From: Candidatus Binatia bacterium
GTDB taxonomy: Bacteria; Desulfobacterota; Binatia; UBA9968
Assembly (NCBI GenBank): GCA_041484845.1
Contig: JBGPIK010000002.1
Location: 1 to 58,313, forward strand
Length of the DNA: 58,313 bases
Direction: 5' to 3'
The position numbers were made by a program, and so were the translations under genes. Positions within the stretch are counted from its first letter, which is position 1. Each line of letters opens with the position of its first letter. The notes under the pieces are model-generated. The model had not been told where the DNA came from. It worked only from the letters and a program-made list of their open reading frames with translations, and did no database searches. This document shows positions 1-58,313 of this stretch, piece after piece.

Positions 1-1116
1 CGCCAGAGCCTGGTTGCCGTCGATGCGCTTGCGGCAGGCCGCGGTGAGCGCCGGGATCGTGAGCACGCTGTCGCCCAGCACGCGGTGGTCCCAGTTGTGG
101 TGCTTATTGTAATCGGTCGCCCACTTGCTGATTTCGATATCGGCCAAACCGATGTCGATCCATTTGCAATCCGGCGTCGTCACCACCGTAATTTCCCGGG
201 TCTGGGTGTTAAGTTTGTGCGAGCCGCGGGTCCAATCGACTACGTCCAGCGCGGCAACCAGATCGACGCCTTTGAAAGCATCGTTATGAAAGCTCACGCT
301 CAACGGATGACGATTGGGAAAGCCGAGGCGCTTGTTAATATCGAAAACCGAAGCGCCGACAGCCTCAGCAAGTTCTACCGTGGGTTCAAATCCAATCGGC
401 ATACGCGCGGCATATTCAGTCAGCAGGAGCGGATTGTCCGCAGCGAGCAACATATCGGCAGCCTTTTCAATCGCCTCTCGCTCGGGCGCGATGCGTGAGG
501 GAACTTTGACGGTAAAATTCGGCACGGGCACGTCTTCTGTTAACGGCGCTTCCTGCATCGCCGAGTCGTAGACCATGTAGATCGGTCCCTGCGGCTCGCT
601 CATCATGATCGAGTAGGCGCGCGCAAAGGAATCCGGTACGCCGTGGATGCTGCCCGGTTGATAATCCCACTTGGTAAAGCCGCGGACGACATCGCCTTGG
701 GCGAAGGCGGTATGAATCCAATCGATAAAAGGGCGGCGTAGCTTCTCGTCCATCGGCCCGGTGGCGCCAATGATAAAGACCGGGGAACGGTCGATATAGG
801 CGTAGTAGATTCCCATGGGCGCGTGCAGGAGTCCGACGACGTTATGCACAATCGCAATCATGGGCTTGCCGCTGGCCTTCGCGTATCCATGCGCGATTTG
901 CACCGCGATCTTTTCATGGTTGCAGAGCAGCATCGGCGGATTGTTCTCGCCGTAATTGACCAGTGAATCGTGCAGCCCACGGTAGCTGGCGCCCGGGTTG
1001 AGCGCAATATACGGAAACCCGTATTGTTTGATCAGATCGACGATCACGTCCGATTGCCATCGCTGATGGGATTTTTTGATGCTGCTATTGTCTTCCTTCT
1101 TTGCTAAATCACTCAT
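1..1116 (-). CDS. Thiamine-pyrophosphate-dependent enzyme (acetolactate-synthase-large-subunit-like); the C-terminal part lies beyond the window start
   Basis: Absent from the ORF track because it has no stop inside the window. Manual minus-strand translation from ATG 1116-1114 (SD AGGAGG at 1130-1125) gives 372 uninterrupted codons. The sequence MSDLAKKEDNSS...VIVDLIKQYGFPYIALNPGASYRGLHDSL...IAIVHNVVGLLHAPMGIYYAYIDRSPVFIIGATGP fits the N-terminal Pyr and central domains of TPP enzymes. Confidence 0.8.
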   Translation of the reverse strand, partial: MSDLAKKEDNSSIKKSHQRWQSDVIVDLIKQYGFPYIALNPGASYRGLHDSLVNYGENNPPMLLCNHEKIAVQIAHGYAKASGKPMIAIVHNVVGLLHAPMGIYYAYIDRSPVFIIGATGPMDEKLRRPFIDWIHTAFAQGDVVRGFTKWDYQPGSIHGVPDSFARAYSIMMSEPQGPIYMVYDSAMQEAPLTEDVPVPNFTVKVPSRIAPEREAIEKAADMLLAADNPLLLTEYAARMPIGFEPTVELAEAVGASVFDINKRLGFPNRHPLSVSFHNDAFKGVDLVAALDVVDWTRGSHKLNTQTREITVVTTPDCKWIDIGLADIEISKWATDYNKHHNWDHRVLGDSVLTIPALTAACRKRIDGNQALA

Positions 1117-1509
1117 GCATGACTCCTCCTTGCTTGATGACCATACCGGCTGAGGGACAGGCGGGTTTGTCGTCGCCGATAAACCGGAACAGGCGCTAAT
1201 CCCTACCCGGTCTTCTTATCCCAGAATACATCTGTAGTCACGTGCATCGGCTTAGCGAAAAATTCGTTGTTGTCAGGGCAGGGATGATTCCGCCAAGGAC
1301 CGCTGCGTGGCTCAAGGGCTCAGGGCCGGAGCGTAACAATGAAAATTGAGCATAACGCAACGGCTATGACGCAACATTCGGAATCAATATGGGACGAAAA
1401 AAACGGCAGCCGGGCGGGTCCGGCAATCGCAGCGGCGGCGATAACTGAAGCCGTTCAAGCGCAAGCAACTCAGCCGGGTTCAAGTTTTGCGGCCATAGGT
1501 TCGCGCTAA

Positions 1510-2949
1510 TCATTGCCACGCATCATTGATCAGTTCCATCAGCTTTGCCGCATCACCCAAGTGAGGCACCGACCACGCGGCCTCGATCAACAGCGATTGT
1601 CTCTTATCATCCAACACGCCTTCGCAGCAGGAGCGCACCTTGGCTTGGAGATCGGCGTCGCTCAGCGGGTTCTCCGGTCCGCCCCGATAGCGCTCATCCG
1701 CCCAGCCTTCGACGGTGCGGCCGTCTTTCAATAGAATGACGATGCGCGAGCGCATTTTGTCAAAACCCATGCTTTCGATCTCCGGATCAAACTCAGTCGA
1801 AATGCGCCGCTGCATAGCTTGCATAGCAGGGGAACCCACGAACGCGTCGGAGAACTCGCGTTTGCCGGCTTTGCGCGCGAGCGCGATCATGGCAAGCGCC
1901 GCGGGTAGCGAAAACTTTGCTTGCAGATGATTGGCGGCGATGGGATAGCGAATCGGGTTGAGAATGTTCGAGCCCGCATACACTTTAACTGCTTCAATTT
2001 CATCCGGCTTCACGCGATGCTCGATCACGAGTTTCAGCATCAAGTCGATGGTCGGATGCGTCAGCACGCCGCACGGATACGGTTTGATCGACACGCCCGG
2101 CTCGACGATGCTCCACGTTTTACCGAAGCCCTGGGAAACTTTATCGGCGCTGACGCCGCCGCCGTGCACGGCATAGAAACCCCAAGGACCATCCAATGCA
2201 TTTGGGTCCGCAGTGAAGCCCCGCGCGGCCAACAGCGCCGCGGTAACGCCATTTTCCGCCGCGCGGCCAACATGGAGCGGCTTAGTCATCGTGCCGAAGT
2301 TGCAGCGAATGCCGGCGGCCAAACTGGCGGCGATGCCGAAACCGCTACGCAGATTGTCGCCCTTCAAAGCCAGCAGCTTCGCGGCAGTTGCATAGGCGCC
2401 GAACGTTCCCACCGTGCCGCTCGAATGCATGCCGCGCAGGTAGTGCTGCGGCAGCATCCATTCGGAAATTTTGCACTCCACCTCAAAGCCGCTGAGAAAA
2501 GCGAGCATAAAAGTCTTGCCATCAACCCCGCCGAGTTTCTGAGCCATCACCAACGCGCTGGTGAGCGGTGGAATTGTCGGGTGAGTTAACAGCCCGTAGA
2601 CGTGAGCGGGATCGCGGCTTACCTGGCTGTCATCCCAATCATGGGCGTGGCCCGCCGTGCCAAGCACGCGGGCCGCCACGGGTGCCGGCACCTTCGCATT
2701 GCCGCCCCGCAACAAGAGCGCATCAGGGCGGCCACCCATCTCTGCCGCTTCGGCGACAAGCAGCTCTACGGAATGCTCTTCCGATCCCGCAACGAACAAG
2801 CCGAGTCCGTCGAGCAAACAGCGCGTGCCGATACGAATCGCCTCGGTGGGAAGCGCGTTGAAGCTTATCCGTTCAATGAATTCGGCGGCGACAGCCGTTG
2901 TTTGTAATTTGTGCGGAATGTTTGCATGGGCGTTTAAATCAGTCGTCAT
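1510..2949 (-). CDS. MmgE/PrpD-family protein (2-methylcitrate-dehydratase-like)
   Basis: The track ORF is 492 aa. Length and sequence pattern (LLDGLGLFVAGSEEHSV, GTAGHAHDWDD, HSSGTVGTFGA) fit MmgE/PrpD. I trimmed the start to ATG 2949 (MTTDLNAH...), which follows SD GAGGTGG by a few nt. Confidence 0.8.
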   Translation of the reverse strand: MTTDLNAHANIPHKLQTTAVAAEFIERISFNALPTEAIRIGTRCLLDGLGLFVAGSEEHSVELLVAEAAEMGGRPDALLLRGGNAKVPAPVAARVLGTAGHAHDWDDSQVSRDPAHVYGLLTHPTIPPLTSALVMAQKLGGVDGKTFMLAFLSGFEVECKISEWMLPQHYLRGMHSSGTVGTFGAYATAAKLLALKGDNLRSGFGIAASLAAGIRCNFGTMTKPLHVGRAAENGVTAALLAARGFTADPNALDGPWGFYAVHGGGVSADKVSQGFGKTWSIVEPGVSIKPYPCGVLTHPTIDLMLKLVIEHRVKPDEIEAVKVYAGSNILNPIRYPIAANHLQAKFSLPAALAMIALARKAGKREFSDAFVGSPAMQAMQRRISTEFDPEIESMGFDKMRSRIVILLKDGRTVEGWADERYRGGPENPLSDADLQAKVRSCCEGVLDDKRQSLLIEAAWSVPHLGDAAKLMELINDAWQ

Positions 2950-3447
2950 GGTTCCACCTCGAATCACATTTGAATACTGGGAATACAATAAAGCATTTAC
3001 TCGAGGTTATAAGCTCGCGCAACGTGTAATCCTCACAGTTATCCGGTTGTTGCAGAGTGTCACGGACTCTAGGAGAGGGCATTGGGGAAAAGCTATCAAA
3101 CCGATCACTCAATCGCGCAAGAAAGAAGGTCCAAAGCGGGAGAGGATAGCCTCTTTGCTGTCTTACTCGGCCTCGGATACGGGTGTGCAATTCGAAACGT
3201 TAACGAGGGTGATGGGATGGTAGGCCATTAGAGCGGAGGCGTTTCGTTTGTCGATGTAATCCTGATTGTTCAAGCTGAATATTGACATAGTCCGTTCCAC
3301 GGCATGGAAGCGAGTGTCTTTGATCGAATCGCCGCTTGTTTAACAACGCATTAATGCTTGCGCGTTGCGGCGTAAATCGCGGTTGCCGTGCCGCCGGGTT
3401 ACGCGGCGCCGATCGTGACCGGGTTGCGACGAACACTTCCTGGCAAT

Positions 3448-3582
3448 TCATTGTCTCGCCATGCTCATGATGACCCCCTCGTTGGTGAACAGCCAACGTC
3501 GCAGCCAAATTTCAAGGGTGCTCGGCTGCTGTTGTTTAAGTGCCTGGAAGAACACATGCCACGGAATGACTGCAAATTTCAT
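3448..3582 (-). CDS. Hypothetical 44-aa ORF (MKFAVIPWHVFFQALKQQQPSTLEIWLRRWLFTNEGVIMSMARQ)
   Basis: Too short for the ORF track. ATG 3582 follows GGAG (3593-3590) by 7 nt, and the ORF starts 18 nt after the stop of the zinc-finger ORF upstream. No family recognised. Confidence 0.2.
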   Translation of the reverse strand: MKFAVIPWHVFFQALKQQQPSTLEIWLRRWLFTNEGVIMSMARQ

Positions 3583-3599
3583 TGTCTAACTCCGTTTGG

Positions 3600-3749
3600 T
3601 TAATGGATCTTCCTGTCGTGCGTCTCGAGATGCGCTTTCAGATAGCTCAAAGAATAGATTCGCGCGCCGCAACGTTTACAGATCGAAGCTCTTTGTTTGG
3701 TTGTTCGCACTGGCACCTTCTTGAACATTGTGGCAATCAGCATTTTCAT
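3600..3749 (-). CDS. Hypothetical 49-aa basic protein with classical C2H2 zinc-finger spacing
   Basis: Manual translation gives MKMLIATMFKKVPVRTTKQRASICKRCGARIYSLSYLKAHLETHDRKIH. The spacing is C-x2-C-x12-H-x3-H, with hydrophobic residues at the consensus core positions (I after x3, L before x2-H). SD AAGGAG lies 6 nt upstream of ATG 3749. Confidence 0.35.
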   Translation of the reverse strand: MKMLIATMFKKVPVRTTKQRASICKRCGARIYSLSYLKAHLETHDRKIH

Positions 3750-4090
3750 AATTCGCTCCTTGAAGTTATTTGCTGTTCCCGGGAAGGAGCAATGCTGGTG
3801 CCAAGTCCTTTAACGCGCCAAAAGAAGGAAAAAGTGCTGAAAATTCAGTTAGCTTAAAGCCGCCGTGCGCGGAGTCTTAAAACACAAACCCAGCACGACT
3901 TATCGACTAAGGTTGTGCTCAATTGCTCAAGTTTGTACATATTAACGACTCCGTTATCTCCAAATCGCTCAAAACTGCTCTTGTTTACTTCATATTCCGA
4001 TCACTCGAGTTTCGACTCTTTTCATGCCTTTCCGGAAAAAACGCGTTCTGTTATAGATTAGAAATAGGTTGAACATAGAAAGGGCCGGGT

Positions 4091-4237
4091 ATGGATAAGA
4101 TCAGCAGGCTGATTGATCTGGGATTGCGCTACGTTTTTGAACCGGGTCTTAATTGGGTGCTTGACCATCCGATTATTTCGTTGCTCGTCGTCGTCGGCCT
4201 GGTGTACTGGTCCGCGCGCGGATACAGGATGCTGTGA
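4091..4237 (+). CDS. Hypothetical 48-aa single-TM peptide (MDKISRLIDLGLRYVFEPGLNWVLDHPIISLLVVVGLVYWSARGYRML)
   Basis: Short ORF found by manual reading. It has one clear hydrophobic helix, only a weak SD-like AAGGG upstream, and no recognised family. Confidence 0.2.
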   Translation: MDKISRLIDLGLRYVFEPGLNWVLDHPIISLLVVVGLVYWSARGYRML

Positions 4238-4356
4238 TCCTTAGAGCGTCCTGCGCTCCATCGGGAAGCATCATACACGTAACGCCGTTGTTTGCCTTGA
4301 ATCGTATCTCGTAGTGGAAGCAAGCCATGTGGATAATGCTAAGAAGGAGTTGAGCT

Positions 4357-5223
4357 ATGCCCCTAGTTGCTGCGCTGGCGGCGAGTCATGCGCCGAACAT
4401 TCTGCTAGAACCCGGTGCCGGGTGGGAAGATTTTATGAAGCTTCATTACAGCATGGCGCCGCGGGGTTCGGGTTCCAACCCCACTGTTGAGCAGCAGACT
4501 CAGTTGAGAAGAGACGCTGAGGCGGCGTTCTCTGTGCTGCGCGCCGACATGGAAGAGGCGAAGCCGGACGTGCTCATCGTCGTGGCGAACGATCAGTTCG
4601 TGAATTTTTTTTGGAATAACATTCCGACCTTCATGGTTACTCTTGCCGACGAAGTTAAGGGACAGTTCACTCACCACAAGTTTCATTATAAGAATCACAA
4701 GGAACTCGGACGCGCGATCGTGCGCGCCGGTATGGAGAAAGGCATTGATTTTTCCTTCGGCGAATATGTCGAGCTACAGCACACCCAAACGGTGCCGCTC
4801 TATTTTATTTTGCGCGAGCCGCGAATTCCAATTCTGCCCATTTACGTGAACACCTGGGTTGATCCGGCGCCGACGCCGCGCCGTTGTTACCAAGTCGGAG
4901 AATTGCTCCGAACGGTCGCGGATAACGCGCGCGAACGCATCGCTGTGCTGGGTACCGGCGGCCTCTCTCATTATCCCGGTTCGCCGCGGATCGGTGAAAT
5001 CGACACGCGATTCGATCACCAGCTGCTGCAAGTCATGCGTGCGGGCAAAGGACGCAGCTTGACAGAGTATTCGGTTGAAGATCTTCTCGAAGCGGGGAAT
5101 ACCGAGTTTCTCAACTGGATGGTCGTCCTGGGCGCCGTGGGCGAGGCCAGAGCATCTTACACATCTTACATGCCGGACTTGGTCGCCACGGGATGGGGAT
5201 TCGCGAGTTGGAAACTCGGCTAG
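4357..5223 (+). CDS. Class III extradiol ring-cleavage dioxygenase, LigB-type catalytic subunit
   Basis: 288 aa with SD AAGGAG. The motifs AASHAPNI near the N-terminus, VVANDQF and LGTGGLSHYPG are the usual metal-ligand and catalytic-His contexts of the LigB family. Confidence 0.8.
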   Translation: MPLVAALAASHAPNILLEPGAGWEDFMKLHYSMAPRGSGSNPTVEQQTQLRRDAEAAFSVLRADMEEAKPDVLIVVANDQFVNFFWNNIPTFMVTLADEVKGQFTHHKFHYKNHKELGRAIVRAGMEKGIDFSFGEYVELQHTQTVPLYFILREPRIPILPIYVNTWVDPAPTPRRCYQVGELLRTVADNARERIAVLGTGGLSHYPGSPRIGEIDTRFDHQLLQVMRAGKGRSLTEYSVEDLLEAGNTEFLNWMVVLGAVGEARASYTSYMPDLVATGWGFASWKLG

Positions 5224-5572
5224 TTCCGCCTCGACACTGCACTGTTTACAATCCGAGGGAGGAGCCGTTCGGTTGAGTTCATGACGAAGCCTGGAGGGAG
5301 TGGAGCCGCCTTGTGCATGAAAGAGCGAAGGGACAAGCTTTGCGGTAGCAGCCGATGGGCCTGTGGCTCCAACGCGCCCTCACCAGCCCCATGCGGGCTA
5401 ATTCCAATAGTCCGGGCCAGGCAGCACCTGCACCGTTCTACGTCTGCGACCTCCAGGCTTGCCCCTTCGCTCCGAGCATTGGACGAATCCGGGCTAGGGA
5501 GATTTGTCGCGATGCGAGTGGCACGAACTGGAAATTTTGATCTGGAAAATTGATGCCGCGCCGGAGGAGCTT

Positions 5573-5818
5573 ATGAGCTGCTATCATCTGAGCCGTTTTC
5601 TTTTCGATCTGAAGATGAATAACGAGTTCGTCCAAGAGGCGTCGACGGATCTCGACGCGGCCATGCGGGATTATGACTTGAGTGGTGAGGAGAGAGAGGC
5701 TCTGAGGTCCGGCGATCCGCGCAAACTGCGCCAGCTTGGCGTTCACGGCATGCTTTGTCTTTACGTCAAGCGTCTCAGTCCTGAATTTCGCGACAACATT
5801 TACTGGACGCAGAAGTAA
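5573..5818 (+). CDS. LigA-type small subunit of aromatic ring-opening dioxygenase
   Basis: I trimmed the track ORF (5504) to ATG 5573, which follows SD GGAGGAG. The 81-aa product MSCYHLSRFLFDLKMNNEF...LSGEEREALRSGDPRKLRQLGVHGML matches the LigA small-subunit pattern. Confidence 0.7.
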   Translation: MSCYHLSRFLFDLKMNNEFVQEASTDLDAAMRDYDLSGEEREALRSGDPRKLRQLGVHGMLCLYVKRLSPEFRDNIYWTQK

Positions 5819-5847
5819 GTTTTTCTCTGCCGTTAATTTCGACGAGG

Positions 5848-5876
5848 CATCGCGCGCACTGGGATGCGCGATGTTT
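5848..5876 (+). terminator. Candidate hairpin terminator after the LigA-type gene
   Basis: CATCGCGC (5848-5855) pairs perfectly with GCGCGATG (5866-5873) across a 10-nt loop, followed by TTT. The U-tract is short, so confidence is modest. Confidence 0.35.
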
Positions 5877-5980
5877 CGTGCGCCGTGTGTTGCAGTTTTA
5901 TAAATTTGTTAAACTGATTTTGACCCACGGTAGGGGGTCTGCTACTATCCGAAAAATCGCAAGCTTCAGGGGGAATTGGA

Positions 5981-6772
5981 ATGGATCTTAGTCTACGGGG
6001 CAAGGTAGCGTTAGTCGCCGGTGCGAGCCAGGGAATGGGACGGGCCGCCGCCTTGGGTTTCGCTCGCGAAGGCGCAAAGGTCGGGATCTGCGCGCGCGGG
6101 GAAGCGACGCTCAACGAAGCCGCCGAGATGATTCGCAAAGAGACCGGTGTGGAAGTGTTAGCGATGGCTGCGGACATGAGCAAAGCGGAAGACGTTCGGC
6201 GCTTCGTGAACGAAACGGCAGAGCAATTCGGTCGACTCGACGTCATCGTGAACAATGCCGGCGGCCCGCCGCCGGGTGAGTTCATGAACTTCACCGATGA
6301 GGACTGGCACAACGCTTTTGACTTGAGTTTCATGAGCACGATGCGCATGACTCGGGAGGCGGTGCCGCACATGCGCAAAGCGGGCGGAGGGCGCGTCATC
6401 AATATTACCTCTTATTCCGTCAAGGAGCCCATTGCCGGACTGGTCCTTTCTAACGCGATCCGCAGCGCCGTCATTGGACTAGCGAAGACCCTCTCACGCG
6501 AGCTTGCGCGGTATAACATTTTGGTCAATAACGTTTGCCCGGGCCGAATCGACACGGAACGGGCGCAAAAGCTTAATAAGGCGCGCGCCGAGCGATTGAA
6601 GAAACCGGTCGAGGAGATCAACAAAGAAATGGCGGCGGAAGTACCGTTGGGTCGCTACGGGACTGCGGAAGAAACCGCCGACCTGATTGTTTTTCTCGGC
6701 TCGGGGCGAGCGAGTTACATCACCGGCACGACGATTCAAATCGACGGCGGCTTAGTGCGGGGGATTCAATAA
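5981..6772 (+). CDS. Short-chain dehydrogenase/reductase (FabG-like), possibly atypical
   Basis: 263 aa with Rossmann motif VAGASQGMGRA and the NNAG motif. The usual YxxxK is not evident; SNAIRS sits where it is expected, which suggests an atypical SDR subgroup. Confidence 0.8.
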   Translation: MDLSLRGKVALVAGASQGMGRAAALGFAREGAKVGICARGEATLNEAAEMIRKETGVEVLAMAADMSKAEDVRRFVNETAEQFGRLDVIVNNAGGPPPGEFMNFTDEDWHNAFDLSFMSTMRMTREAVPHMRKAGGGRVINITSYSVKEPIAGLVLSNAIRSAVIGLAKTLSRELARYNILVNNVCPGRIDTERAQKLNKARAERLKKPVEEINKEMAAEVPLGRYGTAEETADLIVFLGSGRASYITGTTIQIDGGLVRGIQ

Positions 6773-7104
6773 TGGTACATTTCGTCATTCAGTGGGACCT
6801 GCCGGATCAAAAAGCAAATTTGACTGTCTATGCAAACAAAGCCAAAAATGATTGGCTGCCGACGACGCTTTCTTATCATGGCGTAATCGAGATTCGCAAT
6901 TACCGCAATCCGCTGGAAATTTCCCCGCACGTCGCGATCACCATTGATTTCGAAAGCCTGGACGATTGGCGCGCCTACATCGACTCGCAGGACTACATCC
7001 GGATCATGCGCGAGTTGCGCATTCTCGGGTGCCGCAGTTTCACCGCGAACGTTTGGGCGCCGTCGAAATATTTTCCGGAGTCAATGAGACCGGAGCCGAA
7101 ATAA
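6772..7104 (+). CDS. Hypothetical 110-aa protein, translationally coupled to the SDR gene
   Basis: Its start overlaps the SDR stop (TAATG). The size and alternating pattern suggest a small alpha/beta (dimeric alpha-beta-barrel-like) protein, but I recognised no family with confidence. Confidence 0.55.
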   Translation: MVHFVIQWDLPDQKANLTVYANKAKNDWLPTTLSYHGVIEIRNYRNPLEISPHVAITIDFESLDDWRAYIDSQDYIRIMRELRILGCRSFTANVWAPSKYFPESMRPEPK

Positions 7105-7149
7105 AGCGGCCGCGGCCGGCCCCGGCCGACGCGCCTCAGTTCTGCTTGC

Positions 7150-8391
7150 TTATGCCTGCGGTAGGTCTTCGTAGGACCAAATCCCCGTGAGACGTAGAAT
7201 GTAAATTCCTTGATTCTTGTGGCTGATATAAATGCAGCCGCGCCGGTCCACCAGAACATCTTCGGTCTGCGCGACCAGTTGGCTTGGTTTGGCGCCGATT
7301 CTCACTTTCGGATCAGGCGGGATGAAGTACGCCACCTCCTTCGGCATGCGCCCGTCGCGTATATCGTAGACCCTCAGGCCGGCGTTGAAGTAGGTGAGGT
7401 AGGCGATGTCGTCGCGATCCTCGAGGCAAGTCTGATGATTGGCGTGGTGTTGATTGTGCGGGCCGAAGCGGCCGCCTTTCTGATAAAAATTCCTTAGCCC
7501 GCTCTCCGCCGGCGGTTGGGGCAGAGGAAAAAGCGAGATCAGCCGGGGCTGGCTCTCATTGCTGATATCCACAATGCCCGCCATATTTAGATCTTCATCG
7601 CCGTTTTCGCGGATCGCTTCGTCGTTGATCAAGGCGAGATTACGCCGCGGCAAAGGCAGAAAAGTATGAATGCCCTGGGAGCTGGTAATGCCGCGAAAGG
7701 CAATTTGCCCAATCATCTGTGGATGCGCGAGGTCGGATAGATCGACAATAATACCGCCACCATCGCCATAGGAGAGATAAGCTCGTTTCCCTTCAACATG
7801 CGCGGGGCCGTGACAGGAAAGCTTAAGCCCGGTCTTCACCGCGCCGTGGGCCTGCTCCGGCAGATAGAAGCGTCCGACTTCGCGCGGGTTCGCGGCATCG
7901 GCAATGTTGACGATGCGATAAATCTTTCGATCAAAGCCGGGTGCGCCCGCCGCGGCATGCACCAAATCACCGCCGTCGTAAAAATTGCGATGGGTTCCGG
8001 TGCTGCCGGTGCGGAACTGACCGAGCAAACGGGGATTCGTCGGATGGGAGACATCCCAGATCGAAAATCCTTCGGCAAACGGTTTTCCTTCGACGCCGCC
8101 CCAACCCGGCGCGATGCGTTCAAGGCCGGTGATCATTTTATCTTCCGCGACCTGGATCTGAATCGTCCAAGTATTGTCCGGGCCGGGAATAAAGGCGACA
8201 AATTCCGGTGCCGCCGGGTCAGTCACGTCGAGAATACTCCAGCCGCGATGCCAGAGATGAGCCACGTAAAGATACCAGCGGCCATTGACCTCTTGCAGCG
8301 CCAGCTTGAACGCCGGTTTGCCGTTTAGGTCGTGGTAACCGAGCGGCTCGATATTTTGCACGAAATAACCTTCGGGAATGGGATGTCTCAT
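7150..8391 (-). CDS. Beta-propeller protein of the LVIVD-repeat type
   Basis: 413 aa with repeated segments ending in hydrophobic-D motifs (WSILDVTDPAAP, FSIWDVSHPTNP, GIIVDLSDLAHP, GIVDISNESQP, LRVYDIRD), as in LVIVD-repeat propellers. Confidence 0.6.
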   Translation of the reverse strand: MRHPIPEGYFVQNIEPLGYHDLNGKPAFKLALQEVNGRWYLYVAHLWHRGWSILDVTDPAAPEFVAFIPGPDNTWTIQIQVAEDKMITGLERIAPGWGGVEGKPFAEGFSIWDVSHPTNPRLLGQFRTGSTGTHRNFYDGGDLVHAAAGAPGFDRKIYRIVNIADAANPREVGRFYLPEQAHGAVKTGLKLSCHGPAHVEGKRAYLSYGDGGGIIVDLSDLAHPQMIGQIAFRGITSSQGIHTFLPLPRRNLALINDEAIRENGDEDLNMAGIVDISNESQPRLISLFPLPQPPAESGLRNFYQKGGRFGPHNQHHANHQTCLEDRDDIAYLTYFNAGLRVYDIRDGRMPKEVAYFIPPDPKVRIGAKPSQLVAQTEDVLVDRRGCIYISHKNQGIYILRLTGIWSYEDLPQA

Positions 8392-9048
8392 TTAACGCCT
8401 CACCGTAACGCCGATTTGACTGCAATATTGGGCGACGGGACACTGGCTGCACAGAGGAGAAATAGGCCGGCATAAATGCTGGCCGAACGACACAAGCAAG
8501 TCATTATACTCAATCCAATAGCGCTTCGGCAGTTTATCGCGCAGCGCAAACTCCGTTTTTTCGGGCGTTGGCGTTTTTATGTAACCCCAACGATTGGAAA
8601 TCCGATGCACGTGGGTATCGACACAAATCCCCGGCTTGCGGTAGCCGAGTGTTACGACGAGATTGGCGGTCTTTCGCCCCACGCCTTTGAACTTCAACAA
8701 CTCGTCGATATCGTCCGGCACTTTTCCTTCGTAGTCGCGCAACAGGGTTGCGCAGATCGCACGAATAACTTTCGCTTTAGTGCGGTAAAAGCCGACGGGA
8801 TAGATCGCCGTTTCGATTCGCTTGGCGGTAAGCTTGACCATCGCTTCGGGTGAGTCCGCCAAAGCGAACAGCCGGTGCGCAGCTTGCGCGGTCGTGCCGT
8901 CTTGCGTGCGCAAGCTCAGAAGGCACGAAATCAGCACTCTGAATGGACTTTGGTAGGTTTCCGCCATCAGCGTGACGATCGGCGTCTGCCATTGGGGAAC
9001 TGCGCGGCGCAAAATGCGCAGTGCGGTATGAATCTCGAGGTCTTTCAC
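8392..9048 (-). CDS. nth: Endonuclease III (HhH-GPD DNA glycosylase with a 4Fe-4S cluster loop)
   Basis: 218 aa with the HhH motif LLKFKGVGRKTANLV, catalytic VDTHVHRI and the C-terminal CRPISPLCSQCPVAQYC (C-x6-C-x2-C-x5-C). The start is GTG at 9048. The stop abuts the start of the downstream propeller gene. Confidence 0.9.
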   Translation of the reverse strand: MKDLEIHTALRILRRAVPQWQTPIVTLMAETYQSPFRVLISCLLSLRTQDGTTAQAAHRLFALADSPEAMVKLTAKRIETAIYPVGFYRTKAKVIRAICATLLRDYEGKVPDDIDELLKFKGVGRKTANLVVTLGYRKPGICVDTHVHRISNRWGYIKTPTPEKTEFALRDKLPKRYWIEYNDLLVSFGQHLCRPISPLCSQCPVAQYCSQIGVTVRR

Positions 9049-9672
9049 GATACTGATAGTTCTCGCTTCGTTTCGATAAATTGAAATGGTTTCATATCAC
9101 AGATCGTCAGCCGGTCAAAAATGTTCCAGCCCTGGTCGCCGAGAAAATCGCTAGCGTTTTGCAATCTCGATCGCCGAAAAGTATCTCTATGAGCCTTCTG
9201 CGGTGTTAATGCCTATCCAGAAACGCGAGGGTGGCGATCATCTGGCTAAGAAGGAGGCAAGCGCCGAGCCGAGCACTAAACAGAGCGTTGAAGCTTTTCA
9301 TTTCTGTGTCTTCGCTCCTCCAGGCTCACGCCGCGATCAACAGAGTGTCATGATTATTCCTCTGACGATGAATGATGCGGGCTATCGCAGGTCTCATTGA
9401 GCCTAACTGCGTGACGTTTGCGGATCATCCCTCGTCTCATGGCGAACCCGTCTATCATTGTTACTGCAAGGGGTGGGATATTGGGGCGCGACGGCAAGAT
9501 TCCTCGAGCCATTGTCCGTTATTATGTGAATACCGCCGTCGAACCGACAGTCGCCTTTGTTGTTTTCTCGTCCCCGTTCGACGGCAAGAACATAGTCTTG
9601 GTAGAAAAGCCGAAAGGAAGCCTTTATGGTTCCGCGCCAATCGGGCGATTAGAAATTAACGGTTCGGGTTGC

Positions 9673-10668
9673 TTATTTTTTCTCAATCTCTTTCCGGGCC
9701 GCGCGCAGGAAAGAAAAATCCAAAATAGATTCCGGGTGGAAGGCCAAGGACTCGGTTTTTCCGGTTTCGTGCATCATTTCGAGGATGACTCGCGCCTTTG
9801 CTGCGCTGATTTCTCCGCTAGGAGTAAGGATGTCAAGGGCGTCACTATAGACTCTGGCGGCGGTCTTCTGGGGGATGTCGAATTGACTGGCGAGAAATTC
9901 AACGGCGACGGCCTTCCTCTGGCGAAACGCATATAGGGATCGCAGACTTGCGCGGACCATGCGCTTTACTTCGTCGGGGCGCGATTTGATTTTTTGATCG
10001 GTCGTTACGATTCCATTGGATGTCGTCGCGTCGGGCACCGACTGGCCGAGGAAGGTCAGAATCCTCAAGCGTTTTTCCTCGGCCAAGACGTTGAAGGGAG
10101 GAGCGAGAACCGCTGCATCCAAGGCTCCTGCTAATAGGCTTTGCAACGCCGTCGGTGAAAATTGGCCCGTAACGTAGGAAACCTCGCGATCGGGATCAAT
10201 CCCCTGTTGACGGAGAAAGCGCTTCAAGACAAGTTGCGGCGTGTCGCCTGGAAAACTAACGCCGATCCTTTTACCACGGAGCTGCGCGACATTCTTGATC
10301 TCAGGCCGGGTTACCAACCAAAAAGGGGTCTTGTGGTCGAGCGCAAATACCAGTTTCAGTGGAAATCCCTGGGCAGCCGCGCGCAGCGCCGCGCCGCCAT
10401 GGGCGATGTAATCGATCTCGCCCGTTCCCAAGGCCGCGATAGCGAGGTCCGTTCGCATCGTCATGAATTCCAAGTCGATGAGTTCGTCGGCGAAGATACC
10501 CAGCTGACGCCCCAGGTAGAGTGGGGCATACATCACCGCCGTTGTCGGCTGGGCAAGGCGAATCTTCGCCGCGGCCGAAAACGCAGGCGGTATGGCCAAC
10601 AAAAGGCAGAAAACAATTCCTACGGCTAATTCTAAGGGTTTAATTCGCCAACACGCGCATCTTGTCAT
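9673..10668 (-). CDS. NMT1/TauA/SsuA-type periplasmic solute-binding protein
   Basis: 331 aa with a signal peptide (…AIPPAFSAAAK). The pattern LGIFADE.IDLEF, GEIDYIAHG, KGKRIGV is typical of the nitrate/sulfonate/bicarbonate SBP family. Its start overlaps the RND stop by 4 nt. Confidence 0.75.
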   Translation of the reverse strand: MTRCACWRIKPLELAVGIVFCLLLAIPPAFSAAAKIRLAQPTTAVMYAPLYLGRQLGIFADELIDLEFMTMRTDLAIAALGTGEIDYIAHGGAALRAAAQGFPLKLVFALDHKTPFWLVTRPEIKNVAQLRGKRIGVSFPGDTPQLVLKRFLRQQGIDPDREVSYVTGQFSPTALQSLLAGALDAAVLAPPFNVLAEEKRLRILTFLGQSVPDATTSNGIVTTDQKIKSRPDEVKRMVRASLRSLYAFRQRKAVAVEFLASQFDIPQKTAARVYSDALDILTPSGEISAAKARVILEMMHETGKTESLAFHPESILDFSFLRAARKEIEKK

Positions 10669-12992
10669 GTTATTGGCCTTACTTGCCCGATGATGAATCG
10701 CGGTCTTGTGGCGGCGATCATGGCGGGTAGTAGGAGCAGTCCGCCGAGCATATTCATCGTCAAAATGATCAGGAGTTGGTAACCCATTTCGGCTTGGAAG
10801 CGCAGCGGGGAAAGTGACCAGAAGGCGATCCCCGCTGCAACCAGGACAGCCGTGTAGAGGACGGCCTTCCCCGCGGTAGCGACCGCCGTGACGAGGGCCG
10901 CGTTCAAGTTTTTCTCGTTTTGGCGCCGGTATTCTTCAATCGCGCGCGAAACGATGTAGATGCCATAGTCGACGCCGAACCCTACACCTAAACTAATAAC
11001 CGGTAGGGTGTTTATATTGAGGCCGACGCCGGTGTACGCCATGAGCGCCATGCCGAAGGTGTTGGAAATAAAAACCACGCCGACGAAGAGCAAGCCGGCT
11101 AAGAGCGAATAAAATCCCAGAGCGCAAATCACCAACTGAGCCACAAGGACAAGACCCAAAATAAAGCGGCTGGAATGATCCATGACCTCGTTGGCTGCGG
11201 CGAGAACGCCGATGATGCCGCCTGCGAGCCGAAACTGTCCCTCTTCCAGCCGGTGCTTCGCTATGAAGTCCTTGGCCAGCTCGATTACGTCCCGAATCGT
11301 GTCTCCTTTATGATCGCGCAGAAAGAACGTGACGTTAGCATCCTTAAAGTTGTAATTGACCCAGCGATCGAAATCGCCCGGCTCGCTGCCATGCTCGGCA
11401 ACCATGAGGATTCCTCCGACTTCTTCTTCCGACCGCGGGAGGATGCCCCAGCGTGGGTCATTGTAGTGCAAAACGGAATTGATTTGCCGGGTCAAGCCGA
11501 CCAGGGAGTCGGAGCCGCCGATATGGGGTGATTGTTCCATGGCGCGCTGAAATGCTTCTACGGTTCTTAAAACGCGCGGGGACTTCGCTGCTCTTTCTTC
11601 TTTACCCTCGAAAATAACATACAGGTGATCGGTTCCTTGAAATCGCTCGTTGATGTGGCGCACGCTGAGATTATAATTCGAGTCGGGCCAGAGGAGCGGC
11701 GAGCCGGGTCGGGAATCACCCACGGTCAAAAACTGATTCCAGTAAAGACTCCATACGAAGATAATCCCAAACGCGGCTATAACCGCCCAGCGACCGACGG
11801 GAGTGACGCACATGCGTCCGATCTTTTGCAGTGGACGATCGAGCCAATGGCCTTCGCCGCCCTTCGGAAGGTGACGCGGCGCGGGAAAATAGCAACAAAA
11901 AATCGGATCGAGTATGAGTACACTGACAATGTTGCTGAGAACCCAAAAGCTTCCTGAGATGGCCAGCTTTGTAAGAATTGGCATGGGAGCCACGAGCAAG
12001 ACCGTTAGACCGATCGCATCGGTTAGAATTGAGACGCTTCCTGGCATCAGCAATCCGGCTACGGCCGCACTGGCCGCTTTTTCTTTGTCGCCGTAGCGCT
12101 CTAATTCTTCAAAGAACCTTTCGCGGAACTGAATCGAGTGACTCAGGGTTCGCGCCGCGATCAGAAATGGAACCACCAGGACGAGCGGATCGAAGTTAAA
12201 TCCCATTAAGGAGGTAAATCCGGTTCCCCAGATGAACGTGATGGTTGCCGATAAGATCGGAATCACGACGCCGTTCACGTTGCGATAATAAAGAACCAAG
12301 AGGACGAGTAGGGTGAGACAGGTAAGAGCGATAACGAAGAGGATGTCTTTTAGGTGGTAATAGATCCAACCGTACAATATCGGTTCACCAGCGGCGTATA
12401 CTGACGTGTTAGGATCCTCCACGGATCGGATCGCCGATTGAACGTTTTGGAACAATCGGGCGTAGTCCAGCCGCTCCTCGTGAAACGCGGCTGTAATCAA
12501 TGCGGCTTTACCGTCTAATGAAACCAGCCGTCCGGCTATGGTCGGATTGGAATTGACGGCGCTTCGGAGTTGCTCGATTTCCTCGGCTGTTTGCGGCACA
12601 GTCGGCCACATGATCGGCTGAACCTCAATCCCCCAAGAAGTTGCCCGGACGTCTTTGACTTTTTGGCGAGCGATCGAAAAGATCTGGTAGTTATTCGCGC
12701 CCGGAGTTCGCTCCAGGAGCTCCGTGAGCTTTTGGATTTTTGTTAAAGTCGGCGTGTTGTAAATGTCTCCCTGTTTGACCTCGACCGAGAGCAGAACTAA
12801 GTTGGCCCCGCCGAAAACCTTGCGAAACTGGTCATGAACCTGAATGAAGGGATGACCTCTTGGCAGCAGATCCGAGAACGCCGTATACATTTCGATTTTG
12901 CGGGCATGATAGCTGAAGAAGAGAGTGATAAGTAAAATTGCAATAAGGACCGGTAAACGTTTTCTAACGATCCATTCGGCCGCCCAGGTCAT
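10665..12992 (-). CDS. RND-superfamily transporter of the MMPL/HpnN-like (SSD, predicted exporter) type
   Basis: 775 aa with two blocks of hydrophobic helices separated by large soluble loops. The N-terminus (RKRLPVLIAILLITLFF...FSDLLPRGHPF) is typical of predicted-exporter RND proteins that co-occur with DUF1302/DUF1329. Confidence 0.8.
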   Translation of the reverse strand: MTWAAEWIVRKRLPVLIAILLITLFFSYHARKIEMYTAFSDLLPRGHPFIQVHDQFRKVFGGANLVLLSVEVKQGDIYNTPTLTKIQKLTELLERTPGANNYQIFSIARQKVKDVRATSWGIEVQPIMWPTVPQTAEEIEQLRSAVNSNPTIAGRLVSLDGKAALITAAFHEERLDYARLFQNVQSAIRSVEDPNTSVYAAGEPILYGWIYYHLKDILFVIALTCLTLLVLLVLYYRNVNGVVIPILSATITFIWGTGFTSLMGFNFDPLVLVVPFLIAARTLSHSIQFRERFFEELERYGDKEKAASAAVAGLLMPGSVSILTDAIGLTVLLVAPMPILTKLAISGSFWVLSNIVSVLILDPIFCCYFPAPRHLPKGGEGHWLDRPLQKIGRMCVTPVGRWAVIAAFGIIFVWSLYWNQFLTVGDSRPGSPLLWPDSNYNLSVRHINERFQGTDHLYVIFEGKEERAAKSPRVLRTVEAFQRAMEQSPHIGGSDSLVGLTRQINSVLHYNDPRWGILPRSEEEVGGILMVAEHGSEPGDFDRWVNYNFKDANVTFFLRDHKGDTIRDVIELAKDFIAKHRLEEGQFRLAGGIIGVLAAANEVMDHSSRFILGLVLVAQLVICALGFYSLLAGLLFVGVVFISNTFGMALMAYTGVGLNINTLPVISLGVGFGVDYGIYIVSRAIEEYRRQNEKNLNAALVTAVATAGKAVLYTAVLVAAGIAFWSLSPLRFQAEMGYQLLIILTMNMLGGLLLLPAMIAATRPRFIIGQVRPIT

Positions 12993-14038
12993 CGAGTTGA
13001 GTAAACTCCGTTTTCTATTGTTTTCGAAAAAACTGAAATTTGTTGCCAGTGCTGTCCAGCGTCGTTGCTGCGCAGAATTAGCCCGCGATTGCCGACGATC
13101 AATCCTAAGTTGTTTTTCCCGAACGCGACGCCGTTAAAAGTTGACGGAGGTGTCTTGAGATTCACCGCGGTCCACTCGTTCGTTGCCAAGCTTGAGACGA
13201 GGAGCGCGCCACGTTCTCCCACCACCCAGCCTTTTCCATCGAACGCGGCTGCAGCAAATAGATGGCTCCGTTTCGCGCCCATAGGCGAAGTGCTGGCCGG
13301 ACTCGCGACCTTCCACGGCCCACCGTCTTGCATGGCTAAAATAGTTCCATCCAAGCCAAACGCCCAAGCCGCATGGGAGTTCCGCAAGAGAAGCCGAAAG
13401 AGGCTGCGACTCTCACCGCTGGCAAAATCAACTTCTATCGGGCTCTTTTGTTTCACCCAACTCCGCCCGCCATTCTTGCTGTAATAGATCCGCCCGAATT
13501 CTCCCACTGCCCAAGCCCGCTGGTTGTCAATAAAGCGCACGTCGTTAAGGGTTACATCATCGCCTAACCCGTGATTTGCCCAGGTTGTGCCGCCATCCTC
13601 TGTCACGAGAACGGCGCCTCGACTCCCCACCGCCATGCCGTGGCGTTCATCGATAAAATCCAGGCCAAAAAGGTGCTCTTCCACCGGGATTTTTTGTCTT
13701 TGCCAAGTCTTGCCGCCATCCTGAGTACACAGCAGGGTTCCGTAGCTCCCGGACGCCCATCCATATTTCTCGCCGCGGAAAACGACACGGAAAAGCGCTT
13801 CCGTAGTGCCGCTTTGTTGCTTCGTCCATGTGAGCCCTCGATCCTGCGAGTGTAGGATCGTTCCGTAATACCCGACGATCCAGACGAGTTCTTCTTGAAT
13901 TGCTACATCATAGAAATTGTCGCGAATGGCAGAACTTTTTATCGGTGAGGCCTTATCTTGAGGAGAAACGGCGGCGCAAAAAACAATCATCCATGCGATC
14001 ACGGAAAAAAGAACAGCAAATTTACGGAGCGAAAGCAT
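12989..14038 (-). CDS. Ycf48/BNR-like beta-propeller protein (photosystem II stability/assembly-factor-like)
   Basis: 349 aa with a signal peptide. Six recognisable Asp-box-like blades are present: SQDRGLTW, TQDGGKTW, TEDGGTTW, SKNGGRSW, MQDGGPW, SNDAGQHW. Its stop overlaps the RND start by 4 nt. Confidence 0.75.
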   Translation of the reverse strand: MLSLRKFAVLFSVIAWMIVFCAAVSPQDKASPIKSSAIRDNFYDVAIQEELVWIVGYYGTILHSQDRGLTWTKQQSGTTEALFRVVFRGEKYGWASGSYGTLLCTQDGGKTWQRQKIPVEEHLFGLDFIDERHGMAVGSRGAVLVTEDGGTTWANHGLGDDVTLNDVRFIDNQRAWAVGEFGRIYYSKNGGRSWVKQKSPIEVDFASGESRSLFRLLLRNSHAAWAFGLDGTILAMQDGGPWKVASPASTSPMGAKRSHLFAAAAFDGKGWVVGERGALLVSSLATNEWTAVNLKTPPSTFNGVAFGKNNLGLIVGNRGLILRSNDAGQHWQQISVFSKTIENGVYSTR

Positions 14039-14076
14039 TATGCCTGGTAATTGGGTATCGGACGGATCCTCTTAAC

Positions 14077-14111
14077 CCCGCACCACGGAATATTGTGCCG
14101 TCAGGTGCGGG
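14077..14111 (-). other. Intercistronic RNA hairpin between the DUF1329 and propeller genes
   Basis: CCCGCACC (14077-14084) pairs with GGTGCGGG (14104-14111). An inner ACGG/CCGT stem and a 9-nt loop complete the structure. It lies in the 141-nt gap inside an otherwise tightly packed operon. Confidence 0.3.
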
Positions 14112-14179
14112 AGCAAAGGATTCTTGCAGCTCCCTAAGGAGAAGCTTCGACCCGCGGACTTGCGACCGTCAGGCAGGGC

Positions 14180-15433
14180 TTACTCGATACTTCCTCCGCG
14201 CATGATGGTTTCGAGAGTCGCAAGACTGAACATACTAGCCGGGTATCCCTGATTGTAGGCTCGCGTGGAGGTGACGATCGTTGAGCGCCCATTCTGGACA
14301 TTGACGATGACCACATCTCCAACTGACCAAACCTCACGGCCGTCGGCGAGTTTTACCGGCGTGAACATGCCGAATTGTTCCTTCCAGTAGTCTCCCTTTT
14401 TGTCCCAGATCAAGGTCCAGTGGGTATCGAAGGTCATTTTATTGAGATGCAACAGCTTTTTCGGGTAGCAATAGTTGGGATCCTTAGGAGTGACCTCCAG
14501 GACATACGTATCGACGACTTCCCATTTCTCGTTCAGAGGCAGATAGTCCCCTTGCTTGCGGTCGAACGGGAGCTTTTCCTGGCTTAGATTCGCCAGTATT
14601 TTCTTTTCACCGAGGAACTTGTAGTTGAAATCCGTGATCTTGCCGTTGAAGCTGTTGATGTCATCCAAGTTAAACTCACTCGGAGCTAGGGTCTGACAGC
14701 GCTGGGTTGTGGTCGCCCGGCGGATGCGCCGGATGCTGGGAATATAGATGTAGAGGTCGTCCGGCTTCTTTGGATCATCATAACGAATCTCCAACGTCGT
14801 CGTGCCCGCAGCATCCCGCGGGTAGCTGTCGACGCGAAGCTGCATATAATCTATATGCTCGTAGCCGGGAATCGCCGGTTTAGGATTCGATGTGTAACGG
14901 GTGCGGGGAAAAAGAAAATAAGACACGAGATCCGCGCGGCGCTCCGAGCCGTCTTTTTCTATTACCGAGCGAACGATCTTGCCGCCTTTGACAGCGCCTC
15001 CGGTTTTATAGTCATCGCCTAGCCAACGCCAGAAAAAATTCCAAGCAAGCTTCTGTCCAATCTGAGAATCGCTTAGGTCCAATTTGGGGAAGGGCTGACC
15101 GGCCACGTAATTGACCAGTTCGCCATTGGGGCCGAGCGCTACTTTGCTGGAATATTTTTCCGTAGCTTCGACATATTCCTTGAGTGGCCGATAGATCTTC
15201 GGCGCTTTGATTTGAATGGAGTAGCCGCTCTTGATGCGGTTGAGGAAATTTTCACCCACCATTCCTTGAACTCTCTGCCAATTTTGCGGACCGATAGTGT
15301 CACCAGCTTTGAGGTCTGCGTCGGCGGCATGAGAGCTGAAGGCAAAAGATAAAAGGGCAATGGAACAAAAAACAATCCTGCCGATTGCAAAGAAAATTGT
15401 CGTTCCGTATTTACCTGAGCCAATAGGGTTCAT
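14180..15433 (-). CDS. DUF1329-family periplasmic protein (LolA-like outer-membrane lipoprotein-sorting fold)
   Basis: 417 aa with a signal peptide and SD GGAGGT 7 nt upstream. The N-terminal pattern NWQRVQGMVGENFLNRIKSGY...VAGQPFPKLD...KLAWNFFWRW is characteristic of DUF1329. Confidence 0.75.
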   Translation of the reverse strand: MNPIGSGKYGTTIFFAIGRIVFCSIALLSFAFSSHAADADLKAGDTIGPQNWQRVQGMVGENFLNRIKSGYSIQIKAPKIYRPLKEYVEATEKYSSKVALGPNGELVNYVAGQPFPKLDLSDSQIGQKLAWNFFWRWLGDDYKTGGAVKGGKIVRSVIEKDGSERRADLVSYFLFPRTRYTSNPKPAIPGYEHIDYMQLRVDSYPRDAAGTTTLEIRYDDPKKPDDLYIYIPSIRRIRRATTTQRCQTLAPSEFNLDDINSFNGKITDFNYKFLGEKKILANLSQEKLPFDRKQGDYLPLNEKWEVVDTYVLEVTPKDPNYCYPKKLLHLNKMTFDTHWTLIWDKKGDYWKEQFGMFTPVKLADGREVWSVGDVVIVNVQNGRSTIVTSTRAYNQGYPASMFSLATLETIMRGGSIE

Positions 15434-15456
15434 TACCTTAACCTCCGCTCGAATCG

Positions 15457-17154
15457 TTAGAATTGATAACGCATTTTTAAAAATACCGAGTCTTTTTCTT
15501 CGAAAAACCCGAAGGACTTGAATTTGTTACGTCCACCGTAGAAGGCGCCGACCAGGCTCAGTTTGATCTTTTCATTTCCCGGCGGCACATAACTAATCGC
15601 TGGGTTGGCCGTCCAGTAGCCTTCTGGATCGTAGCCAACAAACACATCGGGCAGGATAGTGTCGCCCGCGTATCCGGTTCCAATTCTGAAGGTGAGCGTG
15701 GTAGAAACTTGCTTAATCTTTTCTGCGGTGGAAAATGGATGAATCCCGTTCTCATGATCGAAGATGATGCTTTGGAAGATCTGGAACGAAAGACTAAACG
15801 CGCGCCAGGGATCGTCCGGGTGGAGGAAGGGAATTAATGTCGTGCGGTCAAAACCGATTGCGTATCTGAGAGTATTTTTTTCTACAATTCCGTCCGGGTG
15901 ATTAGGATCGGCGCTTGCCCTGAGACCGTATGACCCGGGAAACTTTGAGATGTTATAGGGCTTATCGGGAAAAAAAGCCAGCTCTCCCCTAATGGTTGTG
16001 TTGACTGGAATATTCGCAATATCGCCTATGGGGTAGTTAAAATGACCGGCAAAGATACTTGTACGATCATTCAGTAAGGTCAGATTGGCCACACTTGGGG
16101 CACGACCGGCCAGGCACGGCCCCGGCACCGGAGCAGAGCACCGCACTCCGGTTAGTTTAAAGACCATGTCCGTAGACTGAGGGTTGAAACCCCAGATGTA
16201 ACCCAAGCCGAAATTCAGTTGTCCGATGCTATGAGTAATCCTGGCACCGATCTTCCAGCTATCTCCGGCATCCGGAAGCTCCCGGCGCGTGCTGGGAATG
16301 ACGAGACATCCCACTCCGACACAGCCACCAGGGTTTAGAGGGTTCGCGAACAGATTGCCAAAGGCGTTTCGGCCCGCAAGCAACAATCGTGTTTCCGGAT
16401 GAGCCGACCATCGTCCATATCTGACCTGGCGATCGCCGGTATCGTTGCTGCCGACGATTTCGTCGACGCGTTGTTTAGCGTCTTCGAAAAATCCAGGCAT
16501 GGCAAAGAACTCAAAGATCGTGTTGCTTACAGGGCGTATTGTATAAAGCGTTCTCAACCCCGTCGACGGTATTCGGGTCTCGTCTAGATTAAAAAGATTA
16601 GGCGCCGCAGGCGGTGAAAATGTAAGATCCTGGGGGTTGATCAAGTCTAGGAGCCGGATACCGTCGGTCTCTCCCCACGAGACAAATTGCCTGCCCAACC
16701 TTACTTTCAAGGTGTCTGTTGGAGAAAGGTCCAAAACCGCTTCCCACGGTTTGGGACTATATTCGTCGTAGAATGTGTTGGGCAGCGGTTTTACCGGCGC
16801 GGCCGGAAAGTATGTTACGGTCTGCTTGCGACTCTTGGCTTCCGAGCTGTAACGGATTTCTTTGACGAATCGCCATGAGATAAATAATTTGGCCCAACTG
16901 GTAGCGTCGATGTTGAGTTCGGGCTGGATGGTAAAGCGCTGCATATCCAGGCGGTTCGAGGTGTTGAAGTGGCTATCGCCGTTGCTTACCGCAAGGCCGG
17001 TTATGTTCTCGGCAAAGCCGCGAAAGGAAACCTTCTCTCTAAAAAACTTTTCCCAATCGTCGCCGAGGAGAGAGCCAGCATTGATCGCCGTGGGCTTGAG
17101 TAGGAGCGCTAGAAAGCCGATCAGACAAAACAACTTAAGCGGTTCTTTCCTCAT
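15457..17154 (-). CDS. DUF1302-family outer-membrane beta-barrel protein
   Basis: The track ORF begins at GTG 17160. ATG 17154 has GGAG 6 nt upstream, so I prefer it. Signal peptide, the RLGRQFVSWGETDGIRLLDLINPQD motif and a C-terminal ...MRYQF (terminal Phe) are present. Confidence 0.75.
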   Translation of the reverse strand: MRKEPLKLFCLIGFLALLLKPTAINAGSLLGDDWEKFFREKVSFRGFAENITGLAVSNGDSHFNTSNRLDMQRFTIQPELNIDATSWAKLFISWRFVKEIRYSSEAKSRKQTVTYFPAAPVKPLPNTFYDEYSPKPWEAVLDLSPTDTLKVRLGRQFVSWGETDGIRLLDLINPQDLTFSPPAAPNLFNLDETRIPSTGLRTLYTIRPVSNTIFEFFAMPGFFEDAKQRVDEIVGSNDTGDRQVRYGRWSAHPETRLLLAGRNAFGNLFANPLNPGGCVGVGCLVIPSTRRELPDAGDSWKIGARITHSIGQLNFGLGYIWGFNPQSTDMVFKLTGVRCSAPVPGPCLAGRAPSVANLTLLNDRTSIFAGHFNYPIGDIANIPVNTTIRGELAFFPDKPYNISKFPGSYGLRASADPNHPDGIVEKNTLRYAIGFDRTTLIPFLHPDDPWRAFSLSFQIFQSIIFDHENGIHPFSTAEKIKQVSTTLTFRIGTGYAGDTILPDVFVGYDPEGYWTANPAISYVPPGNEKIKLSLVGAFYGGRNKFKSFGFFEEKDSVFLKMRYQF

Positions 17155-17261
17155 GTTCACCTCCGATGTCCAGGCCGGCTATTTTTTTGGGCGTTGTTCG
17201 TGGTAGGTATCAAAAGCATCCGTTTAGTGTTTCAAATATCGTTTATATATAAACAATCTCA

Positions 17262-18764
17262 ATGTCAAGTAAAATGCTCCCAGCTTTTTTGTGTGCAATT
17301 TTGTTATCGGCGCCCTACCTCTTACCGGCCCTATTTCCCCTGGCCTGGTTCGCATTTACGCCATTATTCTGGATTGTGGTTCATGCGGACTCTTGGCGTC
17401 GCACCCTGCTTTGGGGCTGGTTAGCCGGATTCTTCACCCATCTGCTTGGTTTTTATTGGCTGGTTCACACGATTAGCGTCTTCGGCGAGTTCCCTTATTC
17501 GATCAGTGCCGTGGTGTTTTTGATTTACGCGGCATTACAGGGCTTGCAAATGGTGCTCTTCGCTCTGCTCGTGAGGCGATCAGGTTTGGGTCCGTTAAGC
17601 GTCTTGCCAGCCTTGTTTTGGGTCACGATCGAATTCTGGTTTCCGCTGCTCTTTCCCTGGTACCTGGCGAACAGCCAGGTCTCCATTATCCCTTTCATTC
17701 AAAGCGCTGATCTCGTCGGACCTTATGGTGCGAGTTTTCTCATCATGTGGTTCAATGCGGCAGCTTATGACGTGTTTATTTCTTGGAGATCAAACCGGCC
17801 GATGCGCTGGAACGTTTTGCTGCTGGTCGTGATGTGTGTCTTGGCTTCAAACGTGTACGGAATCCTGCGGCTACGCACAGTCACAACCGAAACGGCTAAA
17901 GCCGCAAAATTAACTGTCGCGGCAATTCAAGGAAATATCGACATCGATCTTAAATGGAACCCCGTGCAGGTTAAGCGCAACCTGCAAACCTATCAGAACC
18001 TCACGAGGCAAGCCGATGGCGCAGCGCTGGTGATCTGGCCGGAAACCGCCGTCGAACTATGGCTCGCTGAAAACTTGGCGCAAGTTCCGACGGACGTGAT
18101 GCCCGCGCTGAATGTTGGCCAATTTTTTATTTTTGGCGCGAGAAGCTTTCGCGGCCAGCTTTTCGGCCCCGACTTTAAAGCCTTCAACACGGCATTTCTC
18201 AGCGACGGACGCGGACGGATTCTAAGTCACTATCATAAACAAGTTCTGCTGGCTTTTGGCGAGTACTTGCCATTTTCCGGTATTCTTTCGAAATTGCCGG
18301 CGATGCCGTTTGCCGACGGCTTCACACCTGGCGACGGTCCCCACACGCTCGACCTGCCGGGACCCATCCATGTCGCGCCGCTAGTCTGTTACGAAGACTT
18401 GATGCCCGAATTATCGCGCGCGTTCGTGAAGACCGGCAATGCCAATTTTTTGGTCAATATCACCAACGATGCATGGTATGGGAGGACGGTCGCTCCGTGG
18501 CAACACGCGCGCCTGGCGCAGTGGCGCGCGATCGAAACCCGGCGCAACTTGGTCCGTGTCACGAATACCGGTGTGACATCCGTAATCGATGCAAAAGGAG
18601 AAATGATTCAGTCAGTGCCGCTTTTCACTTCGGCCGTTCTTAAAACGGAAGTAGCGCTGCTGGACGGTGAAACGCTTTATGTTCGCTTCGGCGATTGGTT
18701 TGCATGGAGTGCGACATTGATCTCGCTCGCCGTTTTTCTAATGGCCGGCAAAAAAACAAGTTAA
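17262..18764 (+). CDS. lnt: Apolipoprotein N-acyltransferase
   Basis: 500 aa with an N-terminal multi-TM region followed by a CN-hydrolase domain (VAAIQGNI..., VIWPETA, PLVCYEDLMPE, NITNDAWYG). Confidence 0.9.
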   Translation: MSSKMLPAFLCAILLSAPYLLPALFPLAWFAFTPLFWIVVHADSWRRTLLWGWLAGFFTHLLGFYWLVHTISVFGEFPYSISAVVFLIYAALQGLQMVLFALLVRRSGLGPLSVLPALFWVTIEFWFPLLFPWYLANSQVSIIPFIQSADLVGPYGASFLIMWFNAAAYDVFISWRSNRPMRWNVLLLVVMCVLASNVYGILRLRTVTTETAKAAKLTVAAIQGNIDIDLKWNPVQVKRNLQTYQNLTRQADGAALVIWPETAVELWLAENLAQVPTDVMPALNVGQFFIFGARSFRGQLFGPDFKAFNTAFLSDGRGRILSHYHKQVLLAFGEYLPFSGILSKLPAMPFADGFTPGDGPHTLDLPGPIHVAPLVCYEDLMPELSRAFVKTGNANFLVNITNDAWYGRTVAPWQHARLAQWRAIETRRNLVRVTNTGVTSVIDAKGEMIQSVPLFTSAVLKTEVALLDGETLYVRFGDWFAWSATLISLAVFLMAGKKTS

Positions 18765-18827
18765 AACCCGCGGCAATCGGTTGTGCCCCTCGTTCGGAAC
18801 GCCAGCGCGTCACCTTTAATCCCCGCC

Positions 18828-18850
18828 AATCCCCATTCGGGGGTTTTTTA
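18828..18850. terminator. Short hairpin plus T-run between the convergent lnt and methyltransferase genes
   Basis: CCCC (18831-18834), loop ATTC, GGGGG (18839-18843), then TTTTTT (18844-18849). The stem is short. Confidence 0.4.
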
Positions 18851-18911
18851 AACCACCCAACGGGGTTGTTTTAGCCCGCTCTACAAATCTGCAGATGGCC
18901 GTTATGGCCAG

Positions 18912-19586
18912 TCACTTGGGCATGAAAACTAGGAAATACTGGTAAGGGAGAAAGGTGTGTTCTTTTGCGAGTCGAAAACCATTTTGCTCCATTTGCTTGA
19001 TCAGATCCTCGCGTGCGATTCTCATTTCAAGCGGCGGGCCCACGGTAATTTCCTTCTTCTTGTGAAAATCGATCATAACGATTTCACCGCGGGGCTTGAG
19101 CATCCGTTTCATGAGCGAGAGATACTTCTTCTGGTTCTCGATGTGGTGCCAGGAGTCGCTGAAAAAGAATCGATTCACCGCGCGATCCGGAAGCAGCGGA
19201 TCGTCGGGATCGGCGAGGATAGAAATCACGTTATTCACCTTCAAGTCCCGCATCCGGCGATTGATGTATAGGATCATATCCGGACTGACATCCACCGCAT
19301 AGATTTTTCCTTTTTCACCGACAAAATGTGACAAACGAAATGTAAAATAACCCGATCCCGCGCCAATATCCGCGATCGTTTCTCCCGATTTTATGGCTAG
19401 AGCAGTTAAGACTTCGTGAGGTTTTTGATATGCGTCGCGCTGAGGATCTTCGAGCGCACCGATGTAGGCCTTCGGATCGCTGTGCAGCTGATGCATCTGA
19501 TGCTCGTCGCGTGGGATGGCTTCCTGGGCGGTGCCCGCGACCGGCACAACGAGCAGAACGATGACGAGAGGGACTGCAAACTTCAT
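18912..19586 (-). CDS. Class I SAM-dependent methyltransferase with an N-terminal signal or anchor sequence
   Basis: 224 aa with SD GGAGG. The N-terminus MKFAVPLVIVLLVVPVAGTAQE is hydrophobic. SAM motif I is IADIGAGSGYFT, followed by YAVDVS and LKPRGEIV. Confidence 0.8.
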   Translation of the reverse strand: MKFAVPLVIVLLVVPVAGTAQEAIPRDEHQMHQLHSDPKAYIGALEDPQRDAYQKPHEVLTALAIKSGETIADIGAGSGYFTFRLSHFVGEKGKIYAVDVSPDMILYINRRMRDLKVNNVISILADPDDPLLPDRAVNRFFFSDSWHHIENQKKYLSLMKRMLKPRGEIVMIDFHKKKEITVGPPLEMRIAREDLIKQMEQNGFRLAKEHTFLPYQYFLVFMPK

Positions 19587-19701
19587 AGCTCGCCTCCTGT
19601 GTTTTGCTATCGTGGCGGGAACGAACGGTCAAATCAAGCTTCTGCGCTCATACCGCCAAGAATTTGCCTGACTCCCCCTTTCCCTGCTAATAGTAGTTGC
19701 C

Positions 19702-21090
19702 ATGGCGCAAACCGAACTCAAACGACAATTAAACCTGTTCGATGCGGTCATGGTAATTTCCGGAGACATGATCGGCATCGGGATCTTCGTTACGACCGGA
19801 GTCATTGCAGAGACACTCCCTTCACCCGGTGGGGTTCTCCTGGTTTGGGTTCTCGGCGGGCTGCTGGCGCTCACGGGGGCGCTGAGTTGCGCCGAGCTTT
19901 CGGCCAGTTTGCCCTACGCGGGCGGTGATTACATTTATATTCGGGAAGCCTACGGAAAGCTCATGGGCTTTTTATCGGGTTGGTCCTCGTTTCTAGTGAC
20001 CTTCTCGGGCGCCATCGCGTTCCTCGCCGTCGGCTTTAATGGGTTCATGTCTTTTTTCTTTCCCGTATTGGGTTCGAACGAGGCCATTTTTTCACTCGCC
20101 GTCCCTTTCTTCCCAATCAACGTTACGGTCGGAACGGCTTTTTCAATTATCGTGGTCCTGCTGATTTCAGGGCTGCATTGTTTCGGAGTTCGGCTCGGGA
20201 CCGTGACGCAAAATATCCTGACGACGCTCAAGATCGGAGCCCTTTTGGGGATTATCGTCCTCGGAGTCTTTTTTGGCCAGGGCGACACGGCGCATTTCAC
20301 TCCGCTTTTTGACTGGGCGAAGATTAGCAATTTTAGCCTGTTTGCGGCGGCGTTCATACCGGCGATTTTCGCGTACTCGGGTTGGAATGCGATTATTTAT
20401 ATCGCCGGGGAGGTCAAAGATCCGGAGCGAAACTTGCCACGCGCTTTGTTGTGGGCGAATCTCATCGTGATCGCGCTCTATCTGGCTATCAATCTCGTTT
20501 ATATCTACGGCGTGCCCGTGACCCAGATGAAAGGGGCGCTGAGAGTTTCCGAAGTGGCGACCACGGCTCTGTTCGGCTATCAGACCTCGGTATGGATTAC
20601 CGCTATCATCACCGTTTCGATTCTTGGCGCGCTCAATGTGGTGACCATGATCGGTCCGCGGATTTACTATGCGATGGCTCGCGATGGCGTCTTCTTTCAG
20701 GGGCTCACGCGCGTTCATCCAACTTTTGCAACGCCCACGAACGCGATCATGCTCCAGGCGTTATGGGCGTGTGTGCTTATTCTAACGGGAAGTTTTGGAA
20801 CGCTCTTTACCTACGTCAGCGTCATCATCACGCTTTTTTCCGCGCTCACGGTCGGATCCGTCATCGTCCTCCGCTTTAAACGGCCGGAGTTGAAGCGGCC
20901 TTACAAACTCTGGGGCTATCCGGTCGTGCCGGTCCTTTTTATCCTGGCCCATCTGTGGATTGTGTGGGGTTCGTTGATGGAAAAGCCCCGGGATTCCTTA
21001 TGGGGCGTGATCATCGTCAGCCTCGGCATTCCGGCGTACTTGATTTGGCAAACTCGGCTCAAAAGAACTAAACGTGGCGTAAGCGCTTAA
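19702..21090 (+). CDS. APC-superfamily amino-acid/polyamine permease
   Basis: 462 aa with about 12 hydrophobic segments and the N-terminal signature LNLFDAVMVISGDMIGIGIFVTTG. Confidence 0.85.
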   Translation: MAQTELKRQLNLFDAVMVISGDMIGIGIFVTTGVIAETLPSPGGVLLVWVLGGLLALTGALSCAELSASLPYAGGDYIYIREAYGKLMGFLSGWSSFLVTFSGAIAFLAVGFNGFMSFFFPVLGSNEAIFSLAVPFFPINVTVGTAFSIIVVLLISGLHCFGVRLGTVTQNILTTLKIGALLGIIVLGVFFGQGDTAHFTPLFDWAKISNFSLFAAAFIPAIFAYSGWNAIIYIAGEVKDPERNLPRALLWANLIVIALYLAINLVYIYGVPVTQMKGALRVSEVATTALFGYQTSVWITAIITVSILGALNVVTMIGPRIYYAMARDGVFFQGLTRVHPTFATPTNAIMLQALWACVLILTGSFGTLFTYVSVIITLFSALTVGSVIVLRFKRPELKRPYKLWGYPVVPVLFILAHLWIVWGSLMEKPRDSLWGVIIVSLGIPAYLIWQTRLKRTKRGVSA

Positions 21091-21109
21091 CGGCGTCGGT
21101 GTTCGGCAG

Positions 21110-21727
21110 ATGGCTATTCGAATCACAAGGGTTTATACGCGCACAGGCGACGCGGGTGAAACCGGACTGGTCGGCGGTAAACGTGTGGCCAAAGATTCTC
21201 AACGGATCGAAGCCTACGGGACCATTGACGAGCTAAACTCGATTGTCGGACTGGCGCGGGTGTTTAATGAGGAGAAGCTGGATGAGCATGACGCCCACCG
21301 CTTCCTGGATGTCGTGTTGCGCCGTATTCAGGATGAGTTGTTTGATTTGGGCAGCGAACTGGCGACGCCTGCGGATTTTTACAAGCCAGGGATGTACCGT
21401 ATAAGCGGGCGGCAAATCAAGAAGATCGAGCAGCTCATTGATGAATGTCAGAAGAGCCTTGAGCCGCTCAAATCTTTCGTACTGCCCGGCGGCGGTAAAA
21501 TCGGTGCCTATTTGCATCAGTGCCGGACCGTTTGCCGACGCGCGGAGCGGGAAATACTGCGCCTGTCGCGCATGGAAGAAATGAGCGAATGGCCGCTCAA
21601 GTATGTCAATCGATTGAGCGACTTGTTCTTTGTTTTATCTCGCTGGATCAGCAAGCAGGCTGGTGAAGAGGAATATCTTTGGCAACGGGCGCTCGAGGTA
21701 AAACCAAAAACAAAAGACAACAAGTAG
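21110..21727 (+). CDS. ATP:cob(I)alamin adenosyltransferase, PduO type
   Basis: 205 aa. The N-terminus ITRVYTRTGDAGETGLVGGKRVAKDSQRIEAYGTIDELNS and the later FVLPGG motif match the PduO/MMAB family. Confidence 0.85.
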   Translation: MAIRITRVYTRTGDAGETGLVGGKRVAKDSQRIEAYGTIDELNSIVGLARVFNEEKLDEHDAHRFLDVVLRRIQDELFDLGSELATPADFYKPGMYRISGRQIKKIEQLIDECQKSLEPLKSFVLPGGGKIGAYLHQCRTVCRRAEREILRLSRMEEMSEWPLKYVNRLSDLFFVLSRWISKQAGEEEYLWQRALEVKPKTKDNK

Positions 21728-21787
21728 TTTTTTCTCGAGGCGCTATTGGGCGAGAAGCCAAAACCGAATGGGTAGGGGAGGAACGCC

Positions 21788-22558
21788 ATGAAATTGCTGG
21801 AAGGAAAAAAGGCTGCGATCTTTGGTGTCGCCAACGATCGCAGCATCGCGTGGGCGATTGCTGAAGCCTTCCACGCGCAGGGCGCCGAACTGGCCTTCAC
21901 GTTTGCAGGCGAAATTTTAGAGAAACGCGTGCGCCCGCTGGCGGAAGGGATCGGCTCCAAAATCATTCTTCCTTGCGATGTTACCAAAGACGAGGAAATT
22001 GAGAAAGTGTTTTTCACCTTGAAGCGGGAGTGGGGCGGAGTTGACATTCTTATTCATGCGATCGCATTCGCGAATAAGGAGGATCTCGCGAATCCCTATG
22101 TGCAAACGAACCGCCAGGGGTTTCACCTGGCACTCGACGTAAGCGCGTACTCGCTGGTAGCTCTGGCGCGTCACGCGGCCCCGCTCATGGAAGGACGCAA
22201 GGGCTCCATCCTGACATTGACCTATATGGGTTCGGAAAGAGTGATCCCCAACTATAACGTGATGGGCGTTGCCAAAGCCGCGCTGGAAGCGAGCGTGCGC
22301 TACCTTGCCCACGACCTGGGACCCAAGGACATTCGCGTCAACGCGATCTCGGCGGGTCCGCTTCGCACACTCGCGGCAGCCGGCATTTCAGACTTTAGAA
22401 CCATGCTGCACCATGTCGCTGACCGGGCCCCGCTCAAACGCAATATCGACGCTGAGGAAGTGGGGAAAACCGCGCTCTATCTGTGCAGCGATTGGGGGAG
22501 CGCCGTAACCGGTGAGGTGCTGCATGTGGATGCCGGTTACAATATAATGGGGATGTAG
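21788..22558 (+). CDS. fabI: Enoyl-[acyl-carrier-protein] reductase (NADH)
   Basis: 256 aa with SD GGGGAGG. GVANDRSIAWAIA and the catalytic context PNYNVMGVAKAALEASVRYLA (Y-x6-K) are typical of FabI. Confidence 0.9.
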   Translation: MKLLEGKKAAIFGVANDRSIAWAIAEAFHAQGAELAFTFAGEILEKRVRPLAEGIGSKIILPCDVTKDEEIEKVFFTLKREWGGVDILIHAIAFANKEDLANPYVQTNRQGFHLALDVSAYSLVALARHAAPLMEGRKGSILTLTYMGSERVIPNYNVMGVAKAALEASVRYLAHDLGPKDIRVNAISAGPLRTLAAAGISDFRTMLHHVADRAPLKRNIDAEEVGKTALYLCSDWGSAVTGEVLHVDAGYNIMGM

Positions 22559-22583
22559 GCTGTTAGTAATCTAAGATTGCAGT

Positions 22584-22643
22584 GTTGGAGTAGTGGAGTA
22601 CTGGACTGATTGACCCAATACTCCATCGCCTCAGTACTCCATT
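22584..22643. repeat. GGAGTA-type octamer tract with inverted complement (copy 1)
   Basis: TTGGAGTAGTGGAGTACTGGAC is followed by CCAATACTCCATCGCCTCAGTACTCCAT. GGAGTACTGG pairs with CCAATACTCC at 9 of 10 positions. It sits just 3' of fabI and belongs to the same family as 57411-57514. Confidence 0.7.
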
Positions 22644-22674
22644 TCGTGAACCTTGATTGCTAACGGAGTTTTCA

Positions 22675-23115
22675 ATGGCAGTAAAAGAGATCACACCACG
22701 CCAGGCGCATGATTTATTGGCGGCGAATACCGACGCTGTTTACATCGATGTTCGCACGGAACGAGAGTTTACTGCCGGCCATCCGCAGGGCGCGGTGAAT
22801 ATTCCGGTTGCTCTGCCCGATCCGGCGCGCGGCATGGTCATGAATCTCGACTTTGTCGGCGTGGTGGAAAAGAATTTTTCCAAAGAGAAAAAAATCATCG
22901 TTGGGTGTCAAGCGGGTCCTCGATCCAATGCGGCCGCCGGACTTCTCCAGCAGGCAGGCTACCGCGACGTTTCGAACTTGATCGGTGGATTTGGCGGGAT
23001 GCGTGATCCTGCCGGCAACGTGATCGCGCCGGGGTGGTTGAGCTTGGGACTGCCCGTGAGCGAGGACAACGGTGAAGGCGTGAGCTACCGATCTCTAGCC
23101 ACGACTAAAACTTGA
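22675..23115 (+). CDS. Single-domain rhodanese-like sulfurtransferase
   Basis: I trimmed the track ORF (TTG 22657) to ATG 22675 (MAVKEITP...). The active-site loop is GCQAGPRS, and YIDVRTEREF is a typical rhodanese motif. Confidence 0.75.
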   Translation: MAVKEITPRQAHDLLAANTDAVYIDVRTEREFTAGHPQGAVNIPVALPDPARGMVMNLDFVGVVEKNFSKEKKIIVGCQAGPRSNAAAGLLQQAGYRDVSNLIGGFGGMRDPAGNVIAPGWLSLGLPVSEDNGEGVSYRSLATTKT

Positions 23116-23139
23116 TAATCCGGAATTGAGCCAATTTCT

Positions 23140-23823
23140 ATGGAAGAGAAGAACGACCGCCTCTACTTCAAACAAATCGAAATCGGGCCGATGCAAAATT
23201 ATGTCTATCTTATCGGCTCGACGGAGACGCGCAAAGTCGCTGTCGTTGATGCCGCTTGGGAAATAGACACGATCCTGAAACTCGCCGCTCAGGATGACAT
23301 GGAGATCACCCATGCCTTTGTCACTCACACGCACCCGGATCACGTGGGCGGTAGCTTTGCTGGCATCGAAATTCAAGGGGTGACGGAGCTTCTCGGTAAA
23401 TGCAAAGCCAAAGTCGTCGTGCACAAGGCGGAAGCGGAGTTTCTTAAGAACCTTTCGCCGTCGGACATAATTAAAGCGGAGAGCGGCGATAGAATCGATG
23501 TCGGCGGACTCCAAATTCAATTGCTTCATACGCCCGGCCATACGCCGGGGTCGCAATGTTTTCTGGTCGACAATCGTATTGTTTCGGGCGATACGCTCTT
23601 TATTGGTTCGTGCGGGCGCGTCGATCTGCCCGGTAGCGATCCCGAACAGATGTATTACAGTTTGACGCAAAAACTCATGGCCCTGCCCGATGAAACAATC
23701 CTGTTTCCCGGTCATAATTACTCCGACCGCCCCACCTCAACCCTGGGGGCCGAGAAACAAAGCAATCCGTACTTGAAGTTCCATTCGTTAAAACAGTTCC
23801 TCGGCACAATGGGCTATCGCTGA
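23140..23823 (+). CDS. MBL-fold metallohydrolase (glyoxalase II / persulfide-dioxygenase-like)
   Basis: 227 aa with THTHPDHVGG (THxHxDH), LLHTPGHTPGS and GDTLFIGSCGRVDLPG. The adjacent rhodanese favours, but does not prove, a persulfide-dioxygenase role. Confidence 0.75.
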   Translation: MEEKNDRLYFKQIEIGPMQNYVYLIGSTETRKVAVVDAAWEIDTILKLAAQDDMEITHAFVTHTHPDHVGGSFAGIEIQGVTELLGKCKAKVVVHKAEAEFLKNLSPSDIIKAESGDRIDVGGLQIQLLHTPGHTPGSQCFLVDNRIVSGDTLFIGSCGRVDLPGSDPEQMYYSLTQKLMALPDETILFPGHNYSDRPTSTLGAEKQSNPYLKFHSLKQFLGTMGYR

Positions 23824-23847
23824 TCCACGGGTCGCCGCTGAAATAAC

Positions 23848-23880
23848 AAAAGCCCGCGAGACCCATTCCCGCGGGCTTTT
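23848..23880. terminator. Bidirectional rho-independent terminator
   Basis: AAAAGCCCGCG (23848-23858) and CGCGGGCTTTT (23870-23880) form a perfect 11-bp stem with an 11-nt loop. A/T runs lie on both sides, and the site sits between convergent genes. Confidence 0.7.
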
Positions 23881-23911
23881 GCGTGTTGGCGTAGCGTTTT
23901 TGCCAATTTAG

Positions 23912-24973
23912 TCAGGGGGCCTTGCCGACGTACTTATTGGTCCAAAGCACACCCTCTTTATTGGAAGGGGCTTGGGACAGATCCTTGACAATGCCCGCTC
24001 CGGTTGAAAAATTTATAACCTTTTGCCATCCCGCGGCGCTCATGGTTCCCCAGGGGGGCATCGCATTGGCTACTGTGGAATATGAAAGCTCAAAAACGTC
24101 GTCCGCAAGTTTGTCTTTGGTATAGAGCCGGTGGTTTCGCAGCGCGGTCTTAGCAGCTTCCGGATTCGAACGGAAGAGGGCGCCGCCGCGCGATATCGCC
24201 CGCGCCACCGCGATGGCGATCTTCGGGTTCGCCTCGACGTAGTCCGGGCGCACCATCAGGACCTCGTAGGGGTAATCGGTTAATTCCGGCACTTCCCCCT
24301 TCCCCAGCGGGATCAAGACGTAACCCTTGCCGCTGGGCTCTGTGACCTCGGCCGACGGGGGAGATAGGGCATAGGCGTCGATGACGTTGTTCATCAGCGA
24401 GGCGGGAAGCTCGGGCGCTCCAATATAAACGAACTTGAGTATAGTCCCAATTCCGCCAGCTTTTTTCACTAGGAATTTAAAGATCTGCTCAGAGGCTGCC
24501 CCCGGTCCGGTCGCGCCAATGGTGCCCAACTGGGTCAGCGCTCTGATTCGCGCGGCGATGGGGCTTTCACGGGTGAGTCCAAGTTTGTCCACAATCGCTT
24601 TGCGCAGCACCACGCTCAATGTCATCGCGCGGTTGTGCGCCTGGATCGCGATCGCCGGCGCTCCCTCGACCCGCGCCAGAACAAGTCCCTCTGACGTAGA
24701 AGCGCAGAAATTGATCGAGCGACCGACCACCGCGTTCAAGCAGACCGAGCCGCTCGGCGACGGCGTGATCTTGACGCGCACGCCTTCCGCCTCAAAATAC
24801 TTAAGCTGCTCCGCTACCCATATGGCTCCAAAGGCGAAGTTGGGCACAGCCGTCAACAGGGTCGCTTCGGGCAGCTCCTTTTGTTGGGCATCCAGTTGTG
24901 GCGTAGCTCCGAGGAAAAGCATCAAGAGCGCCAACGCCAGGGTGTTGATAACGAGTCTGGTTCGCGTTTCCAT
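23912..24973 (-). CDS. NMT1/TauA-type ABC transporter substrate-binding protein
   Basis: 353 aa with a signal peptide and SD AAGGAG. It heads the permease and ATPase genes in the same orientation, and its overall pattern matches the nitrate/sulfonate/bicarbonate SBP family. Confidence 0.75.
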   Translation of the reverse strand: METRTRLVINTLALALLMLFLGATPQLDAQQKELPEATLLTAVPNFAFGAIWVAEQLKYFEAEGVRVKITPSPSGSVCLNAVVGRSINFCASTSEGLVLARVEGAPAIAIQAHNRAMTLSVVLRKAIVDKLGLTRESPIAARIRALTQLGTIGATGPGAASEQIFKFLVKKAGGIGTILKFVYIGAPELPASLMNNVIDAYALSPPSAEVTEPSGKGYVLIPLGKGEVPELTDYPYEVLMVRPDYVEANPKIAIAVARAISRGGALFRSNPEAAKTALRNHRLYTKDKLADDVFELSYSTVANAMPPWGTMSAAGWQKVINFSTGAGIVKDLSQAPSNKEGVLWTNKYVGKAP

Positions 24974-24991
24974 CGCAGAATCTCCTTTCTT

Positions 24992-25852
24992 CTAGCCCTG
25001 AATTTGCACGTGTTCTGTTTGAGTCTGCCAGCGTAAGGCTTTCTTCTCGATCACCTCGGCTATTTTGTCCATGATAATGACCATGATCATCAGAACGATG
25101 ATGCCGACGAAGACGTCGGCCGTCTTGAAAATTCCCGCTGACATTCGAATGAAAAAGCCAACGCCTTCGGTGGACGCAACGAATTCACCTACGATGGCGC
25201 CAATGACAGCGAAGGGGATGCTCGTCCGAATTCCGGTAAAGAGGTATGGAGAAATTGCCGGGAAGATCACTTTAAAAGTCAACTTCCATCCCTTGACGCG
25301 CATGAGCCGCGCCAAGTCGATGTACTCCTGGTCCATCTGCCTCATGCCCGTGTAGGTAATAAAAAAGTTCAGAAAAAACGTAAGCAGAAACACGACGCCT
25401 ACTTTAGACCAAAGCCCTATGCCAAGCCAGACGATGAAAAGCGGCGCTACAGCAGTGCGTGGAACTCCATTGAGAGCGATGATGATGGGCTCGAAAATCT
25501 CAGCGAGCAACCGGCTGCGCCCGAACGCGTAACCCAAGGCAATGCCCGAAAGCGCGCCGATGGGAAATCCGATGGCAATCTCTTGGAAGGTGACCCAGGT
25601 GTGTTGGATCAAGTCGCCTTCGCGAAAGCCGGTGATCAGCGACGAAAGAATTCGGCTTGGGCTGCTGATTAAAAAAGGTTCTAGCCATCGTCCCGAAGCG
25701 ATTTCCCAGAGAAGCAAGAAGCCACCGATGATAGCGACACGCACGGCGGTGATCGCCATACCGCGCAAGGAAAGCGCGTTAACGGTTGGGGCAGTCGCCG
25801 GGCCGATGGAAGGTAACGCGCGAGGTTTTTTTTGGCTTACATCGTTGAACAT
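24992..25852 (-). CDS. ABC transporter permease (TauC/SsuC-type)
   Basis: 286 aa with about 6 TM segments. Its neighbours are a TauB/SsuB-like ATPase and an NMT1-type SBP. Confidence 0.85.
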   Translation of the reverse strand: MFNDVSQKKPRALPSIGPATAPTVNALSLRGMAITAVRVAIIGGFLLLWEIASGRWLEPFLISSPSRILSSLITGFREGDLIQHTWVTFQEIAIGFPIGALSGIALGYAFGRSRLLAEIFEPIIIALNGVPRTAVAPLFIVWLGIGLWSKVGVVFLLTFFLNFFITYTGMRQMDQEYIDLARLMRVKGWKLTFKVIFPAISPYLFTGIRTSIPFAVIGAIVGEFVASTEGVGFFIRMSAGIFKTADVFVGIIVLMIMVIIMDKIAEVIEKKALRWQTQTEHVQIQG

Positions 25853-25864
25853 TGAAGTCGACCC

Positions 25865-26722
25865 CTAATGTGTCCCAATATTCAGCTCGTGGCGGAAGAT
25901 ATTCCACAGGCGGCCATAGGCGTCGTCAAATCCTTCTTGCCGGTGAATTTCAAAGATGTTGCGCGGCCGGGCCATGGTGACGTTGATAACGTCTTTGATC
26001 TTGCCGGGACGGTGGGTCATGACGACGACCCGGTCAGCTAACGCTACCGCTTCCACCAAATCGTGGGTGACAAAGACAATCGTCTGGCGCTTCTGCCCCC
26101 AGATTTTCAACAGCTCATCCTGAAGCACCATGCGGGTTTGGGCATCCAGCGGACCGAATGGCTCATCCATGAGGATCACAGGAGGTTCATAAGCCAGAGC
26201 GCGCACGATCGAAGCCCGCTTGCTCATTCCGCCGGACAGCTGAGCCGGATAATACTTCTCGAATCCCTCCAAGCCCGCGAGGTTGATATACTGGCGGACT
26301 TGGCGCTCGCGATCTTTGCGCGGGTATCGTTTCGAATCGAGGCCGAAGCCGACGTTTTCTTCTACCGTTAGCCAGGGAAAGAGTTTACTTTCCTGGGGGA
26401 CATAACCTACCTTGGTGTTGAGTCCTCGCACTTCTTCTCCCTGGAAAAGAATCCGGCCCAATGACGGCGACGAAAACCCCGCCACAAGTTTGAGCAGGGT
26501 GGACTTGCCGCAACCACTAGGTCCTACAACCGTAACAAATTCTCCGTAGCCGATGCTCAAGCTGATTTCCTGAAGCGCGCTGATCGTCTCTTCATCAGGA
26601 GTTCGAAACAACTTCGACACATTGTCAACCTGAATGACTAATGAATCCTTAGATCGATTTTCCGGGGGAGTTTGAACGAGCATATCGGTCATTGTTGAAG
26701 TCCAGTCGGGAACCCAACCCAA
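25865..26722 (-). CDS. ABC transporter ATP-binding protein (TauB/SsuB-type)
   Basis: Walker A GPSGCGKST, signature LSGGMSKR and Walker B VILMDEPF are present. The TTG start at 26722 has AGGAG 8 nt upstream; ATG 26692 is an alternative. Confidence 0.9.
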   Translation of the reverse strand: MGWVPDWTSTMTDMLVQTPPENRSKDSLVIQVDNVSKLFRTPDEETISALQEISLSIGYGEFVTVVGPSGCGKSTLLKLVAGFSSPSLGRILFQGEEVRGLNTKVGYVPQESKLFPWLTVEENVGFGLDSKRYPRKDRERQVRQYINLAGLEGFEKYYPAQLSGGMSKRASIVRALAYEPPVILMDEPFGPLDAQTRMVLQDELLKIWGQKRQTIVFVTHDLVEAVALADRVVVMTHRPGKIKDVINVTMARPRNIFEIHRQEGFDDAYGRLWNIFRHELNIGTH

Positions 26723-26896
26723 GGGATCGGCTCCTTCGGTTACGTTGATTCGCCGAAAGTGCGCTACTCTATATCATAACTCTTCAAACTTTTCCTATGA
26801 CACGAAAAAATTTATAAGTGGTGACGGGCTTGCTTGCGCGCCTGTCAATCGGCTAATTTACAGGCTCTTAATGACTTATTCACTTGGGAGGATGCG

Positions 26897-27529
26897 ATGA
26901 AAACTATCAGCGAGTCCGTGATTAAAAGTAATACCGGCAAGACATTCGTGGTCAAGAAGGGGCAAGTCATCAGCGTTATCGGCCAATCGACGGCCGACTA
27001 CGTCGTCTTTAACTTGCGCAACGTCAAAGAGCGCTTTGATCAGGCGCGCACCAAGGTCGACCAAGGTAAAATCTATGTGACCACCGGAGATCTCCTGATC
27101 TCGAAATTCAACAATGTCATGATGACCATTGTGAAGGACACGTACAAGGGAACCCACGATCTCGAAAAAGGGATGTGCAGTACCTCCTTCTACAAGAAAT
27201 GGGGCGACCGGATCTTCGAAATCTACGGCGGCGTGTGGAAACAGTTGGGCCGAAAAAGAGGCGCCGCGCCCAAGCATGGCTGTTGGGAAAACCTAGCCAA
27301 AGCGTTGAAACCGCATGGCGTTCCCAAGGAGGACATTCCCAGTCCGCTCAACGTCTTTCAAACTATGGTGATCAATGCCGAAACCGGCAGCATGCGCTAT
27401 GCTATGGTGCGGCCGGACCCCGGAAGTCAAATGGATTTACGCGCTGAAATGGACTGCTTGGTCGGGATCAGCGCTTGCCCGGAAGGCGGACGGGGAAGAG
27501 ATCTAGAGATCATTATATACAAGAACTGA
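26897..27529 (+). CDS. DUF1989-family protein (urea-carboxylase-associated family)
   Basis: I trimmed the start to ATG 26897 (SD GGGAGG). MKTISESVIKSNTGKTFVVKKGQVISVIG...THDLEKGMCS...HGCWENL...LNVFQTMVI...MDCLVGISACPEG fits DUF1989. Confidence 0.7.
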   Translation: MKTISESVIKSNTGKTFVVKKGQVISVIGQSTADYVVFNLRNVKERFDQARTKVDQGKIYVTTGDLLISKFNNVMMTIVKDTYKGTHDLEKGMCSTSFYKKWGDRIFEIYGGVWKQLGRKRGAAPKHGCWENLAKALKPHGVPKEDIPSPLNVFQTMVINAETGSMRYAMVRPDPGSQMDLRAEMDCLVGISACPEGGRGRDLEIIIYKN

Positions 27530-27563
27530 TTCTCGCCCGATTCGGTGCGATGGGAATTCATCG

Positions 27564-28571
27564 TCAGCGATACAGGCGGTCGATGTAGCCGCTACTCTCG
27601 AGTTCCTTGAGAAAACTGACGTCCGTAAAGTCACTGGGTTTTGCTTGGGCGGCTTTGGGGTTTTTGGATTTCAATTGATCGAGGAAGAGCTGGATGCCGG
27701 GCTCCGTCGGATAGGGCACCTTGCGCGTCAGTTTGAGCACGATCTCGTTGTAACTTTCCGCCAGGGCTTTCTCGTCCTTGATGTCGAGATATTTTTGCAG
27801 GATCTTTTGAGCGCCCCTGGGATTCGTCAGATTGTAATGCACCGCATCGATATAAGCCTGCATGAAACGGCGTATGGTGTCGGGTTTCTTTTTGATGTAT
27901 TCACGGGTGACGGCGACGCCGTTTTGCTGCCACTCGACATCGAGTTTGGTAAAATCAAGCAGTGCGCGGACGCCGAGTTCCTTTGCCTTGAGAGTCTCGG
28001 GCGGCTGCAGCAGAGTCGCCTGGATAATGTTGCTCTGCATGGCCGCCAGGCGGGCCGGGACGGACCCGATCGTGACATAACCGACATCATCGGCCTTGAG
28101 TCCGTATCGTTCAAAGACGGTTTGCGCCGCGGCGTTATCCGCGCTGCCGATGCGGCTGACGCCGAATTTTTTCCCCTTAAGATCTTCCACCCGGGTAATC
28201 TGATTGGTGACGAAAAGCACATAAGGGAAGCGATTGACGGAACCGGCGATCAGCACCGCGCCGGAGCCGGTGAGATTGCTGGTGATCACCGCAGACGCGC
28301 CGGTGTGGATGATGGGTGTCTCTCCCGCCAACATGGCGGTTACGGCCAGTGGCGCTCCGACCAGAAGCACCAGTTCGACATCGAGCCCATGCCTGGCGTA
28401 AAAACCCGCCTCCTTGGCCGTCCAGACATTCAGTTGCGTCGGGCTGACTACGGTATAAGCGACACGGAGCTTTTCCAATGGAGCTTGCGCCCGGACGAAG
28501 GAAGCCGTCAGAGCGAGTAACTGTACAGCGCAAAGGATAGAGATAGATATCCGATAAATACGGGTGGTCAT
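27564..28571 (-). CDS. Second NMT1/TauA-type substrate-binding protein
   Basis: 335 aa with a signal peptide (…LTASFVRAQAP) and the pattern LRVAYTVVSPTQLNVWTAKEAGFYARHGLDVELV...KGKKFGVSRIGS. Confidence 0.75.
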   Translation of the reverse strand: MTTRIYRISISILCAVQLLALTASFVRAQAPLEKLRVAYTVVSPTQLNVWTAKEAGFYARHGLDVELVLLVGAPLAVTAMLAGETPIIHTGASAVITSNLTGSGAVLIAGSVNRFPYVLFVTNQITRVEDLKGKKFGVSRIGSADNAAAQTVFERYGLKADDVGYVTIGSVPARLAAMQSNIIQATLLQPPETLKAKELGVRALLDFTKLDVEWQQNGVAVTREYIKKKPDTIRRFMQAYIDAVHYNLTNPRGAQKILQKYLDIKDEKALAESYNEIVLKLTRKVPYPTEPGIQLFLDQLKSKNPKAAQAKPSDFTDVSFLKELESSGYIDRLYR

Positions 28572-28627
28572 CTTCTTCCTCCCAACGTGAGTTTGCCCAA
28601 TCGGTTAAAGTTGCATCTCGGCCGCCG

Positions 28628-30064
28628 CTATGCTTTGCCGGTGAGAATCTTATCGTCTTTCGCCGGATCATAGGAGCGCGTATCGCGTGCCAGATCCACT
28701 TTATTCAAAACCTCGACCGGCGCTCGCGCTTCTTTGGGAAAGTCATAGGGCGGCAGCGGCTTGGTGGCGTCGAATATTAGTTTGGTTTCCATCGGTCCTT
28801 TTTCCATCCGGTTATAACCGTAGGCGGTGGGATTTAAGTGCGAACCGATGATGTTCGGAATTATGACCATGTCCCGATCCGCCTGAAAGCGCATGGCCAG
28901 CGCCCACAGCACCTGAGTCTCGTTGAATACATCGACGTCATCATCGACGACGATCGCAAGCTTGATGTTGGGGTCGGTTACAATGGCGGCGAGAGCGGCC
29001 TGTTTAGGTTCACCCTCGGCGCGCTTCTTGACGGAAATGTAGCAATGAGAGCGGCCGGCGCCGGAGAGCGGCAAATTGACCGCCGTCGTGCTGGGTACGG
29101 CTTCCTGAATGCGGCGCAGCAGACTGCCCAGACGCGGAGCGGCACCAATAACGTTGTGTTCAAAATGGGCGCTGTGAATGCACTGGTAAATGGGGTTTTT
29201 GCGCATGGTGATCGCCGTTACCTCGATGTAAGGCTGCTCGCCCTCTTTATAGTAGTAGTGCGGCCATTCACCAAAAGGACCTTCGTAGTGCCGCTTTTTC
29301 GGCGGGACGATGCCTTCAATGACGATTTCACAGCGGGCCGGAACCATGAGATTGACGGTCTCCGCCTTCACTACTTCCAAAGGTTCGCCCAAAAAAGCGC
29401 CGGCCACTTCCAGTTCCTGGCCAATGCCGGCCTGTTTACTGACTGCGGCCAAGTTCAATGCCGGGTGATGCCCTATCGCGAGTGCGACTTCCATCGGCTC
29501 ATTGTGATCTTCATATTCGGCGCGTACATAATTGCCGTGATTGGCGGGGTTGATCATGAGCCCCAATTGTCTTTTGCCCTGTTTCTGATGACGGTAAATT
29601 CCGACATTGACTGCTTTCGTCCCGCGCTCCTTGCAAATCAGCGCAGCGGCATTGATATAGGCGCCGGCGTCGCCTTCGTTGAGGGTCAAGACCGGCAGCA
29701 AATCGAGGTCGACATCATCGCCTTTGAAGATCACCTCTTTGACCGGAGCGTCTTTTGCGGCGATCTCCTTGACCGGGATCGGTTGATGCTCTCGATGCGC
29801 CAGATCTTTCACCATTTGAGGCACCGTCGGTGAGCCCAATGATAAGGCAAGCCGCTCATAGGTCGCACCCAGATTGATAATTAGCGGGAATTTCGAACCT
29901 TTGATGTTTTTGAAGAAGACCAACGGAAATTTGTTTTCCCTTTCGAATTTCTCGACAATCGCACTGGCTTCATAACGCGGATCGACTTCACGATCCACAA
30001 TGACGACATCCTTGGGCCGCTTTTCCAAAAGTTCATCCATATAACTGCGCAAATCCTTAGGCAT
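28628..30064 (-). CDS. UbiD-family (prFMN-dependent) decarboxylase/carboxylase, paralogue 1
   Basis: I trimmed the start to ATG 30064 (SD GGAGGT). NVGIYRHQ, GQELEVAGAF, EIVIEG and EGPFGEWPHYY match the UbiD core motifs. Confidence 0.85.
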   Translation of the reverse strand: MPKDLRSYMDELLEKRPKDVVIVDREVDPRYEASAIVEKFERENKFPLVFFKNIKGSKFPLIINLGATYERLALSLGSPTVPQMVKDLAHREHQPIPVKEIAAKDAPVKEVIFKGDDVDLDLLPVLTLNEGDAGAYINAAALICKERGTKAVNVGIYRHQKQGKRQLGLMINPANHGNYVRAEYEDHNEPMEVALAIGHHPALNLAAVSKQAGIGQELEVAGAFLGEPLEVVKAETVNLMVPARCEIVIEGIVPPKKRHYEGPFGEWPHYYYKEGEQPYIEVTAITMRKNPIYQCIHSAHFEHNVIGAAPRLGSLLRRIQEAVPSTTAVNLPLSGAGRSHCYISVKKRAEGEPKQAALAAIVTDPNIKLAIVVDDDVDVFNETQVLWALAMRFQADRDMVIIPNIIGSHLNPTAYGYNRMEKGPMETKLIFDATKPLPPYDFPKEARAPVEVLNKVDLARDTRSYDPAKDDKILTGKA

Positions 30065-30135
30065 GTTATTACCTCCGTCAAATTCTTCGAAGTTAGACGC
30101 GGCGAGCAGACACCTGCTATATCCTGCAATCGACT

Positions 30136-30168
30136 GCACCTGTCAAGGATTGTTTACTTGACAGGTGC
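30136..30168. promoter_or_regulatory. Perfect 12-bp inverted repeat (candidate operator) with a TTGACA box facing each way
   Basis: GCACCTGTCAAG (30136-30147) and CTTGACAGGTGC (30157-30168) are separated by 9 nt. The repeat lies in the 138-nt gap between the divergent UbiD (minus) and LLM-UbiD-XDH (plus) gene sets. Each arm reads TTGACA in the direction of the gene it faces. Confidence 0.45.
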
Positions 30169-30202
30169 CCGGCGTTCCCCTAACACTAAACGCCGTAGAC
30201 AG

Positions 30203-31189
30203 ATGATGCGTAAGTTGCCTATTCAATTGGGCGTGAGTCTGCCGAATCGCGGCGTGCTCTTCGGCTTGACGGATATCGATACGATTCTCGACGCCGCCGT
30301 TCTCGCGGAGAGCTCCGGGATTTTCGAGTCGGTCTGGTTCGGCGACAGCCTGATTCACAAGCCGCGCCTCGATTCCATCGTGATGCTTAGCGCCGCCGCA
30401 ACGCGCACGCGCAAGGTTCGGCTGGGCGTGATCTGCATGGCCAGCTTTCCTGTGCGCCATCCGGTGCTGCTCGCGATTCAGTGGGCAAGTTTGGATCAAC
30501 TCTCGAAAGGGCGGACACTATTGGGCGTTTGCATCGGCGGCGGGCACGAAGGCGAAATGCGCGCCTTCGGCGTGCAAAAAAACGAGCGCGTCGGACGACT
30601 GACCGAGGGCATCAAGCTCCTGCGCGAAATCTGGGACGAAGAGGAACTCCATCACCAAGGCAAGTTCTACAAACTTGAAGGCTACCGCATCGTTCCCAAG
30701 CCAATACAAAAGCCGTGTCCCATTTGGATCGCAGTCAGCCCTGACCGTCGCGTGGTCGGGGACGAGGGCGTAGCGCGCGCGATGAAACGGGTGGCGACGC
30801 TCGGCGACGGCTACATCAGCATGGCCGTGACAGCGGAGGAACTGGCATTGCGTCTGAATCTGATTGAAAAATATGCCAACGAAGCGGAGCGCAACCTCGA
30901 GCATTTTGAAGTGGCTATTCATGGCATGGTGAACATTAACGATAGTAAGCAAAGCGCCTACGAGGAATCTAAATACTATTTTAACAACTACTATGCTCCC
31001 GGTTATCCCACGGAAGAATTGGTTAAAATTTGGCTGGCCCATGGATCGCCAGACGAGTGCGCGCGCTTGATCCAGGAATGGATCGATATGGGTTTCACCA
31101 CGCCGGTATTGCGCTTCGCTGCGCGTGATCAGATCGGCCAAATCGAGCGCTTTATCAAAGATGTTTATCCTCTGCTGCGGTTGAATTGA
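30203..31189 (+). CDS. Luciferase-like (LLM class) flavin- or F420-dependent oxidoreductase
   Basis: I trimmed the start to ATG 30203 (MMRKLPIQLGVSLPN...). SVWFGDSL, the central GRTLLGVCIGG and the length (about 328 aa) fit the LLM family. The start assignment is uncertain because no clear SD is present. Confidence 0.75.
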   Translation: MMRKLPIQLGVSLPNRGVLFGLTDIDTILDAAVLAESSGIFESVWFGDSLIHKPRLDSIVMLSAAATRTRKVRLGVICMASFPVRHPVLLAIQWASLDQLSKGRTLLGVCIGGGHEGEMRAFGVQKNERVGRLTEGIKLLREIWDEEELHHQGKFYKLEGYRIVPKPIQKPCPIWIAVSPDRRVVGDEGVARAMKRVATLGDGYISMAVTAEELALRLNLIEKYANEAERNLEHFEVAIHGMVNINDSKQSAYEESKYYFNNYYAPGYPTEELVKIWLAHGSPDECARLIQEWIDMGFTTPVLRFAARDQIGQIERFIKDVYPLLRLN

Positions 31190-31262
31190 AAGTGGAATCG
31201 CTGGTACAAGATTCTATGCCATTGTCCTTTTTGGCGGCTTAAAGAAAGCGTAGGAACGATCC

Positions 31263-32609
31263 ATGTTCGAAGACTTGAGAGGTTTTCTCACGCACCTGGA
31301 AAGCCAAGGCCAACTTCTTCACGTCAAGGACGAAGTCGACGTCAAATATGAAATTGCCGCGGGTATGCGTAAGACTTCGGACATCGAAGGTCCGGCTCTT
31401 TTGTTTGAAAATATCAGGGGATATCGCGGCTGGCGTGTCTTGGGTGGGCTGTTCGCGACGCGCAAGCTAGTCGCTTTGGGTCTTGGTGTGCCGCAAGAGC
31501 AAATGCTCGAGCGCTACCTAACCCTGGAAGACCAGCGTATTGCGCCGGAGCCGGTCTCCTCCGGACCGGTAAAAGAAATCAAATGGACCGGCAGCCAAAT
31601 CGATTTAACCAAAATTCCGATCGTCACGCACGCGAGCAAAGATTGCGGGCCTTATGTTACCATCGGCGTGCAGATCGGCAAGGATCCCGACTCCGGAGTC
31701 CGTAATTTGTCGATTCACCGCATGCTGCTCTTGGGCAAGGACCGGCTGTCGCTCTGGGCGCCGGCTGACCATCATCTAGGTCGCATGATCCTCAAAGCCG
31801 AGGAAAAAGGCCGCGGCCTTGAAGTCGCTACGGCCGTGGGCGTCGATCCCGCCATCATCGTCGGCTCGCAAGCCAAGGTTCCTTATGGCATCGATGAATT
31901 CCACGTTGCCGGCGGTCTGCGCGGCGGGGCGGTGAAGCTGGTCAAATGTGAGACCATCGACGTCGAGGTTCCGGCGTTTGCTGAAGTCGTCATCGAAGGC
32001 GTGACAATCCCTGGCGAGCGTGTCGCCGATGGGCCGTACGGCGAGTACCCCGGCTGTTATAGCGAAGCGAAGCAGGCCCCGGTGCTGAAAGTAACCGCGA
32101 TCACCATGCGCCAAAACGCGATCTGGCAGACCGCCCTGACCGGCATGCCGGTGACGGAAAATCACACCTTAATCGAATATGGCAACGCCGCGTTGGTTTA
32201 CCGCGAAATCAAAAAGATTGTCCCCGAGGTTAAAGCCATTAATTTTACTCCGGGCGGCACGTTTCGCCATCATGTGGTGGTGTCGATCAAGAAGCGCGCT
32301 GAAAATGAAGGCCGCAATGTTATCCTGGCATTGCTTTCCCTGGGCATCGGTTTGAAGCAAGTGACTGTTGTCGATGACGATATTGATGCCTTTAATCCCA
32401 TGCAGGTGGACTGGGCGCTCGCTACGCGCATGCAGGCGGACAAAGACGTGATCATCATTCCGCGTATCGCTTGTTCAACGCTTGACCCCTCGGTGCCGGA
32501 ACCGCGCGTCACCGCCGGTTTGGGTATCGATGCCACGGCGCCGATGAAAGATCGCTGGCGTTTTGAAAAAGTGGAAATTCCCGGCGTGGACAAAGTGAAG
32601 TACATCTAA
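31263..32609 (+). CDS. UbiD-family decarboxylase/carboxylase, paralogue 2
   Basis: 448 aa with NLSIHRML, IDEFHVAGGL, EVVIEG and DGPYGEYPGCY. This is the same fold family as 28628-30064 but clearly divergent. Confidence 0.85.
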   Translation: MFEDLRGFLTHLESQGQLLHVKDEVDVKYEIAAGMRKTSDIEGPALLFENIRGYRGWRVLGGLFATRKLVALGLGVPQEQMLERYLTLEDQRIAPEPVSSGPVKEIKWTGSQIDLTKIPIVTHASKDCGPYVTIGVQIGKDPDSGVRNLSIHRMLLLGKDRLSLWAPADHHLGRMILKAEEKGRGLEVATAVGVDPAIIVGSQAKVPYGIDEFHVAGGLRGGAVKLVKCETIDVEVPAFAEVVIEGVTIPGERVADGPYGEYPGCYSEAKQAPVLKVTAITMRQNAIWQTALTGMPVTENHTLIEYGNAALVYREIKKIVPEVKAINFTPGGTFRHHVVVSIKKRAENEGRNVILALLSLGIGLKQVTVVDDDIDAFNPMQVDWALATRMQADKDVIIIPRIACSTLDPSVPEPRVTAGLGIDATAPMKDRWRFEKVEIPGVDKVKYI

Positions 32610-32622
32610 CGGTCATAGGCTG

Positions 32623-33498
32623 ATGAAGAACTTCGATTATCTTGAGCCAAAGAGTGTCACTGAAGCGTGTGCGCTTTTGCGACAGCACGGCGCAGAAGCC
32701 CGCATCTTTGCCGGCGGCGCGCAGTTAACGATCTTGATGAAGCAGGGCCTCTATCAGCCCAAGGCCCTCATCAATATTAAGAAGATTCCAGAATTGAGAG
32801 GAATAACATTCGACCCTACAGCCGGGCTGACCATCGGCGCGCTGGTGACGCATCGCGACCTTGAAACCTCTGCGCTCGTCAAAGACAAATTTCCCGTACT
32901 TTGCGAAGCCGAAAGGGAGGTTGCCAACATCCGTGTACGAAACGTCGGAACCATCGGTGGCAATCTGGCCTCAGGTGAGGCTTTGACGGACTTGTCGCAG
33001 ATTTTTATCGCGTTGGATGGCCAAGTGAAGATCGCCGGGCCGGGAGGAAGCCGCAATCTTCTCGTAGAGGAGCTTTTCGTCGACTTTTATCAAACCAGCC
33101 TTGCGGAAGATGAACTGCTGACGCATGTGTCGGTGCCGCCTCTCCCTCCTCGTTCCGGTATAGCGTACATTCGATTTTCCAGCAGCTCGACGGTCGATAA
33201 ACCGTCAGTTGGAGTTTGTGTCCGCGTCACTCTAGAGCAGGGCAACGAGAACGCTCGCAGCGTTCGCGTTGTGCTCGGCTGTGTCGGGCCGACCCCCGTT
33301 AGAGCGCGCAAAGCGGAAGCGCTGCTGGCCGAAAAGTCCATTGTGCCGGATCTCATTGAAGAGGTGGGTGCTTCAGCCGCTCGGGAATGCAATCCGAGCA
33401 GCGATTTACGGGGTTCGGAACACTATAAGCGGGCGATCGTGCGCACGCTGGTCAAACGGGCGCTGATCCAGGCTTGCGAACAGGCGCTGCGGAATTAG
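32623..33498 (+). CDS. Xanthine-dehydrogenase-family FAD-binding subunit (CoxM-like)
   Basis: 291 aa. FDYLEPKSVTEA...IFAGGAQL...NVGTIGGNLA is the PCMH-type FAD-binding pattern of molybdopterin dehydrogenase medium subunits. Confidence 0.85.
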   Translation: MKNFDYLEPKSVTEACALLRQHGAEARIFAGGAQLTILMKQGLYQPKALINIKKIPELRGITFDPTAGLTIGALVTHRDLETSALVKDKFPVLCEAEREVANIRVRNVGTIGGNLASGEALTDLSQIFIALDGQVKIAGPGGSRNLLVEELFVDFYQTSLAEDELLTHVSVPPLPPRSGIAYIRFSSSSTVDKPSVGVCVRVTLEQGNENARSVRVVLGCVGPTPVRARKAEALLAEKSIVPDLIEEVGASAARECNPSSDLRGSEHYKRAIVRTLVKRALIQACEQALRN

Positions 33499-33507
33499 GC
33501 TCTTTTC

Positions 33508-34023
33508 ATGAAGAAGACGATTTCTCTTACGGTTAATGGGATCGAGCGCAGCGTCGAAGTCGAGCCGCGTACGACGTTGCTCGATATGGTCCGCGAGCAG
33601 CTCGGCCTGACCGGCGCCAAGCTCGGCTGTGACATTCAAGTCTGTGGCGCGTGCACTTTATTGCTCAACGGTAAACCGGTGAGTGCTTGTTCTGTTTTAG
33701 CCATCGACGCGGACGGTTGCGAGGTTTTGACTATTGAAGGATTGAGCCGGAAGGATTCGCTGCATCCGCTTCAGGAAGCTTTCATGGAATTCGGCGCGCT
33801 GCAGTGCGGCTATTGTACCTCCGGCTTCATCCTCACCGCCAAAGCCTTGCTGGACGAATGCCCGCGGCCGTCTGAACAGCAAATTAAGGATTACCTGGCC
33901 GGGAATTTTTGCCGTTGCGGCTGTTATCAGGAAATCGTTCAGGCGGTGAAAAACGTCGCGAGCCTCTTTCCTCCCCCGCGTGCGGGGGAGGATGAAGGAG
34001 GGGGTAGCTCGCGCAAAGACTAG
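33508..34023 (+). CDS. [2Fe-2S]-binding small subunit (CoxS-like)
   Basis: 171 aa with both cluster motifs: CDIQVCGAC...C, and QCGYCTSG...CRCGCY. The last ~20 codons are encoded by a palindromic element (see 33970-33991). Confidence 0.9.
   Translation: MKKTISLTVNGIERSVEVEPRTTLLDMVREQLGLTGAKLGCDIQVCGACTLLLNGKPVSACSVLAIDADGCEVLTIEGLSRKDSLHPLQEAFMEFGALQCGYCTSGFILTAKALLDECPRPSEQQIKDYLAGNFCRCGCYQEIVQAVKNVASLFPPPRAGEDEGGGSSRKD
33970..33991. repeat. GC-rich palindromic element embedded in the 3' end of the CoxS-like ORF
   Basis: CCTCCCCCGC-GT-GCGGGGGAGG has perfect 10-nt arms. It encodes the non-conserved-looking tail ...FPPPRAGEDEGGG, about 45 nt before the large-subunit start. Confidence 0.6.
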
Positions 34024-34037
34024 GGCAGGATAATTCG

Positions 34038-36371
34038 ATGGAAACAACTGAAATCGGCCAATCCGTTCGCCGGTTAGATTACGAAACTAAAGTTACGGGC
34101 AGGGCGCTCTACCTCGCGGACATGCAAGTGCCGGGCATGTGCCATGGGAAAATTCTGCGCAGCCCGCTGCCGCACGCGCGCATCAAGAAGATCGAAACCT
34201 CGAAGGCGCTGAAGATCCCCGGTGTTCTCGCCGTTATCACGCGTGACGACATACTGCACGATGAAGGCATCGAGCCTTACTATGGCCCGGTGTTCAAGGA
34301 TCAGACGCTGGTCGCGGTCGACAAGGTTCGTCACGTCGGCGATCCCGTGGCGGCGGTTGCGGCGCTGAGCGTTGATGCGGCGGAAGCGGCGATAGAGCTG
34401 ATCGATGTCGAATACGAAGAGCTACCGGCGGTGCTCAATGTCCATGACGCTTTAACGCCGGGCGCGACTTTAGTTCACGAGTCTGTTCGTATACCCGAAT
34501 CCGGTTTTGCCGATCTCGCCGAGATCAAGCCCGTCGAAGGCACCAATATTTGCACGCACTTCAAGCTTAACCGCGGCGACATCCAGAAGGGTTTCGCGGA
34601 GTCGGATCAGATCTTCGAAGATACCTTTACGCTTCCGGCTACGCAGCATAGTTTTCTCGAGACTCACGCCTGTATCGCATCGGTGGAGCCCGGCGGCCGC
34701 ATTACGGTCTGGGCGACGACACAAAACCCCTTTGTGGTGCGAACCCAGCTGTCGAATATTTTCAAAGTTCCAGTCTCGAAAGTTCGGGTCGTGGTTCCTT
34801 ATTTGGGCGGCGGCTATGGCGGCAAGGTCTATCCAAAGATCGAGCCGATCACGGTGGCCCTGGCGCTGAAGGCGCAGCGGCCGGTGCGCGTCGTGCTGTC
34901 ACGTGAAGAAGTTTTCTACACCATTACCAAACATGCCGCCGTGATCCGCATGAAGACCGGCGTGAAGAACGACGGCACCCTCGTAGCGCGCGAATGCGAA
35001 ATCCATCTCGACACCGGCGCCTATGCCGAAATCGGACCGCGGGTAGCGAAGAAATCAGGCTATACGGCGGCGGGGCCGTACCGCATTCCCAATCTAAAAA
35101 TCGATTCCTATTCTGTATACACGAACAAGCCGCCGGCCGGCGCCTTTCGCGGCTTCGGCGTTTCCCAGTCGGCCTGGGCCGTCGAGTCGCAGATGGATAT
35201 CATTGCCGCGGCGCTAAAGATGGATCCGTTGGAGTTGCGGCAGAAGAATGGCTACGACGAGGGAGACAAATTTGTTACCGAAGAGACGCTGCGCGGCGTT
35301 GGCCTGAAGCCGTGTCTGGACGAAGTGGCAAAGTCCATCGGTTGGGGAAAGAAAGAGATAGAGTTCAAGGGTTCAAAGGTTCAAGGTTCAATTCAGAATA
35401 GCGTCAAGCGGGGCAAGGGAATCGCCTGCATGATCAAAGCGACGATTACGCCGTCGATTTCCTGCGCCGTGGTCAAGCTCAACGAAGACAGCAGCGTATC
35501 TATCTATGCGGGCACCGTGGAAATGGGGCAGGGATCTGAGACCACGCTGGCTCAGATTGCCGGCAAGGAATTGGGAATTCCGCTGAAAAAAATCCAGGTG
35601 CTGGGAGTGGACACCGACGTCGTGCCGTATGATCTTACGACTTCGTCCAGCCGCTCGACCTTCCATATGGGGAAAGCCGTGCAACTGGCGGCGCAGGATA
35701 TCCTGCGCCAATTGAAACAAACCGTCGCCCAAGAGTATGGAGTCCGAGGGGACAATATCAGTTTCGTGGAGGGAAAAATCCGCCTGCCTGAAACGGTTCT
35801 CGACTATGCCGACGTGATGTTTAAACGTTTCGGCATGCGCGGCGGCACGCTGGTGGGTGACGGGCAGGTAAAGACCGCGGTCAAAGACGAGTACGGCGAG
35901 AAAAGCACATCGGCTTTCTGGTTTTACGCGGCGGGTGCCGCGGAAGTGGAAGTCGATACCGAAACCGGAAAGATCAAGTTGCTCAAGTACGCCAGCGCCG
36001 TGGACGTCGGCAAGGCGCTCAACCCCCTCGGTTGCCGCCAACAGCTCACCGGCGCCGCGATCACCGGCATCGGCCAGGCGATGTTTGAGGAAATCGCCTA
36101 CGATAATGGCCAGATTATTAACCCCAATTTGGTCGATTACGTCTTGCCTTCCCTAGGCGACATGCCTAACGTGATTGATCCGATCGCGATTGAAATTCCT
36201 CATAAGAACGGCCCGTTCGGTGCGAAGGGCATCGGTGAAAGCGCGCTCATTCCGGTCGCCCCGGCGATCGCCAATGCCATTTACGATGCGGTCGGCGTGC
36301 GCATCAAAGATCTGCCGATTAAAGCAGAAAAGATTTATCTTGCTCTGGAAGAACTGAGAGTAAAATCATAG
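34038..36371 (+). CDS. Molybdopterin-binding large subunit of a xanthine-dehydrogenase/aldehyde-oxidase-family hydroxylase
   Basis: 777 aa with GGGYGGK, PPAGAFRGFG and GAKGIGES (catalytic Glu context). These are XDH-family motifs, not the CO-dehydrogenase active-site loop. Confidence 0.9.
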   Translation: METTEIGQSVRRLDYETKVTGRALYLADMQVPGMCHGKILRSPLPHARIKKIETSKALKIPGVLAVITRDDILHDEGIEPYYGPVFKDQTLVAVDKVRHVGDPVAAVAALSVDAAEAAIELIDVEYEELPAVLNVHDALTPGATLVHESVRIPESGFADLAEIKPVEGTNICTHFKLNRGDIQKGFAESDQIFEDTFTLPATQHSFLETHACIASVEPGGRITVWATTQNPFVVRTQLSNIFKVPVSKVRVVVPYLGGGYGGKVYPKIEPITVALALKAQRPVRVVLSREEVFYTITKHAAVIRMKTGVKNDGTLVARECEIHLDTGAYAEIGPRVAKKSGYTAAGPYRIPNLKIDSYSVYTNKPPAGAFRGFGVSQSAWAVESQMDIIAAALKMDPLELRQKNGYDEGDKFVTEETLRGVGLKPCLDEVAKSIGWGKKEIEFKGSKVQGSIQNSVKRGKGIACMIKATITPSISCAVVKLNEDSSVSIYAGTVEMGQGSETTLAQIAGKELGIPLKKIQVLGVDTDVVPYDLTTSSSRSTFHMGKAVQLAAQDILRQLKQTVAQEYGVRGDNISFVEGKIRLPETVLDYADVMFKRFGMRGGTLVGDGQVKTAVKDEYGEKSTSAFWFYAAGAAEVEVDTETGKIKLLKYASAVDVGKALNPLGCRQQLTGAAITGIGQAMFEEIAYDNGQIINPNLVDYVLPSLGDMPNVIDPIAIEIPHKNGPFGAKGIGESALIPVAPAIANAIYDAVGVRIKDLPIKAEKIYLALEELRVKS

Positions 36372-36383
36372 AAAGTTCCGACG

Positions 36384-36824
36384 ATGCAGCGCCGATTCTT
36401 TGACTTTCTCAGTGTCGTCGGAGTTTTCTTGACGGTTACATTGACCTTGCCGGGCTGTAACTCCGAATTACTCGAAAAGCAGGCCGAACAGATAAAACAA
36501 CAGCAAGCGGAAATCGCAGCCCAGCGCCAGGAACTCGATGCGCTCAAGCTGCCGGAGCAAAAACAAAGGGACTGTAATCGCGCATTCCGCGATTATTTTG
36601 AAAAGGCCCAAGTCTTAACCGATCGGGACAAGGCAATTGCGCTTTATCGCGAAGGATTGGCCCTTTGTCCCGATGATGATGTCGCTCATTATGAACTAGG
36701 CAAAACACTCGCCGCTAACGGCCGCAACACGGAAGCGCAGGCGGAGTTCGAGGCCGCCTTAAAAATCAATCCGGGTTTCATTGAAGCACAAAACCAACTC
36801 GAGGCGCTCGGGAAAAACCGTTAG
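36384..36824 (+). CDS. Coiled-coil/TPR lipoprotein
   Basis: 146 aa with a signal peptide ending LTLPGC (lipobox-like), a Q/E-rich coiled segment, then TPR-like helices (ALYREGLALCPDD..., AEFEAALKINPGF). Confidence 0.65.
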   Translation: MQRRFFDFLSVVGVFLTVTLTLPGCNSELLEKQAEQIKQQQAEIAAQRQELDALKLPEQKQRDCNRAFRDYFEKAQVLTDRDKAIALYREGLALCPDDDVAHYELGKTLAANGRNTEAQAEFEAALKINPGFIEAQNQLEALGKNR

Positions 36825-36964
36825 GACACGTTATGGTTGGTGGAGTAGATGCGGGCTTGACTTACAACTTATCCTCGCAAGGACCGCCGATACTTTCGTT
36901 AATGGGCAGATCGCAACGTCAATTCATGAGTTAGCGCTGTTGCATCACCTCACGAATGCTCCAC

Positions 36965-38671
36965 TTATGGCACCAACCCAGCCGACTTGAGCATCTTGTA
37001 CGTCGTGTAGCCTCCGGACAGGTTCCGTGTGTGATAACCATGCTGTGCCAGGAATCGTGTGGCGTAGTACGATCGCTGTCCCACGCCGCAACAGGTCCAA
37101 ATGTCGCGATCCTTCGGAAGTTCGACATAACGATGGCGCATCTGCGAAAGCGGCAGATTAACCGCGTTCGGGATATGGCCGCGGTCGAATTCCTGGGGTT
37201 CGCGCACGTCAAGCAACAAGGCCACGGTGTGGTCAAGTTCCTGCCAATCGGCCAGGGGCATGTCTTCATTTAGAACGTTGCGGGCGAGCATGCCGGCAAG
37301 GTTTACGGGATCTTTCGCTGCGCCAAACTGCGGCGCATAGCAAAGCTCCGCCTCAGCGAGATCGTACACAGTGCCATTAAACTGAATCGCAGTTGCGATG
37401 ACGTCGATGCGCTTCTCCACGCCTTCGAGCCCGATCGCTTGCCCTCCAAGAATACGGCCATCCGGCACTGAAAACAGTAATTTCAAGTGAATCGGACTGG
37501 CGCCCGGATAATAACCGGCGTGATGCCCCGGATAAAGGTACACCTTCTGAAAATTCGTTACGCCAGCGCGCCGCAGTCCCTTCTCGCTTGCGCCCGTTGA
37601 TGCGACCGTCAACCCTAAAACACCAACCACGGCAGTCGCTTGTACGCCGCGGAATTTTGTCGTACGCCCCGCGATAGACTCGGCGGCAACTCGGCCTTCG
37701 CGATTAGCCGGTCCAGCGAGCGGCAGCACTGTCTCTTGACCCATGAGCACGTCGTGCACCTCTACGACATCGCCCACCGCCCAGATGTTCGGATCAGAAG
37801 TACGCATTTGGGCATCAACGACAATGCCTCCACGCGGGCCGATTTGCAGTGCGGCGTCCCTGGCCAGCGAGTTCTCGGGCCGCACGCCAATTGCTAGAAT
37901 CACAAGATCCGCAGGCAGCCGGGTGCCGCTCTCCGCTACGACAACCAGGCCACCGTCAGCGCGTTTTTCTATGCGCGCAAGCCCGTCAGCTAAATGGAGG
38001 CGCACACCCTTTACGGCAAGGTGTTCCATCAGCGGCACCGCCATCTCAGGATCCAGGGGAGGCATTAGCTGAGGCAGCTTCTCCAAAATAGCTACGGAGA
38101 GGTCGCGATGAACCAAGTTCTCGACCATCTCCAACCCAATGAATCCGCCACCGACAACGACCGCTGTCTTCGCGCAATGATCAGCGATCCATGAGCGGAT
38201 TCGACGCGAGTCCGGGATGGTTCGGACGGCGAAGACACCGGGCAGGTCCACGCCGGGCAGCGCCGGTCGGATCGGTGCGGCTCCCGGTGACAATACGAGA
38301 ACGTCGTAGCGCTCGGTGCGGCTGTTGCCCGTGCGCACGTCGCGGACCGTGATTAAGCGTGCGCTGCGGTCGATGCTCATGACCTCACTCTCGGTCTGTA
38401 CCTCGATATTAAACCGCTCGCGAAACATTTCTCTCGAGGCCAACAGCAGACTGAGCTCGTCGGAAATAATGTTGCCGACGTAGTAAGGTAGGCCGCAGTT
38501 TGCGAACGACACGTAGGGGCCGCGATCGAACATAACGATATCAACCGACTCGTCAAGTCGCCTCAGTCGCGCCGCGCAAGAGGCGCCTCCTGCCACCCCT
38601 CCGACAATGAGCACGCGGCGGGAACCGCGGGTGTCCGAAGAAACGTATTGCGTAGGGGCTTGATGGCTCAT
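36965..38671 (-). CDS. CoA-disulfide-reductase-family flavoprotein fused to a C-terminal rhodanese domain
   Basis: 568 aa with FAD motif IVGGVAGGASCA, redox Cys context SFANCGLPYY, a second dinucleotide fold VVVGGGFIGLE, and a C-terminal rhodanese with active-site CCGVGQRS. Confidence 0.85.
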   Translation of the reverse strand: MSHQAPTQYVSSDTRGSRRVLIVGGVAGGASCAARLRRLDESVDIVMFDRGPYVSFANCGLPYYVGNIISDELSLLLASREMFRERFNIEVQTESEVMSIDRSARLITVRDVRTGNSRTERYDVLVLSPGAAPIRPALPGVDLPGVFAVRTIPDSRRIRSWIADHCAKTAVVVGGGFIGLEMVENLVHRDLSVAILEKLPQLMPPLDPEMAVPLMEHLAVKGVRLHLADGLARIEKRADGGLVVVAESGTRLPADLVILAIGVRPENSLARDAALQIGPRGGIVVDAQMRTSDPNIWAVGDVVEVHDVLMGQETVLPLAGPANREGRVAAESIAGRTTKFRGVQATAVVGVLGLTVASTGASEKGLRRAGVTNFQKVYLYPGHHAGYYPGASPIHLKLLFSVPDGRILGGQAIGLEGVEKRIDVIATAIQFNGTVYDLAEAELCYAPQFGAAKDPVNLAGMLARNVLNEDMPLADWQELDHTVALLLDVREPQEFDRGHIPNAVNLPLSQMRHRYVELPKDRDIWTCCGVGQRSYYATRFLAQHGYHTRNLSGGYTTYKMLKSAGLVP

Positions 38672-38892
38672 ATGAACTCCGATTTCAGAATTGTGAGTAT
38701 CGTAGCGCGCCTTCCATAGCCGCCCTTCTTTTTGACTTCAGCGTCACTAGCCTGCGCGTGAACGACTCCGATTGATCCAAATTTAATTTCCGTAGAATTT
38801 CCTACCTTCGTGCCCTATTGGCTCGGCGTTCCTTCACGCTTTTTGTCTTGGGCTCTCTTGCGTCGAGACTCGACGTCACATGGATTCGCCAT

Positions 38893-38982
38893 TCAAGTAC
38901 GCACGCCAAGCCGCGGCAATACCCAACGCATCAGCACGATGTACACTGCGAAAAACGCAACGAACCAGATCCAGTCAAACAT
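38893..38982 (-). CDS. Hypothetical 29-aa membrane peptide (MFDWIWFVAFFAVYIVLMRWVLPRLGVRT) ending at TGA; a Sec read-through to 38815 is conceivable
   Basis: ATG 38982 follows GGAGG by 9 nt. The longer 92-aa track ORF has no SD and a non-protein-like N-terminal part. The stop is TGA, followed in frame by MANPCDVESRRKRAQDKKREGTPSQ. Confidence 0.3.
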   Translation of the reverse strand: MFDWIWFVAFFAVYIVLMRWVLPRLGVRT

Positions 38983-39350
38983 AATTTTAATCCTCCGTCT
39001 GACACGTGAGCAACGGACATGCCACCCATAGGCGGCTTGATTTACGTGATCGTTCCGCTTTGGTTCTTCCAGTATTGCGAAAAGGAACGACTTTGTTTGA
39101 GTTTCGATGAGAAAATCAAGACTTTTAGCCTGCAGCTCAAGCGGTAGCGGTTCAGTTGGCTGTAACATCAACTGTTTCTATACTTCGATCCAGTCATCAG
39201 CGCTTATTCCGTATGATTGAGCTTCGAAGTTTAGAAGTCAGCCCACGGGTAGTTTCCGTTCCGACCTTCTACCAAATTGTACGGGGCACTCCTGTTTTGC
39301 TTTGCGTTTGAAGACGTTATAACTTGGCGCTGTTTTAACGGAGGAACGAC

Positions 39351-40772
39351 ATGATGGAGCGAGAAAAAATTTTGCAACCGAAGCGTAGCCTTGCGTTGGC
39401 AGTGATGCTTATCACTTTTTTGCCGGCCCTGGGTTACTGCGCCGACAGCCAAAGCCCGCCGCCGCAGGCGGCAACGCAACTCGCTCAACCCAAGGATCCA
39501 AACGTTTTGACTTTGGACGAAGCGCTGCTGACGGCTCTGGCGAATCATCCCAGCCTTAGCGCAGCGCGGGAAAGAGTCGCGGCGCAACGGGCGGTGTTGG
39601 GTCAGCAGGTGGCCGCCTACTATCCGACGATCAGCGAGACCAGTCAATATCGGACGACGACCGAGAGCGGGACAACCGGGATTTCGTCAACCGGGGGGTT
39701 TGATTTTTTCAACAACCAGTTAACTTTTAATATGATCCTTTACAACTTCGGCAAACGGGAAGGGGCGGTCCAGGCGGCACGGGAGACGCTGAGCGCCACC
39801 GACCATAACTACAAGACGGCAGTGGATGCCGTCGTTCTTGGAGTCAAACAGAGTTACTACGTCTACCTTGGGGCCAGAGCCATCGTCAATGTGAGGGAAG
39901 ACACCGTGAAGAGTCGAGATTTGCTCGTGAAGCAAACCCAGGCGTTTTATAATGTCGGCACCAGAGCGCGGATCGATGTTGTCAGGGCCGAAGCGAACCT
40001 GTACACGGCTCAGGCGGATCTGATTGCCGCGACAAACGCAGTCCAGGTTGCGTGGGTGACTCTCAAGAATGCAATGGGCGTCAGGGAATTACCGGAACGG
40101 CCGTTAGTCGAAGAGGCGATCATGACCACTATTCCTTATACCTTGGAGGAGGCGAGAGAAATCGCTTATGCGACGCGCCCGGAGCTCAAGAGCTTCGAAG
40201 CGCAGCGCCGGGCGCAAGATCAAAATATCGCGACAGCGCGCCGCGGCCACCTGCCGGATCTGATTTTGGACGCCAACTGGCGGCGCAGCAATGTCAGTAA
40301 CGGGACGATCAAAGGATCCTGCTTGGCGAAGGTTGGTGATGAATGTGTAAAAAATGCCAATCTCCACGTAGATACCTTTCCTTTACAGCCCAGCTGGCAG
40401 GTGCAGTTGAGCCTAGTTATCCCGATCTTCGACGGCTTTCGAACCACCAACAGAGTCGAGGAAACCTTGCATACCTATTACGTCATCAAGGCTCAAGAAG
40501 AGCAGCAACGGCAGCAAGTAGCTTTGGATGTGGAGCAGGCTTATCTTACGCTGGTACAATTGCAGCAGCGAATCAAAGCCAATGAGGCGGCCGCCGCCGC
40601 GGCCAAGGAAAACTTGGATCTGGCCAATGGGCGATACCAGGTCGGAGTGGGGTCGATCATCGAAGTTACCGACGCCCAGCAACTTTACACCGACGCGCAA
40701 ACCACGTATGTTAGAGCGCTTTATGATTACAAGATCGCCGACGCCCAACTAACCCGGGCTATAGGGAAATAG
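39351..40772 (+). CDS. TolC-family outer-membrane efflux channel
   Basis: 473 aa with SD GGAGGA and a signal peptide. It has the two-repeat architecture with the LTLDEALLTALANHPSL start and the C-terminal YDYKIADAQLTRAIG pattern. Confidence 0.85.
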   Translation: MMEREKILQPKRSLALAVMLITFLPALGYCADSQSPPPQAATQLAQPKDPNVLTLDEALLTALANHPSLSAARERVAAQRAVLGQQVAAYYPTISETSQYRTTTESGTTGISSTGGFDFFNNQLTFNMILYNFGKREGAVQAARETLSATDHNYKTAVDAVVLGVKQSYYVYLGARAIVNVREDTVKSRDLLVKQTQAFYNVGTRARIDVVRAEANLYTAQADLIAATNAVQVAWVTLKNAMGVRELPERPLVEEAIMTTIPYTLEEAREIAYATRPELKSFEAQRRAQDQNIATARRGHLPDLILDANWRRSNVSNGTIKGSCLAKVGDECVKNANLHVDTFPLQPSWQVQLSLVIPIFDGFRTTNRVEETLHTYYVIKAQEEQQRQQVALDVEQAYLTLVQLQQRIKANEAAAAAAKENLDLANGRYQVGVGSIIEVTDAQQLYTDAQTTYVRALYDYKIADAQLTRAIGK

Positions 40773-40837
40773 CCGGCGTAATGCTACACTGATTGAAATA
40801 TCGTGGTTAGAACCACCGGGGCTAGGAGAATCATGAA

Positions 40838-42112
40838 ATGAGGCGTTCTGTTTGGATTGTGGCGCTGCTCGCAGTTTTGGCTGCCTTTGCAGTTTTCCAA
40901 CAATACTCTTCTTGGTCGCTCAACAAATCTCAAGTGCAATCCGGCGGTCCTTCCGATAATGCCGCAGAAGTCACATCCGGCGATCGAGCCCAAGGTGGAG
41001 CAAGCGGACGGGGCGGGCAAAGCCGCGCTGGCCGCTCTCGCGAGGCCGTGCCTGTATTAGCCGCTACGGCGCAGCAGAAAGTCGTTCCGGTACAAATTCG
41101 CGCGGTCGGAAATGTCGAGGCCTACTCGACGGTTTCGATCAAGAGCCAGGTCACTGGAGTCCTCACCCAGGCTCACTTTAAAGAGGGGCAGGACGTCAAG
41201 AAAGGGCAACTGCTTTTTACGATTGACCCCCGTCCTTTAGAAGCGGCTTTAAAGCAGGCGGAAGCAACCTTGGCGCGCGACTTCGCCCAGGTGCAAAATG
41301 CGCGCGAGCAAGCGCGGCGCTACGCGGAGCTGGTCAACAAGCAATATGTGTCGCGGGAACAATATGATCAAATTAAGGCCAACGCCGATGCAGCAGAAGC
41401 GGTCGTTGTGGCCGATCAAGCCGTGGTTGAAAATGCCAAGGTTCAACTGAGTTATTGCTATATCTATTCGCCCATGTCAGGCCGGGTGGGCAGCTTGTTG
41501 GTCAATGAGGGCAATCTGGTGCGCGTCAATGACGGTGCCCCGTTGGTGGTCATCAACCAGCTCACACCCATTTATGTGACCTTTTCAGTCCCCGAGCAAA
41601 ACCTAGAAGCCATCAAGCGGCATATGGCCGTGGGCAAGTTGCAGGTGGGTGCCAGCTTTCCTGCGGACGACGGCCGCCCTGAGCAAGGCGTGCTCTCTTT
41701 TGTCGATAATGCCGTCGATCGTTCCACGGGAACGGTCAAACTGAAAGCCGAGTTTACTAATGCGACGCGGCGGCTCTGGCCTGGGCAGTTTGTCAACGCT
41801 GCGTTGACTCTGACCTCGCAACCGGATGCCGTGGTGATTCCATCGGAAGCCATTCAAGTGGGTCCGGAAGGACAGCACGTATTCGTCATTAAACCCGATA
41901 AACAGGTTGAAATACGGCCGGTCGTGGTTGGGCCGACTAACGAAGGCGAGGCCGTCATTGTCAAAGGCCTCGCGCCAGGCGAACAGATTGTTCGAGAAGG
42001 ACAATTCCTGCTCGGTCCGGGTTCGAGGGTTGAAATCAAGGATCAAACAAGGACACTTGAATCAAAGGACGAGAAGAGGGAGAGGGGCGGAAAAGGTAAG
42101 GACAAATCGTAA
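40838..42112 (+). CDS. RND efflux periplasmic adaptor (MFP), copy 1
   Basis: 424 aa with an N-terminal anchor, lipoyl/hairpin pattern (VSIKSQVTGVL...VKKGQLLFTIDPRP...LEAALKQAEA...SPMSGRVG) and beta-barrel/MP domains. Confidence 0.85.
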   Translation: MRRSVWIVALLAVLAAFAVFQQYSSWSLNKSQVQSGGPSDNAAEVTSGDRAQGGASGRGGQSRAGRSREAVPVLAATAQQKVVPVQIRAVGNVEAYSTVSIKSQVTGVLTQAHFKEGQDVKKGQLLFTIDPRPLEAALKQAEATLARDFAQVQNAREQARRYAELVNKQYVSREQYDQIKANADAAEAVVVADQAVVENAKVQLSYCYIYSPMSGRVGSLLVNEGNLVRVNDGAPLVVINQLTPIYVTFSVPEQNLEAIKRHMAVGKLQVGASFPADDGRPEQGVLSFVDNAVDRSTGTVKLKAEFTNATRRLWPGQFVNAALTLTSQPDAVVIPSEAIQVGPEGQHVFVIKPDKQVEIRPVVVGPTNEGEAVIVKGLAPGEQIVREGQFLLGPGSRVEIKDQTRTLESKDEKRERGGKGKDKS

Positions 42113-42124
42113 CAGGGGAGAGTC

Positions 42125-45100
42125 ATGAACATATCCGGGCTGTTTATTCGCAGGCCGATTACGACCACGCTGGTGATGCTGGGTATTCTCATGTTCGGCA
42201 TCATGGCTTACAGGTCGCTTGCCGTCAGCGACCTGCCGACCGTTGACTTTCCCACCATTACCGTAAGCGCCAACTTGCCGGGCGCCAGTCCCGATACCAT
42301 GGCGTCATCGGTGGCGACGCCGCTAGAAAAAAACTTCTCGACCATAGCCGGCCTCGATTCAATGAGTTCGCAGAGTAGTTTGGGGCGGACTCAGATCACG
42401 TTGCAGTTTAGCTTGAGTCGAGACATCGATGCCGCCGCTCAAGACGTTCAGGCTCAGATCGCGCGCACGGCGCGCGATCTGCCGCCGAATATGCCAAGCC
42501 CTCCCTCTTATCGCAAAGTCAATCCGGCGAACAATTCGATATTGCTGTTGTCGTTGACCTCCGAAACGCTGCCTTTGTCGACGGTTGATGAATACGCGGA
42601 AACCATTTTGGCGCAGCGAATCTCAATGGTGAGCGGCGTTGCCCAAGTCGATGTGTTCGGATCCCAGAAATACGCCGTGCGGATACAGCTGGACCCGAAC
42701 AAGCTTGCGGCACGGCAGATCGGTATCGACGACGTAGTTAACGCAGTCCAGCGCGGCAACGTCGACCTGCCGGTGGGCATCTTAAACGCTCCCAACCGCG
42801 CTTACACTTTGGTTTCGGACGGGCAGCTCACTAATGCCGCGGGTTATAACTCGATGGTGGTGACCTACCGCAATGGCGCGCCCGTGCGTATTCAAGACAT
42901 CGGCGCGGCTGTGGATAGCGTGGAGAACCCCAGGATCGGCAGCTGGTTCAATAATAAAAGGGCCGTTGTCCTGGGAGTCCAGCGGCAGCCCGGGGCCAAT
43001 GTCGTCGAAGTTGTCGACGCCATCAAGGCGGTTCTTCCCTCCCTCCGCAGCCAAATTCCACAATCGATCAAACTGGAGGTGTTCTTCGACCGCACCGAGT
43101 CGATTCGGAAATCCGTGCACGACGTTCAGTTAACGCTGATCGGAACCATCGTTCTCGTTGTCCTGGTCATCTTTTTGTTCCTGCGCAATATTTCCGCGAC
43201 GGTGATTCCCAGCCTGGCGTTACCCATGTCGATCGTCGGCACCTTTGCCGTCATGTATCTGCTCAACTACAGCATGGATAATCTTTCGCTCATGGCGTTG
43301 ACCCTTGCCGTCGGTTTTGTCGTCGATGACGCCATCGTCGTGCTCGAAAATATCGTGCGCCACATGGAGGAAGGAGAGCTTCCTTACGATGCGGCGGTCA
43401 ACGGCGCTAAGGAGATTGGCTTTACGATCGTGTCTATGACGATCTCACTAGTGGCGGCTTTTATTCCGGTTCTGTTCATGAGCGGCATGCTCGGCAGGCT
43501 GCTGCGCGAGTTTGCGGTGACCATCTGCGTGGCGATTCTGGTTTCCGGATTTATTTCATTAACTTTGACTCCGATGCTTTGTAGCCGTTATCTCCGGCCG
43601 CCGGCCAGCGAGAAACACGGGCGGCTTTACAAGTTTCTCGGACGCTGCCTGGACGGGATGAACCGCGGCTATGACATTACACTCCAGTGGGTCATTAGAC
43701 ATCACGTGACGACAATGGCGGCCTCGCTGGTGGTATTGCTGGCTACCATCTATTTTTTCGGCCTGGTGCCCAAGGGCTTTATCCCAAGCGAGGACATCGA
43801 CCAGGTTTTGATTAACACCGAAGGCGCGCAGGGCGTCGCCTATGAACAGATGGTGAAATACCAGCAGCAGTTAGCCGATATCGTGGCCAAAGACCCAAAC
43901 GTCGAATCGTTCTACTCCGCCGTTGGTGTCGGTGGGGTGGGGCTGACGGGTAATACGGGGCGTATCTTTATGAAACTCAAGCCGCGGTCGGATCGGCCCC
44001 TAAGCGCAGACGGGATGATCCGCGAATTACGGCCAAAGCTGGCGCGCGTTCCCGGCGTTCGTGTGTCGCTCCAGAACCCGCCCGTGATCCGCGTTGGCGG
44101 CCGCCTCAGCCGCAGTTTGTACCAATTTACCTTACAGAGTCCCGACGCCTCAGAACTCTACCGTAGCGCCGCCCTCTTCGAGCAAAAGTTAAGCGCAAAT
44201 CCTGACTTCACCGACGTGGGAAGTGACTTACAGCTCAAGAATCCTCAGCTGAAAGTCGTGATCGACCGGGATAAGATGGCAACCATGGGGATAACCGCTC
44301 AAGGTATTTCGCCGCGCCAGGTAGAAGAGGCTTTTTGGAATGCCTACGCGACACGGCAGATTTCGACCATTAACACGCCGAACAATCAATATCAGGTGGT
44401 CTTAGAGCTCGATCCGAAGTTTCAAAATGACCCATCGGCGCTGTCGATGTTGTATATACGCTCCACGAGCGCGCAAGCCGCTACCGCCCAACCGATGGTT
44501 CCGTTGGGTGCCCTGGCAACGCTTCAGTACACCGTCGGTCCGCTGTCGGTCAATCATTCTGGGCAACTGCCGTCGGCGACGATATCTTTTAATCTCCGCG
44601 ACGGCGTGGCGTTGGGAGATGCCGTCGAGACAATCAATAACCTCGCGCGTGAGACATTGCCTGCGTCCATCAGCACGAGCTTCCAAGGCGCGGCTCAGGA
44701 GTTTCAATCTTCCGTCAAGAGCCTGTGGGTTTTGCTGGCTCTAGCGGTTTTTGTCGTTTATCTCGTTCTTGGTATCCTTTACGAGAGCTTCATCCATCCA
44801 CTCACGATACTTTCCGGTCTGCCTTCCGCGGGCTTGGGCGCGTTGATCGCGCTTTATTATTTTCACATGGACTTGAGCATTTATGCATTTGTCGGCTTGA
44901 TCATGCTTGTCGGTATAGTGAAAAAGAACGCGATCATGATGATCGACTTCGCCCTCGAAGGGCAACGCAATGAAGGTAAGAGCCCGGCGCAGGCGATTTA
45001 TGAAGGCGCTTTGGTGCGCTTCCGACCGATCATGATGACGACGATGGCGGCGATCGTTGGCGCGATACCGATTGCTCTTGGCTTGGGGGCCGGCGCCGAG

Positions 45101-45331
45101 GCACGTCAACCCCTGGGTATTGCCGTTGTCGGCGGACTCCTAGTCTCTCAAGTGCTCACGCTCTATATTACTCCGGTAGTTTATATCTATCTGGAAAAGT
45201 TCCAGGCGCAGATGATCGCCTTGCCCTCGAGAATTCGTGGTTTGGGCCGAGGTCGCTCGGTCGCGAGAGAAGAGCCGGTGATGAGTCCTAAGCTGACGGT
45301 GGAAAATCCCGAGTTGCACAAAATTCCGTAG
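42125..45331 (+). CDS. HAE1-type RND efflux permease (AcrB/MexB-like)
   Basis: 1068 aa. The N-terminus MNISGLFIRRPITTTLVMLGILMFGIMAY...LPTVDFPTITVSANLPGASP is a canonical AcrB-family start, and the protein has the 12-TM architecture. Confidence 0.9.
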   Translation: MNISGLFIRRPITTTLVMLGILMFGIMAYRSLAVSDLPTVDFPTITVSANLPGASPDTMASSVATPLEKNFSTIAGLDSMSSQSSLGRTQITLQFSLSRDIDAAAQDVQAQIARTARDLPPNMPSPPSYRKVNPANNSILLLSLTSETLPLSTVDEYAETILAQRISMVSGVAQVDVFGSQKYAVRIQLDPNKLAARQIGIDDVVNAVQRGNVDLPVGILNAPNRAYTLVSDGQLTNAAGYNSMVVTYRNGAPVRIQDIGAAVDSVENPRIGSWFNNKRAVVLGVQRQPGANVVEVVDAIKAVLPSLRSQIPQSIKLEVFFDRTESIRKSVHDVQLTLIGTIVLVVLVIFLFLRNISATVIPSLALPMSIVGTFAVMYLLNYSMDNLSLMALTLAVGFVVDDAIVVLENIVRHMEEGELPYDAAVNGAKEIGFTIVSMTISLVAAFIPVLFMSGMLGRLLREFAVTICVAILVSGFISLTLTPMLCSRYLRPPASEKHGRLYKFLGRCLDGMNRGYDITLQWVIRHHVTTMAASLVVLLATIYFFGLVPKGFIPSEDIDQVLINTEGAQGVAYEQMVKYQQQLADIVAKDPNVESFYSAVGVGGVGLTGNTGRIFMKLKPRSDRPLSADGMIRELRPKLARVPGVRVSLQNPPVIRVGGRLSRSLYQFTLQSPDASELYRSAALFEQKLSANPDFTDVGSDLQLKNPQLKVVIDRDKMATMGITAQGISPRQVEEAFWNAYATRQISTINTPNNQYQVVLELDPKFQNDPSALSMLYIRSTSAQAATAQPMVPLGALATLQYTVGPLSVNHSGQLPSATISFNLRDGVALGDAVETINNLARETLPASISTSFQGAAQEFQSSVKSLWVLLALAVFVVYLVLGILYESFIHPLTILSGLPSAGLGALIALYYFHMDLSIYAFVGLIMLVGIVKKNAIMMIDFALEGQRNEGKSPAQAIYEGALVRFRPIMMTTMAAIVGAIPIALGLGAGAEARQPLGIAVVGGLLVSQVLTLYITPVVYIYLEKFQAQMIALPSRIRGLGRGRSVAREEPVMSPKLTVENPELHKIP

Positions 45332-45366
45332 CGCCTTCAAGCTCACCCGATATTTGTTCCGGGCTC

Positions 45367-45404
45367 AAGGGGCCGAGGGTTTCATTTGAAACTCATCGCC
45401 CCTT
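45367..45404 (+). terminator. Composite hairpin (possible attenuator or terminator) between the RND permease and the second adaptor gene
   Basis: AAGGGGC (45367-45373) pairs with GCCCCTT (45398-45404), enclosing an inner GTTTCA-TT-TGAAAC hairpin. It is followed by TG CGC ATTTAT, so only a short T-tract. Confidence 0.3.
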
Positions 45405-45440
45405 TGCGCATTTATAGCACCGGCAGCAACCCATGTTAGA

Positions 45441-46574
45441 ATGGTTAAAATGAAAAAATATTGGCCGATCGCTCTCGCGTCGATCGCGGTGGGCGCTGCA
45501 ATCGGTTACGGCATGTGGACTCAAAGGTTCGTCGGCCGCTTTGCCGCAGAAGAGGAGATTCGAGTCAAAGTCGCAGCCGCAAAGAAAATCAAATCACCGG
45601 GGGTTATCGAAACAGTGGGTCAACTTCAGGCCGGCAGAGAAACGGATGTGATTTCGCTTCTCCCCGGCGTTCTGAAGGATGTTCGCGTTAAAATCGGTGA
45701 CGCCGTAAAAACGGGAGAAGTAGTGGCGCTGCTTCAAGCGACGGAACTCATTGAACGCGGGCGCATGAACGAGATCGCGGTCAAAGCGGCTGCCGCCGAT
45801 CTGCAGGACGTGAGGAGCCAGCTTGAGAATACCGAGAAAAAGCTCGCCATGACTCGCGATGCATACCGTAAAGATCTCATAGCTCGACGGGACATGGAAG
45901 AGATGGAAATGCTGGCCGACACTGCCCAGGCTGAAAAAGAACGGGCTCAGGCCCGGCTGGCGCAAGGGGAGGCCGCGTTGGCGCAGACGCGTTATCTACT
46001 AAGCCTAACCCGGATCGTGGCGCCTGTGACCGGAGTCGTTACGGGTCGAATTGCGGAGCCCGGCGCGTCGGTTGCGGCTTCTGCGGTTATAATGTCAGTT
46101 GCCGACCCAGCGATTATGCGTGTCGTGATTAAATTACCGGCGGCCGAAGCGCGCCTGGTGCATCCTGGCGGTGGGGTGACAGTTCGCGTTCCGGCTTTGC
46201 CGGGAAAAGTTTTCGACGGGTCCGTGTCTCACATCAAAATGGCCGTGGAAGGCGAGGGCAATACATCGACAGCGGAAATCGAACTGCGCAATACCGACGG
46301 CGCGCTCAAGCCCGCTATGGAAGCTCTCATTTCCATGCCGCTTGACGAAGAACGCGAGCTAATTATGATTCCGTATGCGGCGGTATTCGAACTCCAGGAG
46401 AAGCATTGCGTCTACGTGATCGAAGATCAAAGGGCAAGGCTAAGGAGCGTTACGACGGGAGCACAAAAATCAGGCGACATCGTCGTTACTACTAATTTGG
46501 CAGAGGGGGAGAAGGTTGCAGTAACGGGGCAGAGTAAACTTCGGACCGGTAGTTATGTTCGCATCGTTGAATAA
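45441..46574 (+). CDS. RND efflux periplasmic adaptor (MFP/HlyD family), copy 2
   Basis: 377 aa with an N-terminal TM anchor, a long alpha-hairpin (…LQDVRSQLENTEKKLAMTRDAY...AQAEKERAQARLAQGEAALAQ) and APVTGVVTG. The start could be ATG 45441 or 45450. Confidence 0.8.
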   Translation: MVKMKKYWPIALASIAVGAAIGYGMWTQRFVGRFAAEEEIRVKVAAAKKIKSPGVIETVGQLQAGRETDVISLLPGVLKDVRVKIGDAVKTGEVVALLQATELIERGRMNEIAVKAAAADLQDVRSQLENTEKKLAMTRDAYRKDLIARRDMEEMEMLADTAQAEKERAQARLAQGEAALAQTRYLLSLTRIVAPVTGVVTGRIAEPGASVAASAVIMSVADPAIMRVVIKLPAAEARLVHPGGGVTVRVPALPGKVFDGSVSHIKMAVEGEGNTSTAEIELRNTDGALKPAMEALISMPLDEERELIMIPYAAVFELQEKHCVYVIEDQRARLRSVTTGAQKSGDIVVTTNLAEGEKVAVTGQSKLRTGSYVRIVE

Positions 46575-46657
46575 TGGCTGCTGAGAGCAGCGCAAGGCAC
46601 GGCACGCAACCGTACCGCAGCGTGGACTCAGGGTCCCGTAGTCCAGTTAGCTTTTAG

Positions 46658-48610
46658 TTACCACTGAAACGGATTTAAAAGTTTGCTGAGGCTTTCCGCA
46701 TCCTCTCTCAGCCTATCGAAGACGCCCTTGTTTTCTTCGTCGCCGAACGTGGGCGTGCCTTTTATCTCACTCGATTTGGCAACTGCCGTTGCCACAGGTT
46801 GCGAAGGTCCTTTAATGAGCGCTTTTGGGACTTCTCGCACTCCTGAATCTTCCGGTTTGTCGCCCGGGGCCTTTTTATCCTGCTCGGTCGCTTCTGGACC
46901 TGAAGTCGCTTTGTCTTGTGTTGGAACCTCTGCCGGCGAGAGGAACAACGGCCCCTTTTCAATAGCTACTTTGGGTTCCAATTCCACTTTTTGCGTGGCT
47001 TCGGGCTTGCGCGCGCTGGGTTGAGCAGTAGCTTGGGAAACAGGCGGAGCAATAAACTTTGCCGGCTCCACTCCCTGCGATTGGAGTTTTTGATCGATAG
47101 CGCCCAATAATCCACTGCCGGTAGCGGTTTGTGTCGGTTCGGGCGTGGCGTTCGCCTTTGCCGCAGCCCGCGCCTGCGCGGCTGCTATATCTTTGAATAT
47201 CTGACCGGCTTCGGGAGTCGCGGGGACGGCCTCGGCAGCCTTACCGTCCTTTTTCAGACCTGAATCAATCCGACCGAGCAGTTCCGATGTGTCGGAAGGC
47301 GCAGGAGGAGGTTCGTCGACTTTCGGCAGGTCGATAGGCGGCGGGGTCAAAGCCGCCGTTTGCACCGCCGCGTCGACTCCCTTTGCCCTCAAAGAATCAT
47401 CGATCCGCTGCACCAATTGAACGTTGTTCGCGCCGTCGATGGGCTTTTTCGGCTGCGGCTCTTTGCCAGCAAACGGATTGAGCCCGTGCCAGATGCTGGC
47501 GAGAACGCCGGGCGACTCTTGCTTGTTCTCGGCCGCTTTCCTCTTGGCCAGCTGTTCTATGGTCGTATCGTTCGAATTGCTTTTCTGTGCCACGGTGTTT
47601 TTATCGCTGTCGGAGGACGAAAATGGATTGATTTTGTCGACGACGCGGCGAAACATGCCCTTTTCCGATCCCGGTTCTTCATAGACCATTTCGGTCTTGG
47701 CGACGAGATTCTCGGCTTCTTTAGGCTTGCCGGTTTTAGTGTCGCTGTTTTCCTGGGCCACGGCTATGCTCGGCCGGCGGTCACGCATGAGCAGCATCGC
47801 GAGCGGATCTTGTTTTTCTTTTTCAATTTGGGCGAGCTGAGATTTGGCTTGGGGGGTAAACGAATTATCCGGGTAATGCTGGATCAAAGCTTCGTAAGCC
47901 AACGCAGCCTTGACGTTGTTCTTTTCTTTCCTGTAGCTCTCGCCCAAGAAAAACAAGCTCTTTGCCGCGGCGGCCGTTCCTCGATATCGCCGTACGATCT
48001 CTTCGAAACGGTCACGGGCCGCAGGATACTTTTCTTGCTGGAGATAAAATTGCGCAATATTAAAATCATGTTCGGCAAGATAGCCGTTGCACTTGGCGAG
48101 CTTCTCTTTCGCGTCCGCGACGTACGGTGATTTGGGATATTTTGCCAGAACCCCTTCGAAATAACCTTTGGCGATTTCCGTGTTCTTCTGATCCCGGTCG
48201 GTGGTCGTGAACTGATCGAAGTAGGACTGCCCGAGTCGATAGGTCACAAATGCTATATTTTCATTACTCGGATGCATCGACTCAAATTCTTTGAAAGCAT
48301 TGATCGCTTCCGGAAACTGCTCATTGAGATAATAAGCGTCGGCGAGTTGCAGTTCAGTTTGCGTGAGTAGGGGACTGAACGGGTAATCGCTTTTAATCTT
48401 GGTGAAATTATCGATCGCGCGCGTGTATCTCTTATCTTTGAAATAGCGCATGCCTTCGTCGAAAAGCGCCTCGGCCGTCGGATCCGGCTTCTTCACGGAA
48501 CTGGACCATGGAAGAGATGGCAACGAAGGCAAAGAAGGAAGTGGAATTGATGAGCAGCCCGCCACCCACAAACCGCACCCCAGCCAAAGCAGCATGGATT
48601 TTAACTTCAT
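46658..48610 (-). CDS. bamD: BamD (YfiO) outer-membrane protein assembly lipoprotein with a ~380-aa low-complexity C-terminal extension
   Basis: Lipobox LWVAGC, and a TPR region matching BamD (ALFDEGMRYFKDKRYTRAIDNFTKIKSDYPFSP...YVADAKEKLAKCNGYLAEHDFNIAQFY). From about residue 270 the protein is A/P/K/E/Q-rich. Confidence 0.8.
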   Translation of the reverse strand: MKLKSMLLWLGCGLWVAGCSSIPLPSLPSLPSLPWSSSVKKPDPTAEALFDEGMRYFKDKRYTRAIDNFTKIKSDYPFSPLLTQTELQLADAYYLNEQFPEAINAFKEFESMHPSNENIAFVTYRLGQSYFDQFTTTDRDQKNTEIAKGYFEGVLAKYPKSPYVADAKEKLAKCNGYLAEHDFNIAQFYLQQEKYPAARDRFEEIVRRYRGTAAAAKSLFFLGESYRKEKNNVKAALAYEALIQHYPDNSFTPQAKSQLAQIEKEKQDPLAMLLMRDRRPSIAVAQENSDTKTGKPKEAENLVAKTEMVYEEPGSEKGMFRRVVDKINPFSSSDSDKNTVAQKSNSNDTTIEQLAKRKAAENKQESPGVLASIWHGLNPFAGKEPQPKKPIDGANNVQLVQRIDDSLRAKGVDAAVQTAALTPPPIDLPKVDEPPPAPSDTSELLGRIDSGLKKDGKAAEAVPATPEAGQIFKDIAAAQARAAAKANATPEPTQTATGSGLLGAIDQKLQSQGVEPAKFIAPPVSQATAQPSARKPEATQKVELEPKVAIEKGPLFLSPAEVPTQDKATSGPEATEQDKKAPGDKPEDSGVREVPKALIKGPSQPVATAVAKSSEIKGTPTFGDEENKGVFDRLREDAESLSKLLNPFQW

Positions 48611-48747
48611 AATGGGTACCTAACTTCGGTGATTTAAGCGGATAATATACTTTTACCCACACGAGTCAAGACAAATATGCGGGTCATTGCAGAGGAGCGG
48701 CCTCGGGAATAATGGGCCGGACTCGAGCCGGAATTCAATCCGCCGCA

Positions 48748-49491
48748 TCAGTCGATTGGCTTGTGCGTGGCAATAGCGGATTGTATCGACGGTTTTCGGT
48801 ATAACGTAAACAATTCGCGGACAATCGTCGCAGCGTCGTTTAAAGGGCGCACCTTGCTACCCGGTGCGTTTGTCCAATGCACAGGGATTTCTTTGATTGC
48901 ATAACCGAGACCCATCGCGATGATTAAGATCTCAACGTCGAAGGAAAACGTATCGATGGTCGCGCGCGCGAAAATCTCTCTCGCCGCGGCTTTGGTAAAA
49001 CACTTGAATCCGCACTGGGTGTCCTTGAAGGGCAATGAGAATAACGCTCTTATGAGCCTGTTGAAACCTCTACCGATCGCCTCTCTGGCCCAACTTTGGC
49101 GGCGCGCGATGATTGAGTTCGGATGTCGCCGGGATGCGATTACGACCGCAAAGCCGCGCGTCAATTCCGCCAGCGCCAAATCGATTTCTTCGACCGGTGT
49201 CGAAAGATCGGCGTCGGTGAAAAGAACGGCATCGCCTTTTGCCATCGTCATTCCCTCGCGGACGGCGAATCCCTTGCCGTGGTTTACGGGCAACGAGCGT
49301 AGCACGATGCGGCTGTTCGTGACGGCCATCTTACGGACCTTTTCCGCGGTGGAGTCCGTCGAGCCGTCGTCGATCACAATAACTTCGTAGTGTAAAAAAT
49401 TTCGCTCGAGATGGGCGGCCAACTTCTCGATCGTAAGCTCGATGCGCGCGTCTTCGTTGTACGCGGGAACGACGACGGATACTGAGTTCAA
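48748..49491 (-). CDS. Family-2 glycosyltransferase (polyprenyl-phosphate sugar-transferase-like)
   Basis: 247 aa with VSVVVPAYNE, VIVIDDGSTD and FTDADLS (DxD), typical of GT2 and dolichyl-phosphate glucosyltransferase-like enzymes. Confidence 0.85.
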   Translation of the reverse strand: MNSVSVVVPAYNEDARIELTIEKLAAHLERNFLHYEVIVIDDGSTDSTAEKVRKMAVTNSRIVLRSLPVNHGKGFAVREGMTMAKGDAVLFTDADLSTPVEEIDLALAELTRGFAVVIASRRHPNSIIARRQSWAREAIGRGFNRLIRALFSLPFKDTQCGFKCFTKAAAREIFARATIDTFSFDVEILIIAMGLGYAIKEIPVHWTNAPGSKVRPLNDAATIVRELFTLYRKPSIQSAIATHKPID

Positions 49492-49582
49492 GTTCGCCCC
49501 TGGTCTAATCGATGCGCTGCATTTTCACGCGTTGGAAGCGGAACGTCGAAGATTCCATCATCCTTTTGTTACTCTATGAATC

Positions 49583-49835
49583 GCTACGGGTTCATTCCCC
49601 GTAGCTTGGTGCGTAATGGCGATTTCTGGTCTTCTCAAAGTCCGTCATTCCCGCATGCTTTTAGCGGGAATCCAGGTGAAACTCTGACCCATTCGACTGG
49701 GGCTCAGGGTCGTGGTGAGCAAAGTCCAACCATGACTGGAGCCCCGATAAAAACATTCGAGGGTGACAACCTTGGTAGAATCTATCATAAAGGATTCTCT
49801 ATTCCCCGCAGCTTGCCGCGGCGTAGTTCATTCGG
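49583..49835. repeat. Cluster of degenerate palindromic (REP/MITE-like) elements
   Basis: Three elements are present. GCTACGGG-TTCATTC-CCCGTAGC lies at 49583-49605. GTCATTCCCGC-N9-GCGGGAATCCAGG lies at 49644-49677. ATTCCCCGCAGCTTGCCGCGGCG lies at 49811-49833. They explain the spurious 119-aa ORF 49576-49935. Confidence 0.65.
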
Positions 49836-49877
49836 CGCCGTCGGCATCGCGGCGCGAGCGCTTTCTGAGTTGTGCAA

Positions 49878-50348
49878 TCACCGCTCGGAGTCTGATTTAA
49901 GGGGCGGCAGAATTTTCAACGTGGCCTGTGTTTGATTCGAACGAAAAATAAACGGCCACACCGGAGGAAAGGCGAGATAGGCTGTGCTCTCCAACGCTGA
50001 GTAAACGGGCTCTCGCGGCGGTCCCTTATCATCGTGAATAATGACTGCATAAACACCCGGCGGCAGGTTGGGAATGCGGAACTGCAAAATCTTATCTTCG
50101 ATCCAGGTGAGCTCTTCGCCGGAAATTCCCTCGCTTTGCGGTTTGGCTCCGAGCAGCTTAAGCTCAGACCATTCCATGACATGACCGGCGATTTCCACTC
50201 GAGGCCAGCCGACGAGATATTCCATTGACAGACTTACCAGAGTGCCCGGTGCGCCTTCGCGCGGTTGCATTTGGGTCACACGCGGCGCGCAGGAGGCGAT
50301 TGCAAGCAAGAACGCGATAGTCAAAATCCGCCGCCCGTTTTGTTTCAT
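49878..50348 (-). CDS. Lipoprotein, possibly with an IPT/TIG-like beta-sandwich
   Basis: 156 aa with lipobox LAIASC. The pattern PREGAPGTLVSLS...VEIAG...FRIPNLPPGVYAVIIHD resembles an IPT/TIG domain. The family call is tentative. Confidence 0.55.
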   Translation of the reverse strand: MKQNGRRILTIAFLLAIASCAPRVTQMQPREGAPGTLVSLSMEYLVGWPRVEIAGHVMEWSELKLLGAKPQSEGISGEELTWIEDKILQFRIPNLPPGVYAVIIHDDKGPPREPVYSALESTAYLAFPPVWPFIFRSNQTQATLKILPPLKSDSER

Positions 50349-50843
50349 GCGTGTAGAAAATACACAAACAACCGGGTACGCACAATGATAGACGATTTAC
50401 AAAATGAGTTGCCGCGTCGGGTGAGAACATCGTATAATTCGGCGACACCTGTATAGATCGGTCTCACTTTGGAGCGGCATGATGACTAGCAACAGATGCA
50501 GGTTTCGAGTTGACGGAGTGCTCTCGAAGTAATGTTAGAACAACGAGAAAAAAGCGCTAAAGCAACCGGTCAATATGGACCGGAACAAATGGACATATGC
50601 GGATGTCTAAAGGCCGGTTTTTGGGCAAAAAACTTATCTTCTAAGACTATTGTCTTAAGTTCATGGCCGTATTTAATGCCAAGCTGCGAAAATTAATACC
50701 TAAGGTCTATTGTTGCCGATAATTAGTTAAAGTAAAAACATTCAAGCGCATTACGCCCGGTTCCAAAGGCTTATACGCGAGTGCAGTAGTGGGGGGCGTA
50801 AAGCGATATTAAAGAAAGAAGGAATTCGTTGAAGGAGGCGCAG

Positions 50844-52601
50844 ATGAAAAAGACATTGTTTAACTTCGCGGGATTGAGCTTCCTGCTAGGCGTTTTTGTT
50901 CTTGCCGTCGCTCCGGTGCGCGCGCAGAGCGTCGATGATAAGATCAAAAATCTCGAGCAGGAGCTTTCGCAGCTTAAGTCGCAGCAGATCGAGATGAAGA
51001 AGGATGCAGTAGCGGCTGCAGCCGCGCTGCCGAGTTTTACCTATCGGCCGGGGAGCGGCGTGTTGATCGAGGCGGCGGACAAGGCCTGGTCGCTACGGCT
51101 GTCCCATGAAATCGATTGGCTGATGCCGTTTGAATCGGGTCAGTCTCATTCAGACCGGACCAACGGCGAAGTCATGACCCGCAGGTTCAGACAAGAGTGG
51201 ACGATGTGCGTCGACAACTGCTTTTACGAAGTAGCGTCGCGGTTGGATCTCGATGGTTTCGGCACCAACAGCGCCTTGCAGCGTGCCCAGGGATCAATCC
51301 ATTTTGAGAATTTGAATCCGTGGATGCCGACCCTTTACTTCGGTGCGGACATCGAGATGAACGGCGGCGAAGCGCGCCAGGGCTCGAGCGCTACCGGTTC
51401 ACAGGGCGAATATGATTTGCTCAGCCGCAACAACGGTTTTAACACCGGCCGCACGGGCACGGGCATTGGGCTTCAGTATAACAACATCGATCTCGCCGGG
51501 ATCGGCGTTCCCGGAAAAGCGCGGGCCATGTTTATGGCCGGCAGCATCGGCGCGGCGGACGACGGTACTAGCGTGCCGACGGACAAGAAAAGTTTAGCCG
51601 GTTTTTTCAGCATGTCGCCGTTCAGCGCGGTTAAGAACAAATGGATCAGCGGCTTGACCTTTGAAATCCTGGGCTTCTGGTGTAACACAGACACTCACAC
51701 CGAAGACACGACGACCACGGCTGCCGCTATGGCCGTCAGCAGCACGACGGGTGCGATAACGGCGGGGCGCATTGAGACGACGACGACGACACGAATTCCC
51801 GCCGGCATGTCCGCTTGCCAGAGCTTGAACATTAGAGATCATGGGCCGGGCGGGCGGCAGAGCTTGTTCAACACCGGCGTGCTCGGCGGCGGTGTTAGCC
51901 AGTACATACAGCCGGGCTTATTGTGGGAAGTAGGTCCATACCGGTTGCGCGCTATGATGGGCTTTCAGCACTATAGTAACAGCAACAGCCTGGATCAAAT
52001 AGCCGTTAGGCAGCGTTGGCAGGATACCGTCGGCAGCACGACATCGACGGCTTCGACGACGAGCACATTTCTCGGCGATGTGGGCAAAAGGCATGCGCGG
52101 GACTGGCTGATCGGGCACGATCTATTTCTGTGGAGTCCCAAGGGGTTCCTGACCGGATCGTCGAACACACCGGGATCGGTCCTGTTTGGTACTCACTTTG
52201 AGCGCACGGACGTGGGCTGCGATAGCGATTCTGGGATTAGGACATTCCCGGACAACGCGGTTTGTAACCGGATCACGCGGAGCGCCACCACATCGCAATC
52301 GGAATTTTTGCACAGCCGGATTCTGATTCGGGAGTGGGATTTATGGTATTTCATAGCGCCGCGGGCGAGCGTGGGGTTGAACTTCTTGTGGTACGATGCG
52401 AATCACCTGCCGACGGGGTTCAGCTCAGGCGGCGGTATTACGAACGATGTGCAGAAGCAGCTGGGCGCCACGGGGAGCTGTAGGAACTCGGCTCACAACA
52501 ACGGGCTTGATAGCCCCGGTGCGGGGTCGTGGGTTCCCGACCAATTAGGTTGCGGTGGAAACTGGGTAGATGTGTGGTTGAGACTGAGGTGGAGCTTCTA
52601 G
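50844..52601 (+). CDS. Outer-membrane beta-barrel with an N-terminal coiled coil (OprO/P-like porin architecture)
   Basis: I trimmed the start to ATG 50844 (SD GAAGGAGG). It has a signal peptide ending VRAQS, the coiled segment DDKIKNLEQELSQLKSQQIEMKK, alternating beta-strand pattern, Thr-rich loops and a C-terminal ...LRLRWSF. Confidence 0.65.
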   Translation: MKKTLFNFAGLSFLLGVFVLAVAPVRAQSVDDKIKNLEQELSQLKSQQIEMKKDAVAAAAALPSFTYRPGSGVLIEAADKAWSLRLSHEIDWLMPFESGQSHSDRTNGEVMTRRFRQEWTMCVDNCFYEVASRLDLDGFGTNSALQRAQGSIHFENLNPWMPTLYFGADIEMNGGEARQGSSATGSQGEYDLLSRNNGFNTGRTGTGIGLQYNNIDLAGIGVPGKARAMFMAGSIGAADDGTSVPTDKKSLAGFFSMSPFSAVKNKWISGLTFEILGFWCNTDTHTEDTTTTAAAMAVSSTTGAITAGRIETTTTTRIPAGMSACQSLNIRDHGPGGRQSLFNTGVLGGGVSQYIQPGLLWEVGPYRLRAMMGFQHYSNSNSLDQIAVRQRWQDTVGSTTSTASTTSTFLGDVGKRHARDWLIGHDLFLWSPKGFLTGSSNTPGSVLFGTHFERTDVGCDSDSGIRTFPDNAVCNRITRSATTSQSEFLHSRILIREWDLWYFIAPRASVGLNFLWYDANHLPTGFSSGGGITNDVQKQLGATGSCRNSAHNNGLDSPGAGSWVPDQLGCGGNWVDVWLRLRWSF

Positions 52602-52624
52602 CGGAAGCTACGCTGGAAGAAGAC

Positions 52625-52657
52625 AAAAGGGGAGCCATCCGGCTCCCCTTTTTTTTT
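52625..52657 (+). terminator. Rho-independent terminator of the porin gene
   Basis: GGGGAGCC (52629-52636), loop ATCC, GGCTCCCC (52641-52648), then nine T (52649-52657). An A-run precedes the stem. Confidence 0.85.
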
Positions 52658-52733
52658 GCTCCAGAGCTTGTATATTATCGCGTATAAATTTAGCTTAAAA
52701 AAAATTTCAGGCTGGAGTTGCAATAAACAAAGT

Positions 52734-53348
52734 ATGAAAACCTTGCGAACCTACCCTTTGTCAATTTTCTCGTTGGCTCTCGTTATGGGATTGACCGCTT
52801 GTCTCAACTCAATACCGAGATTCGGCACCGGCGGCCAGTATGAAGCGGGCAAAGAAGAGTTTATGAGAGGGAAGGGCGGAGACATGGACAAGGCAATTCC
52901 GGCTCTGGAGGCGGTCGTACGTGAGAATCCCACTTATCGAGATAGTCTGACGCTTCTGGGCCGGGCCTACTACCGTAAGACGCGCTACCCGGATGCAGCC
53001 GCGATTTTGCAGCGCGCGGTGGTGGTGCAAAAAGACGACGGAATCGCCTGGATCGTCCTCGGAGCCGCGCAGCTGCGCTTAAACCAGAATGAGCAGGGGC
53101 TTCAGGCGATGAAGGGAGGAATCAGTTTGCTCAGCCGGGCTTCCGTCAATGGATATCACAATTTTCCGCTATGGGATACTAGGGGAATAATAAGCGCATC
53201 AATCCGCAGGGCAGCATTCCTGTTGACCAAAGAAGGGGACAACAAAGAAGAGTTGCTAAACGAGGTTAACACGCTTCTCAGCAGAATCGACGACGAGGAG
53301 AACTTCCAGCGCATCGATACTCAACGGCGCTATAACCGTGAATATTAA
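52734..53348 (+). CDS. TPR-like lipoprotein, distant member (C) of a three-paralogue family
   Basis: I trimmed the start to ATG 52734 (MKTLRTYPL..., lipobox GLTAC). It shares the architecture of the two downstream paralogues: an N-terminal Q/G segment, ENPTY...GRAYY, and a C-terminal acidic IDDEE tail. Confidence 0.6.
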   Translation: MKTLRTYPLSIFSLALVMGLTACLNSIPRFGTGGQYEAGKEEFMRGKGGDMDKAIPALEAVVRENPTYRDSLTLLGRAYYRKTRYPDAAAILQRAVVVQKDDGIAWIVLGAAQLRLNQNEQGLQAMKGGISLLSRASVNGYHNFPLWDTRGIISASIRRAAFLLTKEGDNKEELLNEVNTLLSRIDDEENFQRIDTQRRYNREY

Positions 53349-53358
53349 AGAATTCGGC

Positions 53359-54036
53359 TCAGCGATGGCTGCCGCCTTCATTGTCGCCGGGTCTGCCTCT
53401 GAAGAACCGTTCTTCCCGGTCCGCGCGATCAATCTCTTCCTCCATGCGCTTGCCGATGCCTTCGCCATCCGCGATCAGTTTCGGCCAGTCCAATTCTCGG
53501 TTGCTTAGGAGAGCGAGATCGGTCCGGATTTGTGAGCGAATCTCCCTTTGCGGGTCCCAAAATTCGCCATAGGAATAACGGTGGGTCTGGGAAACGTCTT
53601 CGAGCCAGTCATGGAGCCCCTTCATGCCGTTTTCAATTTCAGACAATCCGCGCTGACGATCACCGTCTCGGGCGAGCGTCAGGCCCAAATACAGCTTGGC
53701 CAGGTAGTCGTCGCTGTGACGGCTGCTGGCGTTTTCCAACGCCCGACGTGCCTCCGGCAAATTTTGCGTTTCATAACTTGCCCGGCCCACGTAAGTCCAC
53801 ACGCCTTCTTTAAAGACAGTAAACCCGGTAACGTAGTCGGGATTCAATTCCGCAGCCCGGCGGAAATGCACGAGCGCGTCTTCGGGTCGCCCGGCAAAAA
53901 GATCGGCGCGTCCCGATTGAACCTCTCCTCCGCTCTGTACAATTGCGCAGCCGTCGATCAGAAGAAAAAGACCTAAAACGCTCCAACGGATAGAACTATT
54001 TTTCGTGAGCCGATTAAAAGCCCTGCGCGGTTTCAT
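53359..54036 (-). CDS. TPR-like lipoprotein, paralogue B
   Basis: I trimmed the start to ATG 54036 (SD GGAGG 4 nt upstream), which removes the overlap with paralogue A. About half the positions are identical by eye to A, for example LYLGLTLARDGDRQR, HDWL, FWDPQREIRSQI, LDWPK, MEEEIDRADREE. Confidence 0.7.
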   Translation of the reverse strand: MKPRRAFNRLTKNSSIRWSVLGLFLLIDGCAIVQSGGEVQSGRADLFAGRPEDALVHFRRAAELNPDYVTGFTVFKEGVWTYVGRASYETQNLPEARRALENASSRHSDDYLAKLYLGLTLARDGDRQRGLSEIENGMKGLHDWLEDVSQTHRYSYGEFWDPQREIRSQIRTDLALLSNRELDWPKLIADGEGIGKRMEEEIDRADREERFFRGRPGDNEGGSHR

Positions 54037-54067
54037 AGATCCTCCAATTCCGAATGAGCGTAACGAC

Positions 54068-54706
54068 TCAAGGCTCAGAGCCGCCGCCGTCGCCTTGGCG
54101 AGAACGCTCAAAAACTTCTTCACGGAGAGCCCGATCTATTTCCTCTTCCATGCTCCTGCCAACCCAATCGCCGCTCTGCAAAACTTTTGGCCAATCGATT
54201 TCCGGTCGAGAAAGCATCGCAAGGGTTGTCTGGATTTCCGAGCGGATTTCTGCTTGCGGATCCCAAAACCTGCCGGTGGAAAATGTCTGAGTTTGAGTGG
54301 TGTTTTGAAGCCAGTCGTAAATTCCTTTGATTCCGCCGCTAATTTCTTGCCGCGATCGCTCGCGATCTCCCTCGCGAGCCAACGTAAGACCAAGATAAAG
54401 TCTGGCCGTCGTGTCGTTGCTATAGACTGAAAGGGCGCGCTCCAACGCCTGCCGCGCGTCGGACAATCGTCCGCTGGCGTAGTCGGCCCGGCCGACGTAG
54501 CTCCAAATACCCTGGGGTACGCCGCTGTAGTTTATGTATCCGGGATCAATCCCGGCGGCATTGCGAAAATAGGTTTGCGCGGCCTCGTAACGACCCGTGA
54601 GGTAAGCCTGCCTGCCTGATTGGAAATCTTGAGACGCCTGAAAGCCGGCACAGCCAACGCAAAGGAAAATAATCGGCAAGAAGAGCCCCAAGTAGATCTT
54701 ATTCAT
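54068..54706 (-). CDS. TPR-like lipoprotein, paralogue A
   Basis: 212 aa with SD GGAGGG and signal/lipobox-like FLCVGC. The motifs LYLGLTLAREGDRER, YDWL, FWDPQAEIRSEI, IDWPK and MEEEIDRALREE are present. Confidence 0.7.
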   Translation of the reverse strand: MNKIYLGLFLPIIFLCVGCAGFQASQDFQSGRQAYLTGRYEAAQTYFRNAAGIDPGYINYSGVPQGIWSYVGRADYASGRLSDARQALERALSVYSNDTTARLYLGLTLAREGDRERSRQEISGGIKGIYDWLQNTTQTQTFSTGRFWDPQAEIRSEIQTTLAMLSRPEIDWPKVLQSGDWVGRSMEEEIDRALREEVFERSRQGDGGGSEP

Positions 54707-54803
54707 TGATGCCCTCCTGATTGGCTACTAGCATAATTCTGCACGCAGCGAAAATCAATGCTTGCTGGAACAGTTCCTAGCAGGTTGATGAATAACTCTG
54801 TTT

Positions 54804-54932
54804 GCAGGCTGCTCAAAAAGATCTCAGAGGCGAGGCGCGCGAAAAATCGATGAGCGGAGGCGTACTTAGCCAGTACGTTGTAGCGAGACGATTTCGCGCA
54901 ACGAAGCATATGAGTCTTTTTCAGCAGCCTGC
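54804..54932. other. Extended imperfect hairpin of about 129 nt (structured RNA or MITE-like element)
   Basis: The outer arms GCAGGCTGCTCAAAAAG (54804-54820) and CTTTTTCAGCAGCCTGC (54916-54932) pair at 16 of 17 positions. The middle stem pairs GCGCGAAAAATCG (54837-54849) with CGATTTCGCGC (54889-54899), with a 2-nt bulge. The apical stem is CGTAC-TTAGCCA-GTACG (54861-54877). Confidence 0.55.
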
Positions 54933-54944
54933 TAGAGCCGAAAA

Positions 54945-56525
54945 TCAGGCCTGGGACCTAGCAAGACGGTCGTGCATAACTCTGGTCGGTTGTTTGCTTT
55001 CGTCACGCAAAATGTTCTTTTGGACTTTCGAGCTAGGTGTTTTGGGAAGTTCGGGACGGTACTCGATATAGCGCGGTACTTTAAATGCGGCCATATGTTT
55101 TTTGCAGAAGCCCCATAGGTCCTCAGGCGAGACAGTTTCCGGGGTCGCGGGGGACTTAAGGACGATGTAAGCCTTTACCTCTTCCCCGCGGATCTCATCG
55201 GGCACGGCGATTACCGCTGACTCGGCGACCTGCGGGTGAGAATTGAGCACGCGCTCGACTTCTTCCGAGGAGATGTTTTCATCGCCGCGCCGCACCATGT
55301 CCTTCACCCGGTCAACAAAGTATAGATAGCCATCGTCATCGAGGTAGCCGAGATCGCCGGTGAAAAGCCAGCCGTCCTTCAATGCCTTTGCCGTGGCTTC
55401 GGGATTCTTGTAATAACCCTTCATCACCGTCGGACTTTGCTTGACGATTTCCCCTGGTTTTCCCGGCGGCAGCGCTTTCCCGGACTCATCGAAAATCTGC
55501 AGACGGTGGACTTCCGGCGCCAGCGGCAAGCCGCAACTGCCGAGTTTTTCCCGCGGCATCTGGCGCGGCCCGATCACGCTGAGGATATCTTCGGTTAAAC
55601 TGTAGGAGGGGACCGCAGTGAGATTGAATCGCTCCTCGAAGCGCGCGTGCATCTCCGGCGACAACAGCGCAATCGCCAGGCGCAGCGGATTGTCCCGATC
55701 GTCCGGCTTCTCCGGCAGGGCCAGAAGAATCTGTGGAATGGTTCGCATCAAACTTGAAGTCGTAATACCGTACTCGCGCACCTCATCCCAGAAGCGCGAG
55801 GCGCTGAATTTTTCCGTCAGCACAACACTGCCGCCCACGGACAGCATGCCGATGCACATGTGACAAAGCGCATTGACGTGAAACAGCGGCAGCAAACACA
55901 GCACCCGGTCGCTCTCGTTCCAGCCCAATCCTTCCGCGCGCATGCGCGGTGCGAACGCGTAGGCGTACTGCGACAGCATCACTCCTTTCGGACGGTCCGT
56001 CGTACCCGACGTGTAGGTGATGGAAGCGAGATCTTCCGGGTCAATCTGGATATCGGGAGCGTGATCCGTAACGCCGCTCATGAACTCATCCCACGAGAGG
56101 GCTCCCGAAGCATTGCCGTCACCCGTGACGATCACTATTCCGGCAGCCGGCAATTTTGCACGCACCGAATCGATCAAGGGCAACAGCTCCGGCGACGTGA
56201 TGCAGATCGAGGCCTCAGAATGGTGCAGCACGTACTCCGCCTCTTCTGGCGTATAGGCCGGGTTGAGCGGAACAAATACCGCGCCGATTTTGGTGACGGC
56301 GAAAACCGCAACGAGAAACTCGGCGCAGTTCGACAAAGCAAAAGCAACTTTATCGCCCTTTTTTACGCCGATCCGATTCAGCCCATTGGCGGCGCGATTC
56401 ACTTCGTGCTGGAGCTCCAGATAGGTCCAGCCCCGGTCCTTGAAAATCAATGCGACCTTCTCAGCATGCCGCGCGACTCCATTGTCTAGGAGTTCGCTAA
56501 GAGTTGCCGGAGATGAATGCTTCAT
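54945..56525 (-). CDS. AMP-forming acyl-CoA synthetase/ligase (ANL superfamily)
   Basis: AMP-binding motif TYTSGTTDRPKGV, plus GEI...GY, TGDLGYLDDDGYLYFVDRVKD and a C-terminal ...PSSKVQK. I prefer the start at ATG 56525 (MKHSSPATLSELL...); the track start at 56636 is possible. Confidence 0.85.
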   Translation of the reverse strand: MKHSSPATLSELLDNGVARHAEKVALIFKDRGWTYLELQHEVNRAANGLNRIGVKKGDKVAFALSNCAEFLVAVFAVTKIGAVFVPLNPAYTPEEAEYVLHHSEASICITSPELLPLIDSVRAKLPAAGIVIVTGDGNASGALSWDEFMSGVTDHAPDIQIDPEDLASITYTSGTTDRPKGVMLSQYAYAFAPRMRAEGLGWNESDRVLCLLPLFHVNALCHMCIGMLSVGGSVVLTEKFSASRFWDEVREYGITTSSLMRTIPQILLALPEKPDDRDNPLRLAIALLSPEMHARFEERFNLTAVPSYSLTEDILSVIGPRQMPREKLGSCGLPLAPEVHRLQIFDESGKALPPGKPGEIVKQSPTVMKGYYKNPEATAKALKDGWLFTGDLGYLDDDGYLYFVDRVKDMVRRGDENISSEEVERVLNSHPQVAESAVIAVPDEIRGEEVKAYIVLKSPATPETVSPEDLWGFCKKHMAAFKVPRYIEYRPELPKTPSSKVQKNILRDESKQPTRVMHDRLARSQA

Positions 56526-56651
56526 GCCAGGATAACCTTTGCCTCTTTGTGCCGCGTTCGTCCTCATATCATTGGAAATAATATTTGCAACAAACCCCTT
56601 TTGATGTAAGTCGTTCACTTTGAATCGCGAGGTCATTGACGGGCATCAAGA

Positions 56652-56719
56652 AAGATTCCTCGCTCTGCTCGGAATGACAACTTAAGGGGTCTGTCATCCC
56701 GAACGCAGTGAGGGATCTT
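56652..56719. repeat. Inverted pair of 28-nt GTCAT(T/C)CCG...GG(A/G)ATCTT REP-like elements
   Basis: AAGATTCCTCGCTCTGCTCGGAATGACA (56652-56679) and TGTCATCCCGAACGCAGTGAGGGATCTT (56692-56719) are reverse complements at 22 of 28 positions, 12 nt apart. They explain the spurious ORF 56569-56754. Confidence 0.65.
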
Positions 56720-56807
56720 GATCGAACTGAACCCCTACCCCCTTTGACTTTCAATGATCAACCACCGTAGAATCGACTTATCCCCATAGATTTAAAAGGA
56801 GGCCCCT

Positions 56808-57419
56808 ATGGCAGAGCCGCTCGTGCTCGAAGTTTTCTCCGATTTCGTTTGACCCTGGTGCTACCTCGTCACCGGGCGTGTCGAGAAACTTAAAGCGAAT
56901 TATCCTCTGGCGGTCAAATGGACGCAATTCCCTCTTCATCCGGAAACCCCCGAAGATGGCGCCGAACGGGGCGATGAAATGGTTGCCCGAAATCAGCGCA
57001 TGAAAGTAAACATGGACCGCGAAGGCTTGCCTTATAATGTCCAGCGCCGGTGGTCCTACAACAGCCGGCTTGCTCAGGAGCTGGCGAAATGGGCCGAGAC
57101 CAAAGGTAAAGCGGAACAAATCACGGATGCCCTGTTTCGCGCCTACTTTGTAGACGTTAAAAATATCGGCCGAGCCGAAGTCCTCGCCAAGATCGCCGCG
57201 GAAAACGGCTTACCGGGGGATGAAGCTACGGACGTGCTGTCAAGCCGGAGCTTTAAAGATTTGGTCGATAACGATTGGCGCCGCTGCGCCGCCGTCGGCG
57301 TCAATGCGGTGCCGACATTTCTTGCCGGCCGCTATTTGGTGGTCGGCGCGCAGCCGTACGAAGAGTTGGAGCGGCTCGTTCAGCATGTGATGAATTCGCC
57401 GGAGAACGGATTGGAGTGA
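56808..57419 (+). CDS. DsbA/FrnE-family thiol:disulfide oxidoreductase, predicted selenoprotein (in-frame TGA 56850-56852 read as Sec in a U-P-W-C motif)
   Basis: SD AGGAGG lies 5 nt before ATG 56808. Translation gives MAEPLVLEVFSDFV[TGA]PWCYLVTGRVEKLKANYPLAVKWTQFPLHPETPEDG..., continuing in the same frame as track ORF 56979-57419 with no other stop. The TGA sits exactly where the family has the first Cys of FSDxxCPWC. A hairpin starts right after the TGA. Confidence 0.75.
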
Positions 57420-57514
57420 TGGAGTGGTGGAGTAAGGGGATTGGAGTGGTGGAGTATTGGAGTGATGGAGTAATGCGTAAAACCCAATACTCCAGTACTC
57501 CATTATTCCAATGA
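57411..57514. repeat. GGAGTA-type octamer tract with inverted complement (copy 2, longer)
   Basis: Seven TGGAGTRN-like units (TGGAGTGA TGGAGTGG TGGAGTAA...TGGAGTGG TGGAGTAT TGGAGTGA TGGAGTAA) are followed by CCAATACTCCAGTACTCCATTATTCCAATG. The element overlaps the stop of the DsbA-like gene. Confidence 0.75.
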
Positions 57515-57569
57515 TCACTAGTTGACAGAACCGATGGAGTTACCGAACAGCTCAAGGGAGGACATCAAA

Positions 57570-58313
57570 TTGCCCTACACCATGATTTCAGCCGATGATC
57601 ACATTGACCTGGGGTATTTGCCCAAAGATTTGTGGACCGAACGCCTGCCCAAATCTTTGCGCGATCGCGCGCCCCACGTCGAGGATAGAGGCGAGAAGGG
57701 TGAGTATTGGGTGTGCGACGGCGAGACCTGGGCGGACTATCGCGGCGAGCGCTGGTTTGCCAAGGCCAATCGCACCCGGTTGGCTCTTGACAGGGGCGGA
57801 GTCGGCGAAGCGCATCGGCCCACGACGCCGGAGAAACGGCTCGCCGATATGGATCGCGACGGAGTCGAGGCATCGCTCATGTTTCCGCCCATTATCGCGA
57901 TGCAAGTGGGCGAGCCCGAGTTGAGAAATGGCTGCGTCCAGGCGTACAACGATTGGGCGCTCGAGTTTGGTAAAACCGCCCCGAAGCGCTTCTTTCCCGT
58001 TGCCATGCTCTCTTCTGTCGACGCCGAAGCCGCTAGAGACGAGGTCATTCGCGTAGCGAAACTGGGCTTTCACGAAGCGAACTTCCTGGTCAACGATGTC
58101 ACGCTCCAGATGAATCTACAGCCATGGGACATCTTCTGGAACGCGGCTGAGGACGCAGGCATCGTTGTGTCTTACCATGTGGGCGGCAGCACTCAGTCGG
58201 GAACCGTGCGGGCGACTATTGACTCGATGAAGCCCGGCGAGCGCCAGGGCGTCTTCGATATGGGCCTTAGCAATGGCGCTACTACATTCTTCAATCCCTT
58301 CGTCAATATGTTC
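57570..58313 (+). CDS. Amidohydrolase-2 (ACMSD/LigW-like metal-dependent hydrolase/decarboxylase) family protein, N-terminal part; continues beyond the window end
   Basis: Absent from the ORF track because it has no stop inside the window. It has 248 open codons from TTG 57570 (SD GGGAGG 8 nt upstream; ATG 57582 is an in-frame alternative). LPYTMISADDHIDLGYLPKDLW...RLADMDRDGVEASLMFPP...YNDWALEF is typical of the amidohydrolase 2 family. Confidence 0.75.
   Translation, partial: MPYTMISADDHIDLGYLPKDLWTERLPKSLRDRAPHVEDRGEKGEYWVCDGETWADYRGERWFAKANRTRLALDRGGVGEAHRPTTPEKRLADMDRDGVEASLMFPPIIAMQVGEPELRNGCVQAYNDWALEFGKTAPKRFFPVAMLSSVDAEAARDEVIRVAKLGFHEANFLVNDVTLQMNLQPWDIFWNAAEDAGIVVSYHVGGSTQSGTVRATIDSMKPGERQGVFDMGLSNGATTFFNPFVNMF

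What the first reader, a model, noticed from the sequence alone, without database searches (positions are those of the whole stretch)
56808..57419. Predicted selenoprotein: TGA replaces the first Cys of the CxxC active site in a DsbA/FrnE-family oxidoreductase
AGGAGG lies 5 nt before ATG 56808. Fourteen sense codons follow, then TGA 56850-56852, then 188 more sense codons in the same frame to the stop at 57417-57419. The read-through product MAEPLVLEVFSDFV-U-PWCYLVTGRVEKL... reproduces the family signature FSD-x-x-C-P-W-C-Y with Sec at the nucleophilic position. The track ORF begins only at Met 56979, which would delete the whole active site and the first beta-alpha unit. Directly after the TGA the mRNA can form CCC(U)GGUG-N9-CACCGGG, a 7-bp stem with a bulged U that could be a SECIS-like element. 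Thiol:disulfide oxidoreductase selenoproteins are known from computational surveys, so the novelty is moderate. This gene would nonetheless be missed or truncated by standard annotation, and it implies Sec decoding in this organism.
Basis: partly seen in the sequence, partly recalled or inferred. Interest (0 to 1): 0.75.

Follow-up and report, generated by a model that had tools for sequence, protein, structure and literature searches.

The report
FrnE/DsbA-like selenoprotein gene, mis-annotated as truncated
This is a real but already-known kind of gene: a small cytoplasmic thiol-disulfide enzyme whose catalytic cysteine is replaced by selenocysteine, encoded by an in-frame TGA that makes annotation software cut off the active site.

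Summary
AGGAGG (56797-56802) is followed by ATG 56808, 14 sense codons, TGA 56850-56852 and 188 more sense codons to the stop at 57417-57419. With the TGA read through, the product is a complete DsbA-domain protein (Pfam PF01323, E 5e-34) closest to Deinococcus FrnE. The TGA falls on the first Cys of CPWC.

The TGA is not an error. It sits at the same column in 78 of 80 species-representative genomes; the other two loci are cut before the site. Two other assemblies of this locus carry it too. All 41 full-length non-Sec relatives have Cys there. TGA is an ordinary stop elsewhere in the window.

It shows no covariation and fails two published bSECIS criteria. A hairpin 12 nt downstream of the TGA (56865-56885, CUCGUCAC-CGGGC-GUGUCGAG) meets all the criteria, shows compensatory changes at three pairs, and overlies codons with no synonymous variation.

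No selA, selB, selD or tRNA-Sec lies in the window, so the machinery is untested.

The family ("DsbA-like protein", UxxC, COG2761) has been a published selenoprotein family since 2005. This is a new member of a known kind, and interest is low to moderate.

The parts
56797..56802 (+). Shine-Dalgarno AGGAGG, 5 nt before the start codon
   Evidence: Sequence. An RBS-like motif precedes the equivalent ATG in 71 of 80 sequences.
56808..57419 (+). Full selenoprotein CDS: 203 residues (Sec at position 15) plus the TGA stop. FrnE/DsbA-like thiol-disulfide oxidoreductase.
   Evidence: Pfam DSBA E 5.3e-34, profile positions 2-190 of 191. (FrnE 5cnw, E 1e-18). (model of orthologue P0001 matches FrnE, TM 0.72-0.80). 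ATG 14 codons upstream of the TGA in 70 of 81 sequences.
56850..56852 (+). Sec-encoding UGA (codon 15)
   Evidence: TGA in all 81 aligned sequences. Cys at this column in 41 of 41 full-length Cys-forms. Identical in two other assemblies.
56850..56861 (+). Redox motif U-P-W-C (UxxC), equivalent to CPWC of FrnE
   Evidence: In the model of P0001 this position caps the N-terminus of helix alpha-1, directly after strand beta-1.
56865..56885 (+). Best-supported bacterial SECIS hairpin: 5' arm 56865-56872 (CUCGUCAC), loop 56873-56877 (CGGGC), 3' arm 56878-56885 (GUGUCGAG)
   Evidence: 92.7% of cells paired, 3 pairs with compensatory changes, 0 of 500 shuffles reach the observed values, slid controls 19-48%; zero codon entropy at codons +5 to +10.: -8.7 kcal/mol. 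RNAalifold consensus finds the same helix. Meets all the bSECIS criteria in PMC13188914.
56852..56879 (+). It shares 56870-56872 with the SECIS hairpin, so the two exclude each other.
   Evidence: it is the MFE structure; no covariation, and its only variable pair is unpaired in 24-30 of 77 sequences. Loop starts 8 nt after UGA with no G in its first two positions.
57285..57287 (+). Extra Cys160 (DWRR-C-AAVG), enriched in Sec-forms
   Evidence: Cys in 63 of 81 Sec-forms against 4 of 41 Cys-forms.
57312..57314 (+). Conserved cis-Pro-loop proline (P169, VPTF) of the thioredoxin fold
   Evidence: Invariant in alignment A2. Pro in 80 of 81 Sec-forms and 41 of 41 Cys-forms.
56979..57419 (+). Truncated 146-aa ORF that gene callers report; it lacks beta-1, the active site and alpha-1
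   Evidence: P0003. The same truncated call appears in the JGI and NCBI assemblies.

Best explanation
Window 56808-57419 encodes one 203-residue cytoplasmic thiol-disulfide oxidoreductase of the FrnE branch of the DsbA family. The attacking residue of the CPWC redox motif is selenocysteine (UPWC).

Proposed decoding mechanism: translation starts at ATG 56808. When the ribosome reaches UGA 56850, the mRNA hairpin at 56865-56885 lies just outside the ribosome. It has an 8-bp stem and a CGGGC loop that starts 20 nt after the UGA. It recruits SelB with Sec-tRNA(Sec), so Sec is inserted instead of terminating.

Proposed enzyme function: by analogy with FrnE, the protein reduces or isomerises disulfides in cytoplasmic substrates. 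Sec15 attacks the substrate and Cys18 resolves the mixed selenenylsulfide.

What is shown: the gene structure, family membership, the Sec/Cys column, deep conservation of the TGA, and the RNA-level constraint and covariation on the hairpin. What is inferred: actual Sec insertion, SelB binding, cytoplasmic location (only 6 residues precede strand beta-1, so there is no room for a signal peptide), and the reductase/isomerase activity.
For: Gene structure:
- Frame and RBS are as described.
- ATG 14 codons upstream of the TGA in 70 of 81 sequences; RBS-like motif in 71 of 80.

Family:
- Pfam DSBA E 5e-34, full length.
- FrnE 5cnw/5cp1 E 1e-18, with its CPWC aligned to UPWC.
- AF2 model of orthologue P0001 has pLDDT >=90 over the real protein. 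Its best PDB hits are FrnE (TM 0.72-0.80) and SCO1869.

Sec column:
- TGA in 78 of 80 genome loci, down to about 49% identity, and in L081. TGA in all 81 aligned sequences.
- Cys in 41 of 41 full-length non-Sec relatives, the closest 55% identical.

Coding on both sides of the TGA:
- Amino acids are conserved while synonymous sites vary, at codons -10 to -1 and +13 to +39.

Not an error and not a reassigned code:
- Identical sequence in two other assemblies.
- TGA terminates 14 of 40 window ORFs; GC is 54.5%.

SECIS:
- Compensatory changes at 3 of 8 pairs. Pair 31-45 occurs as AU 37, GC 35, UA 2, UG 2, GU 1; pair 33-43 as UA 39, CG 37.
- 0 of 500 shuffles reach the observed values, and slid controls are far lower.
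- Codon entropy is zero at codons +5 to +10, against 1-2 bits elsewhere.
- All bSECIS criteria of PMC13188914 are met (loop 5 nt, G at loop position 2 followed by G or U, 20-nt spacing, -8.7 kcal/mol).

Precedent:
- DsbA-like UxxC selenoproteins, COG2761 (PMC1088965; PMC1794560; PMC13188914).
Against: - No selA, selB, selD or tRNA-Sec in the 58-kb window or in the +/-3 kb flanks of the first 60 loci, L001-L060. Sec competence of this organism is therefore not shown.
- No other convincing in-frame-TGA gene in the window.
- No Rfam SECIS match.
- In single-sequence folds the minimum-energy structure is the competing proximal hairpin, not the proposed SECIS.
- In the window's own subclade the SECIS stem has one U-U mismatch (pair 32-44).
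- Much of the covariation traces to one deep split between two subclades, plus about four smaller independent events, so the number of independent events is modest.
- No experiment shows selenium in any member of this clade.
Confidence: 0.92

Rival explanations
1. The gene is a selenoprotein, but the functional SECIS is the UGA-proximal hairpin the first reader proposed (56853-56876, or its un-bulged form 56852-79), not the 56865-56885 hairpin.
For: It is the minimum-free-energy structure in the window and in the orthologues L040 and L070. It is paired in 93-96% of cells across 77 distinct sequences. The invariant third-codon positions C (col 36) and G (col 39) could serve its pairs as well as the distal hairpin's loop.
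Against: It has no compensatory changes. Its only freely varying pair (Pro third position with Gly/Val second position) is unpaired in 24-30 of 77 sequences and does no better than shuffles (405 of 500). Its pairing follows from invariant amino acids (P-W-C, T-G). [quoted passage not shown] Its 5' arm is nucleotides +1 to +8 after the UGA, which would be inside the ribosome when UGA is in the A site (inference from general knowledge of the ribosomal mRNA channel). It does not explain the invariant C at 56867 and G-A at 56883-84, or the coupled GUC/GUC to AGU/AUU changes.
Confidence: 0.1
2. The TGA is a true stop. The locus is a pseudogene or assembly error, or the functional product is the N-terminally truncated protein started at an internal codon such as Met 56979.
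For: Gene callers produce exactly this, a 146-aa ORF. No Sec machinery was found in the window.
Against: The TGA is conserved at the same codon in about 80 species, with protein-level conservation and synonymous variation on both sides. A pseudogene or an error would not show this. Two other assemblies have identical sequence. A conserved ATG plus RBS lies 14 codons upstream. The internal start is not conserved: callers pick different M, V or L starts in different orthologues. The truncated product would lack beta-1, the redox motif and alpha-1 of the thioredoxin fold.
Confidence: 0.03
3. The UGA is read as a standard amino acid (Trp, Cys or Gly), either through a reassigned genetic code or through near-cognate read-through, not as Sec.
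For: One JGI orthologue (P0001) is recorded with Trp at this position.
Against: P0001's DNA has TGA and does not translate to the recorded protein under table 11, so the W comes from the translation table the caller used. In the window TGA ends 14 of 40 major ORFs, including this gene, and GC is 54.5%, which is unlike known TGA-reassigned lineages. Homologues have Cys, never Trp or Gly, at the column. A conserved, covarying hairpin at SECIS distance is unexplained by simple read-through.
Confidence: 0.03

Closest known systems
DsbA-like selenoprotein family ('DsbA-like protein form 1', PF01323, COG2761, UxxC): Zhang, Fomenko & Gladyshev 2005 (PMC1088965); Zhang et al. 2006 (PMC1794560); 2026 review (PMC13188914)
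   Same: Same Pfam domain and the same UxxC motif, with Sec replacing the first Cys. A bacterial SECIS lies inside the coding region just after the UGA. Cys-containing homologues are widespread. Previously reported in Deltaproteobacteria and relatives (Anaeromyxobacter, Desulfovibrio desulfuricans), which overlaps the lineages found here.
   Different: Nothing categorical. This is a particular clade (FSD[FY]V-U-PWCYL[VS]TGR) found mainly in MAGs labelled Binatia, 'delta proteobacterium' or Thermodesulfobacteriota. I could not compare it directly with the published representative, NIP15863.1. The covariation-supported SECIS and the enriched Cys160 are details I did not find in the papers I read.
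Deinococcus radiodurans FrnE (DR_0659; PDB 5cnw, 5cp1, 5coh, 5co3, 5xwh), a cytoplasmic disulfide reductase/isomerase of the DsbA family, FrnE subfamily cd03024 (PMC8945050)
   Same: Best PDB match by sequence (E 1e-18) and by fold (TM 0.72-0.80). Same C/U-P-W-C motif at the alpha-1 N-cap, same helical insertion and same cis-Pro loop. No signal peptide.
   Different: FrnE uses Cys, not Sec. Identity is about 26-27%. drFrnE has a C-terminal CxxxxC tail (residues 239-244) proposed to regenerate the active site. This protein ends at residue 203 and has no such tail, like the S. roseofulvus and D. maricopensis homologues (PMC8945050).
E. coli fdhF-type bacterial SECIS / bSECIS consensus model (PMC13188914, Fig. 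2A)
   Same: A stem-loop within the ORF, with a small apical loop that has G followed by G or U near its 5' side. The loop starts 20 nt after UGA (allowed range 16-37), the stem is 8 bp and the MFE is -8.7 kcal/mol.
   Different: No primary-sequence similarity to fdhF, and no Rfam model matches. A competing upstream hairpin overlaps its 5' arm by 3 nt.
Periplasmic DsbA (E. coli-type) and kappa-class GST / HCCA isomerase members of PF01323
   Same: Same overall fold (ranks 12-50).
   Different: Much weaker structural and sequence matches. Periplasmic DsbAs have signal peptides and a CPHC motif. HCCA isomerases and GST-kappa lack the CxxC dithiol chemistry.

Membership tests
Bacterial selenoprotein gene (Sec-UGA recoding) | In-frame UGA that aligns with Cys in homologues (Sec/Cys pair) | tested here: met
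   U15 aligns with Cys in 13 of 13 and 41 of 41 full-length homologues, and with C22 of FrnE.
Bacterial selenoprotein gene (Sec-UGA recoding) | TGA-containing orthologues in other organisms, with coding conservation on both sides of the TGA | tested here: met
   78 of 80 genome loci plus L081. Synonymous variation with conserved amino acids both upstream and downstream.
Bacterial selenoprotein gene (Sec-UGA recoding) | bSECIS hairpin downstream of UGA: loop 3-9 nt, stem 4-16 bp, G in the first two loop positions, 16-37 nt from UGA to loop, MFE <= -7.5 kcal/mol (PMC13188914) | tested here: met
Hairpin 56865-56885: loop CGGGC, 8-bp stem, 20-nt spacing, -8.7 kcal/mol, with covariation.
Bacterial selenoprotein gene (Sec-UGA recoding) | Genome encodes selA, selB, selC (tRNA-Sec) and selD | tested here: inconclusive
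   None found in the window: 0 tRNAs and 40 ORFs scanned. But 58 kb is a small part of a genome.
Bacterial selenoprotein gene (Sec-UGA recoding) | Selenium physically incorporated at the UGA position | not testable with these tools
   Needs 75Se labelling or mass spectrometry.
DsbA-like selenoprotein form 1 (PF01323, UxxC) | Full-length DSBA thioredoxin domain (PF01323) | tested here: met
   118 bits against a cutoff of 25.6; profile positions 2-190 of 191.
DsbA-like selenoprotein form 1 (PF01323, UxxC) | Redox motif UxxC, with Sec first | tested here: met
   U15-P-W-C18. C18 is invariant.
FrnE subfamily of DsbA family (cd03024) | Thioredoxin fold with an inserted helical domain, the CxxC at the alpha-1 N-terminus, and a cis-Pro loop | tested here: met
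   The AF2 model of orthologue P0001 (77% identical) has beta1, [U]alpha1, beta2, a helical insert, cis-Pro, beta3, beta4 and a final alpha helix, with pLDDT >=90. Its top PDB hits are FrnE and SCO1869.
FrnE subfamily of DsbA family (cd03024) | Active-site motif CP(W/F)C (PMC8945050) | tested here: met
   UPWC, with Sec in place of the first Cys.
FrnE subfamily of DsbA family (cd03024) | Cytoplasmic, with no signal peptide | tested here: met
   Only 6 residues (MAEPLV) precede strand beta-1 and there is no hydrophobic leader. This is a sequence-based inference; no localisation predictor was run.
FrnE subfamily of DsbA family (cd03024) | C-terminal CxxxxC regeneration motif (present in many members, not all) | tested here: not met
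   The protein ends at residue 203 and has no Cys after C160. PMC8945050 notes that bona fide FrnE proteins such as S. roseofulvus FrnE also lack it, so this feature is not strictly defining.
FrnE subfamily of DsbA family (cd03024) | Disulfide reductase/isomerase activity | not testable with these tools
   Requires an enzyme assay.

The most novel reading that the evidence does not exclude
In this Sec-containing clade the extra conserved Cys160 (63 of 81 Sec-forms against 4 of 41 Cys-forms) may have co-evolved with Sec as a third redox residue. It could resolve or regenerate the Sec15-Cys18 selenenylsulfide and so functionally replace the C-terminal CxxxxC tail of Deinococcus FrnE. That would define a mechanistically distinct U/C/C subclass. 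Separately, the two mutually exclusive hairpins (56852-79 and 56865-85) might act as a conformational switch that tunes Sec insertion. Neither idea was tested beyond the counts given.
Probability: 0.1. Interest if true: 0.4.

Novelty: new member of a known kind. Interest (0 to 1): 0.25.

Why it matters
The practical value is in annotation. This clade of FrnE-like selenoproteins is present in at least about 80 species-level genomes, mostly MAGs labelled Binatia, 'delta proteobacterium' or Thermodesulfobacteriota. In the protein collections I searched, it is recorded only as 139-176-residue fragments without the active site, or once with a spurious Trp. The NCBI MAG that carries this exact locus has the same truncated call.

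Correcting the gene model restores the catalytic centre. It also flags these lineages as Sec users, which bears on selenium ecology in soils and sediments. The covariation-supported SECIS gives a clean, family-specific RNA signature that could be used to annotate the clade automatically.

It does not change what is known about selenoproteins. The family, the UxxC motif and the recoding mechanism have been described since 2005.

Tried and rejected
- Rfam, at gathering thresholds on the whole window and permissively on 56780-56960: no SECIS or other RNA family matched. This is uninformative, because bacterial SECIS elements are poorly covered.
- ARAGORN on the window and on the first 60 loci: no tRNA-Sec.
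- NCBIfam scan of 40 window ORFs: no selA, selB or selD. The only selenium-flavoured hits were below cutoff: Sao-like ABC components, and Se-dependent XDH models hitting a generic Mo-hydroxylase.
- Scan for other in-frame TGA genes in the window: 82 mechanical candidates, none with a UxxC or CxxU context or other support.
- NCBIfam on the protein itself: only a sub-cutoff hit to the Rcas_1661 (seleno)lipoprotein model (34 bits against 190), so it is not that family.
I used orthologue P0001 instead.
- Single-sequence AF2 of P0001 was useless (pLDDT 38.9). The alignment-based rerun worked.
- Gene-neighbourhood clustering over 82 loci: no partner gene is conserved. The best is in 28 of 82 loci, so there is no operon-based functional clue.
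- Literature search for 'Binatia' plus 'selenocysteine': no papers.

Full report
**1. Observation**

The sequence is as described.
- AGGAGG lies at 56797-56802, followed by a 5-nt spacer and ATG 56808.
- Fourteen sense codons follow, then TGA at 56850-56852.
- Another 188 sense codons run in the same frame to the TGA stop at 57417-57419.
- The mechanical ORF list starts this gene only at ATG 56979 (146 aa).
- The read-through product is MAEPLVLEVFSDFV-U-PWCYLVTGRVEKL...

**2. Family**

With Cys in place of the TGA, the 203-residue product matches Pfam DSBA (PF01323) at E 5.3e-34. The match covers profile positions 2-190 of 191.

The best solved relatives are Deinococcus radiodurans FrnE (5cnw/5cp1, E 1e-18) and Streptomyces SCO1869. 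FrnE's WSDIA-C-PWCY aligns residue for residue with FSDFV-U-PWCY.

I could not submit the edited sequence for structure prediction. Instead I modelled P0001, a 77%-identical orthologue from a JGI metagenome, using an alignment of Sec-form fragments and Cys-form full-length relatives.
- pLDDT is at least 90 across the real protein and low over the 51 spurious upstream residues.
- The architecture is beta1, alpha1, beta2, a helical insertion, the cis-Pro loop, beta3, beta4 and a final helix.
- The Sec position sits at the N-terminal cap of alpha1.
- Foldseek against the PDB ranks FrnE first (TM 0.72-0.80, E 2e-15) and then SCO1869. YjbH, HCCA isomerases, kappa-class GSTs and periplasmic DsbAs come well behind.

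**3. Is the TGA real and conserved?**

In a search of 5.8 billion proteins, nearly all close homologues are 141-176 residues long and begin after the TGA column. This is the signature of a systematic truncation.

The one apparent full-length hit, P0001, has Trp at the column. Its DNA has TGA and does not translate to the recorded protein under table 11. The Trp therefore comes from the caller's translation table.

A scan of one genome per species returned 80 loci. They are MAGs labelled Binatia, 'delta proteobacterium', Thermodesulfobacteriota, Syntrophobacteraceae, Acidobacteriota, Planctomycetota, Verrucomicrobiia and others.
- 78 of them, down to about 49% identity, carry TGA at exactly this codon within FSD[FY][VI]-*-PWCY.
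- The other two are cut by a contig end. A looser match recovered the site in one of them, L068.
- The equivalent ATG lies 14 codons upstream in 70 of 81 sequences, and 71 of 80 have an RBS-like motif.

Two other assemblies carry this very locus: JGI 3300052992 and NCBI GCA_041496665.1. They are identical over the 211 nt compared, including the TGA, and both are annotated with the 146-aa truncation.

TGA is an ordinary stop for 14 of 40 major ORFs in the window, and GC is 54.5%. A reassigned genetic code is therefore excluded.

**4. Sec/Cys pair**

An exhaustive HMMER search with P0001 found full-length relatives of about 200-210 residues at up to 55% identity. All those inspected carry Cys at the TGA column.
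- 13 of 13 in alignment A2.
- 41 of 41 in a larger MAFFT alignment.

The second Cys (C18) and the cis-Pro (P169) are invariant or nearly so.

**5. SECIS**

*Sequence constraint.* The nucleotides after the TGA are extraordinarily conserved. Codons +5 to +10 (CTC, GTC/AGT, ACC, GGG, CGT, GTC/ATT) have zero codon entropy across 81 sequences. Equally conserved amino acids elsewhere, both upstream and downstream, show 1-2 bits of synonymous variation. This points to an RNA-level constraint.

- It is 93-96% paired, but only because its columns are fixed by the P-W-C and T-G codons.
- The single variable pair is unpaired in 24-30 of 77 sequences.
- It does no better than shuffles and shows no compensatory change.

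*The distal hairpin.* The hairpin is CUCGUCAC-CGGGC-GUGUCGAG at 56865-56885 (alignment columns 28-35 with 41-48).
- It is 92.7% paired.
- Three pairs show changes on both sides. Pair 31-45 occurs as AU 37, GC 35, UA 2, UG 2 and GU 1. Pair 33-43 occurs as UA 39 and CG 37. Pair 28-48 occurs as CG, UG and UA.
- 0 of 500 shuffles reach the observed pairing or covariation score, and slid controls give 19-48% pairing.
- RNAalifold found the same helix independently.
- The main change (GUC...GUC to AGU...AUU) separates two subclades. At least four smaller variants (UGU/AUA, UGC/GUG, UGC/GUA, GGU/AUU) keep the pairing.

*Published criteria.* The bSECIS model in PMC13188914 (Fig. 2A) requires a 3-9 nt loop, a 4-16 bp stem, a G in the first two loop positions (usually followed by G or U), 16-37 nt from UGA to the loop, and an MFE of -7.5 kcal/mol or lower.
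- The distal hairpin meets all of them: 5-nt loop CGGGC (CGUGC in some lineages), 8-bp stem, 20-nt spacing and -8.7 kcal/mol.

*Mutual exclusion.* The two hairpins share 56870-56872, so they cannot form together. I infer that a ribosome with UGA in its A site covers the 5' arm of the proximal hairpin, which frees the distal one. This inference rests on general knowledge of the ribosomal mRNA channel and was not tested.

**6. Sec machinery**

The window has no tRNA and no selA, selB or selD among 40 ORFs. It has no other convincing in-frame-TGA gene. The flanks of the first 60 loci have no tRNA-Sec either. This criterion stays open, because 58 kb is a small sample of a genome.

**7. Context and function**

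The gene stands alone. An acyl-CoA ligase lies divergently upstream, and an Amidohydro_2 gene lies about 150 nt downstream. No neighbour is conserved across the loci; the best is found in 28 of 82.

[quoted passage not shown] Recombinant D. radiodurans FrnE has disulfide isomerase and insulin-reduction activity. A mutant is sensitive to cadmium and diamide. Its C-terminal CxxxxC is proposed to regenerate the active site.

The protein here has no leader peptide and no C-terminal CxxxxC. The most likely role is therefore a cytoplasmic disulfide reductase or isomerase with a more reactive Sec nucleophile, regenerated by an unknown partner. This is an inference from homology.

**8. Comparison with what is known**

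A 'DsbA-like protein' selenoprotein family was described from the Sargasso Sea in 2005 (PMC1088965), with COG2761, a UxxC motif and 9 sequences. It was found in Anaeromyxobacter dehalogenans, Desulfovibrio desulfuricans and Desulfotomaculum reducens in 2006 (PMC1794560). The 2026 review lists it as 'DsbA-like protein form 1, PF01323, UxxC' (PMC13188914).

This gene passes every membership feature I could test. It is a new member of a known family, not a new kind of system.

**9. Verdict**

The proposed SECIS should be replaced by the hairpin at 56865-56885. Novelty is low. The useful outcomes are a corrected gene model, evidence that this clade is widely mis-annotated, and a covariation-supported SECIS. 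Interest is 0.25.

Noticed in passing
window 57408-57512 (and 22586-22650): Immediately at and after the gene's stop codon there is an array of 8-nt-periodic TGGAGTNN repeats (57412-57471), followed by inverted copies (57489-57510). Together they form a long imperfect hairpin. The pattern has 8 matches in the window against 0.05 expected. A smaller look-alike sits just after the FabI-like ORF at 22586-22650. It may be a REP-like intergenic element or a terminator.
   Followed up: partly
window 56654-56717: The upstream intergenic region holds an imperfect palindrome, GATTCCTCGCTCTGCTCGGAATGACA ... TGTCATCCCGAACGCAGTGAGGGATC. The right arm is a single copy in the window. It lies between the divergent acyl-CoA ligase gene and the selenoprotein gene, so it could be a REP-like element or an operator.
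   Followed up: partly
window 57285-57287 (Cys160): An additional Cys (DWRR-C-AAVG), nine residues before the cis-Pro, is present in 63 of 81 Sec-forms but only 4 of 41 Cys-form homologues. This is a possible co-evolved third redox residue. Its distance to the active site could not be measured with the tools.
   Followed up: partly
window 56852-56885: Two mutually exclusive hairpins share 56870-56872. The thermodynamically preferred one is proximal and includes the A of the UGA. The covarying one is the distal SECIS. This could be a simple by-product of the P-W-C and T-G codons, or a conformational switch.
   Followed up: partly
L081 / P0001 (JGI 3300086519): A public JGI gene call translates the orthologous TGA as Trp and extends the ORF 51 codons upstream into non-coding sequence. 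It was evidently called with a TGA=Trp table. The AF2 model gives that extension pLDDT below 50.
   Followed up: yes
window 23912-28571 and 9673-10668: An ABC transporter (ATPase 25865-26722, permease 24992-25852, several SsuA-family binding proteins) gives sub-cutoff hits to the Sao system models: SaoA 242 bits against 360, SaoP 109 against 295, SaoX 52 against 300. The Sao system includes selenoproteins in other organisms. No in-frame TGA was seen here, so this is probably a generic NitT/TauT-family transporter.
   Followed up: no
window 4357-5223, 28628-32609, 32623-36371, 57571-58313; loci flanks: The window is rich in aromatic-compound catabolism genes: a class III extradiol dioxygenase, two UbiD-family decarboxylases, a three-subunit Mo-hydroxylase resembling 4-hydroxybenzoyl-CoA reductase or xanthine dehydrogenase, and an Amidohydro_2 gene. 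In 19-21 of 82 orthologous loci the neighbours include a carboxymuconolactone-decarboxylase-like ORF, an alpha/beta-hydrolase and a dioxygenase-like ORF. The association is loose and not a conserved operon.
   Followed up: no
window 36965-38671 (- strand): A 568-aa CoA-disulfide-reductase-like flavoprotein (TIGR03385, 451 bits against a cutoff of 579) with about 100 extra C-terminal residues. It is another thiol-redox enzyme, 18 kb from the selenoprotein gene.
   Followed up: no
alignment A2 columns 56-62 (window about 56970): The Sec-form clade lacks about 7 residues that the Cys-forms have after the conserved PETPxEG motif. P0121, the closest Cys-form, still keeps the SECIS-encoded peptide NTGRIEKLK. 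This hints at a fairly recent Sec/Cys exchange.
   Followed up: no
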